A stretch of DNA of 64,000 nucleotides from Thermodesulfobacteriota bacterium (GCA_039715015.1 JBDLIE010000014.1:1-64000), one strand, 5' to 3'; counted from the first letter of the stretch, positions 1 through 64,000 are shown. The notes: a model not told the origin generated them from the letters alone. A program made the numbers and translations.

Positions 1-97
1 GATCAAAGTCATCAAAAGAATGGCTTACGGCTATAGAGACAACGAATATTTCTTCCTGAAAATCAAAGCTGCTTTCCACGGTAATCCGTGATGAACC
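1..97 (+). mobile_element. Right end of an ISL3-family insertion sequence (transposase C-terminus 2..91 plus terminal inverted repeat ending GATGAACC)
   Basis: Frame 2 reads IKVIKRMAYGYRDNEYFFLKIKAAFHGNP*, typical of the ISL3 transposase C-terminus (KxIKRxAYG[YF]R). The end reads GGTTC on the reverse strand. An AT-rich 8-mer (TTATTAAA) follows as a candidate target. Confidence 0.88.
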
Positions 98-531
98 TTA
101 TTAAAGGCAATGGCCATGATGGCCGAGGCCGTGTAGGGGCCAATACCGGGCAGTTGCAATAGTTGCTGATAACTCTCCGGCACAACTGCGCCCTGCTTGG
201 CGAGAATCTTGGCGCTCTTGTGGAGGTTGCGGGCCCGACTGTAATAGCCTAAGCCCTCCCACATCTTCAGCAGTTCATCCTCTCCGGAGCGAGCCAAGCT
301 GACAATATCGGGGAACCGCTTAATAAATTTTGAAAAATAATTAACCACCCTGTCCATCTGGGTCTGCTGGAGCATAATCTCTGAAACCCAAACATGGTAA
401 GGCGCATAGGTCCGGCGCCAGGGCAGGTCCCGCTCGTGGCCATTAAACCATGCAAGCAAACGGTTGGTAAAATCTTTTTGAAGAGAGAGAAGAGATGTCA
501 TCGGGGGAGTTAAATTGTTTTCATCTTCCAT
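98..531 (-). pseudogene. mutY: A/G-specific adenine glycosylase MutY, N-terminal part, interrupted by ISL3
   Basis: RDLPWR, VWVSEIMLQQT, WEGLGYYSRARNL and the HhH motif LPGIGPYTA are present. Homology stops at ...AIAFNK, exactly at the IS end and before the VDGNV and Fe-S motifs. Confidence 0.9.
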
Positions 532-635
532 GGATTAAACTGTCACATTGCCATTGTCGAATTATCCTGCAACCATTACTTTAGGTGGCCATGTCCCCAC
601 CTAAAAACGTCATACACCAAAAGGCAAGCATTAAC

Positions 636-1325
636 ATGGAGCCCATTGCCCTTATCCGCTCCTGCTTTACCGATAAATTCGGCATCCCCCGCCAACCGGG
701 GCTGGTGCCTGCTGCCACGGCTCGCCTGGAGATGCTGCCGCCCTATAACCGGCCCGAGGCAATGGAAGGGCTGGACGAATTCTCCCATATCTGGGTCTTT
801 TTTCTCTTTCATCAGGCCGTCTGCCGAGGCTGGAAACCAACGGTGCGGCCACCGCGCCTGGGCGGCAATAAACGAGTGGGTGTCTTTGCCAGCCGCTCGC
901 CGCAACGTCCCAATTTTATCGGCAGCTCAGTGGTCCGCCTGGACAAAATATCTCGTGAATCTAAGTCCGTGGTCATCCACGTCTCTGGAGTTGATTTCCT
1001 CGACCAGACACCCGTCCTGGACATCAAGCCATATGTGCCTTACAGTGACGCCGAGTCAGCAGCGACCTCCGGCTATGCCCCGGAACCAACACCCTCCTTT
1101 GACATCATTTTCAGCCCTGAAGTTCTCCATTTTTGTCAGAAATACGAACAGAGAACAGAACGCAAGCTGCAGGAGCTTATTGAGCAGATCTTAGGTCAAG
1201 ACCCCCGGCCCGCCTATCATGAAAATAACAGGGAGTATGGCATGACTCTCTGGGACCTGAACATCCGTTTCGCCTGCCACAAGAGCACCTTCACGGTCAA
1301 CAGCATTAGCGCAGTTTCAGAATAA
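636..1325 (+). CDS. trmO: tRNA t6A37 N6-methyltransferase TrmO (TsaA/YaeB family)
   Basis: KFGIPRQPGL, VRPPRLGGN, GVFASRSPQRPN, TPVLDIKPYVPY, QDPRPAY motifs. The start is uncertain (591 or 636). Confidence 0.9.
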   Translation: MEPIALIRSCFTDKFGIPRQPGLVPAATARLEMLPPYNRPEAMEGLDEFSHIWVFFLFHQAVCRGWKPTVRPPRLGGNKRVGVFASRSPQRPNFIGSSVVRLDKISRESKSVVIHVSGVDFLDQTPVLDIKPYVPYSDAESAATSGYAPEPTPSFDIIFSPEVLHFCQKYEQRTERKLQELIEQILGQDPRPAYHENNREYGMTLWDLNIRFACHKSTFTVNSISAVSE

Positions 1326-1360
1326 AAAAACACTCACCATAAGTGGCATAGAGGTTGCCC

Positions 1361-2233
1361 ATGGATATTGATAAAATCATAAAGCAATTCACCAGCACTC
1401 AGGAGGGGAAATTCCCCAAACCTGCTCTGCAGGCCGCTGTGGCTCAGAAAAAAGAGATCACCCCCCATCTTCTCAACCTGCTTTCTCTGGCTGCAAAGGA
1501 TATCGATGCCCTGGCCAAAAGGAGAAATGACAACGGCTTTCTCTATGCCATGTTTCTCCTGGCCCAGTTTCAAGAGAAGAAGGCCTTGCAACCTCTACTC
1601 GATTTTTTCTCCACCCCGGGCCAAACGGCCATAGCCCTCACCGGCGATGTGGTTACTGAAAGTCTGGGCCAGCTCTTGGCCGGGGTGAGCGGTGGAGATA
1701 TCGCACCCATCAAGGCCATGATTGAAAACAGCGCCATCGCCCCCTTTGTCAGGGGAGCTGGACTGGAGGCCCTGCTTTGCCTGGTGGCCTGGGGAGAAAC
1801 AAGCCCCACGGAAGTGATGGCCTACTTCAACGAACTTCTCGATGGTAAGCTTGAACGAGAGCCCTGCCATGCCTGGAATTATCTGGCCGAGGCAGTGAGC
1901 CGCCTCTGTGGCCCCGATTTCCTTGGACCACTCCAAAAAGCCTATGATCAGGGGCTGATCAGCCCCCTCTATATGAGCTGGGACGATGCCGAGAAAATGT
2001 TGAACCGGCCCGTCAAAGAAAACCAGGAGGACCTGGAAAACGATGCCGGACTGCGGGCCATTACCAATGTGGTGGCGGAGATGGAAGGCTGGGCCTGTTT
2101 TCGTCCCCAGGACCAGCGCCTTCATCGTCAGGGAACAGGCCAGCCCGTTCTTCATCCCGACAAGACCGGACGTAATGAGCCATGCCCTTGCGGCAGCGGT
2201 AAAAAGTATAAAAAATGTTGCTTGGCTAAGTGA
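1361..2233 (+). CDS. DUF1186-like protein with C-terminal SEC-C motif
   Basis: YAMFLLAQF and GDVVTE segments. C-terminal [18 protein letters not shown]. Confidence 0.85.
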
Positions 2234-2253
2234 AATTATTATTGATGGCGGCT

Positions 2254-2336
2254 GTAGGAGCTCACCCCTGTGAGCGATAAGAAGGGCCCGGAGCATAAGG
2301 GATCAGCTCTTTATCGCCCGGAGGCCGGGCTCCTAC
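2254..2336. repeat. GTAG-type REP doublet (inverted pair, REPIN-like)
   Basis: GTAGGAGCTCACCCCTGTGAGCGAT ... ATCGCCCGGAGGCCGGGCTCCTAC. Homologous copies at 49594, 54505, 57967 and 61797. Confidence 0.85.
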
Positions 2337-2453
2337 TAAAGAAAATATCGAATGTCGACCAGGTAAGCGAGACTCCGGGAAATTTCGAACCGCAGCAGTG
2401 AAAAAGCCTTCCCCTCCTTCGATATCCAGAGTTCTTTGTTCGGAATTGGTCAT

Positions 2454-3332
2454 TCACTCCCGCATCTTAGGAGCCAGATTTCTTTTCTTGGTATGGCGGG
2501 CAATGCGGGCCATTTTTCTGAGAATCCAGGCGTACTGCAGACGACTGTAAAGAGATGCCTTGCCGGTGCCCTTGTACGCCGTAAAGAAAAAGCGCCGATC
2601 CTCTTCGTCAAAAAGAGAGGAGGGCAGGGTGAAAAAAAACTCGGCCAGGGCCTTGATCGGCCAGCGAAAAGCCATCAGAGGGTTGCTGTCCACCCTTTGT
2701 AAATCAAACAATGCCACCTGGGGATGGTCTTCATCAAGGCCGGCAAGGAGGACATGGGTGGCATTAAAATCCTTCTGGTTGCAGCCAGCGTTATGCATGT
2801 CCCGGGCATAGCGGGCCACAGCCCTCAGTATCTTTTTTTTGCGGCCTCCATTCTCCATGCCCTGCAGGCTCTCCGGCTGATTTAAAACGACTTCCTCAAG
2901 GTCGACAAAGGGGGCAAAGTCCCTGGTGATGAGAAAGGAGCGTACCTGGCCGGCTATATCTCGCGCCATGCCCGCGGCAATGGGCACAGCCGTGGCCAGA
3001 CCCCGGCTGCGGAAATCACAGTAATTGCTAAATTCTTTCAGGCCTTCACTCTGTTCGGCTTGGCTTTCTTTCTGCTCATGCTTCTTGATAAAGAGGGCCT
3101 CTTGCCGCCCGGAATCGTGGGGATCGGCCAACTCTATCCGGCGAATTTCCAGACCGGGCCGTTCCTTAATGACCTCGCCCTCCCTGCATTGCCAGATCGC
3201 CTGAAAATCGTCAAAGCCTGATTCCTGCAAAAAAGGGAGCCACTGCTGATTGACTCGAAGTATGAAGTCCGCTGAGGAGACAAGCTCCTTAACCTCAATT
3301 TCAGCCCGGTAATTTACAGCAATCTCTGTCAT
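2454..3332 (-). CDS. Lipopolysaccharide kinase (Kdo/WaaP/InaA family)
   Basis: LFIKKH, MHNAGCNQKDFNATHV and FDLQR kinase-like motifs; LPS cluster context. Confidence 0.8.
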   Translation of the reverse strand: MTEIAVNYRAEIEVKELVSSADFILRVNQQWLPFLQESGFDDFQAIWQCREGEVIKERPGLEIRRIELADPHDSGRQEALFIKKHEQKESQAEQSEGLKEFSNYCDFRSRGLATAVPIAAGMARDIAGQVRSFLITRDFAPFVDLEEVVLNQPESLQGMENGGRKKKILRAVARYARDMHNAGCNQKDFNATHVLLAGLDEDHPQVALFDLQRVDSNPLMAFRWPIKALAEFFFTLPSSLFDEEDRRFFFTAYKGTGKASLYSRLQYAWILRKMARIARHTKKRNLAPKMRE

Positions 3333-4468
3333 TATCCTCGCTCTCTCGCCTTGGCAATCTTCTCAAGGATATCGACCACCACTTGGGGCCGGTTACCAAG
3401 GTCGTTTTGCTCACTATAAGCCAGGGCATTCTGCTGCCATGTCTGGCGCCGGGGGGAACTCATCATCTCGGCCAAGGCGGCATCCATCTCTTCCTGGCGA
3501 AAGGGAAGGCAACCAACCACCCGGCCGCTGCCGGCCTGTAAGACATGCTCGCTATAACCGCAGGTCTCGGTGGCCAGTACCGGCACCCCAGCCACCAAGG
3601 CCTCGACAATGGCATTGCCCGTATTTTCGGTAAGCGAAGGCTGGAGCAGGAAATCGGCTGCAGCCAGAAAACGGGGCACATCATCGCGCCCCCCCAGAAA
3701 ACGGACCTGTTCAGCCACACCAAGCCTGGCAGCAAGCTTCTCGTAGGGCCTTTGCTTGCCTCGGCCAATGACATAAAGAAAGCTGTGATTCCGGATGTTC
3801 CCGGGCAGGGCAGCCAGGGCTCGGATGGAACGTTCCACTCCCTTTGTGTGAAAATTAGAACCGATCATCAACAGCAGGTTGTCCTTGTCCTCCAGACCCA
3901 GCTCCTGACGGAGCTGAAGACGGTTCTCCGGGCTCAGCTGGTTACGGATAGCCTCGACATCCACCCCGGGCGGGCCATAATAGAAACGATCATCAGGGGT
4001 GTTGAAGGCAGCCTGGTAATTTCGTTTCTCCTGACTGGCAAGATAGATGATATCGGTGCCTGCATCAGGGGAAAAAACTGCCTCCTCAAAGGCAGAGAGC
4101 TGGCGATACCTGGGGGTGAGTTTGGAGAGAAAGCTACGCTGACGGGCAATGCGGGCCCGGTAGCAGACGTCGGCGGCGTAATAGATATCCAGATCCGGCA
4201 TCTTATTAAAACCAAGCACCAGATCATGGCGGCTTGTTGCCAGTTCGGTCTGCAGATTACGATGAAAATGAGCCGCCCGGCCATGGTTGCTTCGCCCGCC
4301 AGCCTTGACCAGGTGAAGATTGAGTCCTTGCGGCCTTTCTCCCTGCCAGCTTAGGGTATAGACATCGATGCTATGGCCCCGGCCCATACATTCCCGGCTA
4401 ATCGCCATGAAATCGCGCTCCAGGCCACCAAAGGGGAAATAATTAAAGAGACAAAAGGCAAGATTCAT
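3332..4468 (-). CDS. waaG: GT4 glycosyltransferase, WaaG/RfaG-like LPS core glucosyltransferase
   Basis: AFCLFNYFPFGGLERDF N-terminus, GFNKMP, YYAADVC and ENTGNAIVEA match WaaG features. Confidence 0.75.
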   Translation of the reverse strand: MNLAFCLFNYFPFGGLERDFMAISRECMGRGHSIDVYTLSWQGERPQGLNLHLVKAGGRSNHGRAAHFHRNLQTELATSRHDLVLGFNKMPDLDIYYAADVCYRARIARQRSFLSKLTPRYRQLSAFEEAVFSPDAGTDIIYLASQEKRNYQAAFNTPDDRFYYGPPGVDVEAIRNQLSPENRLQLRQELGLEDKDNLLLMIGSNFHTKGVERSIRALAALPGNIRNHSFLYVIGRGKQRPYEKLAARLGVAEQVRFLGGRDDVPRFLAAADFLLQPSLTENTGNAIVEALVAGVPVLATETCGYSEHVLQAGSGRVVGCLPFRQEEMDAALAEMMSSPRRQTWQQNALAYSEQNDLGNRPQVVVDILEKIAKARERG

Positions 4469-5358
4469 GGGGCGCTCTGCTCCATGGCAGCAAGTTCCTT
4501 GATAAGTTGGCCAAGACTTTCTGGGAGTTCGGGCATGCGGATCTGGTAATCATCGGCCAGCTTCTGGCAGTCAAGCACCGACGAGGCCGGTCGTTTGGCC
4601 GGGGTGGGGTATTGCTCTGAGGTAAGGGCGATAACCTTCTCCACCTGGTGCGAAATCTTACCCTGCCCCAGGCCAAAGAGCGTTTCCGCAAAGCCATGCC
4701 AGCTGGTGGCTGTGGCCCCACAGCAATGGTAGGTTCCCCAGTAGTGTGGCCCGATTTTGATTTTAGCCGCCAGGTCAAGCAAAACACCGGCCAGGTCAGC
4801 CGCTGAGGTGGGACAGCCCCACTGGTCGGCCACCACCCTCAACTCCTTATGCTCTTTGGCCAAGCGGAGCATGGTCTTAACAAAATTATGGCCGTGAACG
4901 CCGTAGACCCAAGAGGTCCGAAGAATAAGATGCTCTGCCAGCCGGGCGCGCACCTCCTGCTCCCCAGCCTCCTTACTGGAGCCGTAAACACCTAGGGGTG
5001 AAACTGCATCTTCTTCACTATAGGGCCGGTCAGCTGTACCGTCAAAGACGTAATCGGTGGAAAGATGGATAAGGGGTATCTGGTTCCCATTACAGGCCTC
5101 TGCCAGCCAGGCTGGGCCGTCACGATTGACCGCATAGGCCTTTTCTTCTTCCTCTTCGGCCTGATCCACCGCTGTATAGGCGGCGCAGTTTATGACCAGA
5201 GCCGCCCCGCTGGCAGCCACAATTTCGATAACCGCCAGGCGGTTAGTGATATCCAAGGCCGCATGATCAAAACCGAGAATCTCCACCCCCCGCTCTTCAC
5301 CCTGACGCCTTAATTCCCACCCCACCTGGCCATTTATGCCGGTCACAAGAATTTTCAT
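4465..5358 (-). CDS. rfbD: dTDP-4-dehydrorhamnose reductase
   Basis: GINGQVG, NCAAYTAVDQAE, STDYVFDG, YGSSK, RTSWVYG, PTPAKRP. Confidence 0.95.
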   Translation of the reverse strand: MKILVTGINGQVGWELRRQGEERGVEILGFDHAALDITNRLAVIEIVAASGAALVINCAAYTAVDQAEEEEEKAYAVNRDGPAWLAEACNGNQIPLIHLSTDYVFDGTADRPYSEEDAVSPLGVYGSSKEAGEQEVRARLAEHLILRTSWVYGVHGHNFVKTMLRLAKEHKELRVVADQWGCPTSAADLAGVLLDLAAKIKIGPHYWGTYHCCGATATSWHGFAETLFGLGQGKISHQVEKVIALTSEQYPTPAKRPASSVLDCQKLADDYQIRMPELPESLGQLIKELAAMEQSAP

Positions 5359-5394
5359 CTACTAGTTTTTTTAGTCTCCAGAATCAACAGAAAC

Positions 5395-6135
5395 TTAAAA
5401 ATTCTTATAAAAACGATCGTCACCTATCTCCTGGAATTTTGTATAGCCCCGCGGGGCCATGAACCCTTCGATGGTTTCCAAATTTTCGGCAAAGACCTCC
5501 ACCTGCAGCAGACAGCTATTTTCACCAAGTAACTCCTGCATGCCTTGCAGGGCATCGAGTTCATGACCTTCAACATCCATCTTGATATAAATTTTCTGGC
5601 CCTCATAATGAAACTCATCATCAAAGCGCGCGATGTGGATGGTGGTCTTTTGGTAATCCTTATTCTTGGTGGAGGAGGGTGCGGTCTTTTCAATGCGCGA
5701 CTTGCCGGTACTACTGCCACGCTGCTGGAGGAATTCCACCGCCCCAGACTCATTGCTTAATCCGACATCGTGGACTTCGATGAGATTGACGAAATCATTC
5801 AAGAGGATATTGGCCCGAAACTGATAGTTGTTACGCTGATCCGGCTCAAAGGACAAAATAGTTGTCACCTTGCCGATCTTGGCGGCCAACAGGGAATAGA
5901 GGCCAATATTGGCACCGACATCAACGAACATGTCAAAATTATTTTGCCTTAGCGCCGTAACAAAATGGGCAAGCTGACGTTCTTCGTACGGTTCCTTGAT
6001 AATCAAACGCCTATCGATATAGTTTGCATAGTTGAGCAGGAGAACAAGACCCAGCCGTTTATAGACCTTTAAGCTGCTTCTGGCCCCGTAATTTCGGTAA
6101 ATAATTTTCCGGATTTTCTTTTCAAATTTAGTCAT
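5395..6135 (-). CDS. FkbM-family methyltransferase
   Basis: DVGANIGLYS, FEP and IKMDVEGHE motifs. Confidence 0.9.
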   Translation of the reverse strand: MTKFEKKIRKIIYRNYGARSSLKVYKRLGLVLLLNYANYIDRRLIIKEPYEERQLAHFVTALRQNNFDMFVDVGANIGLYSLLAAKIGKVTTILSFEPDQRNNYQFRANILLNDFVNLIEVHDVGLSNESGAVEFLQQRGSSTGKSRIEKTAPSSTKNKDYQKTTIHIARFDDEFHYEGQKIYIKMDVEGHELDALQGMQELLGENSCLLQVEVFAENLETIEGFMAPRGYTKFQEIGDDRFYKNF

Positions 6136-6357
6136 AAAATACCATTCTGCTGAATCTTGACCCAAGGCTGGCAGGACACCCATTTTTATTATCGCATTAT
6201 TTACTGTAATAGTTGCCTTATGGCCAGCCCATCACGTTAAAAAACTGAATTTATCTCCCGTAACCAGCGCGCTCTTAAGCCGCATGCCCGTCTTTCTCTC
6301 TTGCCCTGCCTGGCGCTCTATTATATATAAGGAAAATACTTCAATCAGGAGATAAAA

Positions 6358-7650
6358 ATTAACAAGAAATCTGTTCATACATCCTACAAGCTATCCACTC
6401 GCCTGGCCCTGCGCCTCTACCAATGGCTCTGGTTTTTTGTTCTCCCCTGCCTCCGCCTCAGCAAGCGGCTCCGGATCGGATTCGATCAGCGCACCCTGCA
6501 TACGCCTCCGCCCAAGGCCGACCTCTGGATCCAGGCCGCTTCGGTTGGAGAGGCCTTTCTGGCCGGGGAACTTGTCAAAAAACTCCAGTTCCCGGCACAA
6601 ACCTCTATTCTCCTGACCAGCAGCACAAGTCAGGGCTTTGACATACTTCAAAAAATAGTCTCTGAGGATTTCGGCGCTAACAAAAAAATTAGCGCGGCCT
6701 ACTTCCCCTTTGACAGGCCCTTTATCATGAACAAAGCCTTGACCATGATAGCCCCCCGGGCCATGATTCTACTGGAAAGTGAACTCTGGCCCGGCCTCAT
6801 GTCCGGCTGCAAGAGGCAAAGTATAAAATTATTGGTGGTTAATGGCCGCATGACCCAGCGCAGCTTGAACCGCTACCTGCGCTGGCCCACCATCTGGCGC
6901 GAGCTCCGGCCCGATGCTGTTCTGGCCATGTCCGAGGCCGACAGCCAGCGCTTTGCCGCTCTCTTTGGTGAGGATATTGTCGGCACCATGGCCAATATAA
7001 AATTTGACCGGATCCAGCCCCAGAAAAAAGAGGCCTCCCAGGAAAACAACCCCCTCCTATCTTTTCTTGATACTGATGAGGCATTTCTGGTCTTAGGATC
7101 CGTACGCCAAGAGGAAGAGGACGAGGTCGCACACCTTCTGGCCCATCTGCATGAGCAAAACGATAATCTAATTATTGGCCTTTTCCCACGCCATATGCAC
7201 AGACTGCCCCACTGGCAAAAGAAACTGAGCGACCTCAAACTGCCCTGGCAACTCCGATCGCACCGCACAACAAAAGCATCCCCAGGCACCATAATTCTTT
7301 GGGACAGCATGGGCGAACTGGAGAATGCCTATGACCTGGCCCGCACCGCCTTTGTCGGTGGTAGCCTGGCGCCGGTGGGTGGTCAAAACTTCCTGGAACC
7401 TTTGAGCTGCGGCATCCGACCTGTGATAGGTCCTCATTGGACCAATTTTGCCTGGATCGGCAGGGAGATCATCGATCAGGGCCTTGTCCATGAGGCCAAA
7501 GACTGGCAGGAAGTCGCCAGTTATCTTTTAGAAAATGTGCAAATCTCCCCCAAACGTCGGCAAACCCAAAACGACCTACAGGATTTTGTCAGCAGCCGTC
7601 AGGGCGGCACGCAGACGGCATGTCAAAAAATTAATGACATACTTCTCTAA
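6358..7650 (+). CDS. waaA: Kdo transferase WaaA (KdtA); start placed at a non-canonical ATT
   Basis: The open frame upstream of the ORF-track start (6727) encodes LWIQAASVGE and YFPFD. Downstream motifs ESELWP, VNGRM, NIKFD, PRH, FVGGSL, GGQNFLEP. SD AGGAG at 6347-6351. Confidence 0.85.
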   Translation: MNKKSVHTSYKLSTRLALRLYQWLWFFVLPCLRLSKRLRIGFDQRTLHTPPPKADLWIQAASVGEAFLAGELVKKLQFPAQTSILLTSSTSQGFDILQKIVSEDFGANKKISAAYFPFDRPFIMNKALTMIAPRAMILLESELWPGLMSGCKRQSIKLLVVNGRMTQRSLNRYLRWPTIWRELRPDAVLAMSEADSQRFAALFGEDIVGTMANIKFDRIQPQKKEASQENNPLLSFLDTDEAFLVLGSVRQEEEDEVAHLLAHLHEQNDNLIIGLFPRHMHRLPHWQKKLSDLKLPWQLRSHRTTKASPGTIILWDSMGELENAYDLARTAFVGGSLAPVGGQNFLEPLSCGIRPVIGPHWTNFAWIGREIIDQGLVHEAKDWQEVASYLLENVQISPKRRQTQNDLQDFVSSRQGGTQTACQKINDILL

Positions 7651-7739
7651 AAGCAACGGGGTATTTTCTGACAAAAATGGTATGTTAGCTGCGTCACAAA
7701 ACAATTACCTAGCCACCTTAGCCAAAGCAAAATCACAGC

Positions 7740-8510
7740 ATGACCGCCCTGCCCAAATGTTACGGCATTATCCCAACACGCTACGCCTCCTCCCGCTTTA
7801 AGGGAAAGCCCTTGGCCCCCATCCTCGGGAAACCGATGATCTGGCACGTCTACAGCCGGGCCCGGCAATGTTCCGAACTGGCACAGGTGGTGTTGGCCAC
7901 GGACGATGAACGGATCTATACTGCTGCCCAAGAACTTGACATCCCTGTTCTCATGACCAGTACAGAACATTCCTGCGGTACTGAGCGGGTCCTGGAGGCG
8001 GCCCAAATCCTCAAGGTGCCGGCTGACGGAGTCATCCTTAACATCCAGGGAGACGAACCAGCCCTGGAGCCGGAGATGCTTAGGGAGCTCCTTGCCCCCT
8101 TCACCGACCCTGCGGTTCAGGTCACCACTCTGGCCCATGAGATTACGGCTGAGCAGGCCCAGGACCCGGACCTTGTCAAGGTGGTCCTGGGCCAGAACCA
8201 GAAAGCCCTCTACTTTTCAAGGTCCCCTATCCCCTATCCCCGTGACGGCAAAGACAGTCCCTATTTGGGCCACATCGGCCTCTACGGTTTTCGGATGCAA
8301 ACCCTGGAAAAATTTGTCGGCCTGGAAAAAGGGGCCTTGGAGCAGAGGGAAAAGCTCGAACAGCTCCGTCTTCTTGAGAATGGCTTTGCAATCCAGGTGG
8401 CCCAAACCACCCATAAGGGGTACGGTGTGGACCGCCCCGAAGACATTGCTGTTGTTGAGGGAATTTTAAAGGGAAAAAGTCTGGTAACCTCAGACAACCT
8501 TCACGAATAA
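7740..8510 (+). CDS. kdsB: CMP-Kdo synthetase (3-deoxy-manno-octulosonate cytidylyltransferase)
   Basis: [44 protein letters not shown]. Confidence 0.95.
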
Positions 8511-8758
8511 AACATCCAGAGGCCTCCAGACAAAACAGGGGAAGGTGGCACAAAACCCCCTTCCGTCCACAAGCCTTATTCTCAAGAATCTTTCTTACCC
8601 CTTTTATAACAAGCCTCTCACAGTATCAAGAACTTGTAAATTCAAGCAAGAGGAGGTATCATGTGCATCCAGTCCTTACTCCCAAGCCTTGAGCTGCATT
8701 CATAATTTCTATAACAAGTTTCCTTAACACTCCAATCTGCCACAGGATTTTTTACTTT

Positions 8759-10510
8759 ATGGGACAATCAGTACTCTCCCAGTTTACCGACAAAAAGATT
8801 TGGGACCTCATGCGTCCTTATATAAAACGCGTTCTGGCGGCCCTTTTGTTCACTCTGGCAGCCTCAGGAGCGAGCGGGGCCATTGCCTGGTTGGTCAAGC
8901 CGGCAATCGACTCCATCTTTGTTGAGAAGAACTACGCCATGCTCACCTGGCTGCCCCTGGCAATTATCGCCACCTATCTTCTGAGGGGGAGTTGCCAGAT
9001 GATTTACTCCTACCTGATGCGTTCTGCTGGCATTAAGCTGGTACGAGACACCCGGGTTCGCCTTTACACCCATCTTCTCCACTTACCCTCCTCTGCCCTA
9101 GGTACCGAATCGTCAGGCAAGATGATTTCCAGGATTTTAAACGATGCCGCGGTCATACGCTCCCTGGTATCCGATACCCTCCTGACCATTTTCAAAGAAG
9201 TACCGACCATCGTTGTCCTCCTTGGCGTTGCGTTTTACCGACGCTGGGACGTTACCCTGCTCGCCCTGGTAGCCGTACCCGGTATTGTCACCTGTGCTAG
9301 CCGTCTGGGCAAACAGATTAAGACAAAACGAGACCAGGCTCAGCAAACTATAGCCACCTTAACCCATCGCATCAGCGAGGCGGCAACCGGTGCCAAGGTC
9401 ATCAAGGTTTTTGTCAACGAAGAGCCGATGACCAGACAATTTATCCAAGAAAGCCAGAGCAATTACCGGCGTGAAGTGAAAATTGTCCGTTTGCGGGAAA
9501 TCGCCAAACTGGTGGTGGATATATCCACCGGCATCGGTATTGGCCTGGTCATCTGGTATGGAGGCAACCTCGTGAGCAAAGGGGTGATCACCAGCGGTGA
9601 TCTTTTTTCTGCCCTGGGTGCAGTGGCCATGGTCTTTGCTCCGATAAAACATCTTGGCAACTCCTACAGCGTCTTCCAGGAGATTCGCGCCGCTGTTGAC
9701 CGCCTCTCCTGGCTAGAAAAGATGGATGAAGAAAAAAGTGGTGACCAGCCCTTGACAAGTTTCAATAGAGGTATCCGCTACCAGGATGTTTCCCATCGTT
9801 ACCGAGCTGATGGTGAGCTCATATTAAAAGATATCAACCTTACCATTCAGAAAGGTTCTGTAATAGCCATTGTCGGGGCCAGTGGCGCTGGCAAAACCAC
9901 GCTCATCGATTTGCTTCCCCGTTTTTATGATCCGGCCCAGGGTAAAATCCTTATTGACGACCAGAATATCAAAGATATCCGCCTGGCTAATCTTCGCAGC
10001 CAAATTGGTATGGTGAGCCAGGATGTCATGCTTTTTAATGATACCGTCAGAGCCAATATTAGTTTCGGCAGCCCTGATACCAGTGATGAAGATATTGAAA
10101 AGGCGGCTCGCCTGGCCTATGCCCATGACTTTATCGTAGAGCTCGAAGACGGCTACGACACCCTGCTCGGCGAACGAGGACTCAATCTTTCCGGTGGCCA
10201 GCGCCAGCGTCTGGCCATTGCCCGGGCCATTCTCAAGAACCCACCCATCCTCATTTTAGATGAGGCCACCTCGGCCCTAGACGCGGTTTCCGAACAGCTG
10301 GTCCAGAAGGCCTTAGACCAGCTCATGCAGGACAGAACAACCATTGTCGTGGCCCATCGCCTCTCCACCATCCGCAATGCTGACCGTATTGTGGTCATGG
10401 AGTTTGGCCAGATCATATCGCAGGGTAGCCACGAAGAGTTGATGGCCAAGTCGACTGTCTACCAGGATCTCTACCTTTCTTACAATAAAAGCAAAGAAAC
10501 CCATTCATGA
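8759..10510 (+). CDS. msbA: Lipid A exporter-like ABC transporter (permease plus ATPase)
   Basis: N-terminal TM domain, Walker A GASGAGKT, LSGGQRQR, ILDEATSALD, AHRLST. Lies next to waaA and kdsB. Confidence 0.8.
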   Translation: MGQSVLSQFTDKKIWDLMRPYIKRVLAALLFTLAASGASGAIAWLVKPAIDSIFVEKNYAMLTWLPLAIIATYLLRGSCQMIYSYLMRSAGIKLVRDTRVRLYTHLLHLPSSALGTESSGKMISRILNDAAVIRSLVSDTLLTIFKEVPTIVVLLGVAFYRRWDVTLLALVAVPGIVTCASRLGKQIKTKRDQAQQTIATLTHRISEAATGAKVIKVFVNEEPMTRQFIQESQSNYRREVKIVRLREIAKLVVDISTGIGIGLVIWYGGNLVSKGVITSGDLFSALGAVAMVFAPIKHLGNSYSVFQEIRAAVDRLSWLEKMDEEKSGDQPLTSFNRGIRYQDVSHRYRADGELILKDINLTIQKGSVIAIVGASGAGKTTLIDLLPRFYDPAQGKILIDDQNIKDIRLANLRSQIGMVSQDVMLFNDTVRANISFGSPDTSDEDIEKAARLAYAHDFIVELEDGYDTLLGERGLNLSGGQRQRLAIARAILKNPPILILDEATSALDAVSEQLVQKALDQLMQDRTTIVVAHRLSTIRNADRIVVMEFGQIISQGSHEELMAKSTVYQDLYLSYNKSKETHS

Positions 10511-11373
10511 CAGATTGCCATGGCACTCCACAAGAACTCCTTGACCAGGGAAACGGCCTATGGATCTTTAAAAAATGGCAGAGCCTTTTACAGGAAGCCG
10601 GCCTTCATGAATTTGCCGATTTTTCTAAGTTGACTGGCAAGGAGATGGATCGCAACCGGCGCAGCGTGGTTTATCGGCTAGCACTGGGTGCAAAAAAAGA
10701 ATTTTTTTACCTCAAGATCCACACTAATTATTATAAAAGAGGCCTCAAGACCCTGTTTCGCAAGGTGCCGTACCCCAAAATCGAGCTTGCCAATATGATT
10801 GAATATACGCGGGCCGGTCTCGGGGAGTTAGAGCCGGTAGCCTGGGGCTGGCAACCAGGCACACCAGAGGGAGACATCAGCTTCCTGCTCATAAAAGAGC
10901 TAACCGGCTATAAATCAGTGCAGGATTGGCTAAAAGACCCGGCCTGCGCCACCGCTAAACAGAGGCAGCCCTTGGCCCGGGCAGTTGCCAAAATGATAGC
11001 TATCATGCATGACCATGGCCTGGCCCATATCGATCTTTTTGCCTGGCATATCTTTGCCAAAAAAGAAGGCGACCAGTGGACTGCCCACCCCATCGACCTG
11101 GAGCGTACGAAACGTCAAGGCTGTTGGCCCTTGTCCAAGCTTATTTCTCGCCACAAGCAGGCCAATGATTTAGCAGTTCTCCATCTTACCACCCCTTGGC
11201 CCCAGACAAGTTGGAGTGAGCGCATGCGCTGCTACCACGACTACTGCAAGTTCCGAAAATTTCCCAAGGGAGACCGTTCCTTTCTTGCTCAGGTGCTGGC
11301 CATTGCCAAACACCGGGGCCGCAAGAATAAATTTCAATTTTATGGAGTCGCCGAACAACTTCGGGGCAAGTAA
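10507..11373 (+). CDS. Lipopolysaccharide kinase (Kdo/WaaP/InaA family)
   Basis: FYLKIH, MHDHGLAHIDLFAWHI, IDLER. Confidence 0.8.
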   Translation: MTDCHGTPQELLDQGNGLWIFKKWQSLLQEAGLHEFADFSKLTGKEMDRNRRSVVYRLALGAKKEFFYLKIHTNYYKRGLKTLFRKVPYPKIELANMIEYTRAGLGELEPVAWGWQPGTPEGDISFLLIKELTGYKSVQDWLKDPACATAKQRQPLARAVAKMIAIMHDHGLAHIDLFAWHIFAKKEGDQWTAHPIDLERTKRQGCWPLSKLISRHKQANDLAVLHLTTPWPQTSWSERMRCYHDYCKFRKFPKGDRSFLAQVLAIAKHRGRKNKFQFYGVAEQLRGK

Positions 11374-11404
11374 ACCCAGACCGTTGGCACCGCACCCTCC
11401 CGCA

Positions 11405-12319
11405 ATGGACAAGATGAGCTCACCTTCCACCGTCACTGTTGTTATCCCCTCTTACAACCATCAGAATTATGTCGGACAGGCTATTGAAACTGTTCTGAAC
11501 CAATCCTGGCCTGCCATCGACCTCATTGTCATTGATGACGGTTCAACGGACAACAGCGTCTCTGTCATTAATGACATACTAAATAGACGTGGCGGCTTTC
11601 GTTTTGTCCATGGCCATCCGAACCAGGGCCTGATGAATTCCCTTAATATGGGCCTTGAGATGGCTAGAGGCGACTTTTTCTGCGAGCTTGCCTCTGACGA
11701 TTTCTTACCTGAAGACAGCATTGAGAAAAGAGCCCTTTTCTTAGAAAAAAATCAAGACCATGTGGCTGTCTTTACAGACGGCCTTTCTGTCCAGGCCACC
11801 TCTCTTACTGGCCAGACAATTCTTGACGACAAGAGGCGTCTTCTCTTTAGCCAGGATGACCCGATCCCTTCACTCCTGCAAGGAATCTTACCGGTCTTTG
11901 CCACCGGTCTTTTCCGCACCAAGACCGTGAAGGATCTTGGCGGTTTCGACCCCAGCTTTCGTTGCTATGAAGATCTGGAGATGCCAGTGCTTCTCTGCAA
12001 GGCAGGCAAGATAGGCCAGCTCACAGCCCCCCTTTTTTGCCGCCGAGAACATGGCACCAACACCTCCACCAGCACTACCACCATCAAGTCCGACAAGATC
12101 CACTGGTACAAGAAACTCCTGCACAACCCGAATTTCGCAAAATACTCCCCCATCCTGCACAAAGAGTTACGACGGGCCTATCTCCGACTGGGGCGTCACC
12201 TCAGCGAAACAAACGGCGGCACAGCCCACGAACACGAACTGTTCAAAGGAGCATGGCCATACGTCTATAAAGACATACGGCTGTTGTATCATCTGCTGAA
12301 ATGCTGGAGAAAGTCCTGA
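11405..12319 (+). CDS. GT2 glycosyltransferase
   Basis: VVIPSYNH, IDDGSTD, LASDD and ED motifs. Confidence 0.9.
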   Translation: MDKMSSPSTVTVVIPSYNHQNYVGQAIETVLNQSWPAIDLIVIDDGSTDNSVSVINDILNRRGGFRFVHGHPNQGLMNSLNMGLEMARGDFFCELASDDFLPEDSIEKRALFLEKNQDHVAVFTDGLSVQATSLTGQTILDDKRRLLFSQDDPIPSLLQGILPVFATGLFRTKTVKDLGGFDPSFRCYEDLEMPVLLCKAGKIGQLTAPLFCRREHGTNTSTSTTTIKSDKIHWYKKLLHNPNFAKYSPILHKELRRAYLRLGRHLSETNGGTAHEHELFKGAWPYVYKDIRLLYHLLKCWRKS

Positions 12320-12349
12320 TAGATTATCAAGAAAGGGAGTGACAAAAAA

Positions 12350-12928
12350 TCAAGCTGTCCCTTTCGGCAGATCGATCTTTTTGATGACCCGGGCCGGATT
12401 ACCAACAGCCACAGAATAAGGAGGAATGTTTTTTGTCACCACGGCATTAGCGCCAATCACTGAACGCTCGCCGATCCGTACCCCTTTTAGAACAACGCAG
12501 CCATAGCCCAGCCAGCAACCATCCTCTATGATGACCGGAGCAAAACGCAACTCCCTGACGGCGGAGGGAGTTTTTGTCGGGTGGTCAAGGATATGATCAT
12601 GGTCTGTAACGAGAACATTAGCTGCTATTAGCACATCATTACCGATAATAATTTTATCACAAGCTACAACCTGACATCCCTGTTGCAAGCTTGTCCGGTC
12701 ACCAATATAAAGTCGAACTTCAACTGGATCCTTGCTGACTCTTTTTAAGGTTTCTAAGCGAGAACCACTCCCAATAAATACATCATCTCCAATAGATATA
12801 CCTTTTCGGTTGTGCCACGTTATATTCTTGCCAATCAATACCCCTTTGCCTAACTTTGCCAACTGAGGAGAAAGGTAGATGCGGCGTAGAAGCCTGGGAA
12901 AATATCCTATTATTTTTTTTATTTTCAC
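12350..12928 (-). CDS. Hexapeptide-repeat sugar O-acyltransferase
   Basis: Left-handed beta-helix repeats, TDHDH, IGANAVVTKNIP, GNPARV. Confidence 0.9.
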   Translation of the reverse strand: MKIKKIIGYFPRLLRRIYLSPQLAKLGKGVLIGKNITWHNRKGISIGDDVFIGSGSRLETLKRVSKDPVEVRLYIGDRTSLQQGCQVVACDKIIIGNDVLIAANVLVTDHDHILDHPTKTPSAVRELRFAPVIIEDGCWLGYGCVVLKGVRIGERSVIGANAVVTKNIPPYSVAVGNPARVIKKIDLPKGTA

Positions 12929-12964
12929 TTCTGTAATTCCACCCTTTGAAATCGCTTTACCTGT

Positions 12965-14107
12965 TTATATACTGGTGAGGCCATTATAGAGAGCGTCCAT
13001 ATGGTCAAGCATACTCTGGGCGGCAAAGCGCTTGACATGTCCACTCACATGATCAACAGCTTGCCGATACTCCTCATCAGACCATGACACCACCTTTGCC
13101 ATAGCTGCCCCTAACTCTTTATCATTTTGTGCCGGCACCAGAAAGGTATGTCCCTTACCTGTCAACTCAGTGAGAATTTCCGGAATGCCACCGACGCGAC
13201 TGGCCACTGCCGGGAGACCAGCAGCCAAGGCCTCCACAAGTGCCAAGCCAAAACCTTCATGGAGCGACGGCATAACAAAACCGTCCAAGGCCTTAAGAAA
13301 CTTTGGCACCTCGCTGATTTGCCCCAAGAAGCTTATCTGGCCGTCAATGCCCAATTCCACGGCCAAGGCGGCCAGGTGGTCATGGAGATCACCATCACCA
13401 GCCAGGGCAAGGTGGCAGCCCAATTTCCCCAACCCCGCTCCGGCCCAGGCCTTCAGCAGGGTCTCGTGGCCCTTGACAGGGGCCAGTCGTCCCACTGCCC
13501 CCCAGATCCAGGCCTTTTCCGGTAGGAAGAAATGAGCCCGAGCCTCCTTCTTGTCGAGACCGGCGTTCTTAAAGCGCTCAATATTAACACCATTATAGAC
13601 CACCTCAACCCGTTCGCCGGGGAACCAGGGGTTCTCCTTGAGGATATCCCTTTTTACCGCCTCGGAAACGGCAATGATCTTGTTAACACGGGGCCAAAGC
13701 AATCTATTACTTATCATACGCACCACACCCCTGGAACGTTTCAGACCATGCACCGAAGAAACAACCTTAAGCCCGGCATGTTTCCTGGCTGTCAAGGCCG
13801 CATAAAAGGTGGCCTTATGACGATGGGCATGGATGATGTCCACTTGATTTTCTTCAATAATTTCCGAGAGCTGTTTTGTGGCACCACCGCTGAATCTCCG
13901 CAGGTCTTTCTTCTTATAACCCAGCCAGCGCACATCATAGCCGGCATCATGGAGTACCTCTTGGGCCGGCGGCTCGCCGGTCATATAGCAGACTATATGG
14001 TGGTAGCCATCGGTAAGGCCCATGACGACCTGGTTAAAGAGCTCATAGTCACCCTTAAAACTGCTCCAGAGGTGGAGAATGGTTATTTTATTATTATTTT
14101 CTTTCAC
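12965..14107 (-). CDS. GT4 glycosyltransferase
   Basis: VGRLAPVKG, PSLHEGFGLALVEA, SRVGGIPE. Confidence 0.9.
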   Translation of the reverse strand: MKENNNKITILHLWSSFKGDYELFNQVVMGLTDGYHHIVCYMTGEPPAQEVLHDAGYDVRWLGYKKKDLRRFSGGATKQLSEIIEENQVDIIHAHRHKATFYAALTARKHAGLKVVSSVHGLKRSRGVVRMISNRLLWPRVNKIIAVSEAVKRDILKENPWFPGERVEVVYNGVNIERFKNAGLDKKEARAHFFLPEKAWIWGAVGRLAPVKGHETLLKAWAGAGLGKLGCHLALAGDGDLHDHLAALAVELGIDGQISFLGQISEVPKFLKALDGFVMPSLHEGFGLALVEALAAGLPAVASRVGGIPEILTELTGKGHTFLVPAQNDKELGAAMAKVVSWSDEEYRQAVDHVSGHVKRFAAQSMLDHMDALYNGLTSI

Positions 14108-14222
14108 TTATAAACCTGTACAAAAAAGAAATCTTCAACACCTAGCAAACTCTGCAGAAGCCTTAGCATTCTGCCGAAATCCGGTCAAGTGACAAAAAAA
14201 CACCAATACTGTCCGCAGTTCT

Positions 14223-15116
14223 TCAAAAGGCGAGCCAGGATCGCAGATATTTGCGCAGATAACTCCACTTAGAAATATGGGCCGGATAAATGTTGATGGC
14301 CTTGGCGAATGCCTCCCGAGCCTCTTTGTAACGCCCTGCATAATAGAGGGAACGAAAAAGACTCAGGCCCCGGCTGGAGACGAACTCATCTTTAAAGGGC
14401 ATATATTCCTGGGGTAAGATGTCCGGATCAAAGAGGAGATCAGCGATGAGAGCGCTGGTGGCCCTGATTGACTCAACATTGTGGCGGCAACTCTCTTTGC
14501 GTTTATGGATGATCACCGCGTATCCATCAATAGCCTGGCATTTGTAGAGGGCAAGAATCTGGGCAAAGAAAACGACATCCTCGTTATTACGGATGGTTTC
14601 CGGATAGTGCAAGCGTGCAAAGATGTCCCGTTTCATAACCCCTTCGCCTTGGGAAAGGCCGAAACGCCCTCTGATGTAATCACAGAAATTATCCAGGTTG
14701 CCAGGAGAAAAGGGCCGCCTTCCATGCTTTTTCTTTTTGCCCTGTTCATCTAGAGAATAATGGCCAGCCCATAAAAAATCTGCCTGATCATATTTTTCTA
14801 TCTGTGCAGCAAAAAGAGCAAGCGCTCCGGGGAGGAGTTCATCGTCATCGTCAAGAAAGAGCAGATACCTGCCGCTGCCCAGCTCCACCCCTTGGTTGCG
14901 GGCAGCTCCGGGCCCACTGTTTTTCTGGCTTAACGAATGGACCTTGCCATTTTCTTTCTCCACCAAACCCGCAATGACCTGTGGGGTGGAATCCGTTGAG
15001 CCATCATCAACAATGATCACCTCAAAATCGTCAAAGCTCTGCTTAAGAACTGAGTTTACGGACCGTTCAAGAAAACGGGCACCATTATGGGTGGGGATAA
15101 TCACTGAAAAAAGCAT
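14223..15116 (-). CDS. GT2 glycosyltransferase
   Basis: SVIIPTHN, VDDGSTD, ARNQG, FLDDDD. Confidence 0.9.
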   Translation of the reverse strand: MLFSVIIPTHNGARFLERSVNSVLKQSFDDFEVIIVDDGSTDSTPQVIAGLVEKENGKVHSLSQKNSGPGAARNQGVELGSGRYLLFLDDDDELLPGALALFAAQIEKYDQADFLWAGHYSLDEQGKKKKHGRRPFSPGNLDNFCDYIRGRFGLSQGEGVMKRDIFARLHYPETIRNNEDVVFFAQILALYKCQAIDGYAVIIHKRKESCRHNVESIRATSALIADLLFDPDILPQEYMPFKDEFVSSRGLSLFRSLYYAGRYKEAREAFAKAINIYPAHISKWSYLRKYLRSWLAF

Positions 15117-15119
15117 ATT

Positions 15120-16730
15120 TCACGCCTCCCATATTCCCAGGACATCGATATCCGGCCTACCGTGGCGAGCCAGGGCCTTCTTAATATGGGGAGTGATTTT
15201 CTTCTGGACGAACGCGCCATCCAACACTCGCATATTGCTGTATTCTTTAACAAATTGTCGAACTTCAGCCGCTGCCAAACCATGCTCCAGCATATCCACC
15301 ACAAAGCGGCTGACATCTTTTACTATTGCGCGCCCTAAGGGGGCCTTCACCTGCCCCGCCCCATCAAGATCAATAAAGAGCAAATCGCCTCTTTCCTCAT
15401 CCACCATGATATTTGCCCATTTGGTATCACCATGACAATAACCGTTGTTATGAAGCCGGGACAGATAAAAGGCAATACGTGAAAAAAACTTCTCACGGCA
15501 AAGTCGGGAAATGAGTTCAGGCCGTTCTTTGGATATTGTCAGCAGGTCTCGTTTGCCCCCAGCATAGTCGCTAAAGAAATAACTCTCCCGCCGCCACGGC
15601 CCACATCCTGCCAGAAGATAACCTAAGGGAGGGGCAATGGGGATTTCCAGAGCCTGGAAGATAGACGACATCTGCCAGAGACGAGGGGCACGCTCAAGAC
15701 GAAACCAGGCCTTTAAGAGAGAGAGAACGCCCCGGCCCAGGAACCTCTTGGCAACCACCATACCATCTGGACAGGAAAGCACCTTGACCTGGATCTCTTT
15801 ATCATCCTTGCAAAATTCTCCCTGCCTAAACCAATGGCTAAGATCAACGCCTGCCTCGATCTGCTGACCAAGAACGGTTTGCCCGTCGTACCAGCCTGTG
15901 CCCTGTGATGAGTCGATCCTAACGGCGCCACTGAGGTCGTCTTTGACATTATAATAAAGAATTCTCTGGCGGCTCCGGCCCATTACCTTTGTAAAAAGCT
16001 TCCTCCGCTCCACGCCATGATGAAAACGGGGATACTCCTGGCCATATGAATTAAACAGGCGAAGAAGATCGCTGCGGGTCAAGACATGACCACTGCAGAT
16101 GGAAAACTGAATAAGGTTAATGATAATGTTGGCCATCGGGACCTGCCGCCACATCTTATTGCTTTCATTATCGATGAAGCAAAAGACAAATCCCTCTTTT
16201 TCTTCTCGGACAAGAAGATTGTCCTGGCGCAGATCGCCATGACTGATACCCGCACTATGCAGTTTACCTATGAGGCTGCCAGCCTCCTGCAGGAGCCGCC
16301 TCTTTCGGAGAAGTTGATCGCTGCTTAATGAACCCGAAAAATGGCTCTTCAAAAACTGAAAAAACCCACTGCCTGCAAAGCCGGCAGTGAGAAGAAAATC
16401 GTTTCTTCTCCCCCGTCCCCAACATAAAACAGCAGGGCTTTCCAGGCCCGCAGCCTTCAGCATAGCGCTCTGCTGCCGGGCTCGCTGGCAACGGCTGCCC
16501 CGCACCAGACTTTTTATTTTCTCAAAGGGGCTTCGCGGCAGAAATTCCTTATAAAATACAAAAGGCTCTGTTGCGGTTGCCGCAACCACGGTATCTTTTG
16601 AACTGGCTACCCATTGCCAGCCTTCCGGCAATCTGCCTTGGAGTAAAACCTCAATTTCCTGCCGGTACTTCCGGGCCCTCTCACCATAAACAGAAGACAG
16701 GGTGTCAGGCTTTTTTTCGGCTATCCCCAT
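15120..16730 (-). CDS. Tandem two-domain Kdo/WaaP-family kinase
   Basis: Two catalytic motif sets: HGDLRQDN..IDNE and HGDTKWAN..IDLD. Confidence 0.8.
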   Translation of the reverse strand: MGIAEKKPDTLSSVYGERARKYRQEIEVLLQGRLPEGWQWVASSKDTVVAATATEPFVFYKEFLPRSPFEKIKSLVRGSRCQRARQQSAMLKAAGLESPAVLCWGRGRRNDFLLTAGFAGSGFFQFLKSHFSGSLSSDQLLRKRRLLQEAGSLIGKLHSAGISHGDLRQDNLLVREEKEGFVFCFIDNESNKMWRQVPMANIIINLIQFSICSGHVLTRSDLLRLFNSYGQEYPRFHHGVERRKLFTKVMGRSRQRILYYNVKDDLSGAVRIDSSQGTGWYDGQTVLGQQIEAGVDLSHWFRQGEFCKDDKEIQVKVLSCPDGMVVAKRFLGRGVLSLLKAWFRLERAPRLWQMSSIFQALEIPIAPPLGYLLAGCGPWRRESYFFSDYAGGKRDLLTISKERPELISRLCREKFFSRIAFYLSRLHNNGYCHGDTKWANIMVDEERGDLLFIDLDGAGQVKAPLGRAIVKDVSRFVVDMLEHGLAAAEVRQFVKEYSNMRVLDGAFVQKKITPHIKKALARHGRPDIDVLGIWEA

Positions 16731-16766
16731 AAAAATTGTCAGATATCAATGATTAGCTAAAGAAAT

Positions 16767-17264
16767 TTAGAAGAGCTTGTGCCACTCTTCGACTTCGCTC
16801 TCAAGAACAACACCAAGACTTTTGGCATAGGCACTGAGCCTTTCCTGACTGCAGTTCACGCAGCACACCTCTCCCTTACAAACAACGGCATCATACTCAT
16901 GCTTGATAAAATTAACCAGGGCCTTTGCGGCCTGGGCTTGTACTTGGGAGATGTCAATATTTTCCTGATTGGCATATGATTTCAGACGCTGCCAGTTATC
17001 AGCACTGCGTTCTAAGCCGCGATAAATAGACATGCTTTTATTTTCAGGGCATAAATCACGGAGAACAATGGCATTATAACGCCGCACCACTGCTCTTTTG
17101 AGAATGCTAACTTCCTCTTGGCTCAAAGTAAGACAGGGCCCTTCATCATCCTTTGTCAGATAATAGAGTGCGCTGTGAAAAGCAACCTCAGGCATCTCAC
17201 CGCCATCGGCTAGCATGAATGCTTCATCATCTATTAACTCCTGACGGGGGACATCGTCACTCAT
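16767..17264 (-). CDS. Hypothetical protein
   Basis: 165 aa ORF with normal composition, co-directional with the LPS operon; no family recognised. Confidence 0.7.
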   Translation of the reverse strand: MSDDVPRQELIDDEAFMLADGGEMPEVAFHSALYYLTKDDEGPCLTLSQEEVSILKRAVVRRYNAIVLRDLCPENKSMSIYRGLERSADNWQRLKSYANQENIDISQVQAQAAKALVNFIKHEYDAVVCKGEVCCVNCSQERLSAYAKSLGVVLESEVEEWHKLF

Positions 17265-17509
17265 GACTCGACAACTCTCTTGTGATAATAACTTTCGACC
17301 AATATGGGGATAGCGGCGCTTTTCCGCTGACTAAAGCTGGAATTATCCAGCCATGCGAAAAGCATTTACTCTCCGCAAGCTAAACGTGCTACACTTTTTT
17401 TAGAAACCGTTGGCAGGCCACATCTTGTAGCCAAAGGGCCCTTTGAGCACCACATGTGGCCTAAAGCCAATCTACTTATGTCTTTTTTATTAATATCGCA
17501 GCTTTTAGT

Positions 17510-17537
17510 TAAAGCTGTTGGCGAATTGGGCCGATGA
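17510..17537 (+). promoter_or_regulatory. Putative sigma-28 (FliA) promoter
   Basis: TAAA-N16-GCCGATGA, close to the TAAA-N15/16-GCCGATAA consensus, about 90 bp upstream of an FlgO-like gene. Confidence 0.5.
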
Positions 17538-17629
17538 CAAGATAGAAATTTGATTTTTTTTCGCCACTGCCCATTTTTTACCAGAGCAGCACATTTGGCC
17601 AATCCTCTCTATTAAGGAAGACAAAGGTT

Positions 17630-18265
17630 ATGTTAAGGCGCCTCTCCAACATACTGTTTTTCTTGTGCATCGCCTCTCTACCGGCCTGCACTGCTTTTAA
17701 CCAAAAAACCACGCCTCTGGCCACCAAACCAGCCATTGCTCCGCACCAGGAGGCAACCGGCCTTGTCCTTTCCATTGAGGCCATGGCTGCTGAACTCCTG
17801 ACGAACATGGCCGACCCAGACCCAGACAGCGGCGATATGGCCAATGGCCTGGTTGTGACAACCTTTGTCGAGAGCAGCAAGCTGCACAAAACTTCATCTT
17901 TTGGCCGCTATCTTTCAGAACAACTGATGAACGAATTCCAGCGCCACGCCTTTACCGTGGTTGAAATCCGCAAATCAACCTCTATCCGCGTTGAGGAAAA
18001 AAAAGGTGAATTCGGCCTGGCCAGGATTGAGGAAGAAATAGCACCGACAGTAAAAGCCGATGCCATGCTCACCGGCACCTATTTTGTCGGCAATGAGGAT
18101 ATCATTGTCACCGCCCGTATTTTAAACAATAAGACCGCTGCCCTGCTGGCAAGCTCAACGGTTATCTTTCCCAAAAACAGCTTAACCGGTCGCATGCTGG
18201 CGGACACTACCTCGGCAAACAAGGCTGCCCCGCCCCCCTTGTACTTAAAGCGGCTTGAGATTTAA
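17630..18265 (+). CDS. FlgO-family outer-membrane lipoprotein
   Basis: Lipobox-like LPAC. VVTTFV, TSSFGRYLSEQL, GEFGLAR, LTGTY, VTARI are FlgO-type motifs. Confidence 0.75.
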   Translation: MLRRLSNILFFLCIASLPACTAFNQKTTPLATKPAIAPHQEATGLVLSIEAMAAELLTNMADPDPDSGDMANGLVVTTFVESSKLHKTSSFGRYLSEQLMNEFQRHAFTVVEIRKSTSIRVEEKKGEFGLARIEEEIAPTVKADAMLTGTYFVGNEDIIVTARILNNKTAALLASSTVIFPKNSLTGRMLADTTSANKAAPPPLYLKRLEI

Positions 18266-18491
18266 AAGGATCGTAAAAGATAATGCGTTCTGAACGCTGA
18301 GCCGCCACCAGGCGGCTCGGCTTTATTGTTTCAAGAATTTGTAGCCATGCTCCCTAGCCATTACCGCAAAGGAACAAGGGCTCATACACAGGCCATGTCA
18401 TGCACGTTTATGCTGCCCCATGATACCTGGTAACAATAAAAAAATTACACCACATGCAGTTCATCTGCCTGCACCACATTGGGAGGACACA

Positions 18492-19463
18492 ATGAAAAAA
18501 AGAATCACTAAGGTATTTGCCGCGATCTCTCTGGTTTCACTGACCGGACTGGGCTGCTCACCGCTGATGGCCCAAGGAAATCACGGCCAAATAGCCGTCC
18601 AGATTAATGTTCCCCCGATCCAGACGGCCCAGGCCGATCCAACCATGGCCATCCTGCCGGAATCAGAAGCAGCACAAAAAGCACCGATCATGAGAAAAGA
18701 TGCCCCAGAAGAGAGGGAACAGACTGCCATTATTCCGGGCGCTCCCTATCCAGACCCACCAAGTAAGACGGCACCAGCATCTAAGCCGGGCATTGCTACC
18801 CAGCCTCCCCAGGGTGGCCCTGAATCCAGACTCAATTACGGTGCGCCAAGTGCTTATCTTGATCTTGCTGAAGAAGAGGCACGCCATCAGCAACGTCGCA
18901 GTCGTTACACCCCTGGCCGCTACCGGGTCTATCACTATATGCCTGATGCCTCTAGGACCATGGGCACCGAGGCCCTTCTCTCCGAGCTTTCTCGCGAGGT
19001 GGCAGGAAAGGTTTTCTATGGTCTCAAGGATGACGGCGAGAAAAACTATTCCGCACGGGTCGCCATTGTCGGCGCTGTGCCCCTTGCCGACCTAAAAAGG
19101 GAAACCGAGTTCGGCAGAATGATGGCCGAGTATCTCCTCACCGACCTTTCCGACCGGGGCCTTAAAGTCACCGAGCTCCGCCTGGGTAAAGAAATTAACA
19201 TCCTGGCCCAGACGGGCGAATTCATCCTGTCCCGCAATATCAATGAACTGGCCAACAACAACCAGGAGCTTGATTATGTGGTTGTCTCCACCTTTTCAAA
19301 CACCAGGAAAACCTTGGTCTTACAAGGTCGTCTGGTCAGTCTGAAAAATGGAATTATAAAAACTGCCTGGCGCTATACCCTGCCTCTAAACAGAGAACTG
19401 CTCGGCCTTTTCCACTCCATTGACCAGCCTTACACTATCGCTGTCAAGGGAATGGCAAACTAG
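18492..19463 (+). CDS. FlgO-family protein with Pro-rich N-terminal linker
   Basis: Signal peptide (LGC). TEFGRMMAEYL, GEFILSRN, VVSTFS, GRLV. SD GGAGG precedes the ATG at 18492. Confidence 0.7.
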   Translation: MKKRITKVFAAISLVSLTGLGCSPLMAQGNHGQIAVQINVPPIQTAQADPTMAILPESEAAQKAPIMRKDAPEEREQTAIIPGAPYPDPPSKTAPASKPGIATQPPQGGPESRLNYGAPSAYLDLAEEEARHQQRRSRYTPGRYRVYHYMPDASRTMGTEALLSELSREVAGKVFYGLKDDGEKNYSARVAIVGAVPLADLKRETEFGRMMAEYLLTDLSDRGLKVTELRLGKEINILAQTGEFILSRNINELANNNQELDYVVVSTFSNTRKTLVLQGRLVSLKNGIIKTAWRYTLPLNRELLGLFHSIDQPYTIAVKGMAN

Positions 19464-19472
19464 GAGAACACC

Positions 19473-20003
19473 ATGCTGAAAAAATTAAGCTCAAAATTGA
19501 CTTTCATTCTCCTGGCCCTGGCCATAATCACCATGCTTACGGCTCCTGCCCTCCAGGCCCAGGACCAGTCCGGAGGGGTACTCATGCCCTATCCCCCTCC
19601 ACCGGAACGAATCAATGCCCGGAGCTATTCCAACCTGTCGGAACTTATCACCCTGATCTGCGATGACGCCATGGAGGATTTCTGGGAGTTTTACGGCCCC
19701 ACGACCGTTGCTGTGCGGCCTTTCAGGGTTATCGCCAACTACAATGTTAAAAAGACCACAATCCTCGGCCTTACCTTGGCGGACCAGATGACGGCCATGA
19801 TCAATACCCAGGCTGTGCCCGAGTATCCCATTAGGGTCAAGTATCCGCAACAACTTGAAGGGGTAATTGAAGAAATCGATGGCTTTCTCCGGATCCACAT
19901 GAACGGCCGTAACGTCAGGGGTGAACGGCGCAGCTACGCCGTTACCGTTGAGATGTCAGACCCTATCTATCGGGCCCTGCACTCCTACGCAGAAAGTTAT
20001 TAA
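19473..20003 (+). CDS. Exported protein, divergent FlgO-like
   Basis: Signal peptide. VAVRPF and TTILGLTLADQM resemble the FlgO N-terminal segment. Confidence 0.5.
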   Translation: MLKKLSSKLTFILLALAIITMLTAPALQAQDQSGGVLMPYPPPPERINARSYSNLSELITLICDDAMEDFWEFYGPTTVAVRPFRVIANYNVKKTTILGLTLADQMTAMINTQAVPEYPIRVKYPQQLEGVIEEIDGFLRIHMNGRNVRGERRSYAVTVEMSDPIYRALHSYAESY

Positions 20004-20027
20004 GTATGATGACCAAGGGGGCAATCC

Positions 20028-22379
20028 ATGGCCGATAAAGATGCAGATTTTGACGAGTGGCTCGACGATACTGGAGACACTGCTGATGATCTAAGTCAAG
20101 ACCATATTGACGAGCTCCTCGGAGCTGTGGGCACAGATAAGAGTTCGCAAAAAGCATCTGCCACGGAAAAAGACAGTGGAGAGCTTGATCAGGACAATAT
20201 TGATGCGCTGCTAGGCTTAAGCGCTGACGATTCCTCCTCCCAGGCAACTGGCGAAGATCAGGCGATGACTGAGCTGGATCAGGACAATATTGACGCCTTG
20301 TTATCAGGGAATGCCTCTGCGGACAGTGGTGCCCATGCCGGAGGTCAGGATGATGACTCCTTGGAACAGGACAATATTGACGCTCTCCTCAGTGGCACGG
20401 GCTATGATACTGAAGCAGCAGATGATTTTAGTCTTGATGAGCTTGACCAGGACAATATCGATGCCCTGCTCAGCAGCGCAGAAGGTGAATCCGGTCCCGA
20501 CCTTGACGAACTTCCCGAACTGGCCCAGGATAATATTGATGCCCTGCTTGATGAAGCAGATCTCTCCGCAGAAAGCGCTGTAGAGGGCCTGGATGAGCTT
20601 GACCAAAGTGACATTGACGCCCTGCTCAGTAGTAATAGTTCTGCTGCTGCCGAACCAGATGAACTTGATGAACTCTTTGCAGGCAATAGTGTAGAAAAAG
20701 TTGTTCCACCTGAAGAATCTCCAACCGATGACCTTGGCGAACTTGACCAAAACAATTTTGATGCCTTACCCACCAAGACTACTCAGGAAGAGGAAAACAC
20801 ACCTGATGTCCAAGAACAAGAACCCGCTCCCCCTGAGGAAGACCCTGAGCTAAGCACCGAAGAGGCTGATAATATTGCGGAATCAGCCTTTGAATCCGAA
20901 CTTGACGAAATGGACCAACTCTTTGCCAATATTGATAGTGATGCCGGAGACGATGATCCTTTCCAGGCCGAAGAAATTGACTTTGCCGAAATGCTTGGCG
21001 AGACAGAGGGCGACGATCAGGAATTTATCGAACTTGAAGCTGACGATGGTCCCCAGGCCGCTGGGGATGACGACGAATTCATGAAGCAGGCCGGAGCTGA
21101 GGATGACAATGAGCTTGAGGCCCTGATGACCGAAGGAGAAAAAGGGCCCACCAAAAAGGCCTTAGTCATCCCGGCGCCTCTTGCCGAAATAAACAAAGGT
21201 GTCCTCACAGGTATCGTCGGTGGCGTTATCGTACTTCTTCTTATCGGCTCCTTTTTTCTCTTTTCCGGCTCCGATGAGGTCATAGAGACCAATAATGTAA
21301 AGCGCGTCGCCACTGTCGAACAGACTCCTGGTCGCAAGATGGCGGAGAACTTTATCCCTACAACTGAAGATGCCTCCTATGCCATGGGCAGCAAGGGTGG
21401 CGAACTTGCCATTGAGCTGACTGCTGCGGACCAGGACAAGCAACCACTGCTCTATGAAATAACGGCCCAGCCCCTCCATGGCAGATTATCAGGCACTGCT
21501 CCCATGCTTACATATCTTCCCGACAGCACCTTTGCCGGTGAAGATCGCTTTGAGTTCATCGTCAATGATGGCACAGATAGCAGTAGCGTTGCGGTGGTAA
21601 CAATCACTGGTCCTGATCTGGCCGCAATGGCCAAGAAAGAAACAGAAAAGAAAAAAGAAAAGGCCAAGAAAAAAATACTCAAACCCCAGAAACCGAAGGT
21701 GCTGGCTAAGGACGTAAAATATTTCACCATCAGTACCGGGGCCGTCACCATTGACTGGGGCCGCCTCTGGCAGGAAGCAAATTCCAGCCCCTATGTTCCC
21801 CAGGCGGTGCATGTGGAGATCGTTGGCAAGGCCGCCAAGGGTTCTTTGGTAAAGCATAATCGCACAAGCCACATCTATACTCCAGATCCCTTTGAAGCGG
21901 CCACTGACACCATACGCTATCGTTTTAAAAAGGGAGGCTTCCGTTCTGCCACCAAGACAGTGACCATCGATATTGAGCTTGGCAGCCCGGCTCCTGAGAT
22001 TAATTTTGCCAACCTTGCTGACGGCTACCTTGTTGGCCAAAATGTGGTCATAGATGCCAGCGGCAGCCGGGATGAGGCGCGGCAAAGCCTGCAATTCTTC
22101 TGGGAGCAGGTGGCAGGGGTTGAGCTTGACTTACATCCCATCAACAAAGAGGGCTCGCAAGTCGCTTTTACCATGCCCTCCTCCTTCTACACAGACCCAA
22201 ACCCAGGACCAACCCTTGCCGTTACTGCCGTGGATAAGACCGGCAAAGAGACCCGCAAAGAGATAAAGATTAAGGCGCTAAGCCGCCGCCAGACCGCCCT
22301 CTGGCGCGGAGAAAAAGGCAGGCTATCCCCGGATCCACCCATGGAGGGCAGCTACTTTCCCTGGCCCTTTGACGATTAA
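20028..22379 (+). CDS. Single-pass membrane protein: acidic N-terminal region with LxQxxIDALL repeats, then Ig/cadherin-like and PKD-like domains
   Basis: No signal peptide and an acidic repeat region. TM GVLTGIVGGVIVLLLIGSFFLF. PLHGRLSG..TYLP..GEDRFEFIVNDG (Big_9-like) and IDASGSRD..FWEQVAG (PKD-like). Confidence 0.8.
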   Translation: MADKDADFDEWLDDTGDTADDLSQDHIDELLGAVGTDKSSQKASATEKDSGELDQDNIDALLGLSADDSSSQATGEDQAMTELDQDNIDALLSGNASADSGAHAGGQDDDSLEQDNIDALLSGTGYDTEAADDFSLDELDQDNIDALLSSAEGESGPDLDELPELAQDNIDALLDEADLSAESAVEGLDELDQSDIDALLSSNSSAAAEPDELDELFAGNSVEKVVPPEESPTDDLGELDQNNFDALPTKTTQEEENTPDVQEQEPAPPEEDPELSTEEADNIAESAFESELDEMDQLFANIDSDAGDDDPFQAEEIDFAEMLGETEGDDQEFIELEADDGPQAAGDDDEFMKQAGAEDDNELEALMTEGEKGPTKKALVIPAPLAEINKGVLTGIVGGVIVLLLIGSFFLFSGSDEVIETNNVKRVATVEQTPGRKMAENFIPTTEDASYAMGSKGGELAIELTAADQDKQPLLYEITAQPLHGRLSGTAPMLTYLPDSTFAGEDRFEFIVNDGTDSSSVAVVTITGPDLAAMAKKETEKKKEKAKKKILKPQKPKVLAKDVKYFTISTGAVTIDWGRLWQEANSSPYVPQAVHVEIVGKAAKGSLVKHNRTSHIYTPDPFEAATDTIRYRFKKGGFRSATKTVTIDIELGSPAPEINFANLADGYLVGQNVVIDASGSRDEARQSLQFFWEQVAGVELDLHPINKEGSQVAFTMPSSFYTDPNPGPTLAVTAVDKTGKETRKEIKIKALSRRQTALWRGEKGRLSPDPPMEGSYFPWPFDD
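20085..20770 (+). repeat. Intragenic repeat array of about 8 copies of L[SDEA]Q[DSN][NHD][IF]D[AE]L(L)
   Basis: LSQDHIDELL, LDQDNIDALL x3, LEQDNIDALL, LAQDNIDALL, LDQSDIDALL, LDQNNFDAL. DNA core CAGGACAATAT[TC]GA recurs. Confidence 0.9.
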
Positions 22380-22422
22380 AAAAAAAGAGGGATGGAGCTT
22401 ACGGCTCCATCCCTCTTTTTTT
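22378..22422. terminator. Bidirectional intrinsic terminator
   Basis: A-tract-GAGGGATGGAGC-TTACG-GCTCCATCCCTC-T-tract between convergent genes. Confidence 0.9.
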
Positions 22423-22494
22423 AGTTCAACGCAGTCACTGCGGGAGACCTTTCCCTCTGCATGCTGGGAAAGAACGCTTCTTAAAACTACAATT

Positions 22495-23157
22495 CTACCA
22501 CCTGGCCTTCAGGGCTGAGATGGCGCCCTCGTAACTGTCAGCACCAAAAACCGCAGAGCCGGCCACAAAGATATTGACGCCGGCCTGGGAAATTTCTTCG
22601 ATGGTGGCAGGACTTACCCCGCCATCAATCTCAATACCGGTATCCAAGCCCTTATCATCAATCATCTTTTTTAAGGCCCTTGCCTTATCCAGGGTGGAGG
22701 GGATGAAGGACTGGCCGCCAAAACCGGGGTTAACACTCATCAGCATAACCAGATCAAGATCCTCAAGGATATAGTCGAGGCTTGAAAGTGGCGTGGCCGG
22801 GTTAAGCACGGCGCCAGCCTTTTTCCCTAACTCCTTGATCATGTGGATGGTGCGATGCAGGTGGGGACAGGCCTCAACATGGACGGTGATCCAATCGGCG
22901 CCGGCCTTGGCAAAGTCCTCAATATACTTATCTGCATCACTAATCATCAGGTGGACATCAAGGGGCTTGTCGGTGATTTTGCGCACCGCATCAACCACCA
23001 GGGGGCCAATGGTAATATTAGGAACGAAATGGCCGTCCATCACATCGACATGGATAACATCGGCACCTGCCGCAACTACATCGTTTATTTCCTGGCCCAA
23101 CTGCGCAAAATCGGCAGACAAAATGGAGGGCGCTATCATTTTCTCAAGCATTTTCAT
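22495..23157 (-). CDS. rpe: Ribulose-phosphate 3-epimerase
   Basis: [46 protein letters not shown]. Confidence 0.97.
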
Positions 23158-23206
23158 CTCGTTTTCTGGTTTTTATTCAGTATAAAAAATCAAAATCTCT
23201 AATCAG

Positions 23207-23348
23207 TCAGGGTGCTGTAAAAACGTAGCGAGCGACGGAAAGACAAGGAAAAAAAGGGCGAAGAAGCGGAGCTTACGTATGTAAGTGAGCATTCTAAGCC
23301 TTTTTTTGACGCAGGATTTCCTAGCGCAGTAGTTTTTCAGTTCCCTGA
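23207..23348. mobile_element. 142 bp non-coding palindromic element / MITE
   Basis: Imperfect terminal inverted repeats TCAGGGTGCTGTAAAAAC / GTTTTTCAGTTCCCTGA. Internal nested symmetry (AAAAAAAGG...CCTTTTTTT; CTTACGTATGTAAG). Confidence 0.7.
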
Positions 23349-25997
23349 AGCGCCTACAGTCACCATAACATAATGCTCGGGCTGGATGTATTTCCGTGCC
23401 ACTTCGAGAACCTTGGCAGCATCCACCGCATCTATCTCTTTGAGATAACGGCTGCCATGATCCTGCCCCAGTCCATAGGTTTCGTTAAGGGCCATTTCCA
23501 TGGCCTGTTCGCTATGGGTTTGCAGGCGCAGCTCGTAACTGGAGGTAAGAACATTTTTAGCGCGCTGCAGCTCTTTCTCGCTCACCTCTTGCTCCAAGAC
23601 AAGATAAAGTTCCTTCCACAGGGATTTGACGGCCTCGTCCCGTTTATCCGGGCTGGTGCCTATATAGATACCGAAAGAACCGGTATCTAGGCCGACAAGG
23701 GAAAAGGCGGACAGACTATAGGCCAGACTCTTTTTGTCGCGCAGCTCACTAAAAAGTCTGCCGCTCTGACCACTTAGGATATTATCAAGAACCTCCAAGG
23801 CAAACCTGTCGTCACTTGTCAGGGTAGTTCCCAAAAAGCCGACGATGATATGGACCTGCTCTTTATCGCGCTCAATGGAGAAAATTTCCGGTTTCACCGG
23901 CAGTTCCGGGGGCAGAAAGCTCTCTTCGGCAAGGCTCTGTCCCGATTCTGGCCCCTGCCACTGACCAAAGAGATCGTCCACAAGGTCCTTCACCTCCTCA
24001 GCCTTAACGGCACCAGCCACGGTGAGGACCATCTTGTCGGGCTGGGCGTGCTCCCTATAAATGGCCCTTAGCTCATTGACCTTCAAGCGGGCCAAGGAGC
24101 CTTCGGCACCAAGGGTATTAAGGCCATAGGGGTGGCCCTGAAAAAGAAGCCTGTTGAACTCCCGGAAGGCCAGGGATGGCAGAGAGTCCTCCTGGTGCTT
24201 GAGTTGGGCCAAGAGTTCCGGCCTAATTTTTTCTGCCTCTTCCGGGTCAAAACCAGGGGTAAGAATAACGTCGCGGACCAGGGTCATGGCCGGCGCAAAA
24301 TAACGGGCCAGGAAATCCCCCTTCAGACCAAAGGTATTCTTCCCGTTAAATCCGTGCAGGTTCCCGGCCATATCGGCAACCTGCACGGCAAGCTCGCGGG
24401 CCGAAAGGTTCTCTGTTGCTTTGGGGAAAAGGTCGGCAATGAAGGCAAAGGCGCCATTGGTCACATCGGTTTCAGAGCGAAGACCACCAGGGAAGACGGC
24501 CCGGATGGCAACCGTCTCAACATTGGCATCTTCGCGAACCAAAAGGGTCAAGCCGTTTTTCAGGGTGAAGCTATGTACATTGCTGAGATAGGAAGCATCC
24601 AGATAGGAAGCAGGCACCCCTTTGCGGGCCCGTTCATCGGCCCGGGCGATAATCTTCTTAAATGCAGCTTCGTCAATGGCAAGTTCTGCATTTCGTGGAG
24701 CCAGAAAGCCTCCGGTAATCACCTCAGGCCGGAAATACTTATTGGCCATGGCCAGGATATCCTCCTTGGTAACGGAACGGATCTGATCAAGGTAGAGGGT
24801 ATTGGTTGGATCACCTGTCAAAAACTCAAAAGAGCCAAGGGTGCGGGCCTGGCCTTCAGCACGTTCGAGATTAAAGACAAAATCACCCTCCAGGTTTCTC
24901 TTCACCCGGTTAAGCTCCTCATCACTCACCGGTAGATATTTGAGTTGAAAGACCTCTGCCATGGCCGCCTCCATGGCGGCCTCCATATTTTCAGCATTCA
25001 ACACTGCGGTCAGTTCAACCAGGCCGGGATATTTGGGTGTAAAAGAGGCGCAATTGATGCGATAGACAAGCTGCTGCTTGTCGCGGAGTTCGTGAAAGAG
25101 GCGCGAGGTTTCACCCTGGCCTAAGATCGAGGCAATGACGTCAAGCACCGCAGTATCGGCATCAACAAAGGCGGTGCCCGGAAAGGAAAGGGCAAGATGA
25201 CTCTGCCCCACATCTTCAGCCAGAGCAAAAAAGGCCGGTTCCTCCTTTGCCGGCTCAACAGGCAGAGGGGGCTGAACATACTCACCCTTGGCCATGGAGC
25301 CCATGACATTTTTAACGGTATTGCGCACCTCGGCGTATCTAACATCACCCACCACCTGTACCATCATATTTTCGGGGTGATAATGTTTGTCCATATATTG
25401 CAAAATATCTTCTCGGCTAAAGCCGCTGACACTCTCCACCGTGCCGATAATAGGGAGGCGATAGGGATGAACCTGATAGGACTTTTCCATCAGATTCTGA
25501 AAAAGCTTTGTGCCTGGCCGATCATTGCGCATGCCGATCTCTTCAAGGACAACCTTCTTTTCCCGCTCGAGCTCGGTGGCGTCAAAGAGAGAATTCTGGA
25601 CAGAATCGGCAAGGACCTCCAAGGCCTGCTGCCAATGACGGGCCGACAGGGTTGCATGATATACCGTGTGCTCATAAGAGGTGTAGGCGTTGATCCGCCC
25701 CCCCAGCCCTTCAATCTCTTCGGCCAACTGACCAGGGGCACGGCTCGGCGTCCCTTTAAAAATCATATGCTCAATAAGATGGGTAATACCCGCCTCTGAC
25801 TCATCCTCATAGATGGAGCCGGCCTTCACCCAAATCTGGACTGTTGCAACCTTGCTGCCCGGCATTTCCTTGACCATGACGGTCAATCCGTTATCAAGGG
25901 TATCCTTGTGAAGATGGGGGGCAAGTTCCGTGGCATACAGGGTATTTGTCGTCATAAGAGTCAGCGCGAAAAAAATGTTTAAGAGATGGCGTTTCAT
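23337..25997 (-). CDS. M16 (pitrilysin/insulinase-family) zinc peptidase, exported
   Basis: HLIEH inverted zinc motif, NAYTS, two LxNG-type halves, signal peptide. Confidence 0.92.
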   Translation of the reverse strand: MKRHLLNIFFALTLMTTNTLYATELAPHLHKDTLDNGLTVMVKEMPGSKVATVQIWVKAGSIYEDESEAGITHLIEHMIFKGTPSRAPGQLAEEIEGLGGRINAYTSYEHTVYHATLSARHWQQALEVLADSVQNSLFDATELEREKKVVLEEIGMRNDRPGTKLFQNLMEKSYQVHPYRLPIIGTVESVSGFSREDILQYMDKHYHPENMMVQVVGDVRYAEVRNTVKNVMGSMAKGEYVQPPLPVEPAKEEPAFFALAEDVGQSHLALSFPGTAFVDADTAVLDVIASILGQGETSRLFHELRDKQQLVYRINCASFTPKYPGLVELTAVLNAENMEAAMEAAMAEVFQLKYLPVSDEELNRVKRNLEGDFVFNLERAEGQARTLGSFEFLTGDPTNTLYLDQIRSVTKEDILAMANKYFRPEVITGGFLAPRNAELAIDEAAFKKIIARADERARKGVPASYLDASYLSNVHSFTLKNGLTLLVREDANVETVAIRAVFPGGLRSETDVTNGAFAFIADLFPKATENLSARELAVQVADMAGNLHGFNGKNTFGLKGDFLARYFAPAMTLVRDVILTPGFDPEEAEKIRPELLAQLKHQEDSLPSLAFREFNRLLFQGHPYGLNTLGAEGSLARLKVNELRAIYREHAQPDKMVLTVAGAVKAEEVKDLVDDLFGQWQGPESGQSLAEESFLPPELPVKPEIFSIERDKEQVHIIVGFLGTTLTSDDRFALEVLDNILSGQSGRLFSELRDKKSLAYSLSAFSLVGLDTGSFGIYIGTSPDKRDEAVKSLWKELYLVLEQEVSEKELQRAKNVLTSSYELRLQTHSEQAMEMALNETYGLGQDHGSRYLKEIDAVDAAKVLEVARKYIQPEHYVMVTVGASGN

Positions 25998-26054
25998 AAT
26001 GTTTTCGTTACAACCTGTTATTCATCGGAGGAGGCGGACCTGAAGGCAAAAGGA

Positions 26055-26852
26055 TCATGCAGACGGCGGCCGCCTCAGGGAAAACCGGAGCAGCAAGAAG
26101 CCAACAGCAACCATGGCAATGCTTAGCAACTGGCCGCGGCTTAAAAAATCTGCCATGAGACCTATATGGCTATCCGGCTCCCTAAAAAGTTCCACAAAAC
26201 AACGCAGGATTCCATAGTAAACCAGAAACAGGGCCAAGATGGAACCGTGGCCCCAGCCTTTTTTTCTCTTCAGCCCAGACATCCATGCCAAAAGAATAAA
26301 AAGAAGTGCGCCCTCAAGGGCTGCCTCGTAGAGTTGGGATGGGTGGCGGGGAAGAGGACCACCGCCGGGAAAGACCATGGCCCAAGGCACATCGCTCACC
26401 CGGCCATATAATTCAGCGTTAATAAAATTGCCTATTCTGCCCAGGCCAAGCCCCACCGGGATGGTGGCCCCATAGATATCGGCCACCTTCAAGAAATGGA
26501 GATTATGCCTACGGCAAAACCAGACCCCACCAACCAGGACCCCTAGAAGAGCGCCATGAAAAGACATACCCCCGGCCAGGGTGTTCACAATCTGCAAAGG
26601 ATGGTGGAGATAATAGGAGAGGTTATAAAAAAGGACATATCCCAAACGGCCCCCCAGAACAAGGCTGACAAGTAGCACCATGTTCAGGTTCTCAAACAGA
26701 GGGGCAAGTTCTTCAATGGCATAGAGGCGAATCTGGCGGCGAACCAAAAAAAAAGTGGCCCCAAAACCCAGAACATACATCAGCCCATACCAGTGGAGGG
26801 CCAAAGGGCCAATTCGCAAAATCACAGGATCTATTTGTGGGTATTGCAACAT
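26055..26852 (-). CDS. lgt: Prolipoprotein diacylglyceryl transferase
   Basis: WYGLMY, GGRLGYV, GGMSFHG, GRIGNFINAELYG, HPSQLYE, FREPD. Confidence 0.97.
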   Translation of the reverse strand: MLQYPQIDPVILRIGPLALHWYGLMYVLGFGATFFLVRRQIRLYAIEELAPLFENLNMVLLVSLVLGGRLGYVLFYNLSYYLHHPLQIVNTLAGGMSFHGALLGVLVGGVWFCRRHNLHFLKVADIYGATIPVGLGLGRIGNFINAELYGRVSDVPWAMVFPGGGPLPRHPSQLYEAALEGALLFILLAWMSGLKRKKGWGHGSILALFLVYYGILRCFVELFREPDSHIGLMADFLSRGQLLSIAMVAVGFLLLRFSLRRPPSA

Positions 26853-27213
26853 TTTTTGTTTTTTTCTTAAAACCGCTTCCAGCAGAAAAACCTGCCGAAT
26901 TTAGTTAGGGGAATTGAGTTGAAAAGAAAAGACAAGAACAGAAGGATCAGTAGTTAAACGACAAGAACATCCCGTTATTTCTCAAGATTATATTCTGCCC
27001 CATGTTCTACCAGAAAAAGACGCTCTTTTAAATGATTATCAGCACCTCCTTTTTGTTTAGAAAAACTAAACAAAGACCTAAATCAGAATAAACCATTCAC
27101 CCATTTTTTTCACAATCCCTCTCCTGTAACCTATTTTTACAAGGTGCATAAATCCCGTCTTGCCATAGTAAAGACGGGATACACGTTACTAAATTACCGT
27201 GAGGTAGGTTACG

Positions 27214-27555
27214 ATGAAAAAAAGAATGCCCTCAACGAAGACAGAGCGCCAGCTTGCCGCCGCCCACCAGCGCGCCCTCCTTATTTCAGACCTTAAAGAA
27301 GAGGAAAGCCTTGCTCTACGCCTTGCTGAGGGCGAATCCTGGAACTCCACGTCAATGCATCTGGCCATGCTCATGAGTCGCAACTCCTATAGCAGTAAAC
27401 TGCACTCAACAAACGGCGAGCAGGATGATACCGTAGCAGGAAGGCGTACCCGCCAGGTTACCATTCGCCGCAACTCCTTCACGCCCGAATTTGAACCATC
27501 CCGTCACGAGATGCGTATTTTCGACTCCTTAGACGGTATCGTCACTGAAATGTGA
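27214..27555 (+). CDS. Hypothetical protein
   Basis: 113 aa ORF preceded by GAGGT SD. Confidence 0.6.
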   Translation: MKKRMPSTKTERQLAAAHQRALLISDLKEEESLALRLAEGESWNSTSMHLAMLMSRNSYSSKLHSTNGEQDDTVAGRRTRQVTIRRNSFTPEFEPSRHEMRIFDSLDGIVTEM

Positions 27556-27953
27556 TGCCCCGCAAACAATCTCTGGTGAGGAATGGTGCTGATGATAAAT
27601 TGGTTTCATAACCTCTGTTCGTCGGCATCATTTCAGTTTTTTGGGGGCTGATTAATGTCGTAGAGGTAAAAATCTTTTTCACCCTGGGCATGGCAAAACA
27701 CCTCATTGCCGCTCTCCATCCTCACCTCTCTTCAAGCCGGCGGAAATCCTGCCTTCCTCCGGCTCTTTTTTTGCCTTGTGACAGCGGAAATACTCTCTTC
27801 TTCCATGGTCATTCCCACTCCTTCTCAGAATCAAATCCCTTGTTTTACCGAGGTGTTCAAGGTAAAAACTAATGTTTACACAATCCTCTTCCGGGCCTCA
27901 AAAACCGCTTTGGTTTTCAAGCCCCCGTCTCTGCAATAAGGAAGGCCACTGCT

Positions 27954-29303
27954 ATGGATGAAAAGGAACTGCAAAATCTGCTTAAAAACAGGATACACCA
28001 AACTCTACTTCCACTTTTTGAGAAGTATAATCGGGACTTTAGTGATCTGGAATCCCTCCTCAAATGGAAGCCCATTGTTCTTCTCATCGGCAATTATTCC
28101 TCCGGCAAATCCACTCTGATTAATGAGCTGACCGGAGAAGATATCCAACGCACCGGCCAGGCCCCCACTGACGACTCTTTTACCATCATAACCCATGAGG
28201 GCGCCGACGAGGCAGGCAAGGAAATCCCCGGCTCCTCCCTGGTGAATGATGAAAACCTACCCTTTACCGCCCTTAAAGATCTCGGCGAACAGCTTATCTC
28301 CCACCTGCAGCTCAAAAAAGTCGACACCCCGCTGTTAACGGACATGGCCATCATTGACAGTCCTGGCATGCTTGATTCGGTAACGGAGAAGGACCGCGGC
28401 TATAATTACATGGCCGTCATCTCTCATCTTGCCAAGCTTGCCGACCTGGTGGTTCTCATGTTTGACCCACTCAAGGCCGGCACCATAAAAGAGACCTATA
28501 CGGCCATCCGTGATACGCTGCCCGAGAGCGCCGGTGAAGACCGTTTGGTCTTTGTCATGAGCCGCATTGACGAGTGTGACTCAACCAGCGATCTGGTTCG
28601 CTCCTACGGCACCTTGTGCTGGAACCTCTCGCAGATGACCGGCCGCAAGGATATCCCCCATATCTTTCTGACCTGCGCCCCTGATGAACAGAAGACAACA
28701 GGATTTGACAGCACACCCTGGAGCCAGGAGCGTGACCAGCTCAAAAATAAGATTCTCACTGCCCCGAAATTTCGCGTTTTCCACATTCTGCAGGATATTG
28801 ACCGGCAGGTTAATGAGCTGCAACTCACCTGTGAGGCCATGGTCAACTTCAGCAGGCAGGTGCGGACAACATTTCTCGATATCAGCAAACTTACCGCTGT
28901 CGCTGCTGTCTTGGCTTTTTTCTTGAGCGGCTTGATCATCAAGCTTCTCTTTGGCTTCCCGGAGGAGAGCATGCTGGAGGCCCTCCTTCAAGGCGAAGCA
29001 GGGCTTGTCCATCTCACCTTTCCGTTGGCCGGAGTCACCCTCGTTGTCATGGGCTTCTGGACCTGGCTTACCAGGGTCACCTTCCCCCGCCTCCTCAAAC
29101 AACGTCTGGAGAATCCTCTCAGCCTAGTTACCCTGGAGAGCGATTATCGCCGCCATCTCTGGCAGAAGGTTGAAAAACATGTGGTGGGCCTCCTGCGCAG
29201 TTCAGGTCTAGGACAAATCTTCACCGCCCACTCCCGCAATTTAAACAAAATAAAGAAATTCCTGAGTCAGGACCTCAAGGAATTTTATGACAAGATCCGT
29301 TAA
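27954..29303 (+). CDS. Dynamin-family, EHD-like P-loop NTPase with two TM helices
   Basis: KPIVLLIGNYSSGKS, APTDDSF, IIDSPGML, RGYNY, MFDP. Two hydrophobic C-terminal segments. Confidence 0.8.
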   Translation: MDEKELQNLLKNRIHQTLLPLFEKYNRDFSDLESLLKWKPIVLLIGNYSSGKSTLINELTGEDIQRTGQAPTDDSFTIITHEGADEAGKEIPGSSLVNDENLPFTALKDLGEQLISHLQLKKVDTPLLTDMAIIDSPGMLDSVTEKDRGYNYMAVISHLAKLADLVVLMFDPLKAGTIKETYTAIRDTLPESAGEDRLVFVMSRIDECDSTSDLVRSYGTLCWNLSQMTGRKDIPHIFLTCAPDEQKTTGFDSTPWSQERDQLKNKILTAPKFRVFHILQDIDRQVNELQLTCEAMVNFSRQVRTTFLDISKLTAVAAVLAFFLSGLIIKLLFGFPEESMLEALLQGEAGLVHLTFPLAGVTLVVMGFWTWLTRVTFPRLLKQRLENPLSLVTLESDYRRHLWQKVEKHVVGLLRSSGLGQIFTAHSRNLNKIKKFLSQDLKEFYDKIR

Positions 29304-29359
29304 ACAATATCATAAAAAACAAGGCGTTATTGCCTTTATGTAGAAGGAGAACATATCAG

Positions 29360-31627
29360 ATGAGCACTGCTGTTGATTCAACCCCTCAGTTTGTTGAAGG
29401 GGTGTATAAAAAAATGGAGGAGAACCTCACCATTATCAGGGCCCGGCTTGGCCGGCCCCTCACCTTTGCCGAAAAACTTCTCTATGGCCATCTTGACGAC
29501 CCTAAATCTGCTGAGCTTGAAGCGGGCTCTTCTTATATTAAAACACGACCCGACCGTATTGCCCTCCAGGATGCCACGGCCCAGATGGCTATTTTGCAAT
29601 ATATGTTGGCCGACAAAGACGAGGCGGCCGTACCTGTCACCGTTCATTGCGACCATCTAATCCAGGCCCATAAGGGTGCTAAAAAGGATCTTGAAAACGC
29701 CACTATCCAGAACAAGGAGGTCTATGATTTTCTGGCCTCAGCCTCTCAGAAATATGGTTTTGGCTGCTGGAAGCCGGGCGCAGGCATTATTCACCAGGTG
29801 GTTCTTGAACAATACGCCTTTCCCGGCCAGATGATGCTGGGAACCGACTCCCACACCCCCAATGCCGGCGGCCTGGGCGGCTTTGCCTGTGGTGTTGGCG
29901 GCGCCGATGCCGTGGATGTTATGGTGGGTCTGGCCTGGGAGGTCCTTCATCCCAAGGTGGTCGGCGTCAAACTCACCGGCAGCATGGGTGGCTGGACCGC
30001 ACCTAAAGACGTTATCCTCAAACTTCTTTCCCTTTTGAGCTGCTCAGGAGGGACTAATCGGGTTATTGAATACTTCGGCGAAGGAACCGCCTCCATCTCC
30101 TGCACGGGCAAGGCCACCATTTGCAATATGGGGGCAGAGCTGGGCGCCACCACCTCAACCTTCCCCTATGATGAGCGGATGGCCGCCTATCTTCAGGCCA
30201 CAGGTCATGGCGACACAGCCACGCTTGCCCAACAGTATCGCCACCTTCTGGCTGCGGACCCAGAGGTTGCCGCCAATCCTGAACAATACTACGACCAGGT
30301 TATCGAAATTAATCTCAGCGACCTGGAACCCCATCTGGTTGGCCCCCATTCGCCGGACCTGGCGTCGCCTGTCTCTAAAATGGCTGACCATATGGCCAAG
30401 GGTGGCTGGCCCACTAATATGACCACGGCCCTTATCGGCTCCTGCACCAACTCCTCCTATGAGGATATGGGCCGCATTGCTGCCATGGCCGACCAGCTGC
30501 TTGAAAAAGGGACCAAGCTGCAAGTACCGCTTTTTATCTCTCCAGGCTCTGAGCAGGTACGGGCCACCATTGAACGGGACGGTATCCTCAAAAAACTTGA
30601 AGACATCGGCGCCGTGATCCTTACCAATGCCTGCGGACCCTGCATCGGCCAATGGCAGCGCGAGGATGTTAAAACCGGTTTCAAGAACTCCATTGTCACC
30701 TCCTACAACCGTAATTTTCCAAAACGAGCTGACGGCAATCCGGAAACCTGCGCCTTTATCGGCAGCCCTGAAACGGCCATGGCCTATGCCTGCGTGGCCA
30801 AAATGGACTGTAATCCTTACGAAGAGCTCCTGGAGGCTGCTGACGGTTCCACCTTTACTCTCACCAGTCCCGGCCAGGTTGCGGAGGTGCCAAGCGGTGG
30901 TTTTATTCACGATGACCAAGGCTTTCTTGCCCCAGCTGAGGACCGCTCGCAGGTGCAGGTCATTGTTGATCCTGCCTCTGAACGCTTGGCCTTGCTCTCG
31001 CCCTTTGGCGCATGGGACGGCAAAGACTTTCAAAGCCTGCAGTTGCTGATCAAGGCCAAGGGAAAATGTACCACAGACCATATTTCTCCAGCTGGCCCCT
31101 GGCTACGCTTCCGGGGTCACTTGAATAATATCTCCGACAATATGCTCACCGGAGCGGTCAACGCCTTCACCGATGGGGTGGGAACCACTAAAAACCAGAT
31201 CAGCGGCGAGACCAAGGCTGTCAACGTGGTGGCCCGCGAATATACTGCGGCCGGTAAAAATTGGCTGGTGGTGGGCGACACTAATTACGGAGAAGGCTCC
31301 TCCCGGGAGCATGCCGCCATGAGCCCCCGCCATATGGGGGCCCGGGCCGTAATTACCAGAAGTTTTGCCCGCATCCATGAAACCAATCTCAAAAAGCAAG
31401 GCGTGCTTCCCCTCACCTTTGTGCACGAGGCCGACTATGACCGGCTCCAAGAGGATGACCTCATTGATATCAACGGGCTCACTAAACTGGCAGCGGGCAG
31501 CAGCATCAACGCTGTTCTTCATCACAATGATGGCTCCAGCGAGGAAATCGCTCTCCATCACACGTTAAACAAGGAGCAGATAGCCTGGTTTAAGGCGGGC
31601 TCTGCCCTCAATTTCATGCGCAGCTAA
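29360..31627 (+). CDS. acnA: Aconitate hydratase (mitochondrial-type AcnA group)
   Basis: QDATAQMA, HCDH, GIIHQ, DSHT, GSCTNSS, NACGPCIG, YNRNF, TTDHISPAG, GSSREHAA. Confidence 0.95.
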   Translation: MSTAVDSTPQFVEGVYKKMEENLTIIRARLGRPLTFAEKLLYGHLDDPKSAELEAGSSYIKTRPDRIALQDATAQMAILQYMLADKDEAAVPVTVHCDHLIQAHKGAKKDLENATIQNKEVYDFLASASQKYGFGCWKPGAGIIHQVVLEQYAFPGQMMLGTDSHTPNAGGLGGFACGVGGADAVDVMVGLAWEVLHPKVVGVKLTGSMGGWTAPKDVILKLLSLLSCSGGTNRVIEYFGEGTASISCTGKATICNMGAELGATTSTFPYDERMAAYLQATGHGDTATLAQQYRHLLAADPEVAANPEQYYDQVIEINLSDLEPHLVGPHSPDLASPVSKMADHMAKGGWPTNMTTALIGSCTNSSYEDMGRIAAMADQLLEKGTKLQVPLFISPGSEQVRATIERDGILKKLEDIGAVILTNACGPCIGQWQREDVKTGFKNSIVTSYNRNFPKRADGNPETCAFIGSPETAMAYACVAKMDCNPYEELLEAADGSTFTLTSPGQVAEVPSGGFIHDDQGFLAPAEDRSQVQVIVDPASERLALLSPFGAWDGKDFQSLQLLIKAKGKCTTDHISPAGPWLRFRGHLNNISDNMLTGAVNAFTDGVGTTKNQISGETKAVNVVAREYTAAGKNWLVVGDTNYGEGSSREHAAMSPRHMGARAVITRSFARIHETNLKKQGVLPLTFVHEADYDRLQEDDLIDINGLTKLAAGSSINAVLHHNDGSSEEIALHHTLNKEQIAWFKAGSALNFMRS

Positions 31628-31650
31628 CTAACAAGTCGTTTTGAAACCGC

Positions 31651-31687
31651 AAAAAAAAGGCTGTCCAACATGGACAGCCTTTTTTTT
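31651..31687. terminator. Bidirectional intrinsic terminator after aconitase
   Basis: A-tract-GGCTGTCCA-ACA-TGGACAGCC-T-tract. Confidence 0.9.
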
Positions 31688-31758
31688 GGTTCATCACGAA
31701 TTAACGCGGGTAAGTTGTTGCCAATATTTTTCTTACTCCTGCCATGGCAACCTGAACC
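31688..31758. mobile_element. 71 bp miniature element resembling ISL3 ends
   Basis: Starts GGTTCATCACGAATTAACG, which matches the reverse complement of the ISL3 end at position 97. Ends ACCTGAACC. Confidence 0.6.
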
Positions 31759-31789
31759 TCTTATCGCGGCCATATGGTGAAAAATCATA

Positions 31790-32100
31790 ACTTCGGCTCA
31801 ACAAGAAAGACAGCAGCCTCCCTCTTTAACCAGCATCCGGGCCAGGTTCATATTACCAAGGATGGCAGCCTGGATATTGTTAAATATCATGGGCCATACC
31901 GCCAGCCAGCACGCCAACTGATTCTATTTTTTTGACCTTGTGCAGTTCCTCTTTCAGTCGTTGCTGCTCGGTTATATTGCGAAATACCAAGACAACGCCC
32001 ACCACCTCGCTGGCAAGATGATTAATGGGGGCAGTGTTATGATCAATAACCCGCCGTGTCCATCCCGAGCAACAAGGATAGTTTGTTGGAAATTTCTCAT
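31790..32100 (-). pseudogene. Frameshifted remnant of a PAS/PAC-HisKA sensor kinase
   Basis: TILVARDG / IDHNTAPI..VVGVVLVFRNITEQQRLKEELHKVKKIESVGVLAGGMAHD / FNNI..ILGN, with two frameshifts and no HATPase domain. Confidence 0.75.
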
Positions 32101-32271
32101 CCCCTTACCAAGTCCAAAAATATCCTGGGCTATTGAAAAAGATATCATCGATGCTTCTTCTGAAAGGCCTCTGACTACCTATGGAGAGATCTGTACCCCC
32201 CGTCAAATTGGCGAGGTGCCGGGTAGACATGACACATTTCGCACCACCTATATCTTGGAAAAGATATGAAA

Positions 32272-33510
32272 CTATTGCTTGCCGAGGAAACTGCCAAATT
32301 CCTGAAAGGCGTATTTGATATCCAGGGCAAAACCTAGACCTTCGGAATGGGGAGCTATCATCTTTTTGGTATTAACACCAATGACCTGGCCATTTTCTGT
32401 TACCAGGGGGCCACCACTGTTACCTGGGTTGATATCTGCATTGGTCTGGATAAATTCATCGCGGAAGGCGGAAAGCGCTCCAGAGGTTACTGAATTACGA
32501 AGACCAATAGGGTTGCCGATGGCATAGAGTGTCGAGCCCTGGGAAATGGTGGAAGAAAGGACATGCTGGAGATGGGGGGTGGTGTAGCCCTTTAACTTCA
32601 AGAGGGCCAGGTCATATTTTTCGCTTACCTTTACCAGGTAGGCGTCCATCTCTGTTTCATCAGCTAGATAAACCTTATAAAAACGGCGATTCTTCATGCT
32701 GGTGATGAGCTTATTATACTGCCGGCTGGCCTCATTGACCTGGCCCTTGGCGTTTTTATACTCGGCAAGGCGTTTATTATATGATTTCTGCCAGATTTCA
32801 AGGTAATCTTCATTGGCCCTGAGATCCCGACGCCTGGCGTTGATTTGCGACGGGCTGGCCTTGGCGGCAATGGCCCTCCGCAAAGAGGTCTTATCCTTTC
32901 TCTGTTTCCTTTCGGCACTCTTCAGCCGATCCTTTTCGTTTTTAAGGGCAGCTTCGGCCTCACGAAGAACAGCCTTGGCCTTGTTTAAATTCTTCAGGCT
33001 CTCCTTCTTTGCCTCTTCAGGAACCCTCACAACATGTTTATTTGTTATTATATAGCCATCTTTGCTGATAAAGAAACCTGATCCCGCCCCCAGGTCTGAC
33101 TCGATTGACACCGTGGCCAGATTAGCCATCTCAATAGGCCCCGCAGGACTCATTTCCTTGACTAGCAGGGCCCTGAGGTCTTTCTCGTCAAGGGCCTCAT
33201 CCTCCGAATTCTCCAGCCCCTCAACAAGGACAGATTCTTTTTGAGACGGCCCAGAAGCGGACTGAGCGGCCGCAGGCTCACCTTTCTTTTGGGCCGAGGA
33301 TGGCTGATCAAATTCTATGCGCTCCACAGCGGCCATGGGCATGGAAATGGTACCGCCAAATTTCTCATAGACAACAACATCACCTTCCACCGAACAAACC
33401 GGGGTGTCGATCACCTTGCCATTTTTCATATAAATGATATGGGCCCAGCCGTTTTGTGGTATTAATAGAAGTGCCAGGATCAAAAAAATATGCAAAGAAA
33501 ATCTGTTCAT
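32272..33510 (-). CDS. Exported trypsin-like (HtrA/S1C-type) serine protease with coiled-coil insertion, no PDZ
   Basis: Signal peptide, GSGFF, TNKHVV, YDLALL, INPGNSGGP. Confidence 0.85.
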   Translation of the reverse strand: MNRFSLHIFLILALLLIPQNGWAHIIYMKNGKVIDTPVCSVEGDVVVYEKFGGTISMPMAAVERIEFDQPSSAQKKGEPAAAQSASGPSQKESVLVEGLENSEDEALDEKDLRALLVKEMSPAGPIEMANLATVSIESDLGAGSGFFISKDGYIITNKHVVRVPEEAKKESLKNLNKAKAVLREAEAALKNEKDRLKSAERKQRKDKTSLRRAIAAKASPSQINARRRDLRANEDYLEIWQKSYNKRLAEYKNAKGQVNEASRQYNKLITSMKNRRFYKVYLADETEMDAYLVKVSEKYDLALLKLKGYTTPHLQHVLSSTISQGSTLYAIGNPIGLRNSVTSGALSAFRDEFIQTNADINPGNSGGPLVTENGQVIGVNTKKMIAPHSEGLGFALDIKYAFQEFGSFLGKQ

Positions 33511-33692
33511 TGGTTAGGTGGATGTTTTTCATAATGAAAGATGTCATATCATGATACCGGCAATTGCTGCCCGCTACAACATCATAAGAAGGATATGGGC
33601 CGCTTTTTCAGATACTCCTCTTTCCGGCAACCAAGAATCCCCTTGCCCAAGACTTTGCGCCAATACTACTTTTTAAACAGTGAGGATTTTCC

Positions 33693-33941
33693 ATGGGCTG
33701 CTGTCAAAAATTTCTTAACGAACATCCTACTGATCGTCCCGTGCTTTGCCTCAAGTGGGTACTGGCCCTGCGCCTTATTGTTCTGGCCAGCCTGGTGGCC
33801 CATCTCTTAATCTATCTTCTCCTTGTTACAGATAGAAATGCCTTACTTGTTTTCTTGATTATCATCCATTTCGTTATTGCTCTCTCCCTTCTTCAGGAAT
33901 GCACACGTAGCGTCGATTTTCACAGGAATCTTCCTGACTAA
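33693..33941 (+). CDS. Small two-TM membrane protein
   Basis: GAGG SD and two hydrophobic segments. Confidence 0.5.
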   Translation: MGCCQKFLNEHPTDRPVLCLKWVLALRLIVLASLVAHLLIYLLLVTDRNALLVFLIIIHFVIALSLLQECTRSVDFHRNLPD

Positions 33942-34044
33942 AGTTTGGCGGCCAGACAAAGACCTCCACAAAAAATATCTTCGCTTATTTTGCTATAGTA
34001 AAGAGTGTTTCGTTATTTTTCCTTTATCATCCGAGTGTTGTATT

Positions 34045-36201
34045 ATGTCTAAAGGTAAAGCCTTAGCCTTTTTCATTTTTCTCTTTACCCTTCAATGCCC
34101 CTTCATTTCTCCCTTGGCAGGACTTGCCCAGGCGGGCCAAAATAAGCTCCTGCCCCAGAGTATGTTCACCGAAGAAGAGATTGCCTGGCTCAACAAACAT
34201 CCAGTGATCCGGGTAGCTCCTGATCCAGATTTCCCACCTGTGGAATTTATTGATAAAGAGGGGGGCTACCATGGGATCGCCGCTGATTTTATTGCCCTCA
34301 TGGAACAAAAACTGGCCATTCGCTTTGACATTATCCACCTGAAAAACTGGGATGAGGTGATCAAGCAGGGTAAAGAAAGAAACATTGACATGTTTGGCGC
34401 TGCGGTACCCACTCTGGAAAGGCTGCAATATATGAAATTCACCCAGCCCTTCATTGAGTTCCCTGCGGTGATTATTGTTCGTGATTCCACTGACATCTCA
34501 CCCAAAATCAAAAATCTTGAAGGCCTGCGGGTTGCCGTGGTTTCAAATTATGCGGCCCATGATTTCATTCGGCAAACATACCCGGACGTGCCGCTGGAAA
34601 TCATGCCGGACATCTCGTCGGGCCTACAGCAAGTTTCTTTCGGCAAGGTGGATGCCATGGTCCTCAACCTGGCCTCTGCCTCCTATTACATCGGACAAGA
34701 AGGCATCACCAATCTTAAAATCTTCAAGGATACATCCTTTGTATATGATCTTTCCTTTGCCACCCGGAGTGATTGGCCTCTGCTCAACAGTATCCTCAAA
34801 AAAGCCGTCGCCACAATAAGCACCCAGGAAAGCAAAGAGATCAGAGACCGCTGGATTTATCTAAAGAAGGACTCTTGGCGTCCCTCACCACAACTTATTT
34901 TCTTTGTGGCCACACTTATCATTATCGTTGTTTTCATCACCATTATCATGTGGAACAGATCCCTGCAGCAACAGGTTAATGAGAGGACTGCCGCCCTGAA
35001 AAAAGAACTGGCCGACCGGGCCACAGCAGAGAAAGAAAAAGAACTCTTGCAGCAAAAAATGCACCGTTCACGGAAAATGGCAGCACTGGGCCTTCTTGCC
35101 GGCGGCGTAGCCCATGATCTCAACAATATTTTGGCCGGGGTCATCGGGTATCCTGACCTCATCCTTTTAGATTTACCCAAAGAAAGCCCCCTGCACGCCC
35201 CCCTTCTCTCCATCCGCGAGTCAGGAGAACGGGCAGCAGCCGTGGTTGCTGACCTTCTCACCATTGCCCGGGGTGCAGCATCGGACAAAAACGTCTTGAA
35301 CCTAAACACCCTGATCGAGGATTATCTCCAGTCTCCTGAACATAAAAATCTCCTGCAACTCTATCCTGGCATCGTCATAAATCCCTCCCTTGCCACTAAC
35401 GTACTCAATATCAGCTGCTCTGAAAGTCACATCCGGAAAACCTTAATGAATCTACTGATCAATGGTGCCGAAGCAACTCAAGATGGTACTTTGACAATCA
35501 GCACAGCAAATCGTGCCCTGGATAAGCCCTTGGCAGGTTATGACACCATCATCAAAGGGGAATATGTGGTGCTGACTGTCTCTGACACCGGCAGCGGCAT
35601 TCCTCCAGAAGATTTGGAGCATATCTTTGAACCCTTTTACTCCAAGAAAAAGATGGGGCGGAGCGGCACCGGGCTGGGGTTGGCAGTGGTCTGGAATAGT
35701 GTCCAGGACCACCAGGGCTACATCAATGTCACCTCCTCTGAAAAAGGAACGAATTTTGAGCTCTATTTCCCGATCAGTAGAGAAAAAGCTTATTCTCCCC
35801 AAGATTCTCCTGCCCTGGCCACTCTTCAGGGTAATGGTGAAAAAATACTTATTGTCGATGACGAAGAAAACATCAGATCAATGGCTTCGCACATGCTCAA
35901 CGCCCTTGGCTATTCACCTTCTGTGGCTTCAAGCGGCGAAGAGGCCCTGGCCTACCTGCAAGGCAACCAGGTTGATCTGCTGCTTCTTGATATGATCATG
36001 GATCCCGGCATGAATGGCCGTGAGACCTATGAGAAAGCCCTTGATCTCCGCCCCGGCCAAAAGGCTCTCGTTACCAGTGGGTTTTCAGAAAGTAATGAGG
36101 TGAAAAGAGCGCAAGAGCTCGGAGCAGGTCGGTACATCAGAAAACCGTATACCATTGAAAAAATAGGCGAGGCTATTCAGGGGGAACTCAACCGGCCCTA
36201 G
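34045..36201 (+). CDS. Hybrid sensor histidine kinase (periplasmic binding domain-TM-HisKA-HATPase-REC)
   Basis: EEIAWL..PDFPPVEF binding-protein domain, LAGGVAHDLNN, DTGSG, GTGLGL, VDDE/DMIM/KP. Confidence 0.92.
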   Translation: MSKGKALAFFIFLFTLQCPFISPLAGLAQAGQNKLLPQSMFTEEEIAWLNKHPVIRVAPDPDFPPVEFIDKEGGYHGIAADFIALMEQKLAIRFDIIHLKNWDEVIKQGKERNIDMFGAAVPTLERLQYMKFTQPFIEFPAVIIVRDSTDISPKIKNLEGLRVAVVSNYAAHDFIRQTYPDVPLEIMPDISSGLQQVSFGKVDAMVLNLASASYYIGQEGITNLKIFKDTSFVYDLSFATRSDWPLLNSILKKAVATISTQESKEIRDRWIYLKKDSWRPSPQLIFFVATLIIIVVFITIIMWNRSLQQQVNERTAALKKELADRATAEKEKELLQQKMHRSRKMAALGLLAGGVAHDLNNILAGVIGYPDLILLDLPKESPLHAPLLSIRESGERAAAVVADLLTIARGAASDKNVLNLNTLIEDYLQSPEHKNLLQLYPGIVINPSLATNVLNISCSESHIRKTLMNLLINGAEATQDGTLTISTANRALDKPLAGYDTIIKGEYVVLTVSDTGSGIPPEDLEHIFEPFYSKKKMGRSGTGLGLAVVWNSVQDHQGYINVTSSEKGTNFELYFPISREKAYSPQDSPALATLQGNGEKILIVDDEENIRSMASHMLNALGYSPSVASSGEEALAYLQGNQVDLLLLDMIMDPGMNGRETYEKALDLRPGQKALVTSGFSESNEVKRAQELGAGRYIRKPYTIEKIGEAIQGELNRP

Positions 36202-36203
36202 CG

Positions 36204-38099
36204 TCACTTGGCCTTGATGGCCAAGCCCTTGGCCCGGTCGGTCTGGATGGCAAACTTAAAATTCTTACTTTTTGAGACAGTGGAGCCGCTAAAATCGGCA
36301 TTCTTGACATTGGCCCCCCGAAAATTGGCACCATCAAGAAAGGCGCCCTTAAAAAGTACTCCCACCAGCACTGCCTTTTGCATATCTGCCTTCTCCAAAT
36401 GGGCTGCCACCAGTTTAGCGCCCTCCAGATCGGCATTATTGAGCTGAGTGCCGCGAAGGTCAGCACCTTGCAGGCTCACCTTTTTCAGGTTGGCAGATGT
36501 CAAATTAGCACCGCGAAGGGCGGCCTTATCAAGGATTGCTCCGCGCAGATCAACATTTTTCAAGTTGGCCCCACGTAAATCAGCACCGCTCAAATCAGCG
36601 CCACGCAGATCAACTCCGCGCAAATCCATATTTTTAAATTTCACACCCTTTAAGTTTGCGGAGCGCAGGTTGACCTCTTTAAATTTGGTCTTAGTAAAAA
36701 GGGCCCCCTGGAAATCTCCCTCACTGAAATCGCATTTTTCAAGGCGCATCTTGCTCAAATTTGCCTTCCTAAAGTTGGAGCCCTGGCCCTCTATCCCCCT
36801 GGCAGAGGCACCAGAAAAAACCGCGCCGGAGAAATCAACGCCTGCGGCCTTCAAATCCACCAATTTACCATCAGTAAAGGTTGCCCCCCCAAAGTCGGCC
36901 TTTAACATAGAACTCTGTTGGAGATTGATACCGGTGAGCTGACAATTCCGGCAGTTGGCCTTATCCAGATTGCTTTCGCTAATCCGGGCACCTTCAAGAT
37001 GTGAGCCTGCCAGATCAACATCTGTCAGGGTAGAGTTGACAATGTTGCTGTTTTCTAACTGTGCTTTGGCCATTTGGGCCTTGGTCAGAGTAACTCCTGT
37101 GAGAGAGGCGTTGGTCATCTGACTCTGAGGCAATAGTGCCCCCGACAAATCAACATTGCGAAGATCACTGCCGTCAAGATTGGCATTACCAAGGTGGGCA
37201 CCAACGAGCTTGACTCCAGCACAGGAGATATCCCGTAGAAAGGCGAAGCGCAAATCAGCAGTGCCCAGATCGACATTTTTCAGGTAGGCATTATCAAAAA
37301 TGGCATTGCTGAAATCAGCACCATTCAGAGTTACATTTTTCAGATAGGCGCCGAAGAGATAGGAGCTGCGGGCATCAATGCCCGGAAGCTGGCTATCAAA
37401 AAGAAAGGCATGGTTGAGATTTGTTTCGACAAAGCGATTTTTCGCCGTATTGTCACTTTGCTGGGCAAGCTGCCGAAATGTCGCACCACCCAAATTAGCC
37501 TTGCTGAAATCTACTGCCGACAAACTGACGGAGAGCAAATCAAGACCATGGAGATCCGCTTTCACGAAGGAAGTCTCATTGAGGGTGACATCCTGCAGAG
37601 CACCGTTACTGATATCACTTCCGGAAAAGTTTACTTTACTCAGATTCGACTTCTCAATAAAAATACGCTGCAAGTTTGCCCGGCTTAAATTCGTGCCCAC
37701 CATTTTGCCCTCGCTGAAACTCATCCGATTCAGGCTTCCCCGGCGTAAGTCGCTGCCTTCAATGGCGACTTGTTCAAGCTTACTGCCACTCAGGTCGACG
37801 CCGACAAAGGAGGAGGAACTTAGATTACTGTCAAGGAAAAGGGCATCATCAAATTTAGCATTATCAAAACGGGCGCGAACCATAGTCACCTGAAAAAAAC
37901 GACTTCGGCTAAAATCATAATTTTTCAAACTTTTTCTGTCGAAATTTTTCTGCTGAAAAATTCTCGTGGTGGCAAGAATCGAGTCCACCTCGCTGGTTCG
38001 CATGCTCTCTTGCTCAGCATGGACAGCTGGGGCGTTACCCAGAAAAACAAGAAATAAAAATAGGAAAGAGTATGGCTTTAGATGAGCATGAATTCTCAT
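36204..38099 (-). CDS. Secreted long pentapeptide-repeat protein
   Basis: Signal peptide followed by almost continuous A[DN]L/Fxx repeats. Confidence 0.92.
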   Translation of the reverse strand: MRIHAHLKPYSFLFLFLVFLGNAPAVHAEQESMRTSEVDSILATTRIFQQKNFDRKSLKNYDFSRSRFFQVTMVRARFDNAKFDDALFLDSNLSSSSFVGVDLSGSKLEQVAIEGSDLRRGSLNRMSFSEGKMVGTNLSRANLQRIFIEKSNLSKVNFSGSDISNGALQDVTLNETSFVKADLHGLDLLSVSLSAVDFSKANLGGATFRQLAQQSDNTAKNRFVETNLNHAFLFDSQLPGIDARSSYLFGAYLKNVTLNGADFSNAIFDNAYLKNVDLGTADLRFAFLRDISCAGVKLVGAHLGNANLDGSDLRNVDLSGALLPQSQMTNASLTGVTLTKAQMAKAQLENSNIVNSTLTDVDLAGSHLEGARISESNLDKANCRNCQLTGINLQQSSMLKADFGGATFTDGKLVDLKAAGVDFSGAVFSGASARGIEGQGSNFRKANLSKMRLEKCDFSEGDFQGALFTKTKFKEVNLRSANLKGVKFKNMDLRGVDLRGADLSGADLRGANLKNVDLRGAILDKAALRGANLTSANLKKVSLQGADLRGTQLNNADLEGAKLVAAHLEKADMQKAVLVGVLFKGAFLDGANFRGANVKNADFSGSTVSKSKNFKFAIQTDRAKGLAIKAK

Positions 38100-38119
38100 A
38101 ATCGCACCTCGGCAAAGGC

Positions 38120-38665
38120 TTATTTGGGGCCAAAAAGCTCCAGGTCACTGCCATCATCCTCAGGCTCTTGAAGATCAGGAGGAGCCCCTGCTGCTGAGGG
38201 CTCGTTGCCATCTTGCTTCAGTTTATGAAGCTTCGGCACTAGAAGCGGGGCAGGCTCGCCTTTCTTTTCTAGCCGCGATATTTCTTTGCTCTGCCTGGCA
38301 GCAGGAAGCCACTCTTCGAGAAAATATTTGGTCATGGCAGCCCGGGTTTTTAACAAGAAAGATGGGATAAAAATTTGATCGCCCTGGTTGAGCTGGCCCG
38401 GGAGAATATTAGGATTCGCATTGGCTATCTTCTTCCAGTTCATCTCGGTGCCCGTGTACCACTTGGATATAATAGGAAGTGTTTCACTGGTCCATGTTAC
38501 CGTATGGACCTGGTTCTTATGCTGACTACGAACAGGCTTCCACGTATCAACTTTGGTAGTTTGACAACCTGCCAACAGGAAGAAAGCGAGGATGAGAGGA
38601 TAGAACGCCGAGAGGCCGGGATACCTTCTTCCTTCTTTTTGTATGTTACTTCTCAACAGGCTCAT
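38120..38665 (-). CDS. LysM-domain lipoprotein
   Basis: Lipobox LAGC; HTV..ETL..ISKWY...IANANP..L..GDQIFIP. Confidence 0.8.
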   Translation of the reverse strand: MSLLRSNIQKEGRRYPGLSAFYPLILAFFLLAGCQTTKVDTWKPVRSQHKNQVHTVTWTSETLPIISKWYTGTEMNWKKIANANPNILPGQLNQGDQIFIPSFLLKTRAAMTKYFLEEWLPAARQSKEISRLEKKGEPAPLLVPKLHKLKQDGNEPSAAGAPPDLQEPEDDGSDLELFGPK

Positions 38666-38686
38666 TATCTTAATCGCTAGAGTTCT

Positions 38687-40513
38687 TTACTGCTGCCACT
38701 GTGCATTCTTTTTGGCAGCCAACTTGTTACGGGGATTTACCTTCAAAGCCTTCTGCAAGGAGTGGATACTTTCGACAACCTTTCCCTGCTTGTGCTGGGT
38801 TACTGCCAGGTTGACAAGGGCCTCGTCAAGGTAAGGGGGCTTAAGAGCAACAACTTGGGTATACATCTTCTCAGCCTTCGTGTATTTCCCGGCCGAGGCA
38901 TACAGATAGCCAAGATTAAAATAGGCATCGGTTAATTTCGGATTCAACTCCAAGGCCCGTAGGTAGGCAGAGGTTGCCTTACGCGACTCATAGCGGGCCG
39001 AATAAATTTTGCCCAGGTAAAAATGAACCGATGCCACCTTGGGGTGACTCTTTGCCATATCGCTTAAATGGGTAAAGGCTTCCTTTGGATGATTTTTTTC
39101 AAGATAGCTGGCATGTTCATGGAGTTGCTCATTTTCAACGATCTTTATCTTACCAGCCTTGGCATTTTTCCGTATTTTTTCAAAAAAGAGGATGGCAGCT
39201 TCGTAGGATGCTTCTTCAAAACCGCTGTCCTTATTACTGTCTTGCAGCCTGTCTTGCAGCGAGGAATTTTCCAGTTTTCCTTTTACTGAGCTAACGGTGT
39301 CTGAAAGCTGAGCCTTACCGGTAGCGAACCAAGAGCCGAGCCTCTCCTGCACAGGACGGGTAAAGGAGGTATCAACAAAGAAGATTCCCACGACGACTAC
39401 GAAGGCAAGAGCTGCAAAGGTAACGAAAATTTTCTTTGGGTTCCACCTTTTTGGAGGGGCATTCAGGACTATTGTCTTATCCTCCTCACTAATATCATCA
39501 CTTTGCCCAGGTAGGGGCGTAGGGGTGGGAGGGGGGGTAACAGCCAGACCTGCAGTCTTGAGGGCCTTCTCTTCTTTTGCTGCTTCCTCGTGAAACAGCT
39601 CATGCATATAGGCCGCCATTTGACCACGGGATACCCGGACAGCCAGTTCTTGGGAACAGACCTCAAGGTCCAGGCGCATCTGCTCAGCAGACTGGTACCG
39701 GAGGGCAGGGTCAACGTGGAGTGCCTTATTGATCAAGGCGTAGAGGCTGGCAGGCAAGCCCTGCTTAACCTGTTCAGGAGGAGTAAACTCCGCCTTGCCT
39801 GCTTTAAGAAGAATCGTTTGTGATTCCCCGGTATAGAGACGTTGACCAGTGGCCAGTTCATAAAGAAGGATACCCAAAGCAAAAAGGTCGGAGCGAAAAT
39901 CAATCTCTTTCCCTGAGGCCTGTTCAGGCGACATATAGGCCAGTTTACCTTTTAAAGAACCGACATATGTGGTGGCATCATGGCTTGATGCTTTGGCAAT
40001 ACCAAAATCAATCAGCTTAATTTCACCATTATAGGTGATAAAAATATTCTGGGGCCCCAGGTCTCGATGGATAATTTTGAGAGGCTCCCCAGAGAAATCC
40101 TTGAGATTATGGGCATATTGCAGGCCGTAGCAGATCTGGGGCAGGATGTAAAAAAGGGAAAGAGCAAGCTTAAGAGGTTTTGACTCGTCCTTGGATTTTT
40201 TTAAGACGGTTTTAAGGTCAACGCCGGAGAGATATTCCATGGAGATGAAAAAGGTCTCTGCCATCTCACCGAAATCATAGATCTGAACAATATTGGGATG
40301 TTGGAGAAAGGCGGCAAGGCGGGCCTCATCGATAAAGGCCTTGACAAACTCATCCTGATCAACAAGGTGGGGAAGAATTTTCTTAATGGCAACAATCTTT
40401 TCAAAACCTTGGGCACCAATAATCTTGCCTCGAAAGAGCTCGGCCATACCGCCCCGTGCTATCCGGTCAAGGAGAAGATACTTCCCATATTTTTCAGGCT
40501 TAAATTCTACCAT
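38687..40513 (-). CDS. Hanks-type Ser/Thr protein kinase with TM helix and C-terminal TPRs
   Basis: GGMAE, VAIKK, HRDL, DFG, YMSPE, SDLF. TM after a Pro-rich linker. TPRs (AYFNLG..Y). Confidence 0.93.
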   Translation of the reverse strand: MVEFKPEKYGKYLLLDRIARGGMAELFRGKIIGAQGFEKIVAIKKILPHLVDQDEFVKAFIDEARLAAFLQHPNIVQIYDFGEMAETFFISMEYLSGVDLKTVLKKSKDESKPLKLALSLFYILPQICYGLQYAHNLKDFSGEPLKIIHRDLGPQNIFITYNGEIKLIDFGIAKASSHDATTYVGSLKGKLAYMSPEQASGKEIDFRSDLFALGILLYELATGQRLYTGESQTILLKAGKAEFTPPEQVKQGLPASLYALINKALHVDPALRYQSAEQMRLDLEVCSQELAVRVSRGQMAAYMHELFHEEAAKEEKALKTAGLAVTPPPTPTPLPGQSDDISEEDKTIVLNAPPKRWNPKKIFVTFAALAFVVVVGIFFVDTSFTRPVQERLGSWFATGKAQLSDTVSSVKGKLENSSLQDRLQDSNKDSGFEEASYEAAILFFEKIRKNAKAGKIKIVENEQLHEHASYLEKNHPKEAFTHLSDMAKSHPKVASVHFYLGKIYSARYESRKATSAYLRALELNPKLTDAYFNLGYLYASAGKYTKAEKMYTQVVALKPPYLDEALVNLAVTQHKQGKVVESIHSLQKALKVNPRNKLAAKKNAQWQQ

Positions 40514-40883
40514 TATACGCTAAAAACACCCCAACAGGTCTTGCTCAACTCCCATACGCGTATCCTGCGACAGGTGCAGACCTCTCCTTAATCCCTCTCC
40601 ACTCTGAAGTAGTTGACAAGAACAAGCAAACGACAATTATAACCCTAACACTAAAAAATGACCTATGATCTCAAAGCACAAGACCTATCGGCTTCCAGCA
40701 AAAAAATCAACGCCTAACTATCGTTACATTAACAGCTAGTACAGCATAGCATATTCTCACCTTATTACCTGAAAAAACTACAAAAGAGTAGGGGGTTATC
40801 CTCTATTTGCCATAAATTACACTCTCTCTGTGAGAGGTACAGAACCTTCTGTACTTCCCCAAGGGATATTTTTCCAACAATCT

Positions 40884-41093
40884 TTAGTTTTTTAGAGGTT
40901 TTTCTTTATTTTGCTGAGCTTGGATCCAGCCCACTCGAATGGAGTATTGCTGACCAGCATCTTGCCAGTCGGGACATGTATCGGCATGACGTTTCATTGG
41001 TCGCGGTGCATCTTTACCCTTCACTTGCCGGCAAACACCGGTCTGTACATCGTCGACCTTAAAAAATTTACAGTTGAGACATACTTTTTCCAT
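40884..41093 (-). CDS. Small four-Cys protein (CxxCxFF...GxC...C)
   Basis: MEKVCLNCKFF..GVCR..TCPDW, preceded by an AGGA SD-like sequence. Confidence 0.65.
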   Translation of the reverse strand: MEKVCLNCKFFKVDDVQTGVCRQVKGKDAPRPMKRHADTCPDWQDAGQQYSIRVGWIQAQQNKEKPLKN

Positions 41094-41542
41094 AGTTTGC
41101 TTCCTGACACTTTCCTGTCGCATTCTTTTGCCGGCGTTGACGAACAGTAACCATAATTCGACTTTTCTTAATAAACCTATTCGCAGCAGATGAACAGGAT
41201 AAAGTCTCCCAATGGCATTCTATTTTGCGCACTTCTCCTTTTTCTTCCATCGTTAACAAACAGAACTTTTTGCATTTTGTTGTAATAAAAGCGAGGAGTT
41301 AGCGGCAAATTGCCGCAGTCACATTCTGACCATTTCCAATCAGAAACTGGTCTTGTTTCGTTACCTTCAAAAGCCGCCTCTCCCCCCCAACAAAAAAATA
41401 CCCTCCCCTTTTCAGGGTGATAGCAAGTTTTAGCCTTTCCTCTTTGTTACGGCACAAAACCTGTAATTGGGGAAATAGATTCGCTAATCGACTGATAATT
41501 TGAATTTACATATCTTATTTTTTCACCAGGAGAGGAAGAACA

Positions 41543-42340
41543 ATGAAGCATAAAAAACACCATTCAAAACTGGCCTGCCTATTAATGGTAAGCCCCATTT
41601 TATTGGCATTATTTGCCCTGGGTACACCAGTCCAGGCTGCCGGCTTAATGCAGGATGACTGTGTCAAATGTCACGAAACCGCGCCCAAAGACATCGCCAC
41701 CAGTGGCGAGGCCCACAGAACAGAGTTCACCTGTGTTGAATGTCATGACGGTCATCCACCTGTTTCAGGTGACGACATAATTCCCAAATGTAGCCAGTGC
41801 CATGAAGGAAGCTCTCATTTCAAACTCGACAACTGTTCCTCCTGTCATAACAACCCGCATACGCCATTGGTAATCTCTATTGATAACAACCTCACCGAGC
41901 CCTGCCTGACCTGTCATACCGACCAGATGGCCCAGCTCCAGCAACATGAAAGCAAGCATACCCAAGTCAACTGCTCTACCTGTCATCGCGATCGACATAA
42001 GATGATCCCTGACTGTATGCATTGCCATTCACCACATAGTAAAGAGATGGTCCAGAAAGACTGCCTGACCTGCCATAAGCCCCATATGCCGCTGCAAGTT
42101 ACTTATCCTGCCGACATACCGTCGACCAGCTGCGCCAGCTGTCATGCGGATGCCATGTCCCTCCTCCAGGCCAACCCAGCTGCCCATGCGAAGATCTCCT
42201 GCGCTACCTGCCATCAGGAAAAGCATAAGATGATTCCGCAGTGCACCTCCTGTCACGGCGAGCCCCATCCGGAAAGCATGCACAAGAATTTCCCCAAATG
42301 CGGTCAATGCCATGGCATAGCCCATGACTTGAACAAATAA
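41543..42340 (+). CDS. Periplasmic dodecaheme cytochrome c
   Basis: Signal peptide and 12 CxxCH motifs arranged as three tetraheme repeats. Confidence 0.93.
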   Translation: MKHKKHHSKLACLLMVSPILLALFALGTPVQAAGLMQDDCVKCHETAPKDIATSGEAHRTEFTCVECHDGHPPVSGDDIIPKCSQCHEGSSHFKLDNCSSCHNNPHTPLVISIDNNLTEPCLTCHTDQMAQLQQHESKHTQVNCSTCHRDRHKMIPDCMHCHSPHSKEMVQKDCLTCHKPHMPLQVTYPADIPSTSCASCHADAMSLLQANPAAHAKISCATCHQEKHKMIPQCTSCHGEPHPESMHKNFPKCGQCHGIAHDLNK

Positions 42341-42366
42341 CTTTTCCCGGCCCATAAGCAGCTATT

Positions 42367-42403
42367 AAAAAGGACTCTTGCCCCTAGGGCAGAGTCCTTT
42401 TTT
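42367..42403. terminator. Intrinsic terminator after the cytochrome gene
   Basis: AAAAAGGACTCTTGCCCCTAGGGCAGAGTCCTTTTTT hairpin. Confidence 0.85.
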
Positions 42404-42404
42404 G

Positions 42405-42478
42405 GGTCCAGCACGGATTACCGTGGAACCTCTGGTTCTAAAGGTTTTGATTTTGCCTTCCCCATTCAGACCTGAACG
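42405..42478. mobile_element. 74 bp miniature element resembling ISL3 ends
   Basis: Starts GGTCCAGCACGGATTACCGTGGAA, 22/24 identical to the reverse complement of the ISL3 end. Ends ACCTGAACG. Confidence 0.65.
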
Positions 42479-42731
42479 AGCAGGGAGCAGGGCAAAGGAA
42501 AGAGCATTGCAGCATGTCTGAGCACCCAGACACCGGGCATACACCTCCCCACGGCAATCAATGATGAACCTTTTTTAGCACAGGAGCGGCCCAGCTATTG
42601 AATATGATCACCATAGCCTGTAACTTTATACTGTTCTATGGAGCGGCGCATTTCGGAGATATAGCCAGGAGGCACCTGTTACCCTTTGGCAAAATTAAAG
42701 GTGCGCCATATTCCCATGTGAGGAGCGATGT

Positions 42732-43127
42732 ATGGCAAAAGGAGAGGCAAATAAGAGAGCGCGCCAGGAGGCGCTTACCCACCTTGGCAAAGATCTAACC
42801 AGGAGATCTCACTCCCACTGTGAACTGTGCGGCAAAGGTGGCACAAGGCTGGGCGCCGTTGAGGTTGCGCCACTACCGGCTGAGCCCGACCTGGAACACT
42901 CCATATTTATCTGCGAGCAGTGCCAGGAGGCAATGAGTCCAAATAATCTTAGTCCCCAATACTGGCGTTTCTTAGAAACAGCTATCTGGAGCGACCTGCC
43001 ACCTGTGCAGATCACGGCTGTCAGATTGACACGGCAATTCAGCACCCAGGGAGAAGATTGGGCCACCACGTTACTGGAAAGCCTCTACCTGGAACCGGCC
43101 ATCATTGAATGGCTCGATGGATCGTAA
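42732..43127 (+). CDS. PhnA-like zinc-ribbon protein
   Basis: GKDLTRRS..CELC..CEQC..W..L..AIWS..P.VQ; AGGAG SD. Confidence 0.7.
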   Translation: MAKGEANKRARQEALTHLGKDLTRRSHSHCELCGKGGTRLGAVEVAPLPAEPDLEHSIFICEQCQEAMSPNNLSPQYWRFLETAIWSDLPPVQITAVRLTRQFSTQGEDWATTLLESLYLEPAIIEWLDGS

Positions 43128-43130
43128 AAA

Positions 43131-43448
43131 TCAGGCGTTATTGGGCTTGCGGCGAATGAGTGTTTTATTGTTCGCCGCAGCGTTTTTGCCATCACCAGCC
43201 AGGGAAAGATCCTGCTCCCCCTCCGGCACATCACCCACTTGGTGATTGTCGACATTAGCCATTCGAATGGCTAATTTACGACGATGGGCCGGCATCTCTT
43301 TAAAGGTGAATTTCTTCTGACCGTCCTGGGCCTGAAAACGCTGCCAATCCGCCTTCCAATCTTCCCGATACCACAGAGAATGGTAGGTTCCTTCGTGCCG
43401 TTGTTGGGTATACTTTCTTTTGGCACTCTCAAGACATAATTTTTTCAT
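43131..43448 (-). CDS. Hypothetical protein
   Basis: 105 aa hydrophilic ORF; no family recognised. Confidence 0.5.
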   Translation of the reverse strand: MKKLCLESAKRKYTQQRHEGTYHSLWYREDWKADWQRFQAQDGQKKFTFKEMPAHRRKLAIRMANVDNHQVGDVPEGEQDLSLAGDGKNAAANNKTLIRRKPNNA

Positions 43449-43827
43449 ACTTCTGCTACACCCAGTTCAGCTTGCGAAAAGCCGAACCATTCAAATGATT
43501 TTTCCTGACCAACATCACCCCGCGATGTGGTCAAAAACCAAACTCGCCCCTAACGCGCATGTTGACCTAAACGTATAGTAAATCCATGAATCTTCTTACA
43601 AAACTTGTTATGTAGCATACACTTAAATAGGAAAAACTACCAGCAAAAAAATAATCAGAAACAATATCAAGCCCTTACATTGGGGTTCAAGTAAAGGTTG
43701 GGCGGAGCCGCTTTACAAAGAGTTTTGGCAGGTTGTGGTGCTCGACAAAGGTCGATTAAAACCTTTTCAAAACAAAGCAAACAATCCGTAACTAAAATTA
43801 AGGTAAGTATGCAAGAGGAGAGCAACG

Positions 43828-43866
43828 AAAAAAACGGCACAACCCAAAAAAGGATTATGCCGTTTT
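43828..43866 (-). terminator. Probable terminator downstream of the GGGtGRT gene
   Basis: AAAACGGCA...TGCCGTTTT hairpin with A/T tracts. Confidence 0.6.
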
Positions 43867-43898
43867 GCTCAATAGAAGAGGGAGGGGAAGCTGGATGG

Positions 43899-44894
43899 TT
43901 AGGAGGCCTGTTCCAGGGCTACGCTTACTGCAACAGAAGCTCCCACCATGGGATTGTTCCCCATGCCGATCAGGCCCATCATCTCAACATGGGCAGGCAC
44001 AGAAGAAGAACCGGCAAACTGGGCATCGGAATGCATGCGGCCCATGGTATCGGTCATACCGTAGGAGGCAGGGCCGGCGCCCATGTTATCAGGGTGGAGG
44101 GTACGACCGGTACCGCCACCGGAGGCCACTGAAAAATATTTCTTGCCCTGCTGGACACATTCCTTCTTGTATGTGCCAGCCACCGGATGCTGAAAACGGG
44201 TAGGGTTGGTGGAGTTACCGGTAATGGAGACATCCACCCCTTCCATATGATTAATGGCCACGCCCTCGCGGACATCATCGGCGCCGTAACAGCGGACCTT
44301 ACCACGATCGCCTTCGGAGTAAACCGTCTCCTCGACAATGTTCACCTCGCCCTTGCTGTAATCAAAGGCGGTCTTAACATGGGTAAAGCCGTTGATCCGG
44401 GCGATAATATGGGCGGCATCCTTACCCAATCCATTTAAAATGACCTTAAGGGGCTCTTTGCGGACCCGGTTGGCGGACTTGGCAATACCAATGGCGCCCT
44501 CTGCTGCGGCAAAGGACTCATGGCCAGCCAAAAAGGCGAAACATTTGGTCTCGTCCCGCAGGAGCATGGCAGCCAGATTGCCATGGCCGAGACCAACCTT
44601 GCGATCTTCGGCAACAGAACCGGGAATGCAGAAACTCTGCAGCCCTTCGCCAAGGGCAGCAGCGATATCAGATGCCACGGTGAGATCCTTTTTGATGGCA
44701 ATGGCCGCGCCAACTATATAGGCCCAGCAGGCATTCTCAAAACAGATGGGCTGAATCTCTTTAACCAGGGTGTAAACATCAACTCCATAATCTTCACAGA
44801 TCTTGCGCGCCTCTTCCAGGGAAGAGATACCATACTGCTCAAGCACAGGAGTAATCTGACCGATTCTTCTTTCATATCCTTCAAACAATGACAT
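43899..44894 (-). CDS. GGGtGRT-family protein (function unknown)
   Basis: Signature SGGGTGRTLHPDN, plus QPICFENA, GHESFAAAEGA, GNSTNPTRFQH. Confidence 0.92.
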   Translation of the reverse strand: MSLFEGYERRIGQITPVLEQYGISSLEEARKICEDYGVDVYTLVKEIQPICFENACWAYIVGAAIAIKKDLTVASDIAAALGEGLQSFCIPGSVAEDRKVGLGHGNLAAMLLRDETKCFAFLAGHESFAAAEGAIGIAKSANRVRKEPLKVILNGLGKDAAHIIARINGFTHVKTAFDYSKGEVNIVEETVYSEGDRGKVRCYGADDVREGVAINHMEGVDVSITGNSTNPTRFQHPVAGTYKKECVQQGKKYFSVASGGGTGRTLHPDNMGAGPASYGMTDTMGRMHSDAQFAGSSSVPAHVEMMGLIGMGNNPMVGASVAVSVALEQAS

Positions 44895-44912
44895 GTTCTT
44901 TCTCCTTTGTGC

Positions 44913-45605
44913 CTATTCTTTACGAGGATCGATGGTTTTAACGGCATCAGCAAAACGACCATAGGTGCCGGTAGCATCTTCCAGGGCCTTGTTGGCATCA
45001 ACCCCTTTTTTGATGGCATCCATCATCAGACCGAGATGAACAAACTTGTAGCCGATGATCTCGTCATTCTTATCAAGGCCGTTCTCCAGAACATAGCCTT
45101 CAGCCATTTCCAGATAACGGGGGCCTTTACGCGCTGTACCATACATGCTGCCGGTTACGGAACGCAGCCCCTTGCCTAAATCTTCCAGGCCGGCACCAAT
45201 GGGCAGGCCACCCTCTGAAAAAGCAGATTGGCTGCGGCCATAGACGATCTGCTGAAAAAGCTCACGCATGGCAACATTAATGGCGTCACAGACCAGGTCG
45301 GTATTGAGCGCCTCTAAAATCGTTTTGCCAGGCAGAATCTCGGAGGCCATGGCTGCCGAATGGGTCATCCCGGTGCAGCCTACCGTCTCAATGAGGGCCT
45401 CTTCGATGATGCCGTTCTTGATATTAACGGTGAGTTTGCAACCGCCCTGATGGGGGGCGCACCAGCCAATGCCGTGGGTCAGACCGCTGACATCGCCTAT
45501 TTCTTTAACCTGAGTCCAGCCACCCTCTTGAGGGATGGGGGCAGGGCCGTTTTTAGGGCCCTTGGCCACACAGCACATTTCTTCAACTTCGGAAGAATAA
45601 ATCAT
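44913..45605 (-). CDS. NifU/IscU-like partner of GGGtGRT
   Basis: GWCAP..GGCKL, ETVGCTGMTHSA, LVCDAIN. Cys spacing resembles the IscU fold. Confidence 0.75.
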   Translation of the reverse strand: MIYSSEVEEMCCVAKGPKNGPAPIPQEGGWTQVKEIGDVSGLTHGIGWCAPHQGGCKLTVNIKNGIIEEALIETVGCTGMTHSAAMASEILPGKTILEALNTDLVCDAINVAMRELFQQIVYGRSQSAFSEGGLPIGAGLEDLGKGLRSVTGSMYGTARKGPRYLEMAEGYVLENGLDKNDEIIGYKFVHLGLMMDAIKKGVDANKALEDATGTYGRFADAVKTIDPRKE

Positions 45606-45972
45606 GGTTTAACTCCATAATGGGATTTTACCGGGGCCTAACCCCCCTGGCGATTCCGTTTTCCATAGTTTTCTGCGGCAACCCAGGCTGTTTGAACAGG
45701 AATTCAAGGGGAGAGATCTCAAAAAGTCCGCCGCAAGCACCCCATCCATATAACCGATCTGTGAAAAAAAACCAGCTCGCACAACCCCTCATTTTCTTGC
45801 CTCACCACAGAATAAAATGAAATTCTGGAATTATTCCTCATCTCCCTTTCTTTTCCACCCTTTTTTATAACTGAAAACGACCGGCACTCAGAGCAAAAAC
45901 CAGCTAGGCATTTTTCAGCGACGTAAAATGCCCCCTATAAAGGCCTAACTGGTAACTGCTAAAAATATGTTT

Positions 45973-46254
45973 TTACTTTTCCGCTGTCGCAAATACAAAT
46001 TTTGACAAGTCGGCAAACTGCTCACCAGTCAACGACACCTTCGCTCTTTTACGCCTCAAAATTTTCTGCCACTCATCTCGACTTCGCTCCTCTGGATAAA
46101 TCAGGCCATGGCAACGGCCGCACTCCCGTAAAAAATAGCGCCTGCCCCTATTGATCTCTTCATTATCGCGAGTAAGGCTTTGTTTCGGGGAGCTGGCAAC
46201 GCAGCCCCCCAAAACCACGAGAAGCAGGAAAGATATCAGAAGATCCTTCATCAC
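45973..46254 (-). CDS. Monoheme cytochrome c lipoprotein
   Basis: Lipobox LGGC, CGRCH, P..RS..EW. GGAGGAG SD at the porin stop codon. Confidence 0.8.
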   Translation of the reverse strand: MMKDLLISFLLLVVLGGCVASSPKQSLTRDNEEINRGRRYFLRECGRCHGLIYPEERSRDEWQKILRRKRAKVSLTGEQFADLSKFVFATAEK

Positions 46255-46259
46255 TCCTC

Positions 46260-47606
46260 CTAGAACTGCCAGCCAATGCCAAGGTTGATTGTATTATCTG
46301 GGTCAGTAGCAGCCTCTGATTTAAGCACCTGATAATCCGCCTTCACAACCACATTACTTGTAGGGAAGAATGAGACACCCATGGTCAAGTCATGACGGTC
46401 TTTGGCGGGATCAGCAAGCAGCCCGGAAGGCATTTTATCCTGGGTGTCGTACTCATCATAACGGACAAAGAACAGGGCATCGGCCTTAGACAGCTTGCCT
46501 TGCCGCCAGTCTGCCGGGAAAAAATGGTACGCTGCTTCAATATAATACCCAAAAATCTCCTCGGCCACGCCAGCCCCAAGATTTTCAACGCCATCTATTT
46601 TTTCCAAGGCCACGGCACCGGCGAGATCCACATCTTTATATCTGAAGTCAAAATCAGCCTCATAGATTTCCAGATCACCTTTGAGATCTGGGTCGTCCCC
46701 CTTATTACCGTTATTGAGCCCTGAATAATAGAAAGATGTCCCCAAACGAAGCTGCATGTCGCGACCTGCAACAGGTGTATAATCCAGCCTAAAGGCATAG
46801 GCGGGGTCATTAAGACTTGGCCGTTCTTTGAGACGACCACCCCGTATGCCTGAGCTCGTTAGTTCAGAACCGTCAAGACCGCCAAGCACCGATACTTGAT
46901 ACCTCAGGTCACCCACAGATCCGAAAAGGCCTGCGCCATCCGACCACCAGGTCGTGGGTACGATGTATTTGTAGAAATTGGGCCGCTCCACACCGTTAAA
47001 GGCTGTGGGCTCATGATGCTGGTTAAGATACCCCACCGGCACCAGGGTGCGGCCCACCCTGACATTAGCATAATCGGCAAGAAGAAAATCAAGGTAGGCC
47101 TGCTCTATCTCAAGCTCACCACTGTCACCCGAAGAAACCATGGCATGCTCAATCTCTATTTCAGAGGTGAACTTCAGCCAATCAGCAAAATCGTAGCCGA
47201 TATAGGTGACAAATCTATGAATATCGAGCTGATCGTTGGAGTCCCCGTCCGGGTCATCGCCTTCGGAAAAATTGGCATGTATCTCGCCGTAACCGCCAAA
47301 GGAGAATTTTGCCCATGGCGAAGAAGACGGTTCCAGCTCTTCACTTAATTCTGCTACCACCTGGCGAACATCCTCTTTGCTCAAAACTTCTGGACGCTCT
47401 GCAGTCGCCTTTGGCGACTGTGTACCCTTGTCCAGACTGCCAAGCTTTTTTTGCATTTGATCAAGACTTCTATCCTTCTCGGCAAGGGCATTACTTAATC
47501 TTTCCACTGTGGCCTCAAGGGTGTTCAACCTCTCGTCATACTCCCCGGCACTGGCAGGTGCCGCCCCCAAGGTCAGAGCCATAAGCATTATTACTATTTT
47601 TTTCAT
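46260..47606 (-). CDS. Outer-membrane porin (OprO/OprP-like) with N-terminal coiled coil
   Basis: Signal peptide, coiled coil, FGGYGE, HRFV, EIEIEH, EQAYLDF, terminal LGIGWQF beta-signal. Confidence 0.85.
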   Translation of the reverse strand: MKKIVIMLMALTLGAAPASAGEYDERLNTLEATVERLSNALAEKDRSLDQMQKKLGSLDKGTQSPKATAERPEVLSKEDVRQVVAELSEELEPSSSPWAKFSFGGYGEIHANFSEGDDPDGDSNDQLDIHRFVTYIGYDFADWLKFTSEIEIEHAMVSSGDSGELEIEQAYLDFLLADYANVRVGRTLVPVGYLNQHHEPTAFNGVERPNFYKYIVPTTWWSDGAGLFGSVGDLRYQVSVLGGLDGSELTSSGIRGGRLKERPSLNDPAYAFRLDYTPVAGRDMQLRLGTSFYYSGLNNGNKGDDPDLKGDLEIYEADFDFRYKDVDLAGAVALEKIDGVENLGAGVAEEIFGYYIEAAYHFFPADWRQGKLSKADALFFVRYDEYDTQDKMPSGLLADPAKDRHDLTMGVSFFPTSNVVVKADYQVLKSEAATDPDNTINLGIGWQF

Positions 47607-47634
47607 TTTCGATTCTCCTCGCATTAGTGACGCG

Positions 47635-47728
47635 TTTAAAGTTAGGCTTCCCTAAATAATTTCAGAAAAGACTAATACCTGCCCTTGCCTTGCTCGTCAA
47701 GATATTTTTAGCCAAGCCTAACTTTAAA
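47635..47728 (-). promoter_or_regulatory. Two DtxR/MntR-type operator boxes flanking the porin promoter
   Basis: TTAGGCTTCCCTAA (47642-47655) and TTAGCCAAGCCTAA (47708-47721). Perfect 15 bp inverted repeat TTTAAAGTTAGGCTT / AAGCCTAACTTTAAA. Minus-strand TTGACG at 47700-47695. Confidence 0.6.
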
Positions 47729-47827
47729 ATCGAAACGCCAAGCACAGACCACCTACAAAAGCGCTTACAACAGGGCGCAGGTGCCCGCTCCCCATCATGA
47801 ACAAAAAAATGTTGGCGGCAAAATACC

Positions 47828-47855
47828 TTGACAATCAAACAATACTGACTATTAT
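47828..47855 (+). promoter_or_regulatory. Sigma-70 promoter
   Basis: TTGACA-N16-TATTAT. Confidence 0.65.
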
Positions 47856-48007
47856 TGCCACACCCTCCCGGAAAGGTAGCTGTTTAGCGGCGGGTTTTAC
47901 TTAGTGCAGAAAGTGGCCAGAGACGGGTGCCCTAAAGAATAAAAAATGTTGCCAGTCAGATTGGCGACAAAAGAAGTGCCCAGTAAAGGGGCTGAGGAAC
48001 GATATCA

Positions 48008-48733
48008 ATGGAGTATGATTCTTTTTTCTGGATGGCTATGCAGTCAAGTGTGGTGCTGGGCCTTATCCATGGCATCAACCCCTGCGGCCATTCATGGCTG
48101 GTGCTGGCCCCCTTTGTAGCTGGCAAGAAAGATGGTAGAAAGGTGAGCTTTCTGACCATTGCCTTTCTTTCAGGCACGGCAGCCGCCTGCATCGCCCTTG
48201 GCGCCAGCCTGGGCGCCATTTCACAGATTATCCCCAACAACTTGCAGTGGTGGCTGGAAATCGGCACCGGCGTAGCCCTGGCTGCCATAGGCATCGTGTT
48301 GATTGTTAAGCCGACTATCCTTCACAACCATGACCATACCCATCAACACCACGGCCATAATCATGAAAGCAAATCACATCACCACGCCGAAGACTGCAGC
48401 TGCAGCCATCACAGGCACAGCAAGAAAGAGCATGCAACCGCGGTGGCCCTCTTTGGGGTCGGTTTTGTCAACATGATCATACCCTGCCCCACGGTGGCCA
48501 TCATGTACGGCTATGCCCTTGATTCCGGTAATATTTTCAAGGCAACCCTGGTCTTTGCCGCCTATGCCCTGACCACCGCCATGGCTGTGGCAGCAGTGAT
48601 TTACGCAATTTTTAAGGTCACCAGCCTGCTCCACAAGCTCAACCAGCACTGGGTTGAAAATGTCATAATGCGTACGGCTGGCGTTATCACCCTGCTCTTT
48701 TCCACCATCTCCCTGGCACCGCATATCGCTTAA
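48008..48733 (+). CDS. His-rich Ni/Co-type transporter (RcnA/UreH/DsbD_2-like)
   Basis: LGLIHGINPCGH, several TM helices, HNHDHTHQHHGHNH loop, IPCP. Confidence 0.75.
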   Translation: MEYDSFFWMAMQSSVVLGLIHGINPCGHSWLVLAPFVAGKKDGRKVSFLTIAFLSGTAAACIALGASLGAISQIIPNNLQWWLEIGTGVALAAIGIVLIVKPTILHNHDHTHQHHGHNHESKSHHHAEDCSCSHHRHSKKEHATAVALFGVGFVNMIIPCPTVAIMYGYALDSGNIFKATLVFAAYALTTAMAVAAVIYAIFKVTSLLHKLNQHWVENVIMRTAGVITLLFSTISLAPHIA

Positions 48734-48753
48734 GGACTCTTAACGGAGAAATA

Positions 48754-49173
48754 ATGGACACAAAACTAGAATATCTCTGCCAGCAAATTATCGAATTCTA
48801 TGACAAAATTTCCTCATGGGAACAGGAGGTGGTCAAAGAATCAGGCCTGACACCCAGCCAGATGCATGCCATTGAAATTATTGGTCATGCTGAAGAATTA
48901 CGGATGAAAGAGTTGGCCGAGCAAATGGGGCTGACCACCGGCACCATCACGGTGATGGTGGATGGCCTGGAGAAACAGGGTGCTGTGCAAAGGAAAAGAC
49001 ACGAGGTGGACCGGCGCTCCATCCTGGTGGTCCTGACAGACAAGGGCAAAGAATTCTTCGATGAACACCATCAGCTCCACATGAAACTCACCCAGGAGCT
49101 GAGCTCTTCCCTCTCTGCCAAGGAGGTAGGCTACCTCTCTTCAGCACTCACAAAGATGAATCTGCAGATATGA
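48754..49173 (+). CDS. MarR-family regulator
   Basis: GLT..QMHA, MKELA, GTIT..VDGLE, DRRS..LTDKG, EHHQLH. Confidence 0.92.
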   Translation: MDTKLEYLCQQIIEFYDKISSWEQEVVKESGLTPSQMHAIEIIGHAEELRMKELAEQMGLTTGTITVMVDGLEKQGAVQRKRHEVDRRSILVVLTDKGKEFFDEHHQLHMKLTQELSSSLSAKEVGYLSSALTKMNLQI

Positions 49174-49593
49174 AAAAGATGCCGCTCTTGCACGAATAAA
49201 GCAGCAAAATTTATTTCATATATTTTTCAATGGCGTGGGGCATCTTACCGAGGCCTGTCATGTGATCTTTTAGAAAGCAGTTTTTCATGATCGCTTCAGG
49301 TGGCGAAATTACCTTTTCATAACGCCTTCATTTTCTTTGCCAGCCCTACCTGTAAAACAAGCGCCACCGCCACAATGACAAACAACAAGGCGCGTTTGAC
49401 ACGTAAAAGGCCGGCCATCTGCTTGACTGACTCCCCTTCCAAAGCAATCTGCCACCCCTTTCCAGCCCAGGTCCGTGCGCCTGCCCTCTGTCTCAACCGG
49501 CAAGGCTCTCTATTTTCTTGACCTGCGACGTCTATAATCGCTATTCTTTATCTGATTACCATCGAATCTCAGCCACTTTCCTGGGATGATGTC

Positions 49594-49718
49594 GTAGGAG
49601 CACCCCAAGGGTATTCGAAGTCTTCGCTTATCTCCTGCGGGGCACCCGGCCCTCCGGGCGATAAAGAGACAATCCTGACTCGTCAGGTAGTCCATCGCTC
49701 ACAGGGGTGAGCTCCTAC
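49594..49718. repeat. GTAG REP doublet, left unit with a 44 bp insert
   Basis: GTAGGAGC[insert]CCGGCCCTCCGGGCGAT ... ATCGCTCACAGGGGTGAGCTCCTAC. Confidence 0.85.
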
Positions 49719-49919
49719 AGGTCCCTATTTGTCCCTTGATGATGAGATAATGGCTGAAACATGGTGGTAATCATAATTCTTTAAGAATGTGCACAGGCTT
49801 TTTGCCGTTCCACATCACTGCCAAGGGTTTTCGACCCGAAAGCCTTGCCTCATTTTACCGCCGCTGCCAGCAAGGGCAGCCCACGGGGATAATGACGGCC
49901 AGATACTTTTTGGGAATTT

Positions 49920-50672
49920 ATGCGCCTCTTTCTCTCCTCTCTTGTCCTCCTCTCCCTGCTCTTTTGCCTGCCCGGCTGCACCGATCAAACAAAGCCCAAA
50001 ATAACCGTCCTTGCCGGCCGGGGCCTAAAAAAACCAATGGAGGAGATACGCTCCGCCTTTATCAACAAACATGGCTTCGAGGTCCACATCGTCTATGCCG
50101 GCTCCAGCACTCTCCTTGACACCATGAAGAAATCAAACAGAGGAGACGTTTTTATCCCAGGCTCTCTCTATACCCTTAACAAGGCCGGCGACATGATCGT
50201 TCGTCATGTGCCGGTGGCCCTCCATACCCCGGTGATTGCCATTTCTTCTAAAAACCCTCTAAAACTGGAATCACTGGCGGATCTGGCCAAGGACAAACTC
50301 CGACTGGGGATCGCCCATAAAGAGATGGCAGCCCTGGGCCGTACCAGTGAAGAGATCTTTGCCGCTTCGCCCCATGGGAAAAAGATTATGAGCAATGTTA
50401 TTATAAAGGCCCAGAATGTCACTGTGCTCCTTGCTCACCTGGTCAATGATGAGTTGGACGCGGCCATTATTTGGTCTGACATGCTTCTCTGGCCCGAATC
50501 CCAAGGCGTAACGTTCTTTGCCATCCCACCCCAATTTAATAAGATTAAAAAAATCCATGCCGGGCTGCTACGGCAGAGTACAAATCCAAAAGCAGCCTCT
50601 CTTTTTGTTGATTTTATGTCCCAACAAGGCCCAGCTGTTTTCCAGAAACATGGTTTTGAGGCAATACCATGA
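49920..50672 (+). CDS. ModA-like molybdate/tungstate-binding lipoprotein (no modBC nearby)
   Basis: [47 protein letters not shown]. Confidence 0.8.
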
Positions 50673-53392
50673 AGCTGCGCCACAAGATCTTCTTCAGTTT
50701 TCTCCTTGTCGCCCTTTTTATTGTGGTCCTCGCCTCTGGAAGCATTATCGTCCAGAACCGCCTTACCACTCAAATCGAAAAAATTGCCGGCCAGCAATTA
50801 CCAGGTACCGTGGTGATGACCCAGCTCTACGCTGAACTCTTCGAGATCAGAGCCCTGCTGTCACGCTATGGCATCTCCCAAGAGCAAGAGGTCAAAGAAA
50901 AGCTTGAAGGAGCACTTATCGAATTGGCCCAGACGCGCACCGTCCATCTCATTTTCCACGGTCATCATCAGGCTCACCTTTCTGAGACGGAAGATATTCT
51001 CGATCATTTTACCAGTGAGATCAGCAAATTCATCCTCCTTAAGGAAAAAGGGGCCAGCCAAGAGGAGCTTTTGCGGGTGGAGACAAAAATAGACCTCCTG
51101 GCCAACATCTATGCTGAATTTGCCGAGCCGATCATCAACAACATGATGGAGGACTCTCGCCAGACCATTGCCTCTACATTAAAGCAGGCCAAAACGTCCG
51201 CTCATATAATCCTTGCCCTCAGTTTCGTTATCATGGGGCTGGCTATCATCTTTTCCCTCCTTATGACCCGGCGCATCGCCACCCCGGTCCAGAGGCTCAA
51301 AGAGGCTGTTCTGAACATTGCCAAAGGAGAGCTTGATGTTCAAGTTGAGGCTGGCTCCCGGGATGAAATTGATGAGCTGGGCACAGCCATTAATACGATG
51401 AGCAAGGACCTTCAGGAGATGACCATCTCCCGCGATGCCTTTGCCAAGGACGCTCTGGAAAAGGCCAGACAGGCAGAAGCCGCCTCCCGCACCAAGAGCG
51501 AATTCTTAGCCAGCATGAGCCACGAAATCAGGACGCCGATGAATGCTATTCTCGGTATGGCTGACCTCCTCTGGGATTCTTCCCTTGACCCTCAACAACG
51601 GCGCTATGTGGAACTCTTTCGTTCAGCGGGCGAAACCCTCTTGACCCTGCTTAATGACATTCTTGATATTTCCAAGGTGGAAGCAGACAAGCTGGAGATT
51701 GAGTCTTCAGGATTCGACCTCTGCCAAGAGGTGGGCAAGACATGCTCTGTCATGGCTCTGCGCGCCCATGAGAAAGGCCTGGAGCTGATGACCAATGTAA
51801 GAAAAGATGTCCCTGTCTGGGTAATAGGCGATTCAAATCGTTTACGGCAAGTCCTGGCCAATCTCCTGGGAAATGCCATCAAGTTTACAGAACAGGGCGA
51901 GGTGGTTGTCGACGTCACCAAAGAGACCTTGCGTAAAGATGGCGACAAAGAGATTGTTGAGGTTCTCTTCAAGATCTCGGACACCGGCATAGGCATTCCA
52001 GAGGATAAACAAAAAATAATCTTTGAAGATTTCACCCAGGCCGATGCATCCACTACCCGCCAGTATGGCGGTACAGGTCTCGGCCTTGCCATTTGTAAAA
52101 AACTGGTGGAGAAGATGGGGGGCTCTATTGCCCTGACCAGTAAAGAGGGGCAGGGCAGCTCGTTTTCCTTCTCCTTATCCTTCCAATTTCTTCCTGAAGT
52201 CGAAGGAGGGGGCCAGGAATCCATGCCCATTGTTGACCTCACCGGGATAAAGATTCTGGTTATCGACGACAATAGCACCAACCGTCTCATTCTCCGTCAT
52301 GTTCTCCAGGAAGAAGGTGCTGAAGTCCACGAGGCGGCCAGCGGGGAAAAAAGTCTTCTACTTCTGGATGAGGCCTGGACGAAAAACCAGCCCTTTGACC
52401 TGCTCCTCCTTGACGGACGGATGCCGGGCATGGATGGCTTTAGGGTGGCTGAACATCTTAGCAATCACCCGAACAGTGCGAATCTAACTATTATGATGCT
52501 CACCTCCGACAACCAGACAGATAATATTGACCGCTGCCAGACCCTGGGCATTGACCAGTATCTCGTCAAACCGGTGCAGCGCCCGGCCCTGCTGGAGAGT
52601 ATTGCCAAGGCCTTATGGGATAAAAACAAAGCAGAACCCCCGGCAGACCAACCCGCAAGCCTTCAGACAAAACCATCAGGCCCCTGCCGCATCCTGATGG
52701 CCGAAGATTCGAAGGATAACCAGTTTCTGATTAAGGCCTTTTTGGAAGGGACGCCCTGCGTGCTTGATATTGCTGAAAACGGGGTGCTGGCCGTGGAGAA
52801 ATTTATCTCTGGCCGCTATGACCTGGTGCTCATGGACATCCAGATGCCACGCAAGGACGGCTATGAGGCCAGCCGTGAAATCCGCCAATATGAAGCAAAG
52901 ACAAACCAACCGCCAACACCAATCATCGCCCTCACCGCCCATGCCCTTAAGGAGCATCGTCAAAAAAGTCTGGAGGCCGGTTGTGATGACCACCTCACTA
53001 AGCCGGTAAGAAAAGAAACCCTGCTGGCCACCCTGGCCAAATACAATAAAATCCCCATGGCCCATAACGATCCTCAAAATGCCTCTGCCGGCAGTGGCCT
53101 TCAAACCGTGATCGTTGAAGAGTACCTGCGCAAACTGATCCCCAAATACCTGGACAACATCCGGCAGAATCTAAACCTGATCAAGGAGGCCGTGGACCGC
53201 CGGGACTTTGAAGAACCCCGCATCCTCTCCCACAACATGAAGGGGACCGGTGGCGGTTATGGTTTTGATAAGATCAGTGAGATAAGTAAAGAAATGGAGG
53301 AAGGCGCCAAGAAAAAAGAAGCTAAAACAATCCATAATTGTCTTGCAAAACTTCGGGACTATTTGGACAATATTATTATTGAATACCAATAA
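50669..53392 (+). CDS. Hybrid kinase TM-HAMP-HisKA-HATPase-REC-REC-HPt
   Basis: [28 protein letters not shown], two REC domains, HNMKGTGG HPt motif. Confidence 0.95.
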
Positions 53393-53421
53393 TCCCGATC
53401 AGATCAGCCAATTGCCACGCC

Positions 53422-54420
53422 ATGACTTTCAACAACAAAGCCATTCTCGTCATTGACGATTCCTTTGATAGCAGGACCCTTATCTGCCATATCCTCCGGC
53501 AGGCAGGCTACACCAATATTTTGGAGGCAGATTCGGCCCGCCAGGCCTTTGAAATTTTAGAGGGTCCAGAGATCTCCAGCGGCCTCTATGCAGATCTGGA
53601 TCTCATCCTGCTCGATATCGTTATGCCTAATATGGACGGCATCACCGCCTGCATCAAACTTAAGGCTTTGCCCCAGACCTCTGAGGTGCCCATCATCATG
53701 GTGACGGCAGACACCAAGGATGACAGCCTGCAAAATGCCTTTGACCAAGGGGCCATGGACTATGTCAACAAGCCGATTAACCGGGTGGAGCTCTGTGCCC
53801 GGGTCAAGTCGGCCCTGCTTCTCAAGCATGAGATGGACAAACGTAACGCCCTGACCAAGGAGCTGGAAGCAGCAAATAAAATCCTGCAACGCACGGCGCT
53901 CACCGATGGCCTCACCGGCATTGCCAACCGCCGCTATTTTGATAAATTTCTTGAAAAGGAATGGCGCCGCTGCCGCCGCGAGCAGCACCCCATCACCCTC
54001 TGCCTGGCCGATATTGATTTTTTCAAGGCATATAACGACAGCTACGGTCACCTTCTGGGTGACGATTGCTTACAAAAGGTGGCCACTCTGCTGGCCACCA
54101 ATATCAAAAGACCGGCAGATTTGGTATCCCGCTACGGCGGTGAGGAGTTTGCCATCATTCTTTCTGAAACCTCTGAGGTCGGGGGCTGCGCCGTAGCCAA
54201 GAGGGTGATGGCCACCCTGAAAGCACGCAACATTCCCCATGAACACTCAGAGGTGAGCGACCGCATTACCCTGAGCTTCGGGGTGGCCGCCCTCATTCCT
54301 AGGGCAGGAACTGCAGTCCACGATCTTGTTGCCAAGGCCGACAAGGCCCTGTACGAGGCCAAAAACATGGGCCGCAACCAAATCAGCTGCTCTTGCCTGA
54401 AAGAAGCGGGCCAGCTCTAG
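53422..54420 (+). CDS. REC-GGDEF diguanylate cyclase
   Basis: REC domain, TDGLTG, DIDFFK, RPAD I-site, RYGGEEF. Confidence 0.95.
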   Translation: MTFNNKAILVIDDSFDSRTLICHILRQAGYTNILEADSARQAFEILEGPEISSGLYADLDLILLDIVMPNMDGITACIKLKALPQTSEVPIIMVTADTKDDSLQNAFDQGAMDYVNKPINRVELCARVKSALLLKHEMDKRNALTKELEAANKILQRTALTDGLTGIANRRYFDKFLEKEWRRCRREQHPITLCLADIDFFKAYNDSYGHLLGDDCLQKVATLLATNIKRPADLVSRYGGEEFAIILSETSEVGGCAVAKRVMATLKARNIPHEHSEVSDRITLSFGVAALIPRAGTAVHDLVAKADKALYEAKNMGRNQISCSCLKEAGQL

Positions 54421-54504
54421 AATTCGCCACCAAAGGCGTATCTGACTACCTTCGCACTGTAGGCATTACAGCAATATCCCCCCTGTGCAGGAGAACCGCT
54501 TTCT

Positions 54505-54570
54505 GTAGGAGCCCGGTCTCGGGGCGATAAGAAAGGCGGTCTATTCAGGCAGCCGGCCATATCGCCCGAG
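54505..54570. repeat. GTAG REP doublet with truncated right unit
   Basis: GTAGGAGCCCGGTCTCGGGGCGAT ... ATCGCCCGAG, after which homology stops. Confidence 0.75.
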
Positions 54571-54790
54571 TTTTCAGCGATGTGATCCTGGCCGGCAAAA
54601 CCGGCCTTCAACTTGCGGAAGGGCTTTCCGGGGCCGATCCGCATTTAAAAATACTGTTAACCAGCTGCCCTACCGATAAGAAATCCCAGATGCCCCTGAT
54701 TAAAGAAAAGGGCCCCCCTTTTCTCCCCAAAAACCGTATGACATCATGACCTTCTTGAAAAAAATTAAAGAGACTCTGGCCTCCTCCTGA
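54570..54790 (+). pseudogene. C-terminal receiver-domain remnant with a frameshift
   Basis: VFSDVILAGKTGLQLAE..PHLKILLTS..KEKGPPFLPK / PYDIMTFLKKIKETLASS*, with no N-terminus. Confidence 0.75.
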
Positions 54791-54818
54791 GACAAGAATT
54801 CTTTTGAGACCCTGGATT

Positions 54819-56975
54819 ATGACAGTTAAAGCCTCAAGAAATATCAGCAGCCCCAAACGTTTTCTGCTTATTACCATCCTCACCTGGTCCTCTTGCGTGC
54901 TCATCGCCTGGTTTATGATTTCGATCTCAGGGCAGCGTACCCAGGTGGAGCACACTGCGATCCATGAAGCGCACAGTTTTCTTGCCGCTGACCGGACATT
55001 CCGCCTCTGGGCAGCCAGCCACGGCGGGGTCTACGTGCCTTCCAGCTCAAAAACCCCTCCCAACCCTTACCTCGCCCACATACCTAATCGAGACCTATCC
55101 CTGGACAACGGCAAGGGCCTTACCTTAATGAACCCAGCCTATATGCTGCGCCAGCTTCATGAGGAGTACAGCGAGGCCTTGGAGCTTCGGGGCCATATCA
55201 CCAGCCTGGATCCCATTCGGCCGGAAAATGCCCCGGCAGACTGGGAAAGGCGGGCCCTGGGAACCTTTAAGACAGGAAATGAGGAATTTGTCGAATTCAC
55301 CAAAGTCGACGGCCACGAGTCCCTGCGGATGATGCAACCCCTGGTCACCCAGGAAGGATGCCTCAAATGTCATGCCCATCAGGGCTATAAGGTTGGCGAT
55401 ATCAGGGGAGGTATCAGTATCACCTTTCCCCTCACCGAATTATGGAATGAGGCCAGGCAACATAGAATATATTGGAGCCTCTCCCTTCTCCTTCTCTGGC
55501 TCCTTGGCCTTGCCGGCATCTGGTTTTCCAGCCGGAGGATTATTGCCGAAATAGAGGCCAAGGATGAGGCCTACGGCGAACTGGAAATATACCAGCACAC
55601 CCTGGAGCAAAATGTCCGGGATCGAACCAAGTCGGTGGAAGAGGCCAATGCCCAGCTTGAAGAGGAGGTGGAGGAACGGGCCAAGATCCAGGACGCCCTG
55701 GAGAGTTCCCACGGTGAACTGGAGCAGATCTTCAACTCAGCGGCCGACGGCATGCGCATTGTCGACTGGGACCATAACGTCATTAAGTTCAACGACACCT
55801 TTGCCAGGATGGCAGGGGGAAGCCGTCTGAGCCTGGGCGGCCGCAAATGCTATGAGATCTTCCCAGGTCTCCTCTGCCACACCGAGGAGTGTCCACTGCA
55901 AGAGGCCAGAAATGGCGAGAAAGCGACATCCCGCGAAACCATCAAAACCTCCCTGGATGGCAACACCATACACTGTCTCAGCCAATCCACTATTTTTTAC
56001 GATTCGGCAGGCAGCCCCATGGGCATCCTGGAAAGCTTCCGTGACATTTCCGAATTCAAAAAACTTGAACAAGAGCTTTCCGAAGAGGCGGCCCGCACAG
56101 CTCAGCAGGCCGTGGAGCTGCAACAAAAAAATACCGATATCATTAGCCAGAATGTTGAAATAGAACAGGCCCTGCACGAGTTAAAGGCAACCCAATCCCA
56201 GATGCTGCAAAATGAGAAAATGGCCACTGTGGGCCAGCTTGCTGCCGGGGTGGCCCACGAGATCAACAACCCCACCGGCTTTGTCACCTCCAACCTCTCC
56301 ACCCTGGAAAAATATGTTCAGCGCATTACTGATTTCCTCGACAAGCTGGCAGAAATGGTACCAGCGGAAAACGAGGAGGAAATCAGCAAACTCCGTAAAA
56401 AAATGAAGATCGATCATATCACCGAGGATATCCACGATTTAATTGAGGAGAGCCTGGACGGTACTGAACGGATCAAAAAAATTGTCATGTCCCTGAAAAA
56501 CTTCTCCCGCCAAGACCATGAGGAGTACGGTCAGACAGACATTAACGACTGCCTGGATTCCACCTTGAACGTGGTCTGGAACGAACTCAAGTATAAGGTC
56601 ACGGTGGACAAGGAGTATGGTGAACTACCACTGACCAGGTGCTACGCCCAGCAGCTTAACCAGGTATTCATGAACCTGCTGGTCAACAGTGCCCAGGCCA
56701 TTGAAGAGCAGGGGGTTATCACCATCAAGACCTGGACAGATGATGCAAAAATATTCATCTCTGTTGCCGACACCGGAAGCGGCATGGATGAAGAGACCAT
56801 GGCCCGCATCTTTGACCCCTTCTACACCACCAAGGGAAAAGACAAGGGCACCGGTCTGGGCCTCAGCATTGCCCACGACATCATCACCAAAAAACATCAT
56901 GGCCGACTCTGTGTGGAAAGCCGCAAAGGGCAAGGCACCACCTTTATAATTGAAATCCCGGTGGTTGAAGAGTGA
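54819..56975 (+). CDS. Sensor kinase with periplasmic heme-c (DUF3365/Tll0287-like) domain and PAS
   Basis: HGGVYV, MNPAYM, PENAPADWE, CLKCH..GY.VGDIRGG; PAS; GQLAAGVAHEINNP. Confidence 0.9.
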   Translation: MTVKASRNISSPKRFLLITILTWSSCVLIAWFMISISGQRTQVEHTAIHEAHSFLAADRTFRLWAASHGGVYVPSSSKTPPNPYLAHIPNRDLSLDNGKGLTLMNPAYMLRQLHEEYSEALELRGHITSLDPIRPENAPADWERRALGTFKTGNEEFVEFTKVDGHESLRMMQPLVTQEGCLKCHAHQGYKVGDIRGGISITFPLTELWNEARQHRIYWSLSLLLLWLLGLAGIWFSSRRIIAEIEAKDEAYGELEIYQHTLEQNVRDRTKSVEEANAQLEEEVEERAKIQDALESSHGELEQIFNSAADGMRIVDWDHNVIKFNDTFARMAGGSRLSLGGRKCYEIFPGLLCHTEECPLQEARNGEKATSRETIKTSLDGNTIHCLSQSTIFYDSAGSPMGILESFRDISEFKKLEQELSEEAARTAQQAVELQQKNTDIISQNVEIEQALHELKATQSQMLQNEKMATVGQLAAGVAHEINNPTGFVTSNLSTLEKYVQRITDFLDKLAEMVPAENEEEISKLRKKMKIDHITEDIHDLIEESLDGTERIKKIVMSLKNFSRQDHEEYGQTDINDCLDSTLNVVWNELKYKVTVDKEYGELPLTRCYAQQLNQVFMNLLVNSAQAIEEQGVITIKTWTDDAKIFISVADTGSGMDEETMARIFDPFYTTKGKDKGTGLGLSIAHDIITKKHHGRLCVESRKGQGTTFIIEIPVVEE

Positions 56976-57970
56976 TCATGGCCCCTGAACAACTTCATAC
57001 CCTGCTCATTGTTGATGACGAGCCGCAAATCATCAGATCGGTGAGCCGTCTCTTTCTTGACGAGCATCTCAATATCATGGCGGCCAGCAGTGGCGAAGAG
57101 GCCCTGGACCTGCTTGGCGACCATGAGGTGGCGGTGATGCTCACCGACCACTGCATGCCGGAAATGACCGGCCTTGAGCTCCTTAATGCCGCCAAGAAAA
57201 TCTCACCCGATACGGTGCGCCTGATGATGACCGGCAATGCCGACCTGCAGGTAACCATCAAGGCCATTAATGAAGGAGAGGTGTATCGTTTTATTGTCAA
57301 ACCCTGGCACAATCAAGAGCTGATCACCATGGTCATGGAGGCCTTAAACCGCTTTCAGCTCTCAAGGGCATTGCATAGCTCTGACGAGCGCACCCTCCGC
57401 TCTCTGGCCCAGACCATAGAACTTAAAGACGTCTATACCCGGGGCCATTGCGACAGGGTGGCCCATTACGCCCTGCTGCTTGCCGATGTCCTTGGTTTTA
57501 ACGAAAACCGTCAAAAGCTTGTCCGCCACGGCTGCTGGCTCCACGATTGCGGCAAAATCGGCATTCCCGGCGCTATCCTTAATAAGGAGGGAAAGCTGAG
57601 TGACGATGAGTTTGACATCATTAAGAAGCATCCTCTCTGGGGCATGAAGGTGGCTGAGGAAGCAGGCCTGGACCAGGTGATCCTCGACATTATTGTCGGC
57701 CACCATGAACGTTTTGACGGCAGAGGCTACCCCCATGGAATTTCCGGGGAAGAGATCCCCCTTGAAGCGCGGATCACAGCCATTGCCGATGTTTACGACG
57801 CCCTGACCACGGACCGTTCCTACCGCAGCCGCTTCAGTCACGCCAAGGCCCTGGAGATTATGACCAATGAACGGGGCAAGGCCTTTGAGGAGGAACTTTT
57901 GGACCTCTTTTTTGTAATTCTGGAGGATGAAAAAAATAGAGTAGCACCGGAAGACTCTTCGGCCCAGTAG
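56972..57970 (+). CDS. REC-HD-GYP c-di-GMP phosphodiesterase
   Basis: YTRGHCDRV, LHDCGKIG, HHERFDGRGYP, IADVYDAL. Confidence 0.93.
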   Translation: MIMAPEQLHTLLIVDDEPQIIRSVSRLFLDEHLNIMAASSGEEALDLLGDHEVAVMLTDHCMPEMTGLELLNAAKKISPDTVRLMMTGNADLQVTIKAINEGEVYRFIVKPWHNQELITMVMEALNRFQLSRALHSSDERTLRSLAQTIELKDVYTRGHCDRVAHYALLLADVLGFNENRQKLVRHGCWLHDCGKIGIPGAILNKEGKLSDDEFDIIKKHPLWGMKVAEEAGLDQVILDIIVGHHERFDGRGYPHGISGEEIPLEARITAIADVYDALTTDRSYRSRFSHAKALEIMTNERGKAFEEELLDLFFVILEDEKNRVAPEDSSAQ

Positions 57971-58039
57971 GAGCCCGCCCCCTGCGGACGAAAAATTCTA
58001 TATACCCACACCTATCGCCCGCAGGGGGCGGGCTCCTAC
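57967..58039. repeat. GTAG REP doublet overlapping the HD-GYP stop codon
   Basis: GTAGGAGCCCGCCCCCTGCGGACGA ... ATCGCCCGCAGGGGGCGGGCTCCTAC. Confidence 0.85.
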
Positions 58040-58073
58040 TGGGTGCCACCCTATTTTAACAAAAAGCGCTTAT

Positions 58074-59708
58074 ATGATGAAGGAAGACGACTACAAGGCA
58101 AACGAGGGCGATCATCCGGCCGGCTATTATCTGGATATTATCGATGCGGTGCGCGATCCGCTTCTGGTCATCAGTCCTGAGATGAGCTGCATGCATATGA
58201 ACCGGGCTGCCCGTGAAATTATTCAGGTGGATGAAGAGAGCTACAAAAACCGGCCCTGCTTTGAAATGGTTCGTGACTTTGACTCCTCCTGCTGGGGAAA
58301 GGGGGAGGAATGCCCGGTGCGTGATGCCCTGGAAAGTGGCGAGGTTGTCAGGGCCATAAAAAAAATGGCCGTCCACTCCTCTTTGGAGCGTTCCTATGAA
58401 ATAAGTGCTGTTCCTCTCAAAAATGAGTCTGGTGAAATAACCGCTGTTGTTGAAGTGTTGCATGACATCACCGCCAGCCTCGATCATATGGAACTAAAGG
58501 AGATCACCGCTAAGATAGAGCAGGCCAAGAGGGAGTGGGAGGCCACCATGGACTGCGTGCAGGATTTTGTCGTTCTTCTTGACAGCCAGGGCTGCATCAA
58601 GCGTCTCAACAAGCCTTTAGCAGATTTCACCGGACTGCCTTTTTCAAAAGTCCTGGGCCAGCAGTTCGACACCTTTCTTGCCTCTCAAAATTTTGAACCT
58701 GACCAGAACGTTAAAGATTCGACGGTGGCTGAATTTTTCCATGCGCCATCCAGCTGCTCCTTTTCCATGCGCAGCTATCCGCTGACCACCGATGATGAAG
58801 AGATGCAGGTTGTCACCCTGCACGATATCAGCCAGCGTAAATTTGCCTCGGCCCAGCTTGAGGAAAAAAATAATGCCCTGCACGAGGCCTTTGCGGAGCT
58901 GAAAACCACCCAGGCCCATCTCCTGCAGCAGGAAAAAATGGCCTCGGTGGGCCAGCTTGCCGCCGGTGTAGCCCATGAAATCAATAACCCGGTGGGCTTT
59001 GTCACCAGCAACATCAATACCATGGGCAAATACCTGGATAAGGTCGCTGAATTCATTGCCATCCAGAATAAATTTGTCAGCAAATACTGTCCGGACGAAA
59101 GCAAGGTCAAAACCTTAAAGGAATATGCCCGCAAGATGAAGATTGACTTCATTGTTGATGACGTTAAGGATCTGGTCAGTGAATCCTTGGACGGGGTGGA
59201 ACGGGTCAAAAATATAGTCATGAACCTGAAAAACTTCTCGCGGGTTGACCAGGCAGAACGGGCCCTGGTTAATATCAACGAATGCCTGGATGACACCATT
59301 AATATTGCCTGGAATGAACTCAAGTATAAATGCATTATGGACAAAAGGTACGGTGAACTGCCACTGACTAAATGCTATCCCCAGCAGCTCAACCAGGTGT
59401 TTATGAACCTGCTTGTTAATGCCGCCCAGGCCATTGACAAGCAGGGTGAGGTGACCATTAAAACCTGGTTTGCCGACGGATCAATTTTTGTTACCATAAC
59501 TGATAGTGGCTGCGGCATTCCTGCGGACAAGGTTTCTCGCATCTTTGAGCCCTTTTTCACCACCAAGGATGTCGGCCAGGGAACGGGTCTGGGACTCAGC
59601 ATTTCCTATGATATTATTGTTAACAAGCATGATGGCAAAATCACTGTTGCAAGCGAGCAAGGTAAAGGCACCACCTTTACCATTGCCCTGCCGGTGATTG
59701 AAGAATAA
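58074..59708 (+). CDS. Cytoplasmic PAS-PAS histidine kinase
   Basis: Two PAS/PAC domains, GQLAAGVAHEINNP, QVFMNLLVNA, GTGLGL. Confidence 0.93.
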   Translation: MMKEDDYKANEGDHPAGYYLDIIDAVRDPLLVISPEMSCMHMNRAAREIIQVDEESYKNRPCFEMVRDFDSSCWGKGEECPVRDALESGEVVRAIKKMAVHSSLERSYEISAVPLKNESGEITAVVEVLHDITASLDHMELKEITAKIEQAKREWEATMDCVQDFVVLLDSQGCIKRLNKPLADFTGLPFSKVLGQQFDTFLASQNFEPDQNVKDSTVAEFFHAPSSCSFSMRSYPLTTDDEEMQVVTLHDISQRKFASAQLEEKNNALHEAFAELKTTQAHLLQQEKMASVGQLAAGVAHEINNPVGFVTSNINTMGKYLDKVAEFIAIQNKFVSKYCPDESKVKTLKEYARKMKIDFIVDDVKDLVSESLDGVERVKNIVMNLKNFSRVDQAERALVNINECLDDTINIAWNELKYKCIMDKRYGELPLTKCYPQQLNQVFMNLLVNAAQAIDKQGEVTIKTWFADGSIFVTITDSGCGIPADKVSRIFEPFFTTKDVGQGTGLGLSISYDIIVNKHDGKITVASEQGKGTTFTIALPVIEE

Positions 59709-59718
59709 CGAGGACCCT

Positions 59719-60933
59719 ATGACGCAAGCAACCAGCCGTGTCCTTTTCATTGAAGATGATGAAATTGTTGCCACCTTCCTGGAGCAGCTTCTCCAGGACT
59801 ATGGTGGTGACTTTCAGACATCCCATGCTGCCAACCTGGCGGACGGCCTCGCTCTGCTGGCGGAATTTCAGCCCCAGGTCATCCTCCTGGATCTCAACCT
59901 GCCTGACAGTATGGGCCTTGATACCCTGAAGACGATCCTGGATGCCGAGGTTCCTGCCGCCATTATCATCATGACCGGCACCAACGATGAAGAAATGGCC
60001 GCCACAGCCCTGCAACGGGGTGCCCAGGATTACCTGATTAAAGGCCAGAGCAGCAATATGCTCATCATCAAATCGATCCGCTACGCCCTGGAGAGAAAAC
60101 AATTCCGCGACCAGCTTCAGCTCAGCCAGAGCAAGATGCTGCAGAGCGAAAAAATGGCCTCCATCGGCCAACTTGCAGCCGGTGTTGCCCACGAGATTAA
60201 CAACCCCATGGGCTTTATCACCAGTAATCTCAACTCCCTTGACAAATATCTCAGGCGCCTCCTGGATTTTATCGAACTCCAAAACACGGCACTTGCAAGC
60301 CATACCGACCAGGGGCTCATCGCAGATCTTGCCAAACAACGCCGCAAGCTAAAAATAGATCTCATCCAGGAGGACATTCAGGATCTTATTAATGAATGCC
60401 TGCACGGCGGAGAAAAGGTTAAGGAAATTGTTCAGGGACTGCGTAACTTCTCACGCACCGACCAGCAGCTCCATGAACAGGCCAACATCAATACTGTTAT
60501 CGAAGACACCATTAAGCTTGTCTGGAATGAGCTGAAATATAAGGCCACCATGAATAAAACTTTCGGCGACTTGCCCCAGGTTCAATGCTACCCCCATCAG
60601 CTCGGCCAGGTTTTCATGAACCTGCTGGTCAACGCCGCCCAGGCCATTGACAACCAGGGCGAAATCAACATCCAGACCTCAGGTAACGATGAAGAGGTCA
60701 TGATTATGATCAGCGACACAGGCAGTGGCATTGCCCCGGACAAAATCAACCATATCTTTGATCCCTTCTTCACCACCAAACCGGTGGGGGAGGGAACCGG
60801 TCTTGGCCTGAGCATTGTCTATGACATCATCACCCATAAACACGGGGGCCACATTGATGTGGCCAGCAGGGAGGGCCACGGCACCACATTTACCATCACC
60901 TTGCCAGTGGATCAGGAGGACAGCGATGATTGA
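59719..60933 (+). CDS. REC-HisKA-HATPase hybrid kinase
   Basis: IEDD, LDLNLPD, AQDYLIKG, then AHEINNP. Confidence 0.93.
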   Translation: MTQATSRVLFIEDDEIVATFLEQLLQDYGGDFQTSHAANLADGLALLAEFQPQVILLDLNLPDSMGLDTLKTILDAEVPAAIIIMTGTNDEEMAATALQRGAQDYLIKGQSSNMLIIKSIRYALERKQFRDQLQLSQSKMLQSEKMASIGQLAAGVAHEINNPMGFITSNLNSLDKYLRRLLDFIELQNTALASHTDQGLIADLAKQRRKLKIDLIQEDIQDLINECLHGGEKVKEIVQGLRNFSRTDQQLHEQANINTVIEDTIKLVWNELKYKATMNKTFGDLPQVQCYPHQLGQVFMNLLVNAAQAIDNQGEINIQTSGNDEEVMIMISDTGSGIAPDKINHIFDPFFTTKPVGEGTGLGLSIVYDIITHKHGGHIDVASREGHGTTFTITLPVDQEDSDD

Positions 60934-61759
60934 CCAAAAAGTGCAGATCCTTTGCGTTGATGATGAGTCAAATGTCCTCAAGGCCCTGCGCCGCCTCTTT
61001 ATGGATGAGGATTATGACATTATCGCCGCCACCTCCGGTGAAGAGGGTCTGGAAAAGCTTGATGATAACCCGGGTATCCAGCTGGTGATCTCCGACTACC
61101 GCATGCCTGGGATGAACGGCGTAGATTTTCTTAAAAAAGTCTTTGAACGCCGGCCGGACACCATTCGCATCGTTCTTTCCGGTTACGCCGACACCGCAGC
61201 CATTGTCTCGGCCATCAACGAAGGTAAAATATACAAATTTATCCCCAAGCCCTGGAATGATGATGAGCTGCGGGTCACCATTGCCAAGGCCCTTGAACTT
61301 TTTTTTCTACAGAAAGAAAACTTCTCTCTCACCAAGGACCTCCAGAACTCCAACGAAGAGTTGCGACTGGTTAACGACAACCTGGAAAAGATGGTGAAAG
61401 AGCGCACCGAGGAAATCACCTTTCAAAACAAGGCCCTTGCCACCGGCCAATTTATCCTTGATTCTCTGCCGGTGGGGGTAATCGGCGTTGACCTCAATGA
61501 GGTTATTGTCAAATTCAACAAACGCGCGGCAGAGCTCCTGGCTGGCCAGGGAGAAATCCAAATTGCCATGGAGGCAGACGATTGTCTGCCCGATTCTTTA
61601 CAAGGCATGCTTGCCCGATTGTTAAACGAAGGTGACATCCTGCAAGAGGAAATTGAGATCAATAGCTACAAAATTCGCCTCACCGGCTCCTACATGAAAA
61701 GCCGTGAAGGCCAGGAAGGGAAAATTCTTGTCTTGAATGCCGACTGCAGCCAGGGGTAA
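60926..61759 (+). CDS. Response regulator (REC-coiled coil-PAS)
   Basis: VDDE, SDYRMP, KPW; C-terminal LDSLPVGV PAS-like segment. Confidence 0.9.
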   Translation: MIDQKVQILCVDDESNVLKALRRLFMDEDYDIIAATSGEEGLEKLDDNPGIQLVISDYRMPGMNGVDFLKKVFERRPDTIRIVLSGYADTAAIVSAINEGKIYKFIPKPWNDDELRVTIAKALELFFLQKENFSLTKDLQNSNEELRLVNDNLEKMVKERTEEITFQNKALATGQFILDSLPVGVIGVDLNEVIVKFNKRAAELLAGQGEIQIAMEADDCLPDSLQGMLARLLNEGDILQEEIEINSYKIRLTGSYMKSREGQEGKILVLNADCSQG

Positions 61760-61796
61760 CCAGACATTTCTTTCTGCTTAGCAACTCATTTGATTT

Positions 61797-61921
61797 GTAG
61801 GAGCCCGGCCCTCCGGGCGAAAGAGGGGGTCTTGAACAAAAAATTGTCTCCCATCGCCCGGAGGGCCGGGTGCCCCGCAGGAGATAAGCGAAGACTTCGA
61901 ATACCCTTGGGGTGCTCCTCC
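61797..61921. repeat. GTAG REP doublet, right unit with the same 44 bp insert (inverted)
   Basis: 61853-61919 is the exact reverse complement of 49596-49662. Confidence 0.85.
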
Positions 61922-61981
61922 GGCATTGTGCTTTCAGTGGCAATCGCAATTTATTCAACTTAGGAACAAGCGGGTTACAAA

Positions 61982-63310
61982 ATGGCAGATGGAGCTGATC
62001 AGGAAGGAATAGTCGGAGGACGCATCCTCTTTGTTGATGACGAGGAAAACATCCTCCGCGCCATGCGCCGCCTTTTCATGGATGACGCCTATGAAGTCTT
62101 TATTGCCAACTCCGGCAAAGAAGCCCTCAAGATTCTAGACGAAGAAGATGAAATGGCGGTTATTGTCTCCGACCAGCGCATGCCTGAAATGACCGGCGTT
62201 GACTTCCTTGAAAAGACCAAAAAAATTGCCCCCCATTCTGTCCGTATCCTGCTCACCGGCTATGCAGACATCACAGCAGCGGTGGATGCCATCAACCGCG
62301 GTGGCGCCTTTCGCTATCTTCATAAACCCTGGAAGGACGAAGAGCTGACCCAGACCATCCATGCTGCTTTCAAATACTACAAGCTGGTCAAGGAGAACAA
62401 ACGCCTCACCGCTTTGGTCCTTAAACAAAATAAAAAGCTCAAGAACTGGAATCACGAATTAGAAACCATAGTCCAGGAACAGACTATGGATCTCTCTAAC
62501 AGCAATGATGCTTTAAAAATCCTTAATGATAAGCTTTATAAAAACTTCAAAGACACCATCCTTGCTTTTTCATCCCTCCTTGAAATGCGAGACCAGTCCA
62601 TGCACTCTCACTCTCGTAATATTGCTGAAGTTGTGCGTGGGGTGGCAGAAATAATAGAGCTTAAGGCCAAGGAAATAGAGACCCTGGTGGCTGCCGCTTT
62701 CCTCCATGATGTCGGCAAAATAGGAATCCCGGACATCATGCTTCACACCGAAGAAAGCAGGATGAGCCAGCAGGAGTGGCTGGAGTACAGCAAACATTCA
62801 GTGCGCGGGCAGACTGCGGTTGAGGGCATTGACGAACTGCGCCCGGCAGGCAAGCTCATCCGCCACCACCATGAACGCTATGACGGCCTGGGTTTTCCTG
62901 ATAATCTCAAAAAAAATGATATACCCAAAGGGGCGCGGATCATCGCCATTGCTGATTTTTTTGATAAAGAGTTGCGGCGCCAGCAGGGTAAATCCGCAGT
63001 TGAAAGGGTGTGTAAGATGGTGGAGGATGAGTCGGGCAGATCTTTTGACCCCAGGCTGGTGCCCAAGGTCCTTAAGGTGGCCCAAAAATTTTATGCGAAG
63101 AAGCAGATAACCAGCAATGCCACGGAAATGGAGCTTAGCCCCAAAGATTTGGAAGTTGGCATGACAGTGAGCCGTGATGTGCTGAGCGGCACCGGTGTCC
63201 TGCTCCTGGGTAAGGGAACGCCGCTTAACAGCAAAAATATCGACACCTTAAAACGCTACTACCGGGTTGATCCAGCCAACCATGGTGTTTTTGTCTCCCT
63301 TGAAAAGTAA
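61982..63310 (+). CDS. REC-HD-GYP-type protein (GFP variant of the GYP motif)
   Basis: REC domain, LHDVGKIG, HHHERYDGLGFP, IADFFD, C-terminal extension. Confidence 0.9.
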   Translation: MADGADQEGIVGGRILFVDDEENILRAMRRLFMDDAYEVFIANSGKEALKILDEEDEMAVIVSDQRMPEMTGVDFLEKTKKIAPHSVRILLTGYADITAAVDAINRGGAFRYLHKPWKDEELTQTIHAAFKYYKLVKENKRLTALVLKQNKKLKNWNHELETIVQEQTMDLSNSNDALKILNDKLYKNFKDTILAFSSLLEMRDQSMHSHSRNIAEVVRGVAEIIELKAKEIETLVAAAFLHDVGKIGIPDIMLHTEESRMSQQEWLEYSKHSVRGQTAVEGIDELRPAGKLIRHHHERYDGLGFPDNLKKNDIPKGARIIAIADFFDKELRRQQGKSAVERVCKMVEDESGRSFDPRLVPKVLKVAQKFYAKKQITSNATEMELSPKDLEVGMTVSRDVLSGTGVLLLGKGTPLNSKNIDTLKRYYRVDPANHGVFVSLEK

Positions 63311-63339
63311 AAACTCACCCCCCTCACTCCCGGGATGGA

Positions 63340-64000
63340 CTAGTCAAGCTGCCAGTTATCCACCAGGTCCTTGTAGTCAGCCTTGATCTTCTGAACAATA
63401 TTTGCCAAATTTTTCCCGGAAATTGAAAACGACTCCAACTCTTGCCGGGTAATTTGCTCTTTATCCGGGGCAGTGCTATGACCAAAAGCAAGGCTTTTGG
63501 AGATTTTATTGCCCACTAAAACGGCTTGGCCGAGAAGGGTAGCGTGGGGATCATCCTGCTCTTTCAAGGGAAAATCCTTGTGATGGCTTTTTACGGCAAA
63601 AACGTAATTGTCCGGGAAATTCCAGGCCATTGCCAGACGGCCCCCTATTTTCTGATGGCTGAAACCAAACACCTCGGCCTCAGCATCTTTCTGACTCAGG
63701 CCCTTTTTCTCAATAAGTTCCAGCATGGCCACCAGCTCTGCCGGTAGTTTGTCGGCAATGGCTATCTTCCCCACATCATGGATAATTCCACAGACAAAGG
63801 CCTGTTCGGCTAAATCTGTACCCTCAGACAGCAAAAGGTTCTTGGCAGCAACACCGCAGCCCAGGCTGTGGAGCCACAAGCCCTGAAAATCAAAGCCACT
63901 CTCCCCATCCTTAAACACCTTATAGACAGATACGGTGAGCGCCATGCTTTGAACGGTGTTCAAGCCCAGGACGGTCACCGCCTTTTCCATGGTGGTTACC
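63340..64000 (-). CDS. HDOD-domain protein (5' end outside the window)
   Basis: AVTVLG, LWLHSL, GIIHDVGK, GFSHQKIG..LA..WNFP, HH. Confidence 0.9.
   Translation of the reverse strand, partial: VTTMEKAVTVLGLNTVQSMALTVSVYKVFKDGESGFDFQGLWLHSLGCGVAAKNLLLSEGTDLAEQAFVCGIIHDVGKIAIADKLPAELVAMLELIEKKGLSQKDAEAEVFGFSHQKIGGRLAMAWNFPDNYVFAVKSHHKDFPLKEQDDPHATLLGQAVLVGNKISKSLAFGHSTAPDKEQITRQELESFSISGKNLANIVQKIKADYKDLVDNWQLD

Follow-up and report, generated by a model that had tools for sequence, protein, structure and literature searches.

A known binding peptide, that of the flagellar switch protein FliM, appears from sequence comparison to be redeployed in tandem copies on a membrane protein of the flagellum for which no description was found. 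The array is carried by a 783-aa single-pass inner-membrane protein (20028..22379, plus strand; ORF translation, Pfam and AlphaFold2), encoded in the window analysed, a stretch of 64,000 nucleotides from a Thermodesulfobacteriota bacterium (GCA_039715015.1, JBDLIE010000014.1:1-64000). The protein belongs to a single-copy family of the Desulfobulbales and, as far as the flagellar assignment alone is concerned, is very probably part of the flagellar system. As for its role, we tentatively favour a late flagellar envelope accessory of Desulfobulbales that might tether CheY~P near the motor, a reading to which we give somewhat less than an even chance.

A protein search recovered 66 full-family members, including the query, plus one TPR protein. 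The homologues bore the source names Desulfobulbaceae, Desulfurivibrio and Thiovibrio, and the gene is carried by cultured bacteria such as Desulfurivibrio dismutans AMeS2, Desulfurivibrio sp. D14AmB and Hydrosulfovibrio ferrireducens CB1MN. A search with the C-terminal 229 aa detected the gene in 101 of the 201 genomes of the order, essentially as a single copy; across the phylum, the same query matched 7 of 401 genomes, six of them in the same order and one, by a weak partial match, elsewhere. A whole-protein profile search against 1.84 billion representatives was dominated by giant proteins with many Ig domains and contributed little more. No report on the family or on tandem EIDAL arrays was found in the literature covered, which lay mostly outside subscription journals.

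The N-terminal half is acidic, with 124 D/E (32%) versus 11 K/R among residues 1-390. A single hydrophobic segment follows at residues 392-414 by hydropathy (21201..21269, plus strand), corresponding to a helix at residues 390-413 in the AlphaFold2 model, for which an alignment of 54 sequences served as input. After this transmembrane helix, AlphaFold2 predicted three confident beta-sandwich domains, at about 445-527, 560-650 and 655-750, with a helix at 531-547, and we assign three periplasmic Ig/cadherin-like domains to this region (residues about 444-750; 21357..22277, plus strand). Pfam matched Big_9 (E 1e-14) and Cadherin_5 to residues 444-527, and the top Foldseek rows were cadherin and Ig chains of 7-14% identity. 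Hydropathy, Pfam, AlphaFold2 and Foldseek are therefore in agreement with the original prediction, made from the DNA alone, of one transmembrane helix followed by Ig/cadherin-like domains. The PKD-like domain that it also proposed had no Pfam match in the 783-aa protein; PF22352, which we take to be a PKD-like family, was listed for some homologues only.

No N-terminal signal peptide was found in the protein, and none of the 66 homologues had a hydrophobic N-terminus. Within 25 residues of the transmembrane helix, K/R were more numerous before than after it in 43 homologues, less numerous in 10 and equal in 13. Because a signal peptide is absent and K/R are biased towards the N-terminal side of the helix, the repeats are most likely cytoplasmic, as had been supposed, and the Ig domains periplasmic. 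On this topology, with its periplasmic C-terminus, a surface adhesin or contact sensor was rejected, and the earlier suggestion of a link to surface contact is not supported, since a single-pass inner-membrane protein of this kind would hold its Ig domains in the periplasm. Besides the repeats, the cytoplasmic region contains a conserved acidic motif at its N-terminus, DxWLDD (residues 9-14; 20052..20069, plus strand), in which D9, W11, L12 and D14 are conserved in at least 90% of the 54 aligned sequences, and two conserved motifs with the consensus DExDQLF and FxAEEIDFAExL (residues 293-323; 20904..20996, plus strand). Conservation is highest in the periplasmic part: of the 29 invariant columns of the 54-sequence alignment, 25 lie after residue 440.

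A pattern scan located seven strict copies of L-x-Q-x-x-I-D-x-L-L, 26-31 residues apart, starting at residues 22, 53, 83, 112, 139, 165 and 191 (residues 22-200; 20091..20627, plus strand); the last five residues are IDALL in six copies and IDELL in the other. Together with a degenerate eighth copy, LDQNNFDALP, starting at residue 239 (20742..20771, plus strand), they account for the approximately eight copies originally counted in the acidic N-terminus. A chance origin of the motif was ruled out by shuffling residues 1-390: in 100,000 shuffles, one copy appeared in 17 and two or more in none. The motif proved to be conserved, with 2-11 copies in 64 of the 66 homologues, every copy lying before the transmembrane helix; in the two motif-less homologues, the N-terminus is far shorter, and both probably represent fragments. 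Copy number ranged from 1 to 8 among the 58 loci with enough flank, and from 1 to 11 overall. The consensus across homologues is [ED]-L-D-Q-[SDA]-[DN]-I-D-A-L-[LF]. In 382 repeat cores, collected with a pattern that did not require Q, successive positions held L (72%), D (76%), Q (90%), D/N (86%), I (89%), D (99%), L (100%) and L/F (99%); these residues thus keep their places within the repeat, in contrast to the linkers, which are free to diverge. In the AlphaFold2 model, the N-terminus is a disordered chain in which each repeat forms a short helix of low confidence (pLDDT about 50-65). A PDB sequence search with the repeat region returned one unrelated match (E 0.16), and the ESM Atlas, queried with residues 1-420, returned one unnamed cluster at 0.75, pointing to no nameable family; its structure rows all had TM values below 0.2, one of them auto-named FimV.

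Among known proteins, the repeats resemble the N-terminal peptide of FliM/FliY in the spacing L-x-Q-x-x-[IV]-D-A-L-L and in forming a short helix within a disordered chain. FliM differs in bearing one copy on a C-ring protein, versus 1-11 copies on a membrane anchor in the present family. Compared with the FliM peptide of the same genome, LSQDEVDALL, the Ser is mostly replaced by D and the Glu by D or N; at the Glu position of EIDAL, the 382 cores held E in 7%, D in 51% and N in 35%. The motif first described as LxQxxIDALL therefore holds in its spacing, but not in the Ser and Glu of FliM. The repeats also resemble the C-terminal helix of CheZ, in that the head is LDQ, position 5 lacks a Glu, positions 6, 9 and 10 are hydrophobic and the tether is acidic and disordered. 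In this lineage of Desulfobulbales, the CheZ tail reads L-D-Q-x-[TA]-V-N-x-M-L (30 of the 30 loci inspected, from among 78 genomes with a CheZ match), with VN..ML where the repeats have ID..LL, and the repeats, unlike the tail, are many-copy and membrane-bound. The LDQ head and the missing Glu are accordingly common to the repeats and the lineage CheZ tail, and the IDALL end matches FliM. The 783-aa protein is itself neither FliM, FliY nor CheZ, as it lacks their domains: no match to the CheC-like middle domain or the SPOA domain of FliM/FliY was obtained in Pfam or NCBIfam, and none to CheZ, including its catalytic four-helix bundle, in Pfam. Since this bundle is missing, phosphatase activity is not expected. 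The true fliM and cheZ of the genome lie on contigs C21 and C57, respectively.

The FliM EIDAL peptide binds CheY~P and is described, in the accessible text of the sources, as necessary and sufficient for binding of FlhG (10.1101/2022.04.21.489128; PMC6946799; PMC12826062). The tail helix of CheZ is likewise reported as a CheY-binding surface (10.1101/607010, available portion). In the part available of one study, the E9K substitution in FliM of V. alginolyticus disturbed chemotaxis and left FlhG polar (10.1101/2022.04.21.489128); given this effect, the scarcity of Glu in the repeats counts against CheY binding. Conversely, FliM D12 is reported to pair with CheY K119 (10.1101/781468, available portion), and the Asp concerned is kept in the repeats, which favours CheY binding. 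A complex model of the flagellar CheY with residues 128-160 scored 0.36, versus 0.01 for the best control, with an agreement between runs of at least 88% of contacts and a partner pLDDT of at least 56. Among 78 solved complexes, 51 attained the mark that this model passed, as did 2 of 108 mismatched pairs, although scores of 0.60 or below comprised only 5 of the 78 solved complexes and all 4 passing mismatches of 180. The pass may reflect likeness to solved CheY-peptide complexes, and it does not specify which member of the receiver family is bound, in a genome that encodes many receiver domains. The model thus weakly suggests that the repeats may bind CheY, the docking that had been proposed from the motif.

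The gene is the last of a four-gene cluster. The first two genes, flgO1 (17630..18265, plus strand; 211 aa) and flgO2 (18420..19463, plus strand), encode secreted FlgO-domain proteins (PF17680, E 3e-31 and 3e-25, respectively); judging from the starts of homologues, flgO2 likely begins at the second Met, at 18492. A lipobox-like Cys is present in the flgO1 product here and missing from many homologues (N-termini of 26 homologues). The third gene, X (19473..20003, plus strand), encodes a secreted 176-aa protein with a signal-like N-terminus. X had no family match in Pfam or NCBIfam. Considered as a possible third FlgO paralogue, it aligned with FlgO at a probability of 1.9% by hhalign; a fold comparison (VIA) gave at most a tentative, weak likeness to the LpoB/TolB-N fold (best Z 6.2 to LpoB-C, below the Z 8 bar; rmsd 3.9, 95 aligned), FlgO itself being absent among the fold matches. 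Between the 783-aa gene and the convergent rpe, a hairpin consisting of an A-tract, a 12-bp stem and a T-tract, read from the sequence (22380..22422, no strand assigned), is a probable terminator.

The order flgO1-flgO2-X-783-aa gene is conserved. Among loci picked across families, both FlgO genes were upstream in 20 out of 20 and X in 18 out of 20; among the named loci with at least 3.3 kb upstream (58 out of 77), FlgO1 and FlgO2 were found in 57 and X in 54, the two collections overlapping and therefore not being independent. The lone locus without the three genes belongs to an unrelated Hydrogenedentota TPR protein. The synteny with FlgO that the original prediction had put forward as a check is therefore well supported. 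The cluster can be compared with the H-ring of Vibrio (FlgO/FlgP/FlgT), with which it has in common the FlgO domain of two genes, above the Pfam cut-off. No FlgP or FlgT match was found among the cluster genes, the lipid Cys is often missing from the FlgO-domain homologues, unlike in the Vibrio ring, and the H-ring descriptions, in the text available, mention no inner-membrane repeat protein of this kind.

In V. cholerae, FlgO is described as forming an outer-membrane motor ring together with FlgP (PMC13521929, available portion), which would be in keeping with a purely structural role here. The 783-aa protein could be a strut connecting the inner to the outer membrane at the motor, together with the FlgO proteins, with its acidic tail acting as a spacer or a self-associating mesh without a specific partner. 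The strong conservation of the periplasmic part and the variable repeat number, from 1 to 11, would suit such a strut. We nevertheless regard it as improbable, as fixed repeat positions amid diverging linkers point to a binding surface; moreover, a structural role is compatible with the tethering of CheY~P.

Upstream of the cluster lies a FliA (sigma-28)-type promoter conserved across loci, TAAAG-N16-CCGATG, 120 nt before flgO1 (17510..17536, plus strand). TAAAG-N16-CCGAT was present with at most one mismatch in 61 out of 61 upstream regions (the window and the 60 of the 77 loci that had both a FlgO1 match and 450 nt upstream), and exactly in 50, whereas 30 base shuffles gave a mean of 2.8 and a maximum of 7, and the reverse strand gave 1. 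E. coli FliA promoters are listed as TAAAG...CCGAT, the flgMN row having a spacer of 15 nt versus 16 here (PMC4183435, Table 2, seen as an excerpt). A sigma-54 promoter was rejected, as its consensus matched 1 of the 61 regions. The same site, each time with one mismatch, precedes the genome's own flagellin (at 200 nt, identical spacer), its cheZ (16-nt spacer) and a MotA-like gene, whose product was identified by reading only; across the whole genome, the site occurs at a rate of 0.009 per 330 nt. When the genome was scanned with a weight matrix, 86 matches passed the cut-off adopted, and many of them had no gene start close by. FliA is encoded in the flagellar cluster of the same genome. Because the gaps within the cluster are 154, 9 and 24 nt and no internal promoter site is present, we infer that the four genes form one transcript, made with flagellin and CheZ. 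The polar landmark placing the flagellum that was initially considered fits poorly with such a late FliA-type promoter.

The distribution of the gene in the order was compared with that of flagellar and chemotaxis proteins. Of the 201 genomes, 155 had a FliM match, and the scores fell into two classes: class A (102 genomes, 100 with E 1e-51 or better, and G110 and G060, which scored lower and were placed by family) and class B (53 genomes, all in families f6, f16 and f17). The FliM N-terminus read L[ST]QDEVDALL in 8 out of 8 class-A proteins inspected; in class B, Q was replaced by K and D by A in 10 out of 10 readable sequences (12 fetched). The C-terminal query detected the 783-aa gene in 99 of the 102 class-A genomes and in 0 of the 53 class-B genomes, a contrast that tracks kinship and is not independent evidence; the losses within class-A families are the informative ones. 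In G012, the N-terminal half of the gene was found at a contig end, which brings the class-A tally to 100 out of 102. The two others are G193 (75% complete) and G036 (91% complete), and in the latter another gene follows rpe, the usual neighbour of the 783-aa gene. Among the 46 genomes without a FliM match, the gene was present in two, which are 86% and 73% complete and each have class-A FlhG.

The gene, FliM and FlhG were all missing from G061, G185 and G005 (97-99% complete) and from 10 of the 12 genomes of family f15. At the empty site of G061, the flanking DUF7826 and rpe genes are about 700 nt apart and the four-gene cluster is gone. No FlgO match was obtained in G061, G185 or G005; weak ones are kept in the non-flagellated G028 and G072. 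Since five genomes without the gene keep CheA (G061, G028, G065, G079 and G100), the gene follows the flagellum and not chemosensory systems generally. This co-loss, together with the promoter present in all regions, upholds the flagellar tie. CheZ matches were found in 78 of the 201 genomes and in none of families f6, f16, f17, f7 (0/16) and f12 (0/3). As f7 and f12 have the gene, it needs no CheZ detectable by the query used. FlhG of class A was present in all 101 gene-matching genomes, which mostly had 2-3 FlhG-like matches versus mostly 1 in class B, and a flagellar CheY was found in 5 out of 5 gene-positive genomes checked directly. Both CheY and FlhG accompany the gene, and gene content therefore cannot separate the two partners.

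Similar arrays were found beyond the family. A search with residues 18-205 matched 93 proteins, among which those outside the family carried 6-15 copies before a transmembrane helix, followed by FliL-like or TPR domains. The match to the FliL-like domain was above the Pfam cut-off in P0232 and below it in seven other array proteins, and one TPR array protein was named from Hydrogenedentes. P0214, with the source name FimV, has three near-identical motifs and many Q-less DPDDIDALL copies. In G371 and G483, a FliL-like repeat protein (15 and 9 repeats, respectively) is encoded directly after flhA-flhF-flhG-fliA; cheY is not beside it, and CheY and CheA are encoded elsewhere in both genomes. Like the 783-aa protein, these array proteins (P0232, P0240, P0221, P0067 and those of G371 and G483) have an acidic N-terminus with xQxxIDALL copies and one transmembrane helix; they differ in a FliL-like or TPR periplasmic part in place of three Ig domains, and in belonging to other lineages. 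No characterisation of them was found in the literature searched. It is possible, if doubtful, that membrane-anchored tandem arrays of the CheY-binding peptide have evolved repeatedly as a part of the flagellar motor that has gone unrecognised. Different lineages would have joined the array to different periplasmic motor-binding modules, Ig domains with FlgO in the present family and FliL-like or TPR domains in others. With its many sites for CheY~P next to the C-ring, the array would serve as a multivalent reservoir and set the sensitivity of switching independently of the circuit of receptor, kinase and phosphatase.

CheY thus stands as a candidate partner, but FlhG, which is bound by the same FliM peptide, had been overlooked in the original prediction. 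In the main rival explanation, the repeats mimic the FliM N-terminus for this MinD-like ATPase and hold it at the finished motor or pole, so that flagellar number would come under feedback, in the manner of Vibrio HubP. The sufficiency of EIDAL for FlhG binding and the intact FlhG localisation upon Glu loss, as reported in the available text, agree with this possibility, as does the class-A FlhG of every gene-positive genome, mostly with 2-3 FlhG-like matches. Moreover, a HubP/FimV query matched no other protein in the same genome, and the arrays of G371 and G483 directly follow flhF-flhG-fliA with no adjoining cheY. We still consider it unlikely: a FliA-type promoter would imply expression after the basal body has been placed, the LDQ head of the repeats is found in the CheZ tail, a CheY binder, and CheY and CheA are not missing from G371 and G483, but encoded at other loci.

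HubP/FimV proteins are membrane-tethered acidic scaffolds according to the text available (PMC12918733, PMC8789113, PMC11236974) and resemble the 783-aa protein as single-pass inner-membrane proteins with long acidic disordered cytoplasmic repeats and periplasmic anchoring domains. The topology is opposite, as had been foreseen: in the 783-aa protein, the acidic region comes first, without a signal peptide. In addition, the latter is tied to one flagellar system and has a late-type promoter. No LysM domain was found by Pfam or NCBIfam, the folded parts being the three beta-sandwiches, nor a C-terminal FimV TPR domain, the C-terminus being a beta-domain plus coil. With its reversed topology and without a signal peptide, LysM or FimV TPR, the protein was rejected as a HubP/FimV.

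It could nonetheless act as a general hub like HubP, in which generic acidic amphipathic helices recruit other clients, such as ParA/ParC-type ATPases, receiver domains, c-di-GMP enzymes or C-ring parts. The disordered tail of HubP is reported to have imperfect acidic repeats (PMC12918733, PMC8789113, available portions), to which the motif copies of P0214, both near-identical and Q-less, may be added, and the polar position of P. putida FimV requires its periplasmic Ig-like domain, in the text available. The many receiver domains of the genome, and a model pass that names no family member, are also compatible with a hub. Against it, Q is kept in 90% of the repeats, unlike in most P0214 copies, and the gene tracks the flagellum rather than CheA. 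It also seems dispensable in non-flagellated kin, unlike what would be expected of a general pole organiser. A general hub therefore appears quite unlikely.

In the reading that we favour, the tethering of CheY~P, the 783-aa protein would be a late, FliA-class product, expressed alongside flagellin and CheZ. Its periplasmic Ig-like domains would reach the co-encoded FlgO-domain proteins, which would encircle the motor by analogy to the Vibrio H-ring, and the protein would thus be fixed beside the basal body. On the cytoplasmic side, each repeat would fold into a short amphipathic helix on phosphorylated CheY, occupying the face used by the FliM N-terminus and the CheZ tail. With one to eleven such sites along its extended acidic tether, the protein would keep CheY~P close to the C-ring and, as a local reservoir or buffer, tune switching.

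In chemotaxis models, CheY~P diffuses between receptors, CheZ and FliM. If CheY docking is true, the 783-aa protein would add a local buffer or concentrator on the motor side, with up to eleven FliM/CheZ-like sites, and the number of repeats could be tuned. If FlhG is the partner, the protein would offer a new route to the control of flagellar number where the genome shows no HubP. The four genes of the cluster are candidates for components of a so far unstudied motor, in a group of sulfur-cycling bacteria with members in culture.

Two flagellar classes were observed within the Desulfobulbales (FliM loci L052-L071), with class B corresponding to families f6, f16, and f17. In these families, the FliM peptide carried K in place of Q and A in place of D. 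A search using the CheZ of the source genome (G000) as query returned no match in f6, f16, or f17, and searches for CheA gave no match in some class B genomes. In G000, cheZ was a 516-codon frame (G000:C57:14941-16488; locus L080), in which two Pfam-matched parts were separated by a long insertion. This split frame, ranging from about 500 to 640 codons, was kept across class A genomes.

On the flagellar contig of G000 (C21), the gene located directly after cheY encoded a 307 aa protein (L001:2817-3740, minus strand), with an acidic N-terminus containing W/F motifs, followed by one TM segment. The protein had no Pfam match; its C-terminus was read as FliL-like. The gene following fliA in genomes G371 and G483 had this layout as well, except that it carried 15 FliM-like repeats in G371 and 9 in G483. 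A second pair of FlgO-domain genes was found on C21 (G000:C21:36175-37889), approximately 12 kb away from fliL.

Arrays of 7-15 motif copies were also observed in TM- and TPR-containing proteins (L164:5950-9282; P0067, P0207, and P0221), two of which were named as Hydrogenedentes; the genes around the L164 protein were non-flagellar.

In the window, the DUF7826 gene (16767-17264, minus strand) was divergent from the cluster formed by flgO1, flgO2, X, and the 783 aa membrane protein gene in most relatives, and was retained in G061, where this cluster was lost. Other genes encoded a secreted-looking 631 aa protein composed almost entirely of pentapeptide repeats (36204-38099, minus strand), whose family matches were below cut-off except for one short domain model; a Ser/Thr kinase that combines a TM segment with a C-terminal TPR region (38687-40513, minus strand); and a secreted 265 aa protein with about 12 CxxCH motifs, probably a multiheme cytochrome (41543-42340, plus strand). 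A long series of hybrid kinases, receivers, one GGDEF protein, and HD-type output proteins followed (50669-63990, plus strand), with several of the kinases belonging to one type.

Finally, two additional FlhG/MinD-like ATPases were encoded outside the flagellar cluster of G000 (G000:C8:45281-46063 and G000:C12:62300-63358). Both shared 38% identity with FlhG and are candidate partners for the repeats of the 783 aa protein.
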